Shown here piece by piece: positions 1-64,000 of a stretch of DNA of 64,000 nucleotides. The translations under genes were made by a program, and so were the position numbers. The first letter of the stretch is position 1, and each line of letters opens with the position of its first letter. The DNA comes from Geosiphon pyriformis uo1. Lineage: Eukaryota > Fungi > Glomeromycota. The notes under the pieces were generated by a model. The model saw only the letters and a program-made list of their open reading frames with translations. It was not told the origin of the DNA and searched no databases. The stretch spans positions 496,001 to 560,000 of the forward strand of contig JAAOMT010000303.1 of NCBI GenBank assembly GCA_016748015.1, read 5' to 3'.

Positions 1-264
1 TAGAGACAATGTCTATGATAATAAATTCTCTAGCCAATAGAAAAAACTCTTTATAGTCAACAAAGTTTTGAACAATAGTTCTTATATTCTTCAAGATTAA
101 TCTGGAACAATCTTCAATGATTGTTTTGTTTATGGTACACAACTCAAGAAATATTATAAATAACCTAATTGGTTGCCTGTTGTGATAATACCAACTCAAA
201 TAATCAGCAAAAATCAAGTATAAATAAATACACTATTCCCAAAACAGAGGTATCTTTAATCAAT

Positions 265-921
265 ATGAACAATTATTTTTTGGATCAAAACATTTAAAAC
301 ATCTTCTATACTTTCCATAAATATTGGATCAAAAACTATCCAAATGCTACTTTGACTATTGGAAAACAAACCATCATAACTGATAACAGTAAAACACATA
401 CTGTTATTAGACCAAAGAAAACTACTACCAAAAGAGAAAAAATTGGTAGCAAAATAGATAAATATCTGTTGGAAAGTATAATAGCAGTTATACTCCCACC
501 TTCCAGCATAATTGGAAAAACACTCCAAGAAATCTTATCCATAGACAAAAACCTGTCATATAAAAGGCAATTATAATTCTATAGTCGTTTTGGAGAAATC
601 ATAGAGAATATGAAACTTATAAAAAAACCAACTTCAGAGATACAGACAGAAATTTTGGGCATTATACAGTTAAATGTTTCAAGAGTTTTAACTATTGCTA
701 GAAAAACCAAAACTCTAATACAAAGATTTGGTCTCTTGGATACAAAACTCATTTCACTTCAAGTATTATATACTCTATCCACAAAAGACTTCAACAAACT
801 AGTTAGTTTTGAGTTAAATAAAACTCTTCAAATAAATTACACCATAAATAGCTTGATTTCACTGGAGCTCAATCTCTTTGGAAAGGATAATATTACGGTT
901 GAAACTTATACTTCTTATTAA
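265..921 (+). pseudogene. A1 ORF3 (unknown function), with internal stops
   Basis: ATG AAC AAT TAT at 265; 657 nt like the other copies; ORF-track pieces 352-576 and 610-921. Confidence 0.88.
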
Positions 922-1542
922 ATATTATATGTATTAGCTATTGATATCATTTAAATTAGCTACTCTATTTATAGAAAGTGATCATTGACCTCTTTTAATA
1001 GCTATATAAGCAATGAATCTTTTAGCTATAGAAAAGTATGTCAAAAATACAAGGCATATCAGAAATCAAGGAAGTAAAATAAAATAAAATAACAACTTTT
1101 ATCTCAATCATTCTCTTATCACTAATTTCCTTTTCCCCTATCTTCAAGTATCTGAACATCTTGGAATAAAAGATTACTTGTTGGTTATTCCTTACTCTTT
1201 TCCTGAAATATGTAATTGCAACATTTGAAGATTATTGAATAAAATGTGACTGGAAAATATATCTAATGCCTGATATTGAATTTTAAGAGTGCTAACATAA
1301 GGCATAGAATTATATCAGACATGATCATTTGTTAACAGTATGGACTATTCCTCTATCTTTAGATTCCTGGTTATCCTTTAAAAAGTATAGCGACTGAGAT
1401 ATTTTATGAGATTGATCTTGTATATTGAATTTATACTTATTTAATTCGCTTTTTGAAGTTGAAATTCCTTTGATTCTTTTTCATTATCTTACAATCTTGT
1501 TCTCCCTTGCTATCTATTAGCTTGTTACTCCAACTCATAACA
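891..1542 (+). repeat. A1 3' LTR
   Basis: Starts TATTACGGTTG (decayed TGTTA) after purine tract GGAAAGGATAA; ends CATAACA. Confidence 0.92.
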
Positions 1543-3201
1543 CTATGTAAGCACAGCCCATCCTTGTATAATTTTTGCTGGTTCTTGAGATGAAACAAGA
1601 TCAGGTTTTGATCTTATTCAGAGTAGTGCTCAAATAGTAAGCAGTACAGTTCTGTAATAAACCTACTAGTTTAGCTTCCCAGGTTTTTCTCTGCTCAATA
1701 ACCTTTTGGATTCCAATTATTGGGTAAATTCTGATTGCATCTTTCTTGACCATAGTTGACCATTGGTTTACAGCTCTGGCTGCTTCTTCTTAGTTGTTAT
1801 ATTCAACTACTGCTAATTGCCATTTTCCAGCCACTTTGATTTGAACATTTTTTATCTTGCCAAATTTTTTCATGGCAGTTTCTACTTCTCTGTTTGAGAT
1901 GCCTAAGGGGATATCTCTTACCAGGACTTTTTTTTGACTAGCCATCTGGTTGGTAATGCTATCAGTAGTTATTAAAAAGAATTCAATTTCTTTACTTGCC
2001 AGGATTTCTCTGGCCTGATCCCTTCCAGTTACTTGGGAGAAATCTATTCGGATTTCTTGGTTCTTTACCATTACAGCCACCAAGAGGTAACTGACATCTC
2101 CCAAAAAATTGTAGATCCACTCCACTTTCTTTCCCATAATCTTTTCTGGTATATCCAATGCCTGCACAAAAAACACATGTTTTTTGATTCCATAGACCAC
2201 AGTTTTCTATTCTTTTTCATGGTTTGGTTTTATAAACATGGGTTTTTTGCCAAGTGATTTACTACTATGTTGGCCTGAGCTTGGACTTGTCATTCTGCTT
2301 GAAGACTCCAATTCAGAGTCTTTCATGTCTTTTAAGTTGTCATTCAGATTAGCCTTATCTTTGTTTGTGACAAATGGATTGTCTATTTGCTTCTCAATTT
2401 TCAACACAAAATTTTTACTGTTAATCCTGTCTAAAATATCAAGATTGCATTTTTTCAAAGCTGCTTCTATTTGTGCAGCTCTTTCACTGTCTTCTTTAAG
2501 TGCTTTTAGAGGTTTATCTATTTTTTTTAAGAACTTTGAGGCCTTCTTTTTACTAGTCCAGGCTTCTATTTAAAATTTGTTGCTATTTCCACCTTTGTTA
2601 AACATTGGTTACAAGACAAAGTTGTTGGTTTGAACAGTTGTATTTTCAGATGAATCTTTTTTAATTACTTGGTTAAATCTTTCAGTTAGACTTTTTACAC
2701 TTATTCTTTCAATGTGTCTGTATTTTTTGTTAGTTTTTTCTTTTAGTCTGTTGGCTGTTGTTGGAAAAAAGTCTGCTGTTTACTTATGTGAAGCTGTTCT
2801 TTTTAATATGTTAGCTATTTTGAAAGATGTGTTGTCTCCACTACTTGTATTCACACTTCCAAATGGTCTGTTGACAGTTTCAAATCTAAATGGAGATGTA
2901 GTAGGTTTTGTAGTTTTTATAGTTGTTGAATTTCATAAAGTTGTGTTATATTCTTTTTTTTCCATAGAGGAAGCTTTATTTCTTTTCATTTGGTCTTTAC
3001 AGTTAGTAGTTTTTATACTTGTACTTCTTTGTATGACTGGTGTTACTTCACTGTTGGTGTTGTTATCAGACACTTTTAAGTCTGTTATAATAATAATAAT
3101 GTATTATAATTAAAGATTTCTTTTGTAAAAAACTTATTTTCCAAATTTAAGGCATAGTAAAATATGTGGTAGCAGTCAAAAAGTGAAAAAAAATTCTTTT
3201 T
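1543..3201 (-). mobile_element. LINE copy L1a: 5' UTR and decayed ORF1, cut by A1
   Basis: Colinear with L2 35762-37321 plus 44972-45071; ORF pieces 1790-2200 and 2207-2458 match L2 ORF1. Confidence 0.88.
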
Positions 3202-3565
3202 ATGCATTACTCATCTTTGTACAACTTGTTTAAAATTGATGATATACAAGCAAAAAGCAAGATTACAGATTTGCTGGTTAGATTGAACAGTAATGATATT
3301 GCTGAAATGACTACAAAAATCAGACTAGCCAACTTGCAAGTGCAAAGATAGTCAGCTTATAGTATACTTGAATACTTTTTTAATAAATGATCTAAGCCAG
3401 AGATTAATTTTATAGTAAATATTATACAGATAATAGAAGAAAGGGGCATCTCATTCAAAAGCTCTGGTAATACATATGGGGTATCTGAATCTTTAAAACC
3501 ATATGTACACTTAATTGAGATTGTTATAGCTTTAAGTGTGATCTACTCTAAAGTTAGAAGCCTAT
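3202..3565 (+). mobile_element. LINE ORF2 fragment L0 (post-RT region)
   Basis: Translates MHYSSLYNLFKIDDIQAKSKITDLLVRLNS..., homologous to L2 31836-32160 in the opposite orientation. Confidence 0.85.
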
Positions 3566-4208
3566 TGTTATGGTTGAAACTTATACTTCTTATTAATTAT
3601 CACATGTATTAGCCACTGATGTCATATAAATTAGCCACTCTATTTTTAGTAAGTGATTATTGACTTGATTATTGACCACTTTTAATAGCTATATAAGTGA
3701 TGAATTTCTTAATTGTAGAAATACATATAAGAATCAAAAAGAAATAAAGAAATAAAATAACAACTTCATCTTAATTCTTTTCTTATTGCTAATTTCCCTT
3801 TCCCTACTTTCAAGTATCTGAACATCTTAAAGATAAAAGATTACTTGTTGGTTATTCTTTACCCTTTTCCTGAAATGTGTAATTGTAGCATTTGAAGATT
3901 ATTGAATAAAACGTGACTGAAGAGTATATTTGATACCTAATATTGAATTCTAAGAGCACTGACATGAGGCATAGAATTATATCAGGCATGATCAATTGTT
4001 GACAGTATGGATTATCCCTCTACCTTCAGATTCCTCAGTTATCTTTAAAAAATATAGCAACTGAGATATTTTATAAGACTGATCTCACATATTGAATCCA
4101 TACTTATTCAATTTGCTCTTTAAAGTTGAATTCTCTTTGATTATTTCCATCACCCTACAATCCTGTTCTCCCTTGCTATCTGTTAGCTTGTTACTCCAAC
4201 CTGTAACA
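3566..4208 (+). repeat. A2 5' LTR
   Basis: TGTTATGGTTG...CTGTAACA, followed by TAAAAG and PBS. Confidence 0.93.
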
Positions 4209-4214
4209 TAAAAG

Positions 4215-4231
4215 TGGTGCTTCTTATGAGA
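4215..4231 (+). promoter_or_regulatory. A2 primer-binding site (decayed TGGTGCTCCCTGTGAGG)
   Basis: TGG-starting motif 6 nt after the LTR, conserved in every A copy with a 5' end. Confidence 0.85.
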
Positions 4232-5486
4232 TTGTCAAAATCCACTTTATTTTCTATTTGTATGGGTAATTATTCATACCTGCTACAACAATCAAAAGAA
4301 CACTTTAAAGCACACAACAAAAATGATCTAGACTTTATTGAACTTAATCCTTTGTCCTTCTGCTTGATTTGCTTTCCCATTGCAAAACAATCCAGCAGAC
4401 AATTCCAAGACTTTTGGAACTGGTTCCTGAATGAGCATTCAGCTGAAACCTACACAACTTATACAACCTATTACTTTGACCAAGCTTATTTTGAAGACAA
4501 CTTTGAAGAAAAAAACAACAGTATCAATCAGCTTTAATATTCTACTACTTTTAAACAACAGCCCTCTGATTTCGAATATCTGAATCATCAAATCCACATT
4601 TGGATTGCTACCCATTAATCAACAGAAACTCTTCTTGAAACAGAAGAAGAAAGCTATTAAACTGCTCCTGTTTTTGATCTCTTTTCAAGTGAATTAGAAC
4701 ACTCCACACAAACAGTTACACCTGAACCAATGGCTCAAGAATCTTTACAACAAAACATTTTGATTGCTCTCCAAGATATACAGACTGCTTTAGGGCAAAA
4801 AAACAACACCTCATTATTATTATTCAGAGGTAATGTTTAAGATCCAATTAAATGGTTGGATGATTTTGAAAGAGCTGTCACAGCAAACCAATATGATAAT
4901 GAATACAAGTTTCAAATCATTGGTGGCTACCTCCAAGGCTCTCCTGCTACTTGGTTCTTACAAGAAACCAATGCCAATGCTCAGCAAAAAATCATTAGAT
5001 GGGCACTGGCAAATGCTGAAGAAGACAACATCTCTTTCACTACCCAGTTTGAAACTAAATTTAGAACTTTTATCTTAATCTCAAAATGGCGTATAGAATT
5101 AGAAAGAAGAATTCAAGATCCTGGTAAGGTTGTGACAGAATATGCCAAAGCAATAAGAAAACTCATTAAATGGGTAAACTCTGGAAGAAATTAGACAAAA
5201 GAGCAGAAAATACATTTCTTTACAAAAAAACTGAGAACTGATCTATCATATGCTCTTTGGCCCCTCCTGGCCTTGAAAGATAATCTCACAATGGACATGG
5301 CCATTGAACTTGCTTAGAGAATAGAAGACAATCAAAGGATGCACTTTTTTTTTTTTTGTTAATGTGTAGTCATGCTGGTCTTTTATTAGTTTAGTTATAC
5401 CTAAAAAGCATAACTTTTTTATAAAGCCAACTCACCCAATAATCTAAATTACAAGATGTGGGTAATCACTAAGTGGTTATGCCTAA

Positions 5487-6490
5487 CTACATGCTAGTAT
5501 AACCAAAAAATCTATGGGGTATCACACTATTATACAAAGTACTTCTACCATAAAAAACATTAATCAGTATACCATTACACTATATGGAAACATCACCTAT
5601 TTTGACTATGGGTTTGCCATTATCTTTACCACTATTTCTTGAAGTGCTATGTATACTAGAACCACCAGTTAGATTTCTTTTAACCCTATTATCAATACCC
5701 ATTGTTTTTTCTCATTTAGTTTGCAATTTGCAATGTTCTCCTCACAATCTATTCTTTGCCTAAGTAACTGTTCATTTACACACCTTAATTAATACATTAT
5801 TGCTAGTCCTTAAGTTGATGTCAGAAAAAGCATTGATCCTTCTAAATTGCTTATTGATCAGTCTTTTACATAGCAGATCTATGTTAGATATTGACATGAT
5901 GTATTTATTAGTCAGTACAATCTTCTTATCAGTGTTTTGGGCTTTATGTTCCCCTCTTACAGCCTCTGAGAGGCACTGTTTCCACTTATCTTTTACATTG
6001 TCAATCAGTGTTTTGCTCTCTTGGGTATTTAGAGAGCATTCCCAAAAATGCTGGTTGGTTTCCACCTCCCTATGACATGTTTTGCAAAGATTATTCAAAT
6101 ATACATGAAGACATCTGTTGTATAGCACCTCTGCTATTGGCAGCATGTTGTAAAATGATTTTATAATAAATGTGTGCATTGCTGAAGAACCAGCTAAGGT
6201 AAAGCCTGATGACATTTTACCATCTCAGTTCCAAATCTTGGTTGTGCATATCCAGTCTATATCTTGGTTTAAGGATTCTATTGTCTCTTGAACTTTGTTG
6301 TTGTCTATTCAGTCTAAAGCTGATTGAAAACTAGCCTGTTTGTTCAAAAAATGCCTAATGTTTAGATCCAATTCTACTCTTCCACAAACAGAAATGTATA
6401 CAGTTTCCTTAGCATTATAGGCCCACCTCATTGTATAAAGAGTAGTAGATCCTTTGGCTAGTTTGTCAGCTTTCTCATTTTCTAATATAC
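5487..6490 (-). pseudogene. L2 ORF2 C-terminus (end of RNase H, CxxC..ETxxH..C zinc finger)
   Basis: ILENEKADKLAK (RNase H) and CKTCHREVETNQHFWEC; frame ends ...GYTSM*. Confidence 0.82.
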
Positions 6491-7155
6491 TGTTATGGTT
6501 GAAACTCATAGTTTTTATTAGTTATCACATGTATTAGCCATTGATTTCATATAATTAGCCATCCTATTTTTAAATAGTAATCATTGACCTGATCAATGAC
6601 CTGACCATTGACCTGATCATTGACCACTTTTAATAGCTATATAAGCGATAAATTTCTTAGCTGTAGAAAAGCATGTAATAACAAGCATCTGAATAATCAA
6701 GAATAAATAAAATAACAACTTTCATCTCAATCCTTCTCTTATCGCTAATTTCCCTTTCCTTATCTTCAAATATCTGAACATTTTAAAGATAAAAGATTAC
6801 TTGTTGGCCTTTTCTTAATGTATATTATTGTAGCATTTGAAGATTATTTGAATAAACATAACTGAAAAGCACAAGTTAATACCTGATATTGAATTCTAAG
6901 AGCACCGACATGAGGCATAGAATTATACCAGTAGTGATCAATTGTTGACAGTATGGACTATCCTTCTATCTTCAAATTTCCCAGTTACCTTTTGAAAAGT
7001 ATAGCGACTAAGATATTTTATGAGACTGATCTCGCACATTGAATCCATACTTATTCAATTCGTTCTTTGGAGTTAAATTCTCTTTGATTATTTTCATCAT
7101 CCTACAATCCTGTTCTCTTTTGCTATCCATTAGCTTGTTACTCTAACCCATAACA
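6491..7155 (+). repeat. A3 5' LTR (TGACCTGATCAT array ~6580-6626, TATATAA 6638-6644)
   Basis: TGTTATGG...CATAACA termini. Confidence 0.93.
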
Positions 7156-7208
7156 TAAAAGTGGTGCTTCTTGTGAGGTTGTCAAAATTCACTTATTTTT
7201 TCATTTGT

Positions 7209-8706
7209 ATAGGTGATTATTCATACTTGTCACAGCAATCAAAAGAACACTTTGCAGCACACAACCTAGAGTTTATTGAACTCAATTCTCTGCTCTCCTG
7301 CTTGATCTGTTTCTCTGTTGAAAAACAATCTAGTAGACAATTCCAAGACTTTTGGAATTGGTTCTTGAATGAGCATTCAACTGAAACTTATACAGCTTAT
7401 ACCATCTATTACTTTGATCAAGCTTACTTTAAAGACAATTTTGAAGAAAGAAATATCAGCATCAATCAGCTCTTATACTCCACAATCTTTAAACAACAGT
7501 CCCCTGATTTCGAATATCTGAATTACCAAATCCATATTTGGATTGCTGCTTCCCTTTGAAACAGAAGAAGAAAGTTACCAAACTGTCCCTATTTTTGATA
7601 TTTTTTCAAGTAAATCAGAGCACTCCACACAAACAGTAATTCCTGAACCAATGGCCCAAGATCCAGTGCAAGCAAACATCCTGGCCGCCCTCCAAGGCAT
7701 ACAAACTGCTTTGGGACAAAAAAACAACACCCCACTACCATTATTCAGAGGCAATGCACAAGATCCAATTGAATGGTTGGATGACTTTAAAAGAGCTACT
7801 ACAGCTAACCAATATGATAATGAGTACAAGTTTCAAATTGTTGGTGGCTATCTCCAAGACTCTTCTGCTATCTGGTTTTTACAGGAAACTAATGTTAATG
7901 CCCATTAAAGAATTATTAAATAAATGTCAGCAAATGCCAGAGAAAACAACACCTCTTTTACAACCCAGTTTGAAAACAAGTTCAGAACCCCAATCTTGAT
8001 ATTTAAGTAGCACATGGAATTAGAAAAAAAAATTCAAGGTCCTGGTGAAATTGTAACTGAATATGCTAAAGCAATCAGAAAGTTAATCAAATGTGTAGAC
8101 TCTGGAAAAAATTGGACAGAAGAGCAAAAAATTCATTCCTTCACAAAAGGATTGAGAACCAATTTATCTTATGCTCTTTGGCCTCTCTTGGCCCTGAAAG
8201 ACAATCCTACAATGGACATGGCCATTGAACTTGCCCAATGAATTGAAGACAACCAAAGAATACATTTGGGATCTACACTTCTAGTTTTTGCTCCTGCTTC
8301 TGTCATGACTTCTGTCCCTCAAATGGCTGCTGTTTCTTTTGCTGCCCAAACTTAAGATCCAAATGAACAATTAATTGATAGACTCACAACCAATCTTGTC
8401 CAGTTATTAGAACCTTTGGCACAAGCAGTTAGAGATAACCAACAACCACAAAGAACCAAATATGAACCACGTTTTAATCAGCTCCAGCAATCTCCTTATC
8501 AAAAACAGCAAATTGTGGTCCCTCTTGTATGTTATAGATATGGATTAACTGGACATTTCTCAAGAAATTGCAACAATTCTCCTTTACTTCCTCTAGTCCC
8601 CAAAAATAATGACAATCAAAACAATAGATCCAACTATACCAACATCAATTTCTTTGGAGAGAATCCTCTAGTTAAAGCCACAGTCTATCAGCTTTTAAAC
8701 TGGTAG
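7209..8706 (+). pseudogene. gag: A3 gag (capsid, decayed CCHC knuckle)
   Basis: FRGNAQDPIEWLDDF capsid motif; several stops and frameshifts relative to A7 gag. Confidence 0.9.
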
Positions 8707-8741
8707 GTGCATCTCCAAAGGGTGAGAGTACAAGCCAACCA
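8694..8741 (+). promoter_or_regulatory. -1 ribosomal frameshift signal: T TTA AAC plus downstream hairpin
   Basis: Heptamer in gag phase; the -1 frame reads LVGA..GES..QPE into pol; conserved at 20802, 42665, 45543, 52222, 62625. Confidence 0.85.
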
Positions 8742-8907
8742 GAAAAAAACCTCTTTTTTACTTTTAAATTAACTAATAATAACCATGACATAGATAAATT
8801 AGCAATCAACACTTCTGAATCAACCAGAAAAAAGAAGAAAGCCAAGATTGATTTCGTTCTAGATCTTAACAAAGCCTCAACTTTCACTGCTGATAACAAT
8901 GAGCCAC

Positions 8908-9754
8908 TGTTACGAGTAATTTCTTGGAGTCTCAAATCAAATAACAAATCTGTAACTTGGTGCTAAAAGTTATTTGCATTGATGTTAATAATCTGAAGGT
9001 TTTGTATTTGAAGATTTCGGTTTAAGTTCTTTGTATAATGTACAAAGATTCAATAGTTGTTTTATCCATAGCTTTCCAAAATCGCAATTTTGTTAATTCT
9101 TCTCTTGGCATGATGGCCAGCAATCCTCTAGTAAGTATTCTATATCTTCTGTACATGTCCTACCCTCTTGCAGGAGTCTTTTACCAGGCAATCCTTGACA
9201 TTAGTAATCTAGTGCTTTATTTAACCAATTAGTGTACAACAATAAAATAAAAAATAAAAATAAAGAAAAGAAATAAAAGAAAATAATAAATAAGCCAAGG
9301 CAGTTTTACAAGTTAGTATCCCATTAATAGCTGTGATCAAGAGCTATTGTTTCAGTGTATTTAAGTATCAATTACTATCAACATGAAGTGTTGATAGTGG
9401 AATTAGGTTTGAGATACCAAATAGTTATTTATTGTGTTTGGAAGGTTGTCTAGATGAAATCTAAACTGAAAGGTCTGTTTCTTTTAGCTTCTAATACTAC
9501 TGCTATATATACATAATTAAGATTCCTCAATTTTTCCATTCTTTACAACAAAAATCCTGGAATTTCTGGAATTCTGCAATTTCTTTGAGGGGAATCCTGG
9601 AATTCTGGAATCCTGCGATTCCTCATGAGAATCCTGTAATTCCTGGAATCTTGCAATTCTTGAGAGGAATCCTGAAATTCCACATTTACTATGTCTACTT
9701 TTGATTGGCTAATAACTATGCTAATATATATTCCCTATATTTCTATGAGTAATA
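8908..9754 (-). repeat. B 3' LTR with GGAAT(T)CCT tandem array (~9553-9682)
   Basis: Direct repeat of 25856-26702. Confidence 0.95.
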
Positions 9755-9767
9755 TTATTCCCTCTTT

Positions 9768-10397
9768 TTAATATTGAGCTCCATCAAAATCCAATTCTGC
9801 TAATTCCTCTTCTTGAAGTATTTCCTGAATTTTATTTTCGAGAATTACTTGTGTTATTTAAGTCTGTAATTCTTCAAATTGAGTGTTGGTGATCTTTTCT
9901 AATTGATTACTGGTAACCGTGTCTATTGCTTTGTTGAGTAAGATTTCTGGTCGATTCTGAAATACTGTGTATATTTGGTATATGGTTCAGGCCTGTGTAA
10001 ATAAGTTGTTCTTTTCCACAAAATGTTCTAATTGTTATAGTATTCTGGTGTCGAATAATTGCTTTGTTTTATCCATATATAAATTCTGGATATTCACGTG
10101 TTGTTCCAAGTAAAAATAACAATAGTTTCTTGGAAATTATTGTATCCATCAATTCCAAGTTTCTTTAGTCAACTCTTGGTATAGTAACTCTTTTGTCGAT
10201 TCTTTTATTGCTAATTTTACTTTCACTATAATTTTGTCAATGGTATTTTCTGTTTTTTTCTGTGTTCTATGTGTCAATGTCTTTCTAATGTCTTGATATT
10301 GGATGGTTTGTTAATTAATTGTAATTTCCATCTCTTTGTATTGAATCAATTGAAAGAGTTGTTGTGCTAGTAAGTAGATGTTGTCTGTAATTTCCAT
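9768..10397 (-). pseudogene. B ORF3 (209 codons, homologous to A ORF3)
   Basis: MEITDNIYLLAQQ...ELDFDGAQY*; no frameshift, only TAA/TGA stops explicable as CAA/CGA decay. Confidence 0.75.
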
Positions 10398-10439
10398 TTT
10401 TCTGATATTTCTTGTCATGTCTACCATGTCTTTATATAT

Positions 10440-11833
10440 TCTTTTGATGGATTAATTAACATGTTGTTGTCAATGATAATGATTGGTTCCAGATCTTATG
10501 AAATTTTCTCTGGTTGGACTAGTATCTTCTGTACTTCTAATTGTGGAATATTACTGATGGATAGTGATGTAATATTGTGGTATGATTTCAGTCAATCTTC
10601 ATGTGCTGTTTTGGTTAAGATTTTGTTATCCAGTTTTAATTTGTAAGCTCTATTTTCTAGAATTTTTTCTATGTAAAATGGTCCATCTCATTTGGAATCA
10701 AATTTTTCATTTCATTGTTTTTCCACTTTAGTATGATGTAAGAGTACTTTGTCTCCAATCTTGAATTTAACTGGTTTGTCTGGTAGTTGATTATCATGTC
10801 TTTTTTTCTGTTTCTCTTGTGACTTTTGTATGTTATCAGCTGCTCTTCTTCATTTGTTTTCCAATGTTTCCATTAAGTCATATGTTTTTCTTAACAATGT
10901 CTCTTGAAAATTCTCTTCTGTTATTGGTTCAGTTAGATATGTGTTAACCTCTATCTCAACTGGTAATGTTGCTGTTCTATCATATATCAATTCAAATAGT
11001 GTTGCTTGTGTGGTGTCTTGCTTCATTGTTCAATAAGCAAATAATACTAATGGTATGAACAAATCCCATTTATTCTGGTTTTCTTGGCTGAGTTTCACTA
11101 TTGCTTCACACAAAGTTTTATTAAATCTTTCAACTAATCCATTGGTTTGTGGATGGTATGATGATGATAGTGGTCTCTTAATTCCAAATCTTTGGCTTAG
11201 TTCTGCTAATGTTCTATTCACAAAATAGGTTCCTTGGTCTAATAATAGTTTTTTTGGACATCCATGTCAACAAATTAGATCTTAATGGATGAATTTGGCA
11301 ATGGATTTTGCATCTGCTTTTTAAATTGCTTTGGCTTCTGGCCATTTAGTAAGATAGTCTATGACTACTGCAATATATCTGTTGTTTTTGCTGGTAATTG
11401 TCAATGGTCCAATTAAGTCAATTCCAATGTGGTCGAATGGTTGTCCCACTTTGATTGGTCTTAATGGTTCATTGGATCTTGTTCCTCCTCTTTTTTAACA
11501 CACATCACAATTTTGAATGTATTGGATGATATCTGGATATATTGATGGCCAATAATATCTTTTTCTGGTTCTTTTCATGGTAGCTTCTTTGTGAAAATGT
11601 CCTGTTGTTGGATCAGAGTGCATGTTGAATAACACTGGTTCTTTTTCTGGCTCTGTAATTACTCTGGTTGGTTTATCTGGATCTTTTCTATTCTTCCAAT
11701 AAAGTATATTTTGGTAAGTAATAAAGTATTTTGATTGTTGTTTGATACTATTGCATTCTGATTGAGATAATTTCTTCTTGAACTGTTGAGTCTTTATATA
11801 ATGTTTGAGTTGTTAATATTTTTCTGGATTCAT
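10440..11833 (-). pseudogene. B integrase, separate ORF (3' limit approximate)
   Basis: ATG AAT CCA GAA after the RNase H stop; H..H..CxxC, GIDLIGP, YHPQTNGLVERFN, GPF motifs. Confidence 0.88.
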
Positions 11834-11892
11834 TTTTTGTTATATTTTTATTGAATTGGTTTGGTTTTGTTATATTTTTGGGTTGAAATGTT

Positions 11893-14800
11893 CTAGATTT
11901 GTTTCATCTATAACAAACTGTCAGCATTTCTGTTGTCTTTTTCCTTTTTATAGTCTATAGTATAAGTATATGGTGAGAGTGCCATTTTCTATTTTGATTG
12001 TCTGCCATCTCCAAATTCTTGTTTCTGGAGTAATGTTAGTTCTTTGTGATTTGTATACACCTCAAACTTCTGGCTCAAGTATTTTTTCCATTTCATAACT
12101 GCTCAATAGATTGCTAAATGTTCTAATTCTGATGTCTCATAGTTCTTTTCAGCTGGGGTTAAACCTCAGCTGGCATATGCTACTGGATGTTCTCTTCCAT
12201 CTGGTTCTCTTTGAGATAGTACTGCTCCCAATGCTTGATCTGATGCATCAGTAGTAATGATGAATGGTTTACTATGATCTGGATATATTAGTACTGGAGC
12301 TTAAATGAGCTTTCTTCTTAGGGTATCAAATACTTTTTGTTGAGTTTTGGTCCATTCATATTTCACATTCTTGGTTTAGAGATGATTGAGTGGCTGAACT
12401 ATCTTTGAAAAGTTCTTAATAAAACATCAATAATAGCTAGCAAATCCCAAGAATGATTGTAGTTCTATCACATTGGTTGGTACTGGAAAGTTCTTTACTA
12501 TCTCTATTTTTTCTGAATCTGTTTTAATGCCATCTTTACTGACTATATGTCCCAAAAATTTCAGTTCTATCTTGTCGAAAAAACATTTGGTGGCATTCAA
12601 CTTTAGTTTTGCTTATTGTAGTCTTTCAAACACTTGCTGGAGATAATGGAGATGATCATTGAATGTTCTTGAGAACACATTGATATCATCTAAATATACT
12701 ACTACTGATTTCCACAATAAGCCGGTGTAAACAATTTCTATTAATCATTGAAAAGTGGCTGGTATATTGGTTAAGTCGAATGGCATTACTTTGAATTCGA
12801 AATTCTCTTCCTTAGTGGTGAATGCTGTTTTTTCTTTGTTTGCTGGATTCATGGCTACTTGCTAGTAACCACTGTCTAAGTCTAGTGTTGAAAACTATTT
12901 GTTTCCACCAAAAGCATCGAATAATTCTTGTATTCGTGGAATTGGATAACTGTCTCCACGAGTTACACCATTAAGTTTTCTGTAGTTCACACAAAAACAG
13001 ATTTTCCTATTCTTTTTACAGATGAGTACTACTAGTGATGACCATGGACTCATTGATGGCTGAATTAGCCTGTTGTCAAGCATTCGATTGATTTCTTGAT
13101 GGATGATCTCATGGCTGGCTGGTGGCACTCTGTATCCTCTTTGTTTGATCAGCATCACATCTCCAGTTTTGATCTGGTGTTGGATGATATCAGTTCTGCC
13201 AAATTTGTTTTTGCTGGTGAAAATATCATTGAAATTATTAAGCAACATCTTAAGCTGCATATATTGAAGTGGGTCTAAGTTTCCCATGTTCATTAGTTCC
13301 AATTGTTCTGGTTGAAGCAAATAACATTTGTTTTGTCCGTATATTGTTTGTGATGTAATATCCACATATTCACAAAGCTGTGGAAAATCTGGAACAATGC
13401 TTGGTGGTTGATCTTCTAATTCAGTGCTCAGGTATCCAATGATAGTTCCTTCTGGTATTGTGATAGCATCTCTTGTTGTATTGTAGATGGGAATTTTGAT
13501 ATGGTTGTGGCTCTTGGTGAGTATGTAGAGATTGATAAGTCCAATCTCTCCTGCTTCACAAAGAGTTGCTTCTGCTTTAGAAATCTGTGCTTAATCCTTC
13601 ACTCTCCTCTTTATTGCTAACATATACTGGTCATATGGTGGAATGGAAATTGCTTGACTGGTTGAAACAATTTCTTCTTGGCCAACAATTTCTTCCTCTG
13701 CCATATTGACTGGTATATTTATTCTACCTGTGGATCCGAATCTTTGTATCCCTCTTGCTGTTATCTCTAATTCTTCTCTGTTTCCCACTGACACTAATTG
13801 AGCTACTTTAACCAGAGACAGGAATATTGCCTATGCTATCTTTTTGTTTGGCTCTATAATATAGGTCTTTTCTGAGTCATTTTGTAGCATGATGATGATA
13901 TTTCTTACATATCTCACATCAATTATTCCTCCTCTTATATTTATCCCTCTTTTCACTAGACTACTTCTAGATGCTAATTAAACCATTGTTGTTGCTGGAA
14001 TTTCTAGTGCTATTTTCAAATCAATGCAGGTGTATAAATGTGGTTCCAATTTGATGGCATCTTTTTCTGAATACCTCAAATCAAACCTGGCATTGGTATC
14101 ATGTATGCATTCTGGCATAATACTTTTATTATTATCACTGAACCATTTAAATTCCTGTTCTTTGGTGAGGTCAGAAAGCACAATATATTGTTCATAGTTT
14201 GGATTGGGTTTTAAATTTAAGTTGGAATTGTTGTCATTGTTCTTGCCATATTGGATGGAACTGAAACTGGTGTTTTCGTCATTATCATTGTCAGAGTTTA
14301 AATCGGGATTAAAATCAATTCCAATTCTGATGCACAGCTGCTGATTGGTTCTTTTTCTTTTTGGATTATGTAAATCATGCATGGTGGCAGATTGTAAATA
14401 AGGTCACACTTATTACAATATTGGAAGTCACATAAAATCAAACAGTGGTCACATAGTTGAGTGTTTATTTCTTTCAACCATTGTTCTTATTCTTCTCGAG
14501 TAGATGCCAACTGTTGATAGTGCTCATGGAATTCTTTCAGATTGTCCTCAATGTTGCCAAATACATTGAACATTAGGATGTATTCAAGTTCAGGCAGAGA
14601 TAGGGGGTTGTTTTTGATTTCTAATAGTTCACTGGTTGTCGCACCTTCTACCTTCACACTTGTCATTCTCCAGAGTTTATGTTTGTCATGTAAATATCTT
14701 TCCAATTGTTGTAACACTCATTTCCAGGCATCATCGATTGGTGTTCTTTTGCATACTCAATCATTGATTAGTATCATATACTGGCAGGTTTCATTGCACA

Positions 14801-15364
14801 TTCTTCTTCTCCCAAGAATGTTGTTCCATATTTCTTTGTCAAGGAGAGTTTCCTCACAAGTTAAACATAGTGTATTATCTCATTTTCTCACTTATTTTGG
14901 TCTTTCAAAGTGTTTGACAAGGCATGTATGGCAAAAAAACTTAGTTGCCATCTGGTATTCCTCGTCATCGCCACACCATGCACCCATTGATAACAATTTT
15001 TTGCCACAATTAATGCATATGAGCTTTGGTTAGCGATAGCTTAATAATTGTGGTGGTGTATATGTATAAGGGGTATAACTGGCAGTTGGTAGTGGCTCTT
15101 CTTCCTTCACTTTTTCTTTCTCTTTTTCTCTCTTATTCCATTTCCAAATTGGTAGTTCTTCTAAGTTATGGTCAGTGTTCCAGGCTTGGTCTGCATTCCA
15201 AGTAGGTTCTGTTTTCTTCTGTTTTCCTTTGCCATTGTCATTCCATAAGAGTATTGGCAGTAGCTCATTGTGTTTTTTGTTGGTCCACAAGACTTGATAC
15301 ACTTCCCAAGTAGGTTTTGGTTTTTCTTTTGCAAGGTCAATTAGTGGTGCTGTGGTGTTGGTAG
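11893..15364 (-). pseudogene. pol: B pol 3' part: Cys-rich spacer, dUTPase, RT, RNase H
   Basis: SPWSS..V...K..CVNYRKLN, YLDD (~12685), TDASD..LGAVL; stop TAG at 11893-11895. Confidence 0.9.
13725..14150 (-). pseudogene. dut: dUTPase domain in B pol
   Basis: Five motifs in order: ARFDL, ASRSSL, GGIID..Y, KIA*(Q), RGIQRFGSTG. Confidence 0.88.
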
Positions 15365-16035
15365 TGTTATGGGTTGGAGTAACAAGCTAACAGATAGCAA
15401 GGGAGAACAGGATTGTAGGGTGATGGAAATAATCAAAGGGAATTCAACTTCAAAGAGTGAATTGAATGAGTATGGATTCAATGTGCGAGATCAGTCTCAT
15501 AAAATATTTCAATTACTATTCTTTTCAAAAGTAACTGGGGAATCTGAAGGTAGAAAAATAGTCCGTACTGTCAACAATTGATCACCACTAGTATAATTCT
15601 ATGCCTTACATCAGTGCTCTTAGAATTCAATATCAGGTATCAACTTGTGCTCTTCAGTCATGTTTATTCAAATAATCTTCAAATACTGCAATTACACATT
15701 TCAGGAAAGTGCCAACAAGTAATCTTTTATCCAAAAGATGTTCAGATACTTGAAGATAGGGAAAAGAAAATTAGCGATAAGAGTGATTGAGATGAAAGTT
15801 GTTATTTTTATTTATTTGATTCTTGTCTGAGAGATGATTTTCTACAGCTAAGAGACTCATTGCTTATATAGCTATTGAAAGTGGTCAACAACCAGTTCAA
15901 TGACTAGGTCAATAATCAGGTCAATGATCAGGTCATTGATCAGGTCAATAATCAGGTCATTGATCAAATCAATAATCACTTATCTAAAAATAGAGTGGCT
16001 AATTATATGACATTAGTGGCTAATACATGTGATAA

Positions 16036-16692
16036 TTAATAAAAATTATGGGTTTCAATCATAACATCATTTTCTTCAAAGAGATTGAGCTCCAGTGAAA
16101 TCAAGCTATTTATAGGATATTCTAATTGAAAGGTTTTGTCTAACTTAAAACTAACTAGTTTGTTGAAGTTTTTTGTGGATAGAGTATATAGTACTTGAAG
16201 CAAAATAAGCTTTGTATCCAAGAGACCAAATCTTTGTATAAAAGTTTTGGCTCTTTTTGCAATGGTCAAAACTCTTGAGACATCTAAACATATAATGCCC
16301 AAAATTTCTACTTGTATCTCTGAAGTTGTTTTCTTCATGAGCTTCATTTCTTCTATGATTTTACCAAAACGACCATAGAGTTCTAGTTGTCTTCCATATA
16401 ACAAGTTTTTGTCTATAGGCAAGATTTCCTTAATCGTTTTTCCAATTGTCATGAAAGATATAAGTATTGCTGCTGTTATGCTTTTCAGCAAATACTTATC
16501 TATTTTGCTACCAATTTTTTCTCTTCTGGTAGTGGTTTTCTTTGGTCTAATAACAGTATGTGTTCCACTGTTATCAGTTATGGTGGTTTGTTTTTCAATG
16601 ATTAGAGTAGCATTTGGATAATTTTTGATCCAGTACTCATGGAGAGTATAGAAAGTGTTTTGAATGTTTTGATCTAGGAAATAATTGTTCAT
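16036..16692 (-). CDS. A4 ORF3, open 218 aa, unknown function
   Basis: Uninterrupted from ATG 16692, with the stop inside the 3' LTR. Confidence 0.8.
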   Translation of the reverse strand: MNNYFLDQNIQNTFYTLHEYWIKNYPNATLIIEKQTTITDNSGTHTVIRPKKTTTRREKIGSKIDKYLLKSITAAILISFMTIGKTIKEILPIDKNLLYGRQLELYGRFGKIIEEMKLMKKTTSEIQVEILGIICLDVSRVLTIAKRAKTFIQRFGLLDTKLILLQVLYTLSTKNFNKLVSFKLDKTFQLEYPINSLISLELNLFEENDVMIETHNFY

Positions 16693-16733
16693 GTCAATTG
16701 AAGATATCTCTGTTTTGGGACTGGTACATTTAT

Positions 16734-18047
16734 TTATATTTGATTTTTGTTGATCATTTGGGTTGGTATTACCACAACAGATAACCAATCAGATCATTTG
16801 TAATATTTTTTGAGTTGTGTGCTATGAACAGGGTGATCATTGAAGATTGTTCTATATTGATCTTGTAAGATATAAGAATCATTGTTCAAAACTTTGTTGA
16901 CTATAAAGGGTCCTTTCTACTGGCTAAAGAATTTATCACCATAGACATTGTTTCTGTCTGAACAGTATTCTAAAACTAAGTCACCAACACTTAAGAAAAG
17001 TGTTTTATATGTTTTCTTTTTCTTAAGCTTCTCTTGGAATTGTTTTATCTTTTTAAAGACAATTATCTGTGCTTTTACTAATGAGTCAAGAATGGTATCA
17101 AGTCTTTTTTGCAAAGTGTCTTTGTAATTTCCTATTGTTATTTCTTCAAAAGGTATTGTCTCAATGTCAGTTTCTATTGGTAGAGTTGCCATTTGTCCAT
17201 AGAGTAGATAAAAGGGTTCATAATTTGTTATGTCATGATTCACAGTTTTATAAGTGAACAAAGCTGAAGGCAGTACTTTGTCCCATAAGTTTGTTTCTTT
17301 GCTGGTTTTGGCTAGGGTTTCACATAGTGTTCTATTGAAATGTTCTACTAGGCCATTTTTTTAGGGGTAATAAGGAGAGAAAAGTTTGTGATGTATTTCC
17401 ATTTTTCTGCAAAGTTCTTCAACAAGTGTACTGAGAAAAGCTTTTCCTCTGTCAGATAAAAGTTCTTTGGGGCAGCTATAGTGACAAATGATATCTTTAT
17501 AAATGAAATTGGCTATTGAGACTGCTGTTTGGTCTGGAGTGGCTCTTGCTTCTACTCACTTTGTAAGATAGTCGGTAGCTGTGATAATGTATTTGTTGCC
17601 ATCAGGAGTTATTGTTAAAGGTCCAACAACATCTATACCAATTCTGTCAAAGAGTTGACCAACAGAGATTGGATGGATATCTTCTTTGCAATTGGGTTTT
17701 CCTTTTTTTTGGCAGATATCACAGGTTTTGATGTATTTAGCAATGTCTTTTCCCAAGGTAGGCCAATAATAATGAGCTAGAGTTTTCTGAATTGTTTTTG
17801 TTTTTCCGAAGTGTCCAGCTAATAGATCAGTGTGCATATTGTAGATCACAATTTCTCTTTCTTCAAATCTGATGACTCTCTAGGGGCGGTCAGGATCTTT
17901 TTGATTTCTTTTATAAAATTGGTTCTGGTGAATCAAATAGAAATTTGATTGTTTGCGCAAATGTTCTCTTTGTTGTTGTGTGTATTTTGGTGGGTATTGT
18001 TCTTTACCCAAAAATTCTATTAAGGCAGAGTAGTTGTCCAAGTCCAT
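16734..18047 (-). pseudogene. A4 integrase, separate ORF
   Basis: MDLDNYS start, HHCC, GIDVVGP, GPF; internal stops. Confidence 0.9.
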
Positions 18048-18114
18048 TATCGTGTTTGTCAAAAAAGAGAAATTACTAATAATTAAGTTGATTTGGTTTG
18101 AGAGGGTTGTTCTG

Positions 18115-20808
18115 TCATTGAATGGTAAGTCTGGAAAGAGCGTCAGCGTTTTGATAATTAGCTTCTTTGCAATGTTGAATATCATAGTCAAATTCATCCA
18201 AGTGGAGTATTCAGCGAGTTATCCATTTGTGTTCTAGCCTTTTTTTGTTGCGCAGCCAAACCAAAGCTTGGTAATCTGTTATCACCAAAAACTTTACACC
18301 AAGAAGATACTTACTTTAGTAACTGGTGGACCATACTACTGCTAAGCATTCTTGTTCAGTGACTGAATAGTTCTGTTCTGCTGGGGAAAAGGTTCTACTG
18401 GCATAGGCTATGGCATGTTCTTTGCCATCTTCATCTTTCTGGGAGAGAACAGCACCAAGTCTAAAGCCAGATGCATTAGTGTGGAAGATAAAGGGTCGAT
18501 CTAGATCAGATTGCTTGAAGATGGGTTCTGTAACCAGTTTTTTCTTTAAAGTTTCAAAGGCTTTTTGCTGATGTGTTCCCCAATGGTAATTGTCATTTTT
18601 CCTAAGTAGCTGATTGAAAGGAGAGACGATTTTGGAGAAATCCTTGACAAATTTGCAATAATAAGAGGCCAAACCAAGAAAAAAGTGTAGTTCATAAATG
18701 TTTATTGGTTGTTTGATGTTTTGGACTTTTTCAACTTTGGCTGAGTCAGGAAAAATTCTATCTTTTTTGATAAGATGACCAAGAAACTGGGTGGATTGTC
18801 TTCCAAAGAAAGATTTGATTGGGTTAATCTTGAGGCCAGTATTTCTAAGAAGGTCAAAAACCTTTTGCAAATGTTCCAGGTGTTCATCCCAGGTATTTGA
18901 GTATACCATTATGTCGTCCAAATAGACCAGAACAAAGTTTTCCTTAACTGATTCAAATACTTTATCCATTAAGCATTGAAAGGTGGGAGGGGCGTTGGTG
19001 AGACCAAAAGACATGATTGTGAATTCATAGGTGCCATACTTGGTGATAAAGGCAGTTTTCTTTCTGCTTTCTGGATCCATCTCTACTTGCCAGAATCCAG
19101 TAGTTAAGTCAATGGTTGAGAAGAAAGCAGCATCTTTGAATTGATCTAACATTGCATCAATCTTGGGAAGTGGATACATGTCTCTTTCAGTGATGGCATT
19201 TAATTGGTAGTAGTCAACACAGAAGTGTAGTGTTCCACTTTTCTTGGATACTACTACAACTGGAAAACCCCATTCACTCTTGGTTTTTTGTATGAATCCA
19301 AGTTTTTTCATTCAGTTTATCTCTTTCTTGATAAACTCATTATTGTGCTGATTGAATTAATAAGACTTCAAATGGATGGGTCGAGTTTCTTTGATGGTGA
19401 TGGTGTGTTGTATCACATGGGTACGTCCAAAGGTATCACCTTCTTTGGAGATAACTGGACTATTTTTAACCAGCAAATTTTCAATGTCTATTTTTCTTTC
19501 TTTTGGGGAGAGTTCTTTTTGTTTCACAACTAGTGATTGGATCTTAAGTGGTTCATTCTCAAAGAACTTCTGTACTTCTTTCAATTTTTCTCTGGATATC
19601 AAACTGATTGGTTCCCAATCTCTGTAATAGATTAGGCATGATTTGCATTCATTGCTTGGAGAATACAAGGGTTTGTTGCACCAACACCAGACACAAGGAC
19701 CATGCCACCAAAAACTGTATTTGGCTTTCTTGCCAAGTTTTCTTTCAAAGATTTTTCTAAGGATATCATAATAAGGCCAGCAGATTAGCTTGCCATTTAC
19801 AATGATTTCTTCTTTGTCTGCTTTAACATTGTCCAGTGGTTTGCTATTGCTGGTAAAGATGGTATAAGCAAGTTCAGCAGTTTCTTCTTGCTCTTCTTGT
19901 TCTTCTTCTTTATCACTCTCTTCATCATCTGATTCATCTGATTGTTTTTCTTCTTGGTTTTGTTTGGATACTGGGGGAGTTGTCCAATGGCGACACTTAA
20001 TCACAATGGGTTTCTCATCACATCTGATGGTTAATTCACAAAGTTCATAATCAAGCAAAGCTTTTGCTTTCATGAGCCATTCATTGCCAACAATAATGGT
20101 TTATTTCTTGGCTTCAGAAACTTCCATGTCTGTTTCAATGCTAATTCCATTGATGTGAACAGAAACAGCTTTGGCAATACCCAGTCTTTTTTTTTTGTCA
20201 CCATGTACGTTGGTCATTGGTCTGGTGGAAGATTCATCAATCTTTCTACCAATTGCTTCTAAGAAGTGTTTGACAATGACACTAACAAATAATCCACTGT
20301 CCAGAATTAAGTCAATGAAGTATCCAGCCACTTGGGCTTTACAAATCAGAGGGGTGACATTGCTGTTGTCAGCAAGTCCAACTTGGCAAGAACGCTTGTT
20401 GGTTTTTGGTGTCTTCTTCTTTGGAATCAAGGATTTGCAAAGATCCTTTCTGAACTGTGGGTGGGTCATTAACTGGCCAAAGGTAATATGTGCTGGAGTT
20501 TTTATGAGATCTTTGACAATGGAATAGGGTCCAGATTTTTGTACAATTTCTAGGGGTTCCAACTTTGGAGAATTTTTAAAAACTTTAGCCTTTGGTGGCT
20601 CATTGTTATTAGCAGCAGAAGTTGAAACTTTGTTGGGGTCTAAAACGAAATCAACCTTGGCTTTCTTCTTCTTTCTGGTTGGTTCTAAGATGTTGATTGC
20701 TAGTTCATCCATGTCATGATCATCATCAGTTAAGTTAAAAGCATAAAAGGGGTTTTCTTTTGGTTGGCTTGCACTCTCACCCTTTGGAGGTGCGCCTACC
20801 AGTTTAAA
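18115..20808 (-). pseudogene. pol: A4 pol (PR, acidic/Cys spacer, RT, RNase H)
   Basis: LILDSG, YLDD, NYSVTEQECLA motifs. Confidence 0.92.
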
Positions 20809-22346
20809 GGCTAATAAACAGTGGCTTAGACTAGGGAATTCTCTCCAAAGAAATTGATGTTGGCATGATTGGGTCTTTGATTGGGGACATTGTTATTGGG
20901 TCTGTTGTTTTGGTTGTCATTGTTTCTGGGAGCTGGAGGAGGCAGTGGAGGATTGTTACAATCTCTTGAATAATGTCCAGTTAATCCACAATGATAGCAC
21001 ACAGGTGGGCCACAATTTTGCTGTCTTTGATAGGGAAGTTGCTGGGGCTGGTTAAAACGAGGTTTATATCTAGGTTTTGGTAGTTGCTGGTTATCTCTGA
21101 CTGTTTGTGCCAATGGTTCTAATAACCGGGCAAGGTTAGCTGTGAGTCTATCTATTTATTGTTCATTTGGGTCTTGGGTTTGGGCAGCAAAAAAAGTAGC
21201 AGCCATTTGAGAAGCAGAGGCCATAGCAGGAGCAGAAGCAAAAACTGGAAGTGTGGATCCCAGATGCATCTTTTGGGTATCTTCAATCCTTTGGGCAAGT
21301 TCAATAGCCATGTCTATTGTAGGGTTGTCTTTTAAAGCCAAGAGAGGCCAAAGAGCATAAGATAAGTCAGTTCTCAATCTTTTTGTAAAGGAATGAATCT
21401 TTTGTTCTTCTGTTCAGTTTTTTCCAGAGTCTACTCACTTAATTAACTTTCTGATTGCTTTGGCATATTTGGTTACAACTTCACCAGGACTTTGGGTTCT
21501 TCTTTCTAATTCCATGCACCACTTGGATATCAAGATTGGAGTTCTGAACTTGTTTTCAAACTGGATTGTAAAAGAGGTGTTGTTTTCTCCAGCATTTGCT
21601 GGCATCCATCTAATGATTCTTTGATGGGCATTAGCATCAGTTTCCTGTGAGAACCAGGTAGCAGGAGAGCCTTGGAGGTAGCCACCAACAATTTGAAACT
21701 TGTACTCATCATCATATTGGTTGGCTGTAGCAGCTCTCTCAAAGTCATCTAACCATTCAATTGGATCTTGGGCATCACTTCTGAATAATGGTAATGGAGT
21801 GTTGTTTTTTCGCCTTAAAGCAGTCTGTATACCTTGGAGAGCAATCAAAATGTTTTGTTGCAGAGGGTCTTGAGCCATTGGTTCAGGTGTAACTGTTTGT
21901 GTGGAGTGTTCTGATTTACTTGAAAAGAGATCAAAAACAGGAGCAGTTTGATAGCTTTTTTCTTCTGTTTCAAGAAGAGTTTCTGTTGATTGATGGGCAG
22001 CAATTCAAATGTGGATTTGATAATTCAGATATTCAAAATCAGGGGGCTGTTGTTCAAAGGTTGCAGAATATAAAAGCTGATTGATACTGTTGTTTCTTCT
22101 TTCAAAGTCATCTTCAGAATAAGCTTGATCAAAGTAATAAATTGTATAAGCTATGTAGGTTTCAGCTGAATGCTCATTCAAGAACCAGTTCTAAAAGTCT
22201 TGGAATTGTCTGCTGGATTGTTCTTTAATGGGAAAGCAAATCAAGCAGGAGGGCAAAGGATTGAGTTCAATAAAGTCTAGATCATTTTTGCTGTGTGCTT
22301 TAAAGTGTTCTTCTAATTGTTGTGGCAGGTATGAATAATCACCCAT
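20796..22346 (-). pseudogene. gag: A4 gag
   Basis: Capsid motif and CYHCGLTGHYSRDC knuckle. Confidence 0.92.
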
Positions 22347-22917
22347 ACAATAGGAAACAAAGTGGATTTTAACAACCTCACAGGGAGCACCACTTTTATG
22401 TTATGAATTGGAGTAACAAGCTAACAGATAGCAAGGGAGAACAGGATTGTAAGGTAATGGAAATAATCAAAAGGAATTCAACTTTAAAGAGTGAATTGAA
22501 TGAGTATGGATTCAATGTGCGAGATCAGTCTCATAAAATATTTCAGTTGCTATTCTTTTCAAAGATAACTGAGGAATCTGAAGGTAGAGGAATAGTCCAT
22601 ACTGTCAACAATTAATCACCACTGGTATAATTCTATGCCTTACATCAGTGCTCTTAGAATTCAATATCAGGTATCAACTTGTGCTCTTCAGTCATGTTTA
22701 TTCAAATAATCTTCAAATACTACAATTACACATTTCAGGAAAGTGCCAACAAGTAATCTTTTATTTAAAAGATGTTCAGATACTTGAAGGTAGGGAAAGG
22801 GAAATTAGCAATAAGAGAGTGATTGAGATGAAAGTTGTTATTTTTATTTATTTGATTCTTGTCTGAGAGATAATTTTCTACAGCTAAGAAACTTATTGCT
22901 TATATAGCTATTGAAAG

Positions 22918-23040
22918 TGGTCAACAACCAGTTCAACAACTAGGTCAATAATCAGGTCAATGATCAGGTCATTGATCAAGTCAATGATCAGGTCAATGAT
23001 CAGGTCAATGGTCAGGTCATTAATCAAGTCAATGATCACT
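22918..23040. repeat. Tandem ~12-mer TGATCAGGTCAA array in A LTR U3 (also ~15880-15980, 37850-37938, 44782-44881, 47720-47806, 54310-54420, 57669-57803)
   Basis: Direct tandem units, copy number differs among LTRs, immediately upstream of TATATAA. Confidence 0.9.
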
Positions 23041-23126
23041 TATCTAAAAATAGAGTGGCTAATTATATGACATCAGTGGTTAATACATGTGATAATTAAT
23101 AAAAATTATGGGTTTCAACCATAACA

Positions 23127-25794
23127 GTAGCTTTGAAGTGACCACACATTGCTGGTACTTGTCTGTGTCGACTATTCTGGCTGAGTACTAGTTTTTGAGT
23201 TGTCCAATCAAGCATGGCGTTGGTTTTGGATAGCCAGTTATTACCAACTAATGCTTAGTATTGGGTGGCTTCCATTATCAGAACTTTGATGAGTACTATA
23301 ATGCCATTAACTTCAATTGAAAAGTCATTGATTTTGCCAATTGGGGTTTTGGTGGCTCCATCCGCGATGATAATCCTGGCATTGGCAGCACGATCAGTTT
23401 CTCTTCAAGAGCTGCTCCACTGAATAATGACATATCTGATGGTTCTTCAAGTTCAAATGAAAAGATGACATTCAAAGATTCATTTTTGGTGATTGTAGCA
23501 GATGGGATATTATTGGTAGATGGTTGTTGTTGTTGTTTAATTCCCTGATTGCTGGATGTGGCATTTTCTGAAGTCACTAGAAGGCTTAAATAGTGTTGGG
23601 AATTCGGGTTTTGGGTGGGACCAGTGCCCGAATTTCACTGACGAGATCCTGATTGTTGGTGAGAAGAGCTGGGGATCAGTTGATATACAACTATTGCCGA
23701 TCTTCAGTTTTGGGTAATCCTTGATCTTGGGTTCTCTGATGTCATTTGAGCTGGGTTTGTTGGTGGTGTTTGAATGGTGGGTATTTAATAGATTGCTAGT
23801 GGCTATGGTTGATATATTACTTGTGGCTGTGCCTGATAAATTGCTTGTAGCAGTGGTTGATAAACTGGAGTTTGATAGACTGGCAGTTGATAAATTGGTT
23901 GGTGCATCATAGACAGGTAAGTGGGTTGGTATTAGTCTTGATTCGGGTGATGGTTTGGAGTCTGGAACTAGTAATCGAGGTTTCTATATTGATTTTCCAA
24001 TCGTGAATTGCTATAAGTATGGCAGTTGGCTCTGATGTGTCCTTGTTTACCACAGTTGTAACAGACATGCATCTCTGGCTGCCATGACTGATTGAATGAC
24101 GACAATGGATGTGACTGATTTTGGAAACGATTCATGTTTCCCTGATTGTTACACCATTGAGAAGGTTGATAAATTGTGTGATTGTTAGCTAAGTATCTCT
24201 CTAATTTCTGATTAATTGAACCACTGAATTGTTTCAATTTGGAATCCAATTCAGATGATCCATTTATTGCTAGATTCACAGCTTGAGTGTAATTAGCTTC
24301 TAGTTCAGCTGCTTCAAAATCTCTGGCATATGTGATTGCAGTTAAAAGATTCACTGGGTGCATTGGATGTATTCATTGTAGGATGCTACTGCACAATCCT
24401 CTAATAAATTGATTTAAAATCTGTGGTACTATAAAATAGTCAGCTTGGATGGCTTGTATTTGGTGTAGATTTCTATGGAAGCATCCCAAGTAGGTAATAA
24501 CTGCTTCAGTGTCTCCTTGTCTGATAGTTGTAAAGGTGTTGGCTAATTTGTTGATATTATTATTGTTGCTAAAGTACCACAAGAATTCAGTTTTAAATCC
24601 ATTAAAATTTTGGAGTTTGACAGTGAGACTTTGATACCATGCATCAGCAATATCCTGAAGAAAGTAAAAGATCACTTGCATCACTCTAGCATCATCTCAA
24701 TTATTGGCTATAATGGCTTTGGCTATATCATTTAACCAGACTTGGGCATTGTCTTCTTCACTGTTGAATTTGTCAAGTTTTGTGATGGGTGCATAAGCCA
24801 TTTGTTGTTGCTATGGTGGTAAAAGTTGTTGTTGTTGAGATGGTACTGGTGGCAGTTGTTGATTTTGTTGGTTCTGTGGTTGGATGGGCTGGCCAATTGG
24901 TTTAATGGGTGGTTGATTAATGATGATAACTGGAGATAAGTATTGATTAATTACTTCGGGATTTAGATTGTTCTGATTTGGTGGTGTTTGAATATTCAGA
25001 ATGTCATTTTTCTGATTGTTTAAATTTGGCTGGGTTTGAAAGTTCAGAGTTTCACTTTCTGGGTTTTCTAGAATTAGATTTTGGTAAGTAAATTCATGAT
25101 CCTCAGATTCTTCTTCCTCTTCTACTTCTTGTTCTCCTTCTGATTCAGTAATTTCCCACAGACTTATGGTTCTGAAATTTGGTTGAGATGGTGGTGATCA
25201 AAATCCTAATGGCGTCGGCGATCGAGATTTAAATCCTTTAAAATACTCACTGTATGGTCCTAGTAAATCCTCTTTCTTTTGTTTAGTTTGAAATAGAAAA
25301 TGTCCAAATGTTGATGTCACATTTGATGCAAACACATCTATTAATGATATATTAATGGCACTTCCAGGAGTATAGTGGTAGGATGGGTTGTTTGGTGACT
25401 CAACTCTAGTTTTTTTCTAAGTAGGTGGTTGTATCCTTTGAGGTATTACTGCTGGTGTTTGTAGTTTTCCTTTGCCTTTACTTGTGTACATAATTGGATA
25501 TCTTTGCTGTGTATAGTGTTCAATTTCTTTGTTGATCTCAGTAATGATGAATGCGAAATTATGATTTGTGAGTAGGCTGGTGTTTGGAATTAATTCATTG
25601 TAAAAAGTTTCTCTCGTTGATTCAATATTTATGAATGTTCCCAACAGATAGACAATCTTTTCATTGACATAGAAATTGAAAGCTAATTCTACTGATATGT
25701 GATTATGGATTATTCCCAAATATTGACAGTAATATTGAAATAAGAATTTCACAAATCCTAGATGGTTTGCTCTGACATTTTCTGATTTTGCCAC
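23127..25794 (-). pseudogene. gag: B gag and protease (catalytic segment of protease missing)
   Basis: Capsid-like ...AQVWLNDIAKAI, knuckle CYNCGKQGHIRANC, protease second half (IADG...ALVGNNWL) but no DS/TG near 23393. Confidence 0.85.
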
Positions 25795-25837
25795 TTTTGA
25801 ATGGAGTTGTTAGTACTGGTTTTCTGTAAGATTATAT

Positions 25838-25853
25838 CTCACAGGGAGCACCA
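25838..25853 (-). promoter_or_regulatory. B primer-binding site TGGTGCTCCCTGTGAG
   Basis: 2 nt from the 5' LTR; identical to the family A PBS. Confidence 0.9.
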
Positions 25854-25855
25854 AA

Positions 25856-26702
25856 TGTTATGAGTGATTTCTTGGGGTCTCAAATCAAATAACAAACCTG
25901 TAACTTGGTGCTAAAAGTTATTTGCATTGATGTTAATAATCTGAAGGTATTGTATCTGAAGGTTTTAGTTTGAATTCTTTGTATAATGTATAGAGATTCA
26001 ATAGTTGTTTTATCCGTAGCTTCCCAAAACTGCAATTCTGTCAATTCTTCTCTTGGCGTGATGGCTGGCAATCCTCTGGTAAGTATTTTATATCTTCTGT
26101 ACATGTCCTACTCTCTTGTAGGGGTCTTTTACTAGGCAATCTTTGACGTCAGTAATCTAGCACTTTATTCAATCAATTAGTACACAACAATAAAATAAAA
26201 AATAAAAATAAAGAAAAGAAATAAAAGAAAATAATGAATAAGCCAAGGCAGTTTTGCAAGTTAGTATCCTGTCAATAGCCATGATCAAGAGCTATTGTTC
26301 TAGTGTGTTTAAGTATCAATTACTATCAACATGAAGTTTTAATAGTGGAATTAGGTTTAAGATACCAAATAGTTATTTATTGTGTTTGGAAAGTTGTCTA
26401 GATGAAATCTAAACTGGGAGGTCTGTTTCTTTCAGCTTTTAATACTACTGCTATATATACATAATTAAGATTCCTCAATTCCTCCATTCTTTACAACAGG
26501 AACCCTGGAATTCCTGGAATCCTGCAATTCTTTTGAAGGGAATCCTGGAATTCTGGAATCCTGTGATTTCTCATGAGAATCCTGTAATTCCTGGAATCCT
26601 GCAATTCCTGAGAGGAATCCTGGAATTCCACATTTACTATGTCTACTTCTGATTGGCTAATAACTATGCTAATATATATTTCCTATATTTCTATGAATAA
26701 CA
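25856..26702 (-). repeat. B 5' LTR (GGAATCCT array ~26499-26630, CCAAT and TATA-like boxes)
   Basis: Direct repeat of 8908-9754; adjacent PBS. Confidence 0.95.
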
Positions 26703-29162
26703 CTACCAAAAGCCAGTTTTTAAAAACTCTCCAAAGTTGGAATCTCCAGAAATTGTACAAAAATCTGGACCCTATTCTGTTGTCAAAGATCTCATAAAAA
26801 CCCCAGTACACATTACCTTTGGCCAGTTAATGACCTATTCACAGTTCAGAAAAAATCTCTGCAAATCTCTAATCTCCAAGAAAAAAACACCAAAGACCAA
26901 TAAACACTCTTGCCAAGCTGGACTTGCTGATAACAGCAATGTCACTCCTCTAATTTGCAAAGCACAAGTGGCTGGTTACTTCATTGACTTGATCCTAGAC
27001 AGTGGATTATCTGTTAGTGTAATTGCCAAACACATCCTTGAAGCAATTGGCAGAAAAATTGATAAGCCTTCCACCCGACCAATGACCAATGTACATGGTG
27101 ACAAGAAGAAAGATCTGGGCATTGCCAAAGCTATTCCTGTCTGCATCAATAGCATCAGTATTGAAACTGACATGGAAGTTTCTGAAGTTAAAGAATACAC
27201 TATCATTGTTGACAATAAGTGGCTCAAGAAAGCAAAAGTCTTACTCGATTATGAACTTTGTGAGCTAACCATAAGATGTGGTGAAAAACTCATTGTGGTT
27301 AAATGTCACCATTGGACAACTTCTTCAGCAACCAAACAAAATCAAGAAGATGAGCAATCAGAGGAATCAGATGATGAAGAGAGTGATAAAAAAGATGAAC
27401 AAGAAGAACAAGAAAAAACTGCTGAACTTGCCTACACCACTTTTATCAACAATGGCAAGCCACTAAATAATGTTAAAGCTGATAGAAAGGGAATCATTGT
27501 GAATGGCAAGTTGATCTGCTGGCCCTATTATGATATCCTCAAAAGAACCTTTGACCAAAAACCTGGCAAGAAAGCCAAGTACTGTTATTGGTGGCATGGT
27601 CTTTATGCCTGGTGCTGGTGCAACCAACCCTTGTATTCTCCAAGTGATGAATACAAATCATGTCTGATTTATTACAAAGATTGGGAACCAATCAGTTTGA
27701 TACCTAGAGAAGAATTGAAAAAAGTCCAAAAGTTCTTTGAAAATGAACCACCTGAAATCCAATCACTAGTTGTAGAACAAAAAGAACCCTCTCCAGAAGA
27801 AAGAAAAATAGACATTGAAAATTTGCTGGCTAGAAACAGCCCAATTATCTCAAAAGAAAGTAATACTTCTGGACAAACTCATGTGATACAACACACCATC
27901 ACCACCAGAGAAACTTGCCCCATTCATCTAAAGCCATATCAATCCAATTGCCACAATGATGAGTTCATCAAGAAAGAAATAAAATGAATGAAAGATCTTG
28001 GATTCATACAAGAAACCAAGAGTGAATGGGCTTTCTCAGTTGTAGTAGTATCCAAGAAAGGTGGAACCCTTCGCTTCTGTGTCGATTATTGCCAATTAAA
28101 TGCCATCACTGAAAGAGACATGTACCTACTTCCTAAAATTGATGCAATGCTAGATCAATTCAAGAGTGCTGCTTTCTTCTCAACCATTGATCTAACTGCT
28201 GAATTTTGGCAAATAGAGATGGATCCAGAAAGTCAGAAGAAAACCACCTTCATAACCAAGTATGGCACCTATGAATTCACAGTTATGTCTTTTGGTCTCA
28301 CCAATGCCCCTCCCACCTTTTAATGCTTAATGGATAAAGTATTTGAATCAGTAAAGAAAAACTTTGTTCTGGTCTATTTGGACAATATAATGGTGTACTT
28401 GAATATTTGCAAAAGGTTTTTGATCTTCTCAGAAATACAGGTCTCAAGATCAACCCAATCAAATCTTTCTTTGAAAGACAATCCACCCAATTTTTTGGCC
28501 ATCTTATTACAAAAGATGGAATCTTCTCTGATCCAGCCAAAGTGGAAAAAGTTTAGAACATAAAACAACTAATGAATGTTCATGAGTTATGTTCTTTTCT
28601 TGGTTTGGCCTCCTATTATCACAAATTTGTTAAGGATTTCTCCAAAATTGCCTCTCCATTTAATCAGCTACTCAGGAAAAATGTCAACTACCATTGGGAC
28701 ATACATCAGCAGAAAGCATTTGAAACCCTCAAAGAAAAATTGGTTATAGAACCTATTCTCAAGCAACCTGATCTGGATTCACTTTTTATCCTTCACACTG
28801 ATACATCTGACTATAGACTTGGTGCTGTTCTCTCACAAAAAAATGAAGATGGCAGAAAATATGCAATAGTCTATGCCAGTAGAACCCTTACACCAGCAGA
28901 AAAAAACTATTCAGTTATTGAGCAGGAATGCTTAGCAGTAGTTTGGGCTACCAGCTACTGGGATAAGTATCTCCTTGGTGTGAAGTTTTTGGTGATAACA
29001 GATCACCAAGCTTTGGTTTGGCTGCACAACAAGAAAAGGCTAGAACATAAACGGATAGCCCACTGGATACTCCACTTGAATGAATTTGACTATAATATTC
29101 AATACCATAAAAGAGCTAATCATCAAAATGCCAACACTCTCTCCAGACTTACCACCAAGTGA
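26703..29162 (+). pseudogene. pol: A3 pol remainder (PR, RT, RNase H)
   Basis: ORF pieces 26737-27987, 27988-28323, 28572-29162; ends TLSRLTTK*. Confidence 0.92.
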
Positions 29163-29226
29163 CAGTACAACCTCCCATACCAAACCAACCTAATTATTAG
29201 TAATTCTCTTACAACCAAACACGATA

Positions 29227-30537
29227 ATGGACTTGGACAACTACTTTGCCTTAATAGAATTTTTGGGTAAAAGACAATACTCACTGGAATACACTCAACA
29301 GCAAAGAGAACATTTGCACAAACTATCAAATTTTTATTTGATTCACCAGAACCAGCTATGTAAAAGAAATAAAAAAGATCCTGACTGCCCTCAAAGAGTC
29401 ATCAAATTTGAAGAGAGAGAAATTGTAATATACAACATGTATATTGACCCATTAACTGGACACTTTGGAAAAACAAAAACAATTCAGAAAACTCTAGCTC
29501 ACTATTATTAGCCTATCTTGAGAAAAAACATTGCTGAATACATCAAAACCTGTGATATCTGCCAAAGAAAAGGAAAACCCAATTACAAAGAAAATATCCA
29601 TCCAATCTCTGTTGGTCAACCCTTTGACAGAATTGGTATAGATGTTGTTAGATCTTTAACAATAACTCTTGATGGCAACAAATACATTATCACAGCTACC
29701 AACTATCTTACAAAGTGGGTAGAAGCAAGAGCTATTCCAGACCAAACAGCAGTCTCAATAGCCAATTTCATTTATGAAGATATCATTTGTTGCCATGGCT
29801 GCCCCAAAGAACATTTATCTGACAGAGGAAGAGCTTTTCTCAGTACACTTATTGAAGAACTTTGCAGAAAAATGGGAATACATCACAAATTTTCCTCTTT
29901 TTATCACCCCCAAACAAATGGCCTAGTAGAACGTTTTAATAGAACATTATGTGAAACCTTAGCCAAAACCAGTGAAGAAACAAACTTATGGGACAAAGTA
30001 CTGCCTTCAGCCTTGTTTGCCTATAGAACTGTGAATCATGACATAACAAGTTATAAACCCTTTTATCTATTCTATGGACAAATGGCAACCCTACCAATAG
30101 AAACTGACATTGAGACAATACCCTTTGAACAAATAACAATAGGAAATTACAAAGACATTTTGCAAAGAAGACTTGTTACCATTCTTGACTCATTAGTAGA
30201 AGCACAGATAATTGCCTTTGAAAAGATAAAACAATTTCAAGAGAAGCTTAAGAAAAAGAAAACATATAAAACACTTTTCTTAAGTGTTGGTGACTTAGTT
30301 TTAGAATACCATTCAGACAGAGACAATGTCTATGGTAATAAATTCTCTAGCCAGTGGAAAGGACCCTTTATAGTCAACAAAGTTTTGAACAATGGTTCTT
30401 ATATCTTACAAGATCAATATAGAACAATCTTTAATGATTGCCCTGTTCATGGCACATGACTCAAGAAATATCACAAATGGCCTGATTGGTTACCTGTTGT
30501 GGTAATACTGACCCAAATGATCAAAAATCAGATATAA
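29227..30537 (+). pseudogene. A3 integrase, separate ORF (436 codons, internal stops)
   Basis: Own ATG 64 nt after the pol stop; HHCC, DDE core, GPF; no chromodomain. Confidence 0.9.
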
Positions 30538-30578
30538 ATAAATGCACCATTCCCAAAACAGAGGTATCTTCAATTGAC

Positions 30579-31235
30579 ATGAACAATTATTTCCTAGATC
30601 AAAACATTCAAAACACTTTCTATACTCTCCATGAGTACTGGATCAAAAATTATCCAAATGCTACTCTGACCATTGAAAAACAAACCACCATAACTGATAA
30701 CAATAGAGCACATACTGTTATTAAACCAAAGAAAACCACTACCAGAAGAGAAAAAATTGGTAGCAAAATGGATAAGTATTTGCTGGAAAGCATAACAGCA
30801 GCAATACTTACACTTTCCATGACAATTGGAAAAATGATTAAGAAAATCTTGCCCATAGACAAAAACTTGTCATATGGAAGACAACTAGAACTCTATGGTT
30901 GTCTTGGTGAAATCATAGAAGAAATGAAGCTCATGAAGAAAACAACTTCAGAGATACAAATAGAAATTTTGGGCATTATATGTTTAGATATCCCAAGAGT
31001 TTTGACTATTGCAAGAAGAGCCAAAACTCTTATACAAAGATTTGGTCTCTTGGATACAAAGCTTATTTCGCCTCAAGTACTATACACTCTATCCACAAAA
31101 GACTTCAACAAACTAGTTAGTTTTGAGTTAGACAAAACTCTTCAATTAGAATACCCTATAAATAGCTTGATTTTGCCAGAGCTCAATCTCTTTGGAAAGG
31201 ATGATGTTATGGTTGAAACCCATAATTTTTATTAG
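30579..31235 (+). CDS. A3 ORF3, open 218 aa, unknown function
   Basis: Uninterrupted; spans the PPT and ends 31 nt inside the 3' LTR. Confidence 0.8.
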   Translation: MNNYFLDQNIQNTFYTLHEYWIKNYPNATLTIEKQTTITDNNRAHTVIKPKKTTTRREKIGSKMDKYLLESITAAILTLSMTIGKMIKKILPIDKNLSYGRQLELYGCLGEIIEEMKLMKKTTSEIQIEILGIICLDIPRVLTIARRAKTLIQRFGLLDTKLISPQVLYTLSTKDFNKLVSFELDKTLQLEYPINSLILPELNLFGKDDVMVETHNFY

Positions 31236-31835
31236 TTATCACATGTATTAGCCACTAATGTCATATAATTAGCCACTTTATTTTTAGATAGTAATCGTTG
31301 ATCTGATCATTGACCACTTTCAATAGCTATATAAGTGATAAGTTTCTTAGCTGTAGAAAATCATCTCTCAGACAAGAATCAAATAAATAAAAATAACAAC
31401 TTTCATATCAATCACTCTCTTATCACTAATTTCCCTTTTCCTACCTTCAAGTATCCGAACATCTTAGAATAAAAAATTACTTGTTGGCCTTTTCCTGATG
31501 TATATAATTGTAGCATTTAAAGATTATTTGAATAAATGTGACTGAAAAGCACAAGTTGATACCTAATATTGAATTCTAAAAGCGCCAATGTGAGGCATAG
31601 AATTATATCAGTGGTGATCAATTGTTGACAGTATGGACTATCTCTCTACTTTCAAATTCCCCAGTTACCTTTGAAAAGAATAGCAACTGAGATATTTTAT
31701 GAGACTGATCTTGCACATTGAATTCATACTCATTCAATTCATTCTCTAAAGTTGAATTCCCCTTTGAATATTTCCATCACCCTACAATCCTGTTCTTCCT
31801 TGCTATCTGTTAGCTTGTTACTCCAACCTATAACA
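31205..31835 (+). repeat. A3 3' LTR
   Basis: After GGAAAGGATGA; ends TATAACA. Confidence 0.93.
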
Positions 31836-34800
31836 GTATAATAGTCTCAATTAAATATGTCTGTGGTCTTGAAGATTCAGGTACTTCATGTGTGTTACCA
31901 TTGCTTCTGAATGAGATGCCTCTTTCCTCCATTATCTGCATAATATTAGCTATTAAATTAACTCCTGGCCTAGATCATTCATTAGTGGAATATTCAAGTA
32001 TACTATGAGCTGACCATCTCTGTGCCTGCAAGTTGGCTAGTCTAATTTTTGTAGCCATTCCAGCAATATCAACACTGTTCAATCTAACTAACAAATCTGT
32101 AATCTTGCTTTTCACTTGTATATCATCAATTTTGAACAAGTTATACAAGGATGAGTGATGCATGGTACTGGCTGAGAAATCTACTAAAAGTTTTGCTTTT
32201 TTCTTCATAGTGGCTGAAATCTTTGAAGTCCATTTTCTAGCCCAGCTATTAGGAATATGAGTCAACTGAGATCTGAATTCAATAGCTGGACTGAGTACAC
32301 TGTTAAAAATGTAAATGGCCTGTTTCTCAGTTATGTGTTTTTTCTTGATGACTGCACACACTGCTTTAATGTTAGATCCTATCATTTTTAGAACAGTTTC
32401 ATTTTTCCCATCTGCTCTGATCCATACCTCCAAATATTGGGTACATGTAGATGGATCCAACAATTTCAAGATTTGTTTGTCTGGACCAAATTTTAGTGGC
32501 TCAACCATTGAAGATCTCCCTTTGGAGGGTCTGACCACCATTGTCTCAGTCTTATCTAAGTTGATCTCAATATCCATCATTCTAAAAAAGGAGCTGGTTG
32601 TGTCTAAAATACTTTGTATTTCTTGTCTTGAGTTAGCTATCCACACTGTGTTATCGACAAAGACAAGATGATTCACTGACACCAACAAAGATTGTGTATC
32701 CAATTGATTATTTCATTTTTTCTATGCTGCTGTCAGTTTGTATCTCTGACTATAATTGGCTTGTTTTACTTCACACAGTAAGAGGTCATAAAAAATTCTT
32801 TACATAATTAGTGAGCTTGTTTCCTTCTGATTCAGTCCATTTTGTACTTGATATTTGTCACTTAATCCAAATTCAGTTATGATCCTGTTGCTTCTATTGT
32901 TGTGCATCAAACCAAACAGCTCAGTAAACCTATTGTTCATCTTAATTCTCTTTAGTGCAGCTTTTATGGATTTCCATCTCACTGAATCATATGCCTTTTT
33001 CATGTTCTGAAATGTAAACCAAGCCTCATTACCAAATTCTCTTGCATGTTCGACTACAGTATTAATCACATGAATAGGCACTGCTATAGAGGTATTCTTT
33101 AATACTGAGGTATTGTAACCTTTTAGGACATTGTGAAGTTCACATGCTTTTGATATCCTAGCAGTTAGAATCTTTGTTAAGATTTTTCTGGTGCTTTTAA
33201 TGAGTGTGATTGGCCTGGTGATGTCAATATTGCCACCCTATTCTTTTGGCTTTGGAATCAGTATAACTTGTGCTACTCTCCACTCTTCAGGCATGTTTGC
33301 AGCTTTAATACAAGCATCGAGCAACATTTTCAGTTTAGACTTGGTATTAGGCCCAGCCTTCCTCCAGAGTTCAGCTTGAATGCCTAATGAGCCAGGAGCT
33401 TTGTTATGGGATGTGTGGCTCAATATGTGTTCAAATTTCTCATTTGTTAATTCATCTATTACACCATCAAAGGCATGATCTGGAATGCTTTCAATTGGCT
33501 CAAATCTGTGTTCCCAACTTTTCTATAGGTTAGGCTTAATGCTTCTTGTTCTGGTCCACTCTTGGGCTTTTTTGTTTACTAGCTTTTTAATTTCATCAGA
33601 ATCATCATGAAATTCGCCTTCTTCAATTATATGGTCTAGTACAATTCATTGTCTTTTTCTGTTCAGGATGCTTTTGATCATAGCTCTTTTGTTTAGATCA
33701 AAGTTTTGTTGTCTTCTGATAATATTGTCCACTATCTGTCTCTGTTGTTGTATCCTGATTTTAGCTTGCAGTGTTGATCTGTATTCTTTCTTAATATTAA
33801 GTAATTCCATAATTAGCTTATTTTTTGGGAGAGTCATCAGATATGCATTAACTGCCTCAGGTTTCAGCTGTTTCCATTTAGCCAACAACTGCATAACATT
33901 GTTATTATGTATATCTGCATTGTTTACTCTTAATTGTTTGATTATATTAGCAACAATCTTAACAAGCTTGTAATCTATGCATTTTTTCTTTGTGTGTGCA
34001 GATTGGGCTTCCACTTTCCTTTTTGGTAGGCACTTAGCAGCTTGTAACACAGTCTTCTTAATTGTAAACCACATCTGGTTTAGATCATTATTGTTGTTAT
34101 CTATTGATTTTCTTTGTGCTTTATTTGTTAGTTGATCAGATTCTCTAGTGTAGATTTCTCATTGGACTTCAAATGCCTTTTTAACATCAATCATAGTTGT
34201 GCTACACCTCTTTCTTCCAAATCTAGATTTTTTAGTGCCTGCCAAGATTCTATCAGATTGGATAATTGTTACTACTGCTTTGTGATCTGTGCTAAAAGAT
34301 TCATTAACATTAATCACCCTGATGTTTGTGACCAGTGAGACTGTAACTGCATCAATAAACACATAGTCCAATCTTCTTTGTACACTATTTGATGCCCATG
34401 TCTTTTCTGGATTGTTTGTTGCATATGCCCCATGTGTATTCACTAAATTCATATGTTGTAATGTTGCAGCAGTTGGACAAGCTTTGGCCTTATTTGTAGC
34501 ATATGTTTCCTTAAATGACTTGGATGACAGATCTTCATTCAAATCACCTGCTACTATGATAATCTCCTTGTTCTGTACAATGTCTCCCAAAAGTTTCCTG
34601 ATTTTTTTAGCTACTGCTCTCTCAGTAGGCAATTTGGAAGCAGACATATACAGTCCTATTATGTGCACACTAACTCTTTCTCTAAATTTTAACTCCAAAT
34701 GCAACAACCTCCCATGAAACCTCTTGATTGTTTCTACATGGTGTATCCAATATTTTTTGACCAGTATACCAACTCCAGTTCCCATTTGTTTTTTTGTACT

Positions 34801-35037
34801 TGATTCTCAAAAGGCATGATATTCATCAGAACCAAAAAATACACCCTTTTTTTTTATTGGGGTTATTTTAGTTTCTGTAACAATCACAAAGTCAAATTGT
34901 TCTTCAATAACCCAACGTAGCACCTCTTCAGCTTTACCAAGATTATTAAGCCCTCTAACATTAACAGTATCAATTTTCCAAGTGTTATTATTGGAGTAGT
35001 TCTGTTCTATGTTGGAATCAGGTATGCTATACATCAT
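31836..35037 (-). pseudogene. L2 ORF2 (APE endonuclease plus reverse transcriptase)
   Basis: NVRGLN, TET, AGDLNE, RRLDYVF, TDH (APE); KAPG, LIPK, KAYDSV, FVDN (RT). Confidence 0.92.
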
Positions 35038-37300
35038 CTGTTTCTATGGATTTAGATTCTTCAGCTGTAGAACTGCTTCAGCTACTTTGTTTTTTCACTT
35101 GCTTCAATAACTTCAGAATGGTTCCAAAGTTTTTTTGATTTTTTTGATTTCCAATTCTGGATTGTATGCCTCTTTTTTTCCTGTTGGGGTAGATTTCAAT
35201 GTAGTACTTTGGCTTGGTAACCTAATTTCCACCACTTCTTTTTCTTCTGAGGTGTCACTCGGCTGTTGAGTAACTATTACTTTTTTACCTTTCTCTATTG
35301 TCACTCCAAGTTTGGCAGCAACTGCATTTAGCAGTTTTGCCATTTTATAAACCTGCTGTCTTAGTTCATCAATTTCACTCTTCCATGGTTGGTTAACTCT
35401 TTTTTTTTATTGTTCTTCCCTATTGTTCACTTGTGGACCAGATTTCTAAGTATTGTTTGGATTGGTGTTGTTCTGGTTATGGGGCAGCCATATTAGCATA
35501 TGATCTTCCACCAAAGACCTTGATGTTTTCTTCTAGAACATTCCTCTTAACATACAGTTTTGCCAACCTAATATTATTGGTAACTTTCTTGGTATCTCTT
35601 TTTTTCTTCTTATGCAGGGTTGGACATTTTGAGACCAAATGTCCTACCTGGTAACAGAAGTGGCACTCTTTAGCATCAGTAGACACCCAGTGGACCAATG
35701 TGTCATCAATCACCAAGGGCTTTTTAGTGGCATTGTTGTGGTTAGTTTCACTGTTAAATCCTACATAAGCATAGCCCATTCTTGTGTAATTTTTACTAGT
35801 TCTTGGGATGAAGCAGAATCAGGCTTTGATTTGATCTAAAGTGGTGCTCAAATAGTGAGCAGTACAGTTCTGTGGTAGGCCCACCAATTTAGCTTCCCAG
35901 GTTTTTCTCTGTTTAATGATCTTTTGAGTTCCAATCATTGAGTAAATTCTGACTGCATCTTTTCTGACCATGGTTGATCATTGATCTACAGTTCTTGTTG
36001 CTTCTTCTTGGTTGTTATATTCAACTACTGCTGATTGCCATTTGCCAGCCACTCTGATTTGGATTTTATTGACCTCACCAAATTCTCTCATAGCAGCCCC
36101 CACCTCTCTGTCAGAGATGCCCAAGAGGATATCTCTTACTAGAACTTTTTTTGACCAGCCATTTGGATGTTGACACCATCAGTAGCCATCAAAAATGATT
36201 CAATTTCATTATTTGCCAGAATTTCTCTGGCTTGGTCTCTTCCAGCCACTTGGGAAAAATCAACTCTGATTTCTTGGTTTCTAGCCATTACAGCCCCCAA
36301 AAAGTACCTGACATCTCCCAAAAGATTGTAGATCCACCCCATTTTCTTTCCCATGATTTTTTCAGGTATATCTAATGCTTGCACAAAAATACATGCCTTT
36401 TGGTCCCATGGACCACTGTTCTCCATCCTTCCTCCTGGTTTGTTTCTATAAGCATGGGTTTTTTGCCAAGTAACCTACTACTGTATTGTCCTGGACTTGA
36501 ACTAGCCATTCTGCTTGATAGGCTTGATTCAGAGTTTTCTATGTCTTCTGTGACATCATCTGCATTAAGTTTATCTCTGTTTGCATCAAATGGATTGTCT
36601 ATTTGTTCTTTATTCTCTAATGCAGAATTTCCCCTGTTAATCCTGTCTAAAATATCAGGATTGCACTTTCTCAGAGCTGCTTCTATTTGTGCAGCTCTGT
36701 TTCTGTCTTCTTTAGGCATTTTGGATGGTCCATTCATTTTTTTCAGGGACTTTGAGACTCCCTTTTCACCAATCTAAGCTTCCATTTGAAATTTGTTGCT
36801 ATTTCCTCCTTTGTTGAATATTGGCTGCAAGACAAAGTTATTGGTTTGAACAGATGTGGTTTCGGGTAGGTTTTCTTCAGATATTTGGATAAATTTCTCA
36901 GTTAGCCCTTTTACACTTAATCTTCCAATGTGTCTGTATTTTTTGTTGGCCTTTTCCTCCAATCTGTTAGCTGTTATCAGAGAAAAGTCTGCTGCTCTCC
37001 TATGTGGAACTGTTTTTTTTGATGTGTTGGCTATTCTAAAGGGTGTATCGTCTCCACTACTTGTGTTCACACTTCCAAATGGCCTATTGGTAGTTTCAAA
37101 TCTAAATGGAGATGTAATAGGTCTGGCAGTTTCCATAGTTAATAAATTTCGTGAATTAGTGTTAATGTCTTCTTCTTCAGCAGTGGAAGTTATGTTCTCT
37201 TCCACTTGGTATTCACTATCAATAGTCTCTACACTTGTACTTATTTGCATGACTGTTGTCACTTTACTGTTGACATTGTTATCAGACACTTTTAAGTTTG
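35027..37300 (-). pseudogene. L2 ORF1 (RRM-like region, CCHC knuckle, coiled coil); start uncertain
   Basis: CHFCYQVGHLVSKC; stop TAG 35027-35029 overlaps ORF2 ATG 35037. Confidence 0.82.
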
Positions 37301-37321
37301 TTGTGATAATAATAATAATAT

Positions 37322-40300
37322 TTTTACAGGTTGGAGTAATAAGCAAATGGATAGCAAGGGAAAACAGGATTGTAGGGTGATGGAAATAATCAAAAGGGGA
37401 ATTCAACTTTAAAGAGCGAATTGAATGAGTATGGATTCAATGTGCGAGATCAGTCTCATAAAATATCTCAGTCGCTATTTTTTTCAAAGGTAACTGGAGA
37501 ATCTGAAGGTAGAAGGATAGTCCATACTGTCAACAATTGATCACCACTGGTATAATTCTATGCCTCATGTCGGTACTCTTAGAATTCAATATCAGGTATC
37601 AACTTGTGCTTTTCAGTCACGTTTATTCAAATAATCTTCAAATACTACAATTATATACGTCAGGAAAAGACCAACAAGTAATTTTTTATCTTTAAGATGT
37701 TCAGATATTTGAAGATAGGGAAAAGGAAATTAGTGATAAGAGAAAGATTAAGATGAAAGTTGTTATTTTATTTATTCTTGATTATTCAGATGCTTGTTAT
37801 TACATGCTTTTCTAGAGCTAAGAGATTCATCATTTATATAGCAATCAAAAGTGGTCAATGATCAGATCAATGATCAGGTTATTGATCAGATCAACAGTCA
37901 GGTTAACAGTCAGGTCATTGATCAGGTCAATGATCACTTTCTAAAAATAGTATGGCTAATCATATGACATCAGTAGCTAATACATGTGATAATTAATAAG
38001 AAGTATAAGTCTCAACCATAACATCATCCTCTCCAAAAAGATTGAGCTCCAGCAAAATCAAACTATTTAGGGGATACTCTATTTGAAGGGTTTTATCTAA
38101 CTCAAAACTAACTAGTTTGTTGAAGTCTTTTGTGGATAAGGTATATAAAACTTAAGGTGAAATGAGCTTTGTGTCCAAGAGACCAAATCTTTGTATAAGA
38201 GTTTTGGCTCTTCTTGCAATGGTCAAAACTCTTGGGACATCTAATCATACAATGTCCAAAATTTTCACTTGTATCTCAGAAGTTGTTTTCTTCATGAGCT
38301 TTATGTCTTCTATGATTTCACCAAGACAACCATAGAGTTTTAGTTGTCTTCCATATGACAAGTTTTTGTCTATGGGCAAGATTTCTTTAATTGTTTTTTC
38401 AATTGTAATGGAAGGTACAAGTATTGCTGCTGTTATACTTTCCAGCAAATACTTATCCATTTTGCTACCAATTCTTTCTCTTCTGGTAGTTATTTTCTTT
38501 GGTCTGATAACAGTATGTGTTCCACTGTTGTCAGTTATTGTAGTTTGTTTTCCAATGGTCAGAGTAGCATTTGGATAGTTTTTAATCCAATACTCATGAA
38601 GAGTATAGAAAGCATTTTGAATGTTTTGATCCAGAAAATAATTGTTCATATTGATTGAAGATACCTCTGTTTTAGAAGTGATGCATTTATTTATATCTGA
38701 TTTTTGCTGATCATTTGGGTTGGTATTACTACAACAAGTAACCAATCAGATTGTTTGTAATATTTCTTGAGTCACGTGTCATGAACAGGACGATCATTAA
38801 AGATTGTTCCAGATTGATTTTGAAGAATATAAGAACCATTGTTCAAAACTTTGTTGACTATAAAGGGTCCTTTCCACTGGCTAGAAAATTTATCACCATA
38901 AACATTGTCTTTGTCTGAATAGTATTCTAATACCAAGTCACCAATACTTAAAGAAAGTGTTTTATAGGTTTTCTTCTTTTTAAGCTTTTCTTGAAACTGT
39001 TTTATCTTTTCAAAAGCAACTATTCATGCTTCTACCAATAAGTCAAGAATGGTACCCAGTCTTCTTTGCAAAATGTCTTTGTAATTTGTTATTGTGATTT
39101 TTTCAAAGGGTATTGTCTCAATGTCAGTTTCTATTGGTAGTGTTGCCATGCACCCATAGAGCAGATAAAAAAGTTCATAACTTGTTATGTCATGATTCAC
39201 AGTTCTATAAGCAAACAAAGCTGAAGGCAGTACTTTGTCCCATAAGTTTGTTTCTTCACTTGTTTTGGCTAAGGTTTTACACAGTGTTTTATTGAAACGT
39301 TCTACTAGGCCATTTGTTTGGGGGTGATAAGGAGAAGAAAGTTTGTGACATATTCCCATTTTTCTACAAAGTTCTTCAACCAGTGTACTGAAAAAAGCTC
39401 TTCCTCTATCAGATAAAAGTTCTTTGGGGCAGCCATGGTGATAAATGATATCTTCATAAATGAAATTAGCAATGAAAACTGCTGTTTGATCTGGGGTGGC
39501 TCTTGTTTCTACCCACTTTGTAAGATAGTCAGTAGCTGTGATAATGTATCTGTTGCCAGAAGTTACTGTTAATGGTCCAACAACATCTATACCAATTCTG
39601 TCAAAGGGTTGGCCAACAGAGATTGGATGGATGTCTTTTTTGCGATTGGGTTTTCCTCTTCTTTGGCAGGTATCACAGGTTTTGATATACTCAGCAATGT
39701 CTTTTCCCAAGGTAGGCCAATAATAGCGAGCTAGAGTTTTATAAATTGTTTTTGTTTTTTCAAAGTGTCCAGCTAATGAATCAGTGTGCATGTTGTAGAT
39801 CACAATTTCTCTTTCTTCAAATCTTATGACTCTCTGGGGGTGGTCAGGATCTTTTCTATTTCTTTTATATAATTGGTTCTGGTAGATCAAATAAAAATTT
39901 GATTGTCTGCACAAATGTTCTCTTTGCTGTCAAGTGTATTCTGGTGGGTATTGTCTTTTACCCAAAAATTCCATTAAGAGAGAGTAGTTGTCTAAGTCAA
40001 TTATCGTGTTTAGGTTTGGGAGGTTGTATTGTCACTTGGTGGTAAGTCTGGAGAAAGTGTCTGTGTTTTGATGATTAGCTCTTTTATGGTGTTGAATATC
40101 ATAATCGAGCTTTTTCTTGTTGTGCAGCCAAACCAAAGCTTGGTGATCTGTTACCACCAAAAACTTCACACCAAGGAGATACTTATCCCAGTAGCTGGTA
40201 GTCCAAACTACTGCTAAGCATTCCTGCTCAATAACTAAATAGTTTTTTTCTACTGGTGTAAGGGTTCTACTGGCATAGACTATTGCATGTTCCCTGCCAT

Positions 40301-43300
40301 CTTCATCTTTTTGTGAGAAAACAGCACCAAGTCCATAGCCAGATGCATCAGTGTGAAGGATGAAAGGTTAATCCAGATTAGAAAATAGGTTCTGTAACCA
40401 ATTTTTCTTTGAGGGTTTCAAATGCTTTCTGCTAATGTGTGCCCCAATGGTAATTGACATTTTTCCTAAGTAGCTGATTGAGTGGAGAGGCAATTTTGGA
40501 GAAATCCTTAACAAATTTGTGATAATAGGAGGCCAAACCAAGAAAAGAACATAACTCATGAACATTCATTAGTTGTCTTATGTTCTGAACTTTTTCCACT
40601 TTGGCTGGACCAGAGAAGATTCCATCTTTTGTAATAAGATGGCCAAGGAATTGGATGGATTGTCTTCCAAAGAAAGATTTGATTGGGTTGATCTTGAGAC
40701 CTGCATTTTTGAGAAGATCAAAAACCTTTTGCAAATACTTAAGGTGTTCATTCCAGGTTTTTGAGTACACCATTATATCGTCCAGATAGACCAGAACAAA
40801 GTTTTCTTTACTGATTCAAATACTTTATCCATTAAGCATTGAAAGGTGGGAGGGGCATTGGTGAGACCAAAAGGCATGACTGTGAATTCATAGGTGCCAT
40901 ACTTGGTTATGAAGGCGGTTTTCTTCTGACTTTCTGAATCCATCTCTATTTGCCAAAATCCAGCAGTTAGATCAATGGTTGAGAAGAAAGCAGCACTCTT
41001 GAATTGATCTAGCATTGCATCAATTTTAGGAAGTAGGTACATGTCTCTTTCAGTAATGGCATTTAATTGGCAATAATCGACACAGAAGCGAAGGGTTCCA
41101 CCTTTCTTGGATACCACTACAACTGAGAAAGCCCATTCACTCTTGGTTTCTTGTATGAATCCAAGATCTTTCATTCATTTTATTTCTTTCTTGATGAACT
41201 CATCATTGTGGCGATTGGATTGATATGGCTTTAGATGGATGGGGCAAGTTTCTCTGGTGGTGATAGTGTGTTGTATCACATGAGTTTGTCCAGAGGTATT
41301 ACTTTCTTTTGAGATAACTGGGCTGTTTCTAGCCAGCAGATTTTCAATGTCTATTTTTCTTTCTTCTAGAGAGAGTTCTTTTTGTTCTACAACTAGTGAT
41401 TGGATCTCAAGTGGTTCATTTTCAAAGAACTTTTGGACTTCTTTCAATTCTTCTCTAGGTATCAAACTGATTGGTTCCCAATTTTTGTAATAAATCAGGC
41501 ATGATTTGCATTCATCACTTGGAGAATACAAAGATTGGTTGCACCAGCACCAAACATAAGGACCATGCTACCAATAACAGTACTTGGCTTTCTTGCCAGG
41601 TTTTTGGTCAAAAGTTCTTCTAAGGATATCATAGTAGGGCCAGCAGATCAACTTGCCATTCACAATGATTCCCTCTCTATTAGCTTTAATATTGTCTAGT
41701 GGCTTGCCATTGCTGGTGAAGGTGGTGTAGGCAAGTTCAGCAGTTTCTTCTTGTTTTTTTTGTTCATCTTCTTCATTACTCTCTTCATTATCTGATTCCT
41801 CTGATTGCTCATCTTCTTGATTTTGTTTGGTTGCTGAAGGAGTTGTTCAATGGCGACATTTAGCCACAATGGGTTTTTCACCCCATCTTATGGTTAGCTC
41901 ACAAAGTTCATAGTTAAGTAAGACTTTTGCTTTCTTGAGCCACTCATTGCCAACAATGATGGTGTATTCTTTAGCTTCAGAAACTTCCATGTCAGTTTCA
42001 ATACTGATGCCATTGATGCGGACAGGAATAGCTTTGGCAATGCCCAGATCTTTCTTCTTGTCACCATGTACATTGGTCATTGGTTGGGTGGAAGGCTCAT
42101 CAATTTTTCTGCCAATTGCTTCAAGGATGTGTTTGGCAATTACACTAACAGATAATCCACTGTTTAGGATCAAGTCAATGAAGTAACTAGCCACTTGTGC
42201 TTTGCAAATTAGAGGAGTGACATTGCTGTTGTCAGCAAGTCCAGCTTGGCGAGGGTGTTTATTGGTCTTTGGTGTTTTCTTCTTGGGGATTAGAGATTTG
42301 CAGAGATCTTTTCTGAACTGTGGATGGGTTATTAACTGGCCAAAGGTAATGTGTGCTGGGGTTTCCATGAGATCTTTGACAACAGAATAGGGTCCAGATT
42401 TTTGTACAATTTCTGGGGGTTCCAACTTTGGAGGGTTCTTAAAAACTTTGGCTTTTGGTGGCTCATTGTTATCAGCAGTGGAAGTTGAGGCTTTGTTGGA
42501 ATCTAGAACGAAATCAACCTTGGCTTTCTTCTTTTTTCTGGTTGATTCAGAAGTGTTGATTGCTAATTCATCTATGTCATGGTCATCATCAGTTAAGTTA
42601 AAAGTGAAAAAGAGGTTTTCTTCTGGTTGACTTGTACTCTCACCCTTTGGAAGTGCGCCTACCAGTTTAAAAGCTGATAAACAGTGGCTTCAACTAGAGG
42701 ATCCTCTCCAAAGAAATTAATGTTGGCATGGTTGGGTTTTTGATTGGGAGTATTATTGTTAATGGGTCTATTGTTTTGATTGTCATTATTTCTGGGAACT
42801 GGAGGAGGTAAAGGAGGATTGTTGAGAAATGTCCAGTTAATTCACATCTATAACATACAGGAGAACCACAATTTTGCTGTCTTTGATAAGGAGGTTGCTA
42901 GAGCTGATTAAAACGTGGTTCATATCTGGGTCTTTGTGGTTGTTGGTTATCTCTAACTGCTTGTGCCAAAGGTTCTAATAACTGGGCAAGATTGGCTGTG
43001 AGTCTATCAATTAATTGTTCATTTGGATCTTGAGTTTGGGCAGCAAAAGAGGCAGCAGCCATTTGAGGGACAGAAGCCATGACAGAAGCAGGAGCAAAAA
43101 CTGGAAGTGTAGATCTCAAATGTATTCTTTGGTTGTCTTTAATTCGTTGGGCAAGTTCAATGGCCATGTCCATTGTAGGATTGTCTTTCAGGGCCAAGAG
43201 AGGCCAAAGAGCATAAGATAAATTGGTTATCAATCCTTTTGTGAAGGAATGAATCTTTTGCTCTTCTGTCCAATTTCTTCCAGAGTCTACATGCTTGATT

Positions 43301-44967
43301 AACTTTCTGATTGCTTTAGCATATTCAGTTACAATTTCACCAGGGCCTTGAGTTCTTCTTTCTAATTCCATGCGCCACTTGGATATCAAGATTGGGGTTC
43401 TGAACTTGTTTTCAAACTGGGTTGTGAAAGAAGTGTTGTTTTCTTCAGCATTTGCTGGCATCCATCTAATGATTCTTTGATGGGCATTAGCATCAGTTTC
43501 CTGTGAAAACCAGATAGCAGGAGAGCCTTGGAGGTAGCCACCAACAATTTGAAACTTGTATTCATCATCATATTGGTTGGCTGTAGCAGCTCTTTCAAAG
43601 TCATCCAACCATTCAATTGGATCTTGTGCATTGCCTCTGAATAATGGTAGTTGAGTGTTGTTTCTTTGCCCCAAGGCAGTTTGTATATCTTGGAGGGCAG
43701 CCAGGATGTTTGTTTGCATTGGATCTTGGGCCATTGGTTCAGGAGTTACTGTTTGTGTGGAGTGCTCTGATTCACTTGAGAAAATATCAAAAATAGGAGC
43801 AGTTTGGTAACTTTCTTTTTCTGTTTCAAAGGGGTTTTCAATTAGTTAGTGAACAGCAATTCAAATTTGGATTTGGTGATTCAGATATTCAGAATCAGGG
43901 GGCTGTTGTTCAAAGGTTGTGGAGTATAAGAGCTGATTGATGCTGGTATTTCTTTCTTCAAAATTGTCTTCAAAATAAGCTTGATCAAAGTAATAGATGG
44001 TATAAGCTGTGTAGGTTTCAGCTGAATGCTTGTTTAGGAACCAGTTCCAAAAGTCTTGAAATTGTCTACTGGATTGTTCTTCAACAGGGAAACAGATCAA
44101 GCAGGAGGGCAGAGGATTGAGTTCAATAAACTTTAGGTCGTTTCTGTTGTGTGTTGTAAAGTGTTCTTCTGATTGCTGTGGCAAGTATGAATAATCACTC
44201 ATACAATGAGAAAATAAGTGAATTTTGACAACCTCACAGGAAGCACCACTTTTATGTTATGGGTTGGAGTAACAAGCTAACAGATAGCAAGGGAGAACAG
44301 GATTGTAGGGTGATAGAAATAATCAAAGGGGAATTCAACTTTAAAGAGTGAATTGAATGAGTATGGATTTAATGTGCGAGATCAGTCTCATAAAATATCT
44401 CAGTCACTATTCTTTTCAAAGATAATTAGGGAATCTGAAGGTAGAGGGATAGTCCGTACTGTCAACAATTGATCACCACTGGTATAATTCTATGTCTCAC
44501 ATTGGCACTCTTAGAATTCAATATCAGGTATCAACTTGTGCTTTTCAGTCATGTTTATTCAAATAATCTTTAAATGCTACAATTATATATGTCAGGAAAA
44601 GGCCAACAAGTAATTTTTTATCTTTAAAATGTTCAGATACTTGAAGGTAGGGAAAGGGAAATTAGTGATAAGAGAAGGATTGAGATGAAAGTTGTTATTT
44701 TATTTATTCTTGATTATTCAGATGCTTGTTATTACATGCTTTTCTACAGCTAAGAGATTCATCACTTATATAGCTATCAAAAGTGGTCAATGATCAGGTC
44801 AATGATCAGGTCATTGATCAGGTCATTGATCAGATCAACAGTCAGGTCAACGGTCAGGTTATTGATTAGGTCAATGATCACTTTCTAAAAATAGTATGGC
44901 TAATCATATGATATCAGTAGCTAATACATGTGATAATTAATAAGAAGTATAGGTCTCAACTGTAACA
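37322..44967 (-). mobile_element. Gypsy A5, full length (ORF3 37993-38649, INT 38691-40001, pol 40032-42671, gag 42659-44202; all decayed)
   Basis: LTRs 37322-38023 and 44255-44967, PBS 44232-44248, TSD ATAT. Confidence 0.95.
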
Positions 44968-45071
44968 ATATATTTCAGTTAAAGGTTTCTTTGCAAAAAC
45001 TTATTTTTCAAATTTGAGGCATATTAAATTGTGTGGTAGCAGTTAAAGAGAGAAAAAAAGTTTTTTTTTTT

Positions 45072-47203
45072 CCAAAGGATGCATCTAGGATCCACACTTC
45101 CAGTTTTTGCTTCTGCTTCTGTTATGGCTCCTGCTTCCCAAATGGCTGCTACCTCTTTTGCTGCCCAAACTCAAGACCCAAATGAACAGTTAATAGATAG
45201 ACTTACAGCTAATCTTGCCCAGCTATTAGAACCATTGGCCCAAGCAGTTAGAGAGAATTAACAACCCCAAAGACCCAGATTTGAACCCTGTTTCAATCAG
45301 CCCCAACAACCACCATATCAAAGACAGCAAAATCATGGCCCACCTGTGTGTTATCATTGTGGACTAACTGGACATTTCTCAAGAAACTGCAACAATCCTT
45401 CATTGCCCCTTCCAGCTCCTAGAAACAATGACAATCAAAACAACAAAACTATTAACAATAATGTTCCCAACCAAAGAACCAATCATGCCAACATCAATTT
45501 CTTTGGAGAGGATCTCCTAGTTGAAGCCACTGTTTATTAGTCTTTAAACTAGTAGGCGCACCTCCAAAGGGTAAGAGTACAAGCCAACTAGAAGAAAACT
45601 CCTTTTATGCTTTTAACCTAACTAATGATGATCATAATATGGATGAATTAGCAATTAATACTCTGAATCAACCAGAAAGAAGAAGAAAGCCAAAGTTGAT
45701 TTTGTTTTGAACCCAAACAAAGCATCCAAATCATCAGCTGATAACAATGAGCCACCAAAGGCTAAGATTTTTAAAAATCTTCCAAATTTAGAACCCCCAG
45801 AAATTGTACAAAAATCTGGACCCTATTCTGTTGTTAAAGATCTCATGGAAACCCCAGTACACATTACATTTGGCCAATTAATGACCCATCCACAGTTCAG
45901 AAAAAATCTTTGCAAATCATTGATACCAAAGAAGAAGACACCAAAAAGCAACAAACACCCTCGCCAAGCTGGACTTGCTGATAACAGCAATGTCACCTCT
46001 TTGATTTGTAAAGCCCAAGTGGCTGGTTACTTCATTGATCTGATCCTAGACAGTAGATCATCCGTTAGTGTAATTGCCAAACATTTTCTTGAAGCAATTG
46101 GCAGAAAGATTGATAAGCTTTCCACAAGACCAATAACCAATGTACATAGTGACAAGAAGAAAGGCCTGGGCATAGCCAAAGCTATCCCTGTCTGCATCAA
46201 TGGTATTAGCATTGAAACAGATATAGAAGTATCTGAAGCAAAAGAATACACCATCATTATTGGTAATGAATGGCTTAAGAAAGCCAAAGCACTACTTGAC
46301 TATGAACTTTGTGAACTAACCATCAGATATGGTGAGAGACCAATTGTGGTTAAATCATGACATTGGACAACCCCTCCAGTACTCAAGCAGAACCAAAAAA
46401 AAGAACAATCAGATGAATCAGATAATGATGAGAGCAATGATGAAGAAGATCAAGAAGAACCAGAAGAAACTGCTGAACTCACTTATACTATCTTCACCAG
46501 TAATGGCAAGCCACTAGACAATATTAAAGCTAACAAAAAAAGAATTATGGTAAATGGCAAGCTGATCTGCTGGCCCTACTATGATATTCTCAAAAGAACC
46601 TTTGACAGAAAACCTAGCAAAAAAGCAAAATACAGTTATTGGTGGCATAGCTCTTATGCATGGTGCTGGTGTAATAAACCTTTGTATTCACCAAGTGATA
46701 AATGCAAATCCTGCCTAATCTATTACAAAGATTGGGAACCAATTAGCTTGATACCTCGAGAAGAACTTAAAGAAGTACAAAAGTCCTTTGAGAATGAACC
46801 ACCTGAAATCCAATCAATAATTGTAGAACAAAAAGAACCTTCCTCTGAAGAAAGAAAAGTGGACATTAAAAATCTGTTGGCTAGAAATAGTCCAGTTATT
46901 TCAAAAGAAGATGACACCCCTGGACAAACCCATGTGATACAACACACTATCACCACCAAAGAAACTCGCCCCATCCATTTGAAGCCTTATTAATCCAATT
47001 GATACAATGATGAGTTTATCAAGAAAGATAAAACTGGATGAAAGATCTTAGATTCATACAAGAAACCAAGAGTGAATGGGCTTTTTCAGTTGTAGTAGTA
47101 TCCAAGAAAAGTAGAACCCTATGCTTCTGTGTTGACTACTGCCAATTAAATGCTATCACTATAAGAGACATGTACTCACTCCCCAAAATTGATGCAATAC
47201 TAG
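45072..47203 (+). mobile_element. Gypsy A2 continuation (gag 3' half, PR, spacer, RT start), cut by A7 LTR
   Basis: Resumes at QRMHLGSTLP, where 5344 stopped. Confidence 0.9.
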
Positions 47204-49938
47204 TGTTACGGGTTGGAGTAACAAGCTAATGGATAGCAAGGGAGAACAGTATTATATAGTGATGGAAATAAACAAAGAAGGAATTACAATAAGGGAGTGA
47301 ATTGAATAAGTAGGAATTCAATGTGCATGATCAGTCTCATAAAAATCACAGTCGCTAATCTTTTCTTAAATCTGAAGGTAGAGGAATAGTCCGTGATTGT
47401 CAACAAGATAACACTGCTGCTATTATTTTATGCCTCAACTCGGCAATTCTTAGAATCAATAACAGATATCGTTGTGCTTTTCAATCGTTTCTTTATTCAA
47501 TGAATTACAAGAGCAAGCCAATTGCTTCTCAGGCTAATTCTAACAAATACAAATCAAGAAGAGGAAAAGATAAGGTATGTGAATGCCAACAAATAGATAC
47601 TTGAAGGTAAGGAAAGGGGAATAAGTGATTATGAGAGGAAGTAATTGATATTGTTTATTTCATTACTTTGATCATGTCTTTCTACAGCTAAGGAAATCAT
47701 CACTTATATAGCTATCTAAAGTGGTCAATGACCAGGTTAATGATCAGATCAATGATCAGGTCAATGATCAGGTCAACAGTCAGGTCATTGATCAGGTCAA
47801 CGATCACTATCTAAAAATAGGGTGGCTAATTATATGACATCAGTGGCTAATACATGTGATAATTAATAAAAACTATGTGTTTCAATCATAACATCATTCT
47901 CTCCAAAGAGATTGAGCTCCGGTGAAATCAAACAATTTATGGGATAGTTTATGTAAAGGGTTTTGTCTAACTCAAAACTAACTAGTTTGTTGAAGTCTTT
48001 TGTGAATAGAGTATATAGTACTTAAGGTGAAATAAGCTTTGTATCCAAGAGACCAAATCTTTGTATAAGAGTTCTGGCTCTTCTTGCAATGGTCAAAACT
48101 CTTGGGACATCTAAACGTATAATGCCCAAAATTTCCACTTGTATCTCTGAAGTTGTTTTCTTCATGAGCTTCATGTCTTCTATGATTTCACCAAAATAAC
48201 CATAGAGTTCTAGTTGTCTTCCATATGACAAGTTTTTGTCTATGGGCAAGATTTCTTGTATTGTTTTTCTAATTGTGCTGGAAGGTGAAAGTATCACTGC
48301 TGTTATGCTTTCCAGCAGGTATTTATCCATTTTGCCACCAATTCTTTCTCTTCTGGTAGTTGTTTTCTTTGGTTTAATAACAGTGTGAGTTCCACTGTTG
48401 TCTGTTATAGTGGTTTGTTTTCCAATAGTCAGAGTAGCATTTGGATAGTTCTTGATCCAGTACTCATGGAGAATATAGAAAGTGTTTTCAATGTTTTGAT
48501 CCAGAAAATAATTGTTCATGTCGATTGAAGATACCTCTGTTTTGGGAATGGTGCATTTATTTATATCTAATTTTTGCTGATCATTTGGGTCAGTATTACC
48601 ACAACAGGTAACCAATCAGGTCATTTGTGATATTTCTTGAGTCGCGTGCCATGAACAGAACAATCACTGAATATTGTTCCATATTGATCTTGTAAGATAT
48701 AAGAACCATTGTTCAAAACTTTGTTAACTATAAAGGGTCCTTTCCACCGGCTAGAGAATTTATCACCATAAACATTGTCTCTGTCTGAACGGTATTCCAA
48801 AACTAAGTCACCAACACTTAAAGAAAGTGTTTTATAGGTCTTTTTCTTTTTGAGCTTCTCTTGGAACTGTTTTATCTTTTCAAAGGCAATTATTCGTGCT
48901 TCTACCAATGAGTCAAAAATGGTACCAAGTCTTCTTTGCAAAATGTCCTTGTAATCTCCTATTGTTATTTCTTCAAAAGGTATTGTTTCTATATCCATTT
49001 CTATTGGTAGAGTTGCCATTCATCCATAGAGCAGATAAAGGGGTTCATAACTTGTTATGTCATAATTCACAGTTCTGTAAGCAAACAAAGCTAAAGGCAA
49101 TACTTTGTCCCATAGGTTGGTTTCTTCACTGGTTTTGGCTAAGGTTTCACATAGTGTTCTATTAAAACGTTCTACTAGGCCATTTGTTTGGGGGTGATAA
49201 GGGGAAGAGAGTTTATGATGTATTCCCATTTTTCTGCAAAGTTCTTTAACCAGTGTATTGAGAAAAGCTCTTTCTCTATCAGATAAAAGTTCTTTGGGGC
49301 AGCTGTGGTGACAGATAATATCTTCATAAATGAAATTGGCAATTGAGACTGCTGTTTGATCTGGGGTGGCTCTTACTTCTACCCACTTTGTAAGATAGTC
49401 GGTAGCTGTGATAATGTATCTGTTGTCATCAGGAGTTACTATTAAAGGTCCAACAACATCTATACCAATTCTGTCAAATGTTGACTAACAGAGATTGGAT
49501 GGATATCTTCCTTGCAATTGGGTTTTCCTCTTCTTTGGCAGGTATCTCAGGTTTTGATGTATTCAGCAATGTCTTTTCCCAAGGTAGGCCAATAATAGCG
49601 AGCTAAAGTTTTCTGAATTGTTTTTGTTTTTTCAAAGTGTCCAGCTAATGGATCAGTGTGCATATTGTAGATCACAATTTCTCTTTCTTCAAATCTAATG
49701 ACTCTCTAGAGGCAGTCAGGATCTTTTTTATTTCTTTTATATAACTGGTTCTGGCAAATCAAATAGAAATTTGATTGTTTGCGCAAATGTTCTCTTTGCT
49801 GTTGAGTATAGTCTGGCAGGTATTGTCCTTTACCCAAAAATTCCATTAAGACAGAGTAGTTGTCTAAGTTCATTATCGTGTTTGTTTGTGGGGGAGTTAC
49901 AAATAATTAAGTTGGTTTGGTTTAAGAGGGTTTTACTA

Positions 49939-51921
49939 TCACTGGATGATAAGTCTGGAGAGAGTGTTGGCATTTTGATGATTAGCTCCTTTGTGGTGTT
50001 GAATGTCATAGTCGAATTCATCCAAGTGGAGTATCCAGCGAGTTATCTGTTTATGTTCCAGGTTTCTTTTGTTGCATAGCCAAACCAAAGTTTGATGATC
50101 TGTTACCACCAAAAATTTTACACCTTTAAGATATTTGTCCCAGTAGCTGGTAGCCCAAACTACTGCTAAGCATTCTTGCTCTGTGACTGAATAGTTCCTT
50201 TCTGCTGGTGTGAGAGTTCTACTGGCATATGCTATGGTGTGTTCTTTGTTATCTCCATCTTTCTGGGAAAGAACAAAACCAAGTCCATAGCCAGATGCAT
50301 CAGTATGAAGGATAAAAGTTTGATCCAGATTAGGTTGCATGAGGATAGGTTCTATAACCAGTTTTTCCTTCAGAATTTCAAATGCTTTTTGTTGATGAGT
50401 GCCCCAGTGATAATTGATGTTTTTTTTAAGTAGCTGATTGAGAGGAGCGGTGATTTTGGAAAAATCTTTGATAAACTTGCGGTAATAAGAGGCCAAACCA
50501 AGAAAAGAGTGTAGTTCATGAACATTCATTGGTTGTCTAATGTTTTGAACTTTTTCAATTTTGGCTGGATCAGAGAAGATTCCATCTTTTATAATAAGAT
50601 GGCCAAGGAACTGGGTGGATTGACGTCCAAAGAATGATTTGATTGGATTGATCTTGAGGCCAGCATTTCTAAGGAGGTCAAAAACCTTTTGCAAATGTTC
50701 AAGGTGTTCATCCCAGGTTTTTGAGCATACCATTATGTCGTCTAAGTAGACTAGAACAAAGTTTTCTTTTACTGATTCAAATACTTTGTCCATTAAGCAT
50801 TGAAAGGTGGGAGGAGCATTTGTGAGACCAAAAAGCATGACTGTGAATTTGTAGGTGCCATACTTGGTGATGAAGGCAGTTTTTTTTTTGCTTTTTGGAT
50901 CCATCTCTACATGCCAGAATCCAGCAGTTAAGTCAATGGTTGAGAAGAAAGCAGCACCATAGAATTGGTCTAGCATTGCATCAATCTTGGGAAGTGAGTA
51001 CATGTCTCTTTCAGTAATGGCATTTAATTGGCAATAGTCAACACAAAAGCATAGGGTTCCACCTTTCTTGGATACCACTACAACCGGGAATGCCCATTCA
51101 CTCTTGGTTTCCTGTATGAATCCAAGGTTTTTCATTCGGGTTATTTCCTTTTTAATAAACTCATCATTGCACTGTTTGGATTGATAGGGCTTCAAATGAA
51201 TGAGGCAAGTTTCTCTGGTGATGATGGTGTGTTGTATCACATGTGTATGTCCAGGAGGTTCACCTTCTTTTGAGATAACTGGGCTATTTCTAGCCAGCAG
51301 GTTTTCAATGTCTATCTTTCTTTCTTCTGGAGAGGGTTTTCTTTGTTCTACAACCAGTGATTGGATTTCAGGTGGTTTGTTTTCAAAAGATTTTTGGACT
51401 TTTTTTATTTCTTTATGGGGTATCAAGCTGATTGGTTCCCAATCTTTGTAATAGATCAGGCAGGACATGCATTCATTGCTAGGAGAATACAATGGTTTGT
51501 TACACCAGTACTGGGCACAAGGACCATGTCACCAATAACTGTATTTGGCTTTCTTGCCTGGCTTTCTGTCAAAAGTTCTTCTAAGCATGTCATAATAAGG
51601 CCAGCAGATCAGCTTGCCATTGACAATAATTTCTTCTTTATCTGTCTTAACATTATCCAGTGGTTTGCCATTGCTGGTGAAGATGGTATAGGCGAGTTCA
51701 GCAGTTTCTTCTTGTTCTTCTTGTTCTTCTTCTTCCTCACTTTCTTCATCATCTGATTCATCTGATTCATTTTCTTCTGGGCTTTGCTTGGGTACTGGGG
51801 GAGTTGTCCAATGGCAACATTTAACCACAATGGGTTTTTCACCACATCTGATGGTTAGTTCACAGAGTTCATAATCAAGCAAAGCTTTTGCTTTCTTGAG
51901 CCATTCATTGCCAACAATGAT
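49939..51921 (-). pseudogene. pol: A7 pol; RT-RNase H open for 517 aa (49939-51492)
   Basis: YLDD, TDASG, ECLA motifs; ends TLSRLIIQ*. Confidence 0.92.
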
Positions 51922-52212
51922 NNNNNNNNNNNNNNNNNNNNNNNNNNNNNNNNNNNNNNNNNNNNNNNNNNNNNNNNNNNNNNNNNNNNNNNNNNNNNNN
52001 NNNNNNNNNNNNNNNNNNNNNNNNNNNNNNNNNNNNNNNNNNNNNNNNNNNNNNNNNNNNNNNNNNNNNNNNNNNNNNNNNNNNNNNNNNNNNNNNNNNN
52101 NNNNNNNNNNNNNNNNNNNNNNNNNNNNNNNNNNNNNNNNNNNNNNNNNNNNNNNNNNNNNNNNNNNNNNNNNNNNNNNNNNNNNNNNNNNNNNNNNNNN
52201 NNNNNNNNNNNN
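51922..52212. other. Assembly gap (291 N)
   Basis: Run of N. Confidence 1.
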
Positions 52213-52215
52213 TGC

Positions 52216-53750
52216 CTACCAGTTTAAAGGCTGATAAACAGTGGCTTCAACTAGGGGATCCTCTCCAAAGAAATTGATGTTGGCATGATTGGGTCTTTGG
52301 TTGGGCACATTGTTGTTGTTGGGTCTGTTGTTCTGAGCATCATTGTTTCTGGGAACTGGTGGAGGCAGTGGAGGATTGTTGCAATCTCTTGAAAAGTGTC
52401 CAGTTAATCCACAGTGATAGCATACAGGTGGGCCACGATTTTGTTGTCTTTGATAAGGTGGTTGCTGGGGCTGATTGAAGCGTGGTTCAAATCTGGGTCT
52501 TTGTGGTTGTTGATTTTCTCTGACTGCTTGGGCTAAGGGTTCTAATAACCGGGCAAGATTTGCTGTGAGTCTGTCTATTAACTGTTCATTTGGATCTTGA
52601 GTATGAGTGGCAAAAGAAGTAGCAACCATTTGAGGGGCAGGAGCAAAAACTGGTAGTGTGGATCCCAAGTGCATCCTTTGGTTATCTTCAATTCTTTGTG
52701 CTAATTCAATGGCCATATCCATGGTGGGATTATCTTTCAGGGCCAGGAGGGGCCAAAGAGCATGTGATAGATCAGTTCTCAATCCTTTTGTGAAGGAGTG
52801 AATTTTCTGCTCTTCTGTCCAATTTCTCCCAGAGTCTACACGTTTGATTAGCTTTCTAATAGTCTTGGCATATTCAGTCACTACTTTTCCAGGACCTTGG
52901 GTTCTTCTTTCCAATTCCATGCGCCATTTGGATATTAATATTGGAGTTCTGAACTTGGCCTCAAATCGGGTAGTGAAAGAGGTATTTTCTTCTCCAGCAT
53001 TGATTGGTGTCCATCTGATTATTCTGTGTTGAGCATTGGCATCTGTTTCTTGTGAGAACCAGGTAGCAGGAAAGCCTTGGAGGTAGCCACCAACAATTTG
53101 GAACTTGTATTCTTCATCATACTGGTTGGCTGTGACAGCTTTCTCAAAATCATCCAACCATTCAATTGGATCTTGTGCATCACCTCTAAATAGTGGTAGT
53201 GGGGTATTGTTTTTTCTTCCTAGAGCAGTTTGTATACCTTGGAGGGTGGCCAAAATGTTTGCTTGCATGGGGTCATTAGCCATTGGTTCAGGGGTAACTG
53301 TTTGTGTAGACAAGTCTGATTTACTTGATAAAAGGTCAAAAACAAGGGCAGTTTGGTAGCTTTCTTCTTCTGTTTCAAAGGGAGTTTCAGTTGCTTGATG
53401 GGCAGCAATCCAAATGTGGATTTGATGATTCAGATATTCGAAATCAGGAGGCTGTTGTTCAAAGGTTGCAGAATATAAGAGTTGATTGATACTGTTGTTT
53501 CTTTCTTCAAAGTCGTTTTCAAAATAAGCTTGGTCAAAGTAATAGGTTGTATAAGCTGTGTAGGTTTCAGCTGAATGCTCGTTTAGGAACCAGTTCCAAA
53601 AGTCTTGGAATTGTCTACTGGATTGTTCTTCAAGAGGAAAGCAGATCAAGCAGAAGGGCAGAGGATTAAGTTCAATGAAATCTAGGTCGTTTCTGTTGTG
53701 TGCTCAAAGTGTTCTTCTAATTGCTGTGGCAGATATGAGTAATCACCCAT
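52216..53750 (-). pseudogene. gag: A7 gag, best preserved (477 aa open; one frameshift near the N-terminus)
   Basis: ATG 53750 is out of frame with ORF 52216-53649; capsid and CCHC intact. Confidence 0.9.
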
Positions 53751-54506
53751 ACAATGAGAGAATAAGTGAATTTTGACAACCTCACAGGGAGCACCACTTT
53801 TATGTTACAGGTTGGAGTAACAAGCTAACGGATAGCAAGGGAGAACAGTATTGTATGGTAATGGAAATAAACAAAGAGGGAATTATAATAAGGGAGCAAA
53901 TTGAATAAGTAGGAATTCAATGTGGGTGATCAGTCTCATAAAAATCACAGTCACTAATCTTTTCTTAAATCTGAAGGTAGAGGAATAGTCAACAAGATAA
54001 CACCACTGCTATTATTCTATGCCTTAACTCAGTGATTTTTAGAATTAATAACAGATATCATTGTACTTTTCAATCATTTCTTTATTCAATTAATTACAAA
54101 AGCAAGCCAATTGCTTCTCAGGCTAATTCTAACAAATACAAATTAAGAAGAGGAAAAGATAAGGTATGTGAATGCCAACAAGTAGATACTTGAAGGTAAG
54201 GAAAGGGGAATAAGCAATTATGAGAAGAAGTAATTGATATTGTTTATTTCGTTACTTTGATTATGTCTTTCTACAGCTAAGGGAATCATCACTTATATAG
54301 CTATCTAAAGTGGTCAATGATCAGGTCAATGATCAGGTCAATGATCAGGTCATTGATCAGGTCAATAATCAGGTCAATGATCAGGTCAACAGTCAGGTCA
54401 TTGATCAGATCAACAATCACTATCTAAAAATAGGGTGGCTAATTATATGACATCAGTGGCTAATACATGTGATAACTAATAAAAACTATGGGTTTCAACC
54501 ATAACA

Positions 54507-55968
54507 GTACTATGTATGTTGAAACCACCAGATGGACTTCTCTTGGCTCTGTTATCAATACCCATTGATTTTTTTCATTCAGTTTGCAATTTGCAACATT
54601 CTCCCCACAATCTATTTCTTGCTTGAGTAACTGCCCATTTATCCACCTTAATTAATATATTATTGTTAGTTCCTAGGTTTATGTCAGCAAAAGTGTTGAT
54701 TCTTCCGAATTGCTTATTGATCAATCTTTTACATAGCAGATCTATGTTAGATGTTGACCTGATGTATTCATTAAACAGTACAATTTTCTCATCAGCATTT
54801 AGGGCTTCATGTCTCCCTCTTGCAGCCTCTGAAAGGCACTGTATCCACTTATCTTTTACATCATTAATCAGTGTCTTGTTTTTTTGGGTATTCAGAGAGC
54901 ATTTCCAAAAGTACTGGTTGGTTTCCACTTTCCTGTGACATAATTTACAGAGATTATTCAGGTATACAAGAGGATGTCTGTTGTATAGCACCTCTGCTGT
55001 TGACAGCATGTTGTGAAATGATTTCATAATAAATGTGTGCATTGCTGAAGAACCAGCTAAGGTAAAGCCTGATGATATTTTACCATCCCAGTTCCAAATC
55101 TTGGTTGTACATGTCCAGTCTATATCTTAGTCTAAAGATCCTATTGTCTCTTGGACTTTGTTGTTGCCTATTCAATTCAAAGCTGCTTGAAGACTAGTCT
55201 GTTTGCTCAGAAAATGTCTAATATTTAGATCCAATTTAACTCCTCTACAAAAGGGAATATATGCAGTCTCCTTAGCATTGTAGGCCCACCTCACTGTGTT
55301 AAGAGTAATAGATTCTTTGGCTAGTTTGTCAGCCTTCTTATTTTCTAATATACCAGTATGTGCAGCCACTTTGTTCATGTTGAGATCAATTCTCTTTTCT
55401 CTTATTATTGCTCTGATTGCATTCCATGTGCACCAGTTTAAAGTTTTGAGCTAATTTTTAATAGACAAGAGAAAATCTTTGAACAATTATTTTTGAGCTG
55501 TTAACATCACTGCTTGACTATCTGTGTTTATTGTTAGCTTGCATCTGTAAGGTACTGCTTTCAAAGCCATCAACTGCTATATCAAATTTGGCCTCTATCC
55601 TATGTGTTATAAAAGCAGCTGCTCTTCTTGTATCCTCAGAACCAGCTTTTACCAGTGAGCTATCTGTTGATATTTCTAACTTTTTTTTGAGTCTTAACTT
55701 CTCTCATACACCCCTCCATTGTGGTAACAAATTGTCAGGAATATGGATGTAAATAGTGTCTCTTTGCATTGTTTCTAAATCATCAGGTATTTGGTTAGTC
55801 AGTTTGTGCATCTCCAATACTTCATATTGTGCTACCTTAATGTTCCTGTACTCATCCATAATAATTGTAGACTCTAAAATCTTAAACCATCTGGAAATTC
55901 TACCACTATCATTTTGCCTATACTTCCTTGTGAAGTCCATCCATGTTATCAATGACTCATCTTTGTTC
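54507..55968 (-). mobile_element. LINE L3 fragment (RNase H and C-terminal zinc finger of ORF2)
   Basis: KVAAHTGILENKKADKLAK and CKLCHRKVETNQ; colinear with 5645-6490. Confidence 0.88.
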
Positions 55969-57149
55969 TTTTTTTTTGTTAATGTGTAGCCATGCTGATT
56001 GTTTATTAGTTAAGTTAACAGTAATGTGATGGTTTCATAAAGCCAGCTCACCCAATAATACAAAAATTACAAGATGTGGCTAACCACTTAGTGGAAAGCC
56101 CTAACTACACACTAGTACTACCTTTGCTACTTAATGTATCAAACATATCCAATTCATACATCTTACCCATAATGCTAACAAGCTCATGACTATTCTTAAC
56201 CATACTACTCATCCACTTAGCAGTCTGATCAGGACTGGATTTAATACTGAAAGACTGATCTTCCCATAGGTGCATCATAACATCAAAGATATTATCATAA
56301 ACTGAAAAATCTTTATTGTCATCATCATCATCAACCATGTCATCAACATCTGATCCATCTTCCAAGCCAGCCTGTTCACATCTTTTCTCAAGGTGTGTAA
56401 TGCTTCTTTGCATCACAGAAACAACAGCAGCCAAGCCTTTATTTTGCTCAGTCAAACCATCCACACATTCCTTAACCAACACATCCATGGCAGTTGGAGT
56501 AGACAGCAGTTTAGTAACCAATGCAACAAGAGCACCAACAGGTTCAACTAAGGATTTTATTAACACAGAGAGTTCACTAAGATGGGATTCCAAGGAATCT
56601 AACCTAGATTCAACAGCAGACTTGAGAACAGAAAGTATAGCAGACACCATAGGTGGTGTAGTTTTGGAAGAACCACCGAGATCCAAGTTCATATCAGCAG
56701 CAGCAGCAGCACCAGGAGGAACCACAAAAACAGCAGCTTTGGCATAAGATTTAGATCCAGCAAATGAAAGTTTGAAAATTTTGGGGCCACCAGAAGTGTT
56801 GAAGTAGAGTTTGGTTGTAGAAGATGACAACTTCTTGCAGTTCATGGCCAAATGATCCAAGTTTTGACACCTGTAACAGTAGCGACACCCAGAAGTTTCC
56901 CACCAGATGCGACAACCATGCAAGGTACCAGTTTTTAACACAGCAACATTCAGAAATTCCAAAGAATCAAAGGTAACCACAGCAAAGCATTGGCATCAAT
57001 AAGATTCAGGGAAGCAAGGAATGAAACACATATGGCCACCAACTTGGGAGACCAAATTACTTATCTCAAAGGCAGTACAGCCAAATGGAAGATTGACCAA
57101 CTTAGCTTTGAATGCATTTCTTGAGGAAATAATCTTCTTTTGACACTAT
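55969..57149 (-). mobile_element. ORF1-only non-LTR element L4 sharing the LINE 3' UTR; 5' side cut by A8
   Basis: Poly(T) 55969-55977; 3' UTR similar to 5345-5500; ORF runs directly into the UTR. Confidence 0.78.
56105..56980 (-). CDS. L4 ORF1-like protein, 5'-incomplete (CCHC knuckle, coiled coil, acidic patch)
   Basis: CYRCQNLDHLAMNC; VESRLDSLESHLSEL heptads; 291 aa open. Confidence 0.7.
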   Translation of the reverse strand: MVTFDSLEFLNVAVLKTGTLHGCRIWWETSGCRYCYRCQNLDHLAMNCKKLSSSTTKLYFNTSGGPKIFKLSFAGSKSYAKAAVFVVPPGAAAAADMNLDLGGSSKTTPPMVSAILSVLKSAVESRLDSLESHLSELSVLIKSLVEPVGALVALVTKLLSTPTAMDVLVKECVDGLTEQNKGLAAVVSVMQRSITHLEKRCEQAGLEDGSDVDDMVDDDDDNKDFSVYDNIFDVMMHLWEDQSFSIKSSPDQTAKWMSSMVKNSHELVSIMGKMYELDMFDTLSSKGSTSV

Positions 57150-60100
57150 TGTTATGGGTTGGAGTAACAAGCTAATGGATAGCAAGGGAGAACAGGATTG
57201 TAGGGTGATAGAAATAATTAAAGGGGAATTCAACTTTAAAGAGTGAATTGAATAAGTATGAATTCAATGTGCGAGATCAGTCTCATAAAATATCTTAGTT
57301 GCTATTCTTTTCAAAAGATAACAAGGGAATCTGAAGGTAGAGGGATAGTCTATACTGTCAACAATTGATCACCACTAGTATTAATTCTATGTCTTCACGT
57401 CAGCACTTTTAAAATTCAATATCAGGTATCAACTTGTGCTTTTTAGTCACATTTATACAAATAATCTTCAATACTACAATTATTCAAACAGGAAAAGGCC
57501 AACAAGTAATTTTTTATCTTAAGATGTTCGGATACTTAAAGGTAGGGAAAGAGAAATTAGTAATAAAAGAGTGATTGAGATAAAAGTTGTTATTTTTATT
57601 TATTTGATTCTTGTCTGAGAGATGATTTTCTACAGCTAAGAGACTCATCGCTTATATAGCTAATGAAAGTGGTCAATGATCAGGTCAACGACTAGGTCAA
57701 TGATCAGGTCAATGATCAGGTCAACAATCAGATCATTGATTAGGTCAATGATCAGGTCAATGATCAGGTCAACAGTCAGGTCATTGATCAAATCAATGAT
57801 CACTATCTAAAAATAGAGTGGCTAATTATATGACATCAGTGGCTAATACATGTGATAACTAATAAAAATTATGGGTTTCAACCATAACATCATCCTCTCT
57901 AAAGAGATTGAGCTCTGGTAAAATCAAGCTATTTATAGGGTATTCTAATTGATGGGTTTTATCTAACTCAAAACTAACTAGTTTGTTGAAGTCTTTTGTG
58001 GATAGAGTGTATAGTACTTGAGGTGAAATAAGCTTTGTATCCAAGAGACCAAATCTTTTTATAAGAGTTTTGGCTCTTCTTGCAATGGTCAAAACTCTTG
58101 GGACATCTAAACGTATAATGCCCAAAATTTCCACTTGTATCTCTGAAGTTGTTTTCTTTATGAACTTCATTTCTTCTATGATTTCACCAAGATGACCATA
58201 GAGTTCTAGTTGCCTTCCATATAACAAGTTTTTGTCTATGGACAAGATTTCCTTAATCATTTTTCCAATTGTTATGGAAGGTGTAAGTATTGCTGCTATT
58301 ATGCTTTCCAGCAAATACTTATCCATTTTGCTACCAATTCTTTCTCTTCTGGTAGTGGTTTTCTTTGGTCTAATAACAGTATGTGTTCCACTGTTATCAG
58401 TTATGGTGGTTTGTTTTCCAATGATCAGAGTAGCATTTGGATAATTTTTAATTCAGTACTCATGGAGAGTGTAGAAAGCATTTTGAATGTTTTGATCTAG
58501 AAAATAATTGTTCATGTCAATTGAAGATACCTCTGTTTTGGGAATGGTGCATTTATTTATATCTGATTTTTGTTGATCATTTGGGTCAGTATTACCACAA
58601 CAGGTAACCAATCAGGTCATTTGTAATATTTCTTGAGTCGTGTGCCATAAACAAGGCAATTATTGAAGATTGTTCTATATTGATCTTGTAAGATATAAGA
58701 ACCATTGTTCAAAACTTTGTTGACTATAAAGGGTCTTTTCCACTGGCTAGAGAATTTATTACCATAGACATTGTCTTTGTCTAAATAATATTCTAAAACT
58801 AAGTTACCAACACTTAAAAAAAGTGTTTTATATGTTTTCTTTTTCTTAAGCTTCTCTTGGAATTGTTTTATTTTTTCAAAGGCAATTATTTGTGCTTCTA
58901 CTAATGAGTCAAGAATGGTACCAAGTCTTCTTTGCAAAATGTTTTTGTAATTCTCTATTGTTATTTCTTCAAAGGGTATTGTCTCAATATCAGTTTTTAT
59001 TGGTAGGGTTGCCATTCATCCATAGAATAGATAAAAGGGTTCATAACTTGTTATGTCATGATTCACAGTTCTATAGGCAAACAAGGCTGAAAGCAGTACT
59101 TTGTCCCATAAGTTTGTTCCTTCACTTGTTTTGGCTAGAGTTTCACATAGTGTTCTATTAAAACGTTCCACTAGGCCATTTGTTTGGGGGTGATAAAGAG
59201 AGGAAAGTTTGTGACATATTCCCATTTTTCTGCAAAGTTCTTCAACAAGTATATTGAGAAAAGCTCTTTCTCTGTCAGATAAAAGTTCTTTGGGACAGCC
59301 ATAATGACAAATGATATCTTTATAAATGAAATTGGCTATTGAGACTGCTGTTTGGTCTGGAGTGGTTCTTGTTTCTACCCACTTTGTAAGATAGTCAGTA
59401 GCTGTGATAATGTATTTGTTGCCATCAGGAGTTATTGTTAAAGGTCCAACAACATCTATACCAATTTTGTCAAAGGGTTGACCAACAGAGATTGGATGGA
59501 TATCTTCTTTGTGATTGGGTTTTCCTTTTCTTTGGCAGATATCACAGGTTTTGATGTATTCAGCAATGTCTTTTCCCAAGGTAGGCCAATAATAACGAGC
59601 TAGAGTTTTCTGAATTGTTTTTGTTTTTCCAAAGTGTCCAGCTAATGGATCAGTGTGCATATTGTAGATCACAATTTCTCTTTCTTCAAATCTAATGACT
59701 CTCTAGGGGCAGTCAGGATCTTTTCTATTTTTTTTATAAAGTTGGTTCTAGCGAATCAAATAGAAATTTGATTGTTTGCACAAATGTTCTCTTTGTTGTT
59801 GTATGTATTTCGGTGGGTATTGTCCTTTACCCAAAAATTCCATTAAGACAGAGTAGTTGTCCAAGTCCATTATTGTGTTTGTCAAAAAGGGGGAATTACT
59901 AATAATTAAGTTGGTTTGGTTTGAGAGGATTGTTCTGTCACTAGATAGTAAGTCTGGAGAGAGGATTGGCATTTTGATGATTAGCTCCTTTGCGATGTTG
60001 AATATCATAATCAAATTCATCTAAGTAGAGTATTCAGCGAGTTATCCATTTGTGTTCTAGCCTCTTTTTGTTGCACAGCCAAACCAAAGCTTGGTGATCT

Positions 60101-63100
60101 GTTACCACCAAAAACTTTACACCAAGAAGATACTTACTTCAGTAACTGGTGGACCATACTACTGCTAAGCATTCTTGTTCAGTGACTGAATAGTTTTGTT
60201 CTACTGGGGAAAGAGTTCTACTGGCATAGGCTATGGCATGTTTTTTGCCATTTTCATCTTTCTGGGAGAGAACAGCACCAAGTCCAAAGCCAGATGTATC
60301 AGTGTGGAGGATAAAGGGTCGATCTAGATCAGGTTGCTTGAGGATGAGTTCTGTAACCAGTTTTTTCTTTAAAGTTTCAAAGGCTTTTTGCTGATGTGTT
60401 CTCCAATGGTAATTGTCATTTTTCCTGAGTAGCTAATTGAGAAGAGAAGTGATTTTGGAGAAATCCTTGACAAATTTGTGATAATAAGAGGCCAAACCAA
60501 GAAAAAAGTGTAGTTCATGAATGTTCATTGGTTGTTTGATGTTTTGGACTTTTTCAACTTTGGCTGGGTCAGGAAAGATTCCATTTTTTGTGATAAGATG
60601 ACCAAGGAACTGGGTGGATTGTCTTCCAAAAAAAGATTTGATTGGGTTGATCTTGAGGCCAGCATTTCTGAGGAGGTCAAAAACCTTTTGCAAATGTTCT
60701 AGGTGTTCATTCCAGGTTTTTGAGTATACCATTATGTTGTCCAAATAGACTAGAACAAAGTTTTCCTTGACTGATTCAAATACTTTATCCATTAAGCATT
60801 GAAAGGTGAGAGGGGCATTGGTGAGACCAAAAGGCATGACTGTAAATTTATAGGTGCCATACTTGGTGATGAAGGCAGTTTTCTTTCTGCTTTCTGAATT
60901 CATCTCTACTTGCCAGAATTCAGCAGTTAAGTCAATGGTTGAGAAGAAAGCAGCATCTTTGAATTGGTCTAACATTGCATCAATCTTGGGAAGTGGGTAC
61001 ATGTCTCTTTCAGTGATGGTATTTAATTGGCAGTAGTCGACACAAAAGCATAGTGTTCCACCTTTCTTGGATACCACTACAACTGGGAAAGCCCATTCAC
61101 TCTTGGTTTTTTGTATGAATCCAAGTTCTTTTATCTGGTTTATTTTTTTCTTGATAAACTCATCATTGTGCTGATTGGATTGATAAGGCTTCAAATGGAT
61201 GGGTCAAGTTTCTCTGGTGGTGATGGTGTGTTGTATCACATGGGTATGTTCAGAGGTATCACCTTCTTTGGAGATAACTGGGCTATTTCTAGCCAGCAAA
61301 TTTTCAATGTCTATTTTTCTTTCTTCTGGGGAGAGTTCTTTTTGTTCTACAACCAGTGATTTGATCTCAGGTGGTTCATTCTCAAAGGACTTCTGTACTT
61401 CTTTCAATTCTTCTCTGGATATCAAACTGATTGGTTCCCAATCTCTGTAATAGATCAGGCATGATTTGCATTCATCGCTTGGAAAATACAAGGGTTTGTT
61501 GCACCAACACTGGGCACAAGGACCATGCCACCAAAAACTGTATTTGGCTTTCTTGCCAGACTTTTGGTCAAAGGTTCTTTTTAGAATATCATAGTAGGGC
61601 CAGCAGATCAGCTTGCCATTTACAATAATTCTCTCTCTATCAGCTTTAACATTGTCCAGTGGTTTGCCATTGCTAATGAAAGTGGTATAGGTGAGTTCAG
61701 TAGTTTCTTCTTGCTCTTTTTGTTCTTCTTCTTCATCGCTCTCTTCATTATTTGATTCATCTGATTGTTCTTCTTCTTGGTTTTGTTTGGGTACTGAGGA
61801 AGTTGTCCAATGGCGACACTTAACCACAATGGGTTTCTCACCATATCTGATGGTTAATTCACAAAGTTCATAATCAAGCAAAGCTTTTGCTTTCTTGAGC
61901 CATTCATTGCCAACAATGATGGTGTATTCTTTTGCTTCAGATACTTCCATATCAGTTTCAATGCTGATGCCATTGATGCGGACAGGAATAGCTTTGGCTA
62001 TGCCAAGCCCTTTTTTTTTATCATCATGCACATTGGTCATTGGTTGTGTGGATGATTCATCAATTTTTCTGCCAATTGCTTCAAGAAAGTGTTTGGCAAT
62101 GACACTAACAGATGATCCACTGTCCAGAATTAAGTCAATGAAGTATTCAGTCACTTTGACTTTACAAATCAGAGGGGTGACATTGCTGTTGTCAGCAAGT
62201 CCAGCTTGGTGAGGGTGTTTGTTGGTTTTAGGTGTCTTTTTCTTTGGAATCAGGGATTTGCGAAGATCTTTTCTGAATTGTGGATGGGTCATTAACTGGC
62301 CAAAGGTAATATGTGCTGGGGTTTCTATGAGGTCTTTGACAACAGAATAGGGACTGGATTTTTGTACTATTTCTGGGGGTTTCAACTTTGGAGGGTTCTT
62401 GAAAACTTTGGCTTTTGGGGGCTCATTGTTGTTAGCAGTTGATGTAGAAGATTTATTGGAGTCCAGAACAAAATCAACTTTGGCTTTCTTCTTCTTTCTG
62501 GTTGGTTCTGAGGTGTTAATTGCTAATTTATCCATGTCATGGTCATCATCAGTTAAGTTAAAAGTGTAAAAGGGGTTTTCTTCTGGTTGGCTTGCACTCT
62601 CACCCTTTGGAGTTGCACCTACCAGTTTAAAGGCTAATAAACAGTAGCTTCAACTAGAGGATCCTCTCCAAAGAAATTGATGTTGACATGATTGGGTTTT
62701 TGATTGGGGACATTGTTGTTGTTGGGTTTGTTGTTTTGGTTGTCATTGTTTCTGGGAGCTGGAGGAGGCAGTGGAGGATTGTTACAATCTCTTGAATAAT
62801 GTCCAGTTAATCCACAACAATAGCACACAGGTGGGCCACGATTTTGCTGTCTTTGATAGGGAGATTGCTGGGGCTGGTTAAAACAAGATTCATATCTAGG
62901 TCTTGGTGGTTGCTGGTTATTTCTAACTGCTTGTGCCAACAGTTCTAATAACCAGGCAAGGTTAGCTGTGAGTCTATCTATCAATTGTTCATTTGGGTCT
63001 TGGGTTTGGGCAGCAAAAGAAGTAGCAACCATTTGAGGAATAGGAGCCATAACAGGAGCAGGAACAAAAACTGGAAGTGTGGATCCCAAATGCATTCTTT

Positions 63101-64000
63101 GATTGTCTTCAATTCTTTGGGCAAGTTCAATGGCCATATCTATGGTGGGATTATCTTTTAAAGCCAAGAGAAGCCAAAGAGCATACGATAAATCAGTTCT
63201 CAATCCTTTTGTGAAGGAGTGGATCTTTTGCTCTTCAGTCCAGTTTCTACCAGAGTCTACATGCTTGATGAGTTTTTTGATTGCTTTGGCATATTCAGTC
63301 ACAATTTCATCAGGACCTTGAGTTCTTCTTTCTAATTCCATATGCCATTTGGATATTAAGATGAGAGTTCTGAATTTGTTTTCAAACCAGATAGTGAAAA
63401 AGGTGTTGTTTTCTTCAATATTTGCTGGGGTCCATCTGACAATTCTTTGTTGAGCACCAGCATTGGTTTTTTGTGAAAACCAGGTAGCAAGGGAGCCTTG
63501 AAAGTAGCCACCAATAATTTGGAACTTGTACTCATCATCATATTGGTTGGCAGTGGCTGCTCTTTCAAAATCATCCAACCATTCAATTGGATCTTGTGCA
63601 TCACCTCTGAATAATGGTAATGGGGTGTTGTTTCTTCGCCCCAAAGCAGTTTGTATGTCTTGGAGGGCGGCTAGGATGTTTGCTTGTATTGAATCTTGGG
63701 CCATTGGTTCAGGAGTTACTGTTTGAATAGAATAATTTGAATCACTTGGGAAGAAATCAAAAATAGGAGTGGTTTGATAACTTTCTTCTTCTGTTTCAAA
63801 ATTGGTTTCAGCTGATTGATGGGCAGCAATCCAGATGTGAATTTGGTGATTTAGATATTCGAATTCAGAAGGTTGTTGTTCAAAGGTTGCTGAGTATAAA
63901 AGCTGATTGATATTGTTGTTTTTTTCTTCAAAGTTGTTTTCAAAGTAAGCTTGGTCAAAGTAATAGATTGTGTAGGCTGTGTAGGTTTTAGCTGAATGCT
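57150..64000 (-). mobile_element. Gypsy A8, running off the window end (3' LTR 57150-57889, ORF3 57859-58515, INT 58557-59870, pol 59938-62631, gag 62619->64000)
   Basis: Colinear with A4; flank CTAT. Confidence 0.95.

Follow-up and report, generated by a model that had tools for sequence, protein, structure and literature searches.

The stretch of Geosiphon pyriformis DNA analysed here (64 kb in length and referred to below as the window) is a cluster of nested LTR retrotransposons in decay, and the subject of this work is a gene, ORF3, that follows the integrase gene in the elements of family A. In the focal copy ORF3 (30579..31235, +) is open and encodes a protein of 218 amino acids (aa). 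It is the fourth gene of the element, because the integrase is a gene of its own located after the RT-RNase H stop. The focal integrase gene (29227..30537, +; start counted from the alignment) carries premature stops and begins with a separate ATG, located 64 nt beyond the RT-RNase H stop (29162). A TATA box-like element (TATAAAT; 30533..30539, +), which is a candidate internal promoter, overlaps the integrase stop 46 nt before the ORF3 ATG. An earlier note on this DNA had placed the ATG (30579) 41 nt past the integrase stop (30535-30537), and this spacing is correct (40 + 1). The same is true of its description of a frame that spans the polypurine tract (PPT; 31194..31204, +) and terminates 31 nt into the 3' LTR (TGTTA...TAACA; 31205..31835, +), the last 31 nt of ORF3 being at the same time the start of this LTR. 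The TATA box of the focal LTR is located at 31328-31334, and most of the U3 repeat array has been deleted in this copy. The other family A copies of ORF3 in the window are located at 265..921 (+; stops at codons 11 and 104), 16036..16692 (-; open), 37993..38649 (-; stops at codons 135 and 166), 47863..48519 (-; stop at codon 166) and 57859..58515 (-; stop at codon 21).

Host elements and their stand-alone integrase

The elements of families A and B carry gag, protease (PR), reverse transcriptase (RT), RNase H and integrase (IN) in the Ty3/gypsy order (Pfam). Of the solved structures, Ty3 RT is the one closest to their RT (E 5e-77, compared with 1e-27 for foamy-virus RT), and they possess the LTRs ending in TG...CA, the PPT ahead of the 3' LTR and the target-site duplication by which Ty3/gypsy elements are recognised. 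A chromodomain is absent from the integrase in both A and B (Pfam; an SH3_Tf2-1 match in B is weak), so that they are not assigned to the chromoviruses.

In the usual Ty3/gypsy layout the integrase forms part of one polyprotein with RT-RNase H. The A and B elements depart from this layout, their integrase being a stand-alone gene marked by a stop after RNase H, by frame-changing indels and by an aligned start methionine. The integrase gene of the 58515 copy (58557..59870, -; 437 codons) encodes a protein 43% identical to the family B integrase (10421..11833, -; H2C2, rve and SH3 domains, no chromodomain), with Met1 aligned to Met1, and the spacer ahead of the integrase (29163-29226, +; 59871-59935, -; 11834-11895, -) tolerates indels of 1, 2 and 37 nt. 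An ATG of its own and an indel-tolerant spacer therefore imply a processed or subgenomic message for the integrase; no canonical TATA box was seen ahead of it in family A. Where gag and pol overlap, the reading frame moves to -1 around TTTAAAC (62620-62630, -), which we take to be the slippery site. A frameshift or fusion connecting ORF3 with the integrase is unsupported, as the predicted gene models join the two at many inconsistent junctions and look like prediction artefacts.

Among the four elements with both LTRs, the 4-bp target-site duplication is exact in two, contains one mismatch in another and is lacking in the 48519 element, which spans an assembly gap (291 nt; 51922-52212) and may join two elements, because its two LTR flanks form no duplication. 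The duplications (LTR flanks 23126/15365, 44967/37322, 26702/8908 and others) measure 4 bp, and all of the A flanks examined have a central TA, indicating a strong insertion preference. The protease region of a complete B element (8908-26702, -; LTR pair 91% identical) is interrupted by a complete A element (15365-23126). In family B a dUTPase domain separates the protease from the RT (13725-14118, -; PF00692, E 7e-15), none being shown in A, and such a domain is known from other fungal elements (PMC2864245). The primer-binding sequence after the 5' LTRs is identical in A and B (e.g. 22380-22398, -, and 25838-25855, -), with a 16-mer starting TGG after the 5' LTR. The window further holds pieces of at least two LINE-like (non-LTR) elements (about 1548-3100, 31840-37316, 5346-6490 and 54506-56850), which show endonuclease-like frames and are broken up by LTR elements.

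LTR sequence is reported to make up 41.2% of the Geosiphon pyriformis genome (PMC11952901), and the family of elements bearing ORF3 appears to be a major one in this species. Mutation among the A copies is about three times as frequent at CpG as at other cytosines (0.31 vs 0.10), an excess that fits methylation of the element by the host.

Conservation, selection and relatives of ORF3

The six A copies were originally described as ORFs of exactly 657 nt (265, +; 16692, -; 30579, +; 38649, -; 48519, -; 58515, -). Their identical length from ATG to stop is borne out by a gap-free alignment, but only two of them (16692 and 30579) are open, the other four containing one or two premature stops. The contrast that had been drawn between an indel-free ORF3 and indel-rich LTRs holds as a count (0 in 657 nt, against 26 gap runs in 633 nt of LTR). 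However, it is inflated because the LTR holds a tandem array, and it is unremarkable in comparison with pol, where 10 gap runs in 3.36 kb lead to an expectation of about 2 in 657 nt (zero observed; P about 0.14). Codons 135 and 166 are sites of recurrent stops, codon 166 being affected in two window copies, and among the 120 listed relatives of the A protein 7 have a length of 165 aa and 5 of 134-135 aa; these stops represent either a hotspot or a truncated subfamily.

The pairwise dN/dS of ORF3 in the six A copies is 0.55 (0.41-0.75; kappa 10) and remains well away from 1 when CpG columns are masked, a check that the earlier note had proposed (0.52, 0.38-0.75); the intervals are derived from non-independent pairwise counts, and the values represent a blend of selection and of decay after insertion. 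The shifted frames give values of 1.08 and 1.39-1.80 and the antisense frames 0.89, 0.66 and 1.77, the frame with 0.66 being the one that shares third positions with ORF3. By region, dN/dS is 0.25 for codons 1-70, 0.83 for codons 71-140, 0.43 for codons 141-195 and 0.82 for the tail. An excess of synonymous changes is seen both for private changes (0.60, p=0.004) and for shared changes (0.55, p=0.011), and selection on ORF3 is thus similar to that on the integrase C-terminus (private/shared dN/dS 0.59/0.71, compared with 0.72/0.28 for the integrase core and 0.74/0.97 for its N-terminus). Premature stops per codon are rarer in ORF3 (6/1308) than in the integrase (22/2253).

The age of ORF3, as seen in its distant relatives, is stronger evidence for a gene than these dN/dS values. 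The listed relatives of the A protein (120 listed, from 130 matches among 286 candidates) and of the B protein (103 listed, from 213 candidates) are all named as hypothetical proteins of Geosiphon pyriformis. A profile search of 1.84 billion proteins yielded 28 matches, five of them divergent and unnamed, and a second profile search yielded 12 divergent unnamed proteins among 2530 candidates. Four full-length metagenomic proteins show 25-34% identity to A with 26 invariant positions, and the full-length relatives are collinear with A from the first methionine through the PPT-encoded tail, the best conserved part across relatives being residues 1-45 (39%). Among 58 candidate metagenome stretches one was confirmed (L001), in which an integrase C-terminus (50% identical to A), a stop, an ORF, a PPT and the start of an LTR follow one another in the order and frame of A; its ORF is 95% identical to the query P0244. 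Identity between the ORF3 genes of A and L001 peaks at second codon positions (0.41, 0.59 and 0.34 for the three positions), and within the A type ORF3 keeps about 29% identity where the integrase keeps 50%. The start of the L001 LTR (1067-1135) contains two short palindromes, and the coding part of L001, unlike the window copies, retains many CpG sites. No confirmed relative was found in viral contigs (integrase in 0/50; further set 0/64), in prokaryote genomes (0/20) or in plasmids, and five phage rows at E 0.3-1 were rejected as noise.

These sequence comparisons indicate that ORF3 is a real gene that is kept by selection, and in family A it travels with the stand-alone integrase. The suggestion that it encodes an ancient accessory protein of the lineage stands in so far as the gene is old, selected and not an env; for a protein common to A and B, which had also been suggested, there is no significant match.

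The family B elements have a frame in the same place after the integrase (9768..10397, -; 209 codons), and an intact 209-aa relative of it exists (P0122). This is the 630-nt ORF (10397-9768) of the earlier note, but it contains six internal stops, and it does not cross the PPT into the LTR in the manner of A, as it ends at the 5' edge of its PPT. The by-eye alignment of the A and B proteins is reproducible but not significant, and their profile alignment, on which the earlier note had staked the relationship, is non-significant in every comparison. The blastp match has E=10, hhalign gives a probability of 0.2-0.4% with both shallow and deeper A profiles, 11 of 12 profile-versus-shuffle tests are not significant (in the best case 20 of 1000 shuffles score as high) and global alignments have z values of -0.5 to 2.5 (10 pairs), results that are compatible with homology given that the B profile is shallow (Neff about 1.4).

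We regard common descent of the A and B genes as probable, by a modest degree. That they are instead unrelated genes occupying the same slot, which concerns the A/B claim only, is a reading of not quite even probability. It accords with the non-significance of every A/B test, with the failure of either family's searches to retrieve the other and with the end of the B gene ahead of the PPT. However, the two genes share the slot, a similar length (218 and 209 aa), a TATA box at a similar distance, an acidic tail and collinear by-eye motifs. The A and B elements are also 45% identical in RT-RNase H and 43% in integrase and have the stand-alone layout in common, while the shallowness of the B profile and the low identity of ORF3 already within the A type, when set against that of the integrase, argue further against unrelated origins.

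The predicted protein and the candidate internal promoter

An AlphaFold model of the A protein built with the distant relatives has an overall pLDDT of 59. Blocks within residues 81-180 reach 69-90, whereas most of the remainder, including most of residues 1-77, stays under 50; with near-identical copies alone the pLDDT is 37. Helices are predicted at residues 79-90, 99-118, 123-131, 138-155, 165-170 and 173-181. This helical domain carries a net charge of +3 to +11 in 6/6 proteins, and the last 25 residues are acidic in 9/9 proteins, B included (net charge -2 to -7). In the A type this tail is under the constraint of the overlap with the PPT and LTR, whereas the tail of B is free of the PPT constraint.

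The model has no Foldseek match at E <= 0.001 in the fold libraries, BFVD included, and the leads that follow are all sub-threshold. The best VIA match (Z 5.7) is to an unrelated chain, and Z values under 8-13 may be due to chance; Spo0J (Z 5.2, 98 aligned, 3.7 Å), KorB (Z 4.8, 101 aligned, 4.5 Å) and three Raf1 chains (Z 4.9-5.6), whose domain is presumably of the helix-turn-helix type, fall in this range. A further structure search placed Spo0J first and also returned P1 ParB (41 residues at 1.7 Å) and Noc, a phage partitioning protein was second in BFVD (E 0.39), and the ParB-type structural match in Foldseek has E 1.7. In hhalign against nine ParB domains the match (E 0.0024, probability 12%) scored above 200/200 column shuffles, but the reversed profile reached 16 compared with 22.5, ParB was selected as target only once the fold search had been made, and profile and structure place the match in different registers. 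Segment 113-136, predicted as the first helix-turn-helix, is also the least conserved part of the protein (12% identity). The likeness to a ParB-type helix-turn-helix is thus weak and sub-threshold, and we treat it as a lead and not as an assignment.

ORF3 has no passing match in Pfam, PHROGs or NCBIfam, and the best hit in a sequence search of the PDB has E 0.55. The resemblance of the C-terminal half to DUF3102/YhcG-N-like modules that had been proposed finds no Pfam counterpart (16 members scanned; the HMMER filters drop most matches above E 0.1). In Atlas the rows of the A protein are weak (recognition 2050, 128-136 shared features) and include RegA-like and DUF6192 rows, and the B protein has no usable match. 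The protein was also said not to be an Env, and judged by hydropathy it indeed shows no signal peptide or transmembrane signal: the peak 19-residue hydropathy is 0.27-1.28 in 6/7 proteins and 1.68 in the window copy, where it falls at an internal predicted helix. It has 0-2 cysteines, a polar N-terminus, no cysteine-rich ectodomain and no match to an Env family. A conserved nuclear-localisation signal was considered and rejected, as the distant relatives lack the basic stretch seen at residues 50-60.

A TATAWAW motif is present at -46 in 6/6 A copies, at -41 in B (10432..10438, -; 41 nt before the ATG of the B frame) and at -52 in L001. Its background frequency is 3 in 5141 nt of A interior, 2 in 4851 nt of B and 0 in 430 nt of L001; the scan was made after the motif had been sighted, and the chance rate is raised because box and TAA stop overlap in A and L001. 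An extra ATG is located between the TATA box and the ORF3 start in 5/6 A copies, in B and in L001. Transcription generally starts some 30 nt after a TATA box. A start at this distance would skip the upstream ATG, whereas ribosomes that re-initiate after the integrase stop would meet the upstream ATG first. On these sequence features it is likely that ORF3 has its own promoter at the end of the integrase gene, for which the TATA box is the candidate.

The family A LTRs contain a U3 tandem array whose 12-bp unit has a palindromic core (TGATCA), for example 11 units at 57671..57802 (-; trf), which provides candidate binding sites. This array is located directly upstream of the LTR TATA box and varies in copy number between copies, and the B LTR has a different repeat, likewise ahead of its TATA box. 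A U3-like motif near the internal TATA box was also looked for in A and rejected, the one loose match (58588) being too weak.

Possible roles of ORF3

Ty3/gypsy elements may carry an additional ORF in sense orientation in the interval from pol to the 3' LTR, which is known as an aORF-3S (PMC7264820; PMC5408684), and a figure legend marks an additional ORF of unassigned function in some fungal elements (PMC2864245). ORF3 is in sense orientation, lies between pol and the 3' LTR, is present in most copies and is selected, and it can be classed with the aORF-3S, which it resembles as a sense gene after pol that occurs in all copies of a family and is conserved like parts of pol. It differs from them in having no transmembrane segment and no esterase or exonuclease match, in crossing the PPT into the LTR, in following a stand-alone integrase and in representing a new protein family. 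In the openly accessible literature that was searched we found no description of the ORF3 family, of the four-gene layout or of a stand-alone integrase in elements of Glomeromycotina; what is new here is the TATA box 41-52 nt ahead of the ATG (A, B and L001), the stand-alone integrase and the basic helical domain with its weak ParB likeness.

The TATA box, together with the basic helical domain, speaks for a regulator that binds nucleic acid more than for an integrase partner or a packaging factor. The reading that we favour, tentatively and at something short of an even chance, is that ORF3 encodes a DNA-binding regulator that is expressed from an internal promoter and acts on the LTR, comparable to foamy-virus Tas or to VANC. 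A short subgenomic mRNA would start about 10-25 nt before the ORF3 ATG, past the upstream ATGs, and would end in the 3' LTR. Residues about 80-181 of its product are predicted to form a basic helical domain of the helix-turn-helix type, and the acidic, aromatic tail could serve as an activation surface. The protein may bind the palindromic U3 repeats and thereby either switch on the LTR promoter or shield it from methylation. Among the observations that count against a helix-turn-helix regulator are the poor conservation of segment 113-136, the dN/dS of 0.83 for codons 71-140 and the conserved residues 1-45, which it leaves unaccounted for.

Tas (Bel-1) of foamy viruses is made from an internal promoter and binds both promoters (PMC7390438). 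ORF3 is similar in being an accessory gene that is located close to the 3' end and served by a second promoter (a candidate in ORF3), in an element whose enzymes are made apart from Gag, and in having a DNA-binding domain (predicted in ORF3) followed by an acidic end. It differs in that its element is an env-less Ty3/gypsy element in which PR-RT follows gag via the -1 frame change and only the integrase stands alone, and in that it has no sequence match to Tas. VANC of the Arabidopsis VANDAL transposons acts on family-specific tandem repeats (PMC5735166), and it is likewise an accessory protein encoded by the element beside family-specific non-coding tandem repeats in a host that probably methylates the element. 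However, VANC belongs to a DNA transposon and ORF3 to a retrotransposon, there is no sequence match between them, and the binding of repeats by ORF3 is putative. The helix-turn-helix domain of ParB, Spo0J and KorB resembles residues 99-181 of ORF3 in the order and length of its helices, with recurrent weak structural matches; ORF3 differs in having neither the ParB N-terminal domain nor a Pfam match, and all of the matches are sub-threshold. A more far-reaching reading, which we consider doubtful, is that this lineage has independently arrived at a circuit of the complex-retrovirus kind. Besides the separate integrase gene, this circuit would comprise a helix-turn-helix protein, whose origin may lie in bacterial ParB-type proteins, expressed from an internal promoter; the protein would bind the family-specific U3 repeats and activate or unsilence the LTR.

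ORF3 could instead be a partner of the integrase or of the particle, acting as an insertion tether that replaces the chromodomain or as a packaging factor, which we judge to be rather unlikely. The integrases of A and B have no chromodomain and ORF3 is found at that spot, the elements are nested in each other at target sites with a central TA, and the N-terminal 45 residues, although well conserved (39%; codons 1-70, dN/dS 0.25), are poorly folded alone. On the other hand, the candidate promoter of its own suggests that the expression of ORF3 is uncoupled from that of the particle proteins, and the integrase-ORF3 fusion gene models, with their many junctions, have an artefactual appearance.

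An RNA-level regulator of the Rev or CERV type, exporting or stabilising a full-length RNA and needed as the integrase uses a separate message, is an explanation that we consider unlikely. CERV of the Caenorhabditis elegans element Cer1, the product of a spliced mRNA that acts on RNA export (PMC10309623), provides a precedent, as it is a regulatory protein other than Env that an LTR retrotransposon makes from a message of its own, which ORF3 would also be on this reading. The processed or subgenomic message implied for the integrase, which starts at a separate ATG past the RT-RNase H stop and follows an indel-tolerant spacer, is in keeping with this explanation, as are the basic nature of the helical domain and, as a weak lead, an Atlas row to a cluster of RegA-like translation repressors (0.91, only 128 shared features). 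However, no arginine-rich motif is kept in the alignment of relatives, the structural leads are DNA-binding domains, no splice site is demonstrated, CERV differs in its spliced mRNA and its role in RNA export, and no match to it was found in ORF3.

An Env-like protein or small fusogen for movement between cells or nuclei would suit the env position of ORF3, where sense ORFs are often env-like (PMC7264820), but the low hydropathy, the 0-2 cysteines and the polar N-terminus make it very improbable. That the frame is no more than a consequence of recent amplification and has stayed open by chance has in its favour the stops in 4/6 copies, the dN/dS of only about 0.5 and an absence of indels that is not significant in relation to pol, but it is refuted by the distant full-length relatives (25-34%) in the same position with their identity peak at second codon positions, is opposed also by the frame-specific selection and the lower number of stops per codon than in the integrase, and retains a negligible probability.

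Extra genes located after pol are thus known, few of them with a function, and the family to which ORF3 belongs is unnamed in every library tested. The stand-alone integrase, for its part, raises the question of its route into the particle. For the regulatory reading that we favour, ORF3 offers a ready test system consisting of one small protein and one short repeat. If ORF3 is a sequence-specific activator or an anti-silencing protein, it would show how, in a lineage of symbiotic fungi, a retrotransposon overcomes methylation by its host, and if the circuit outlined above is real, it could help to explain how LTR elements have come to fill 41% of the genome.
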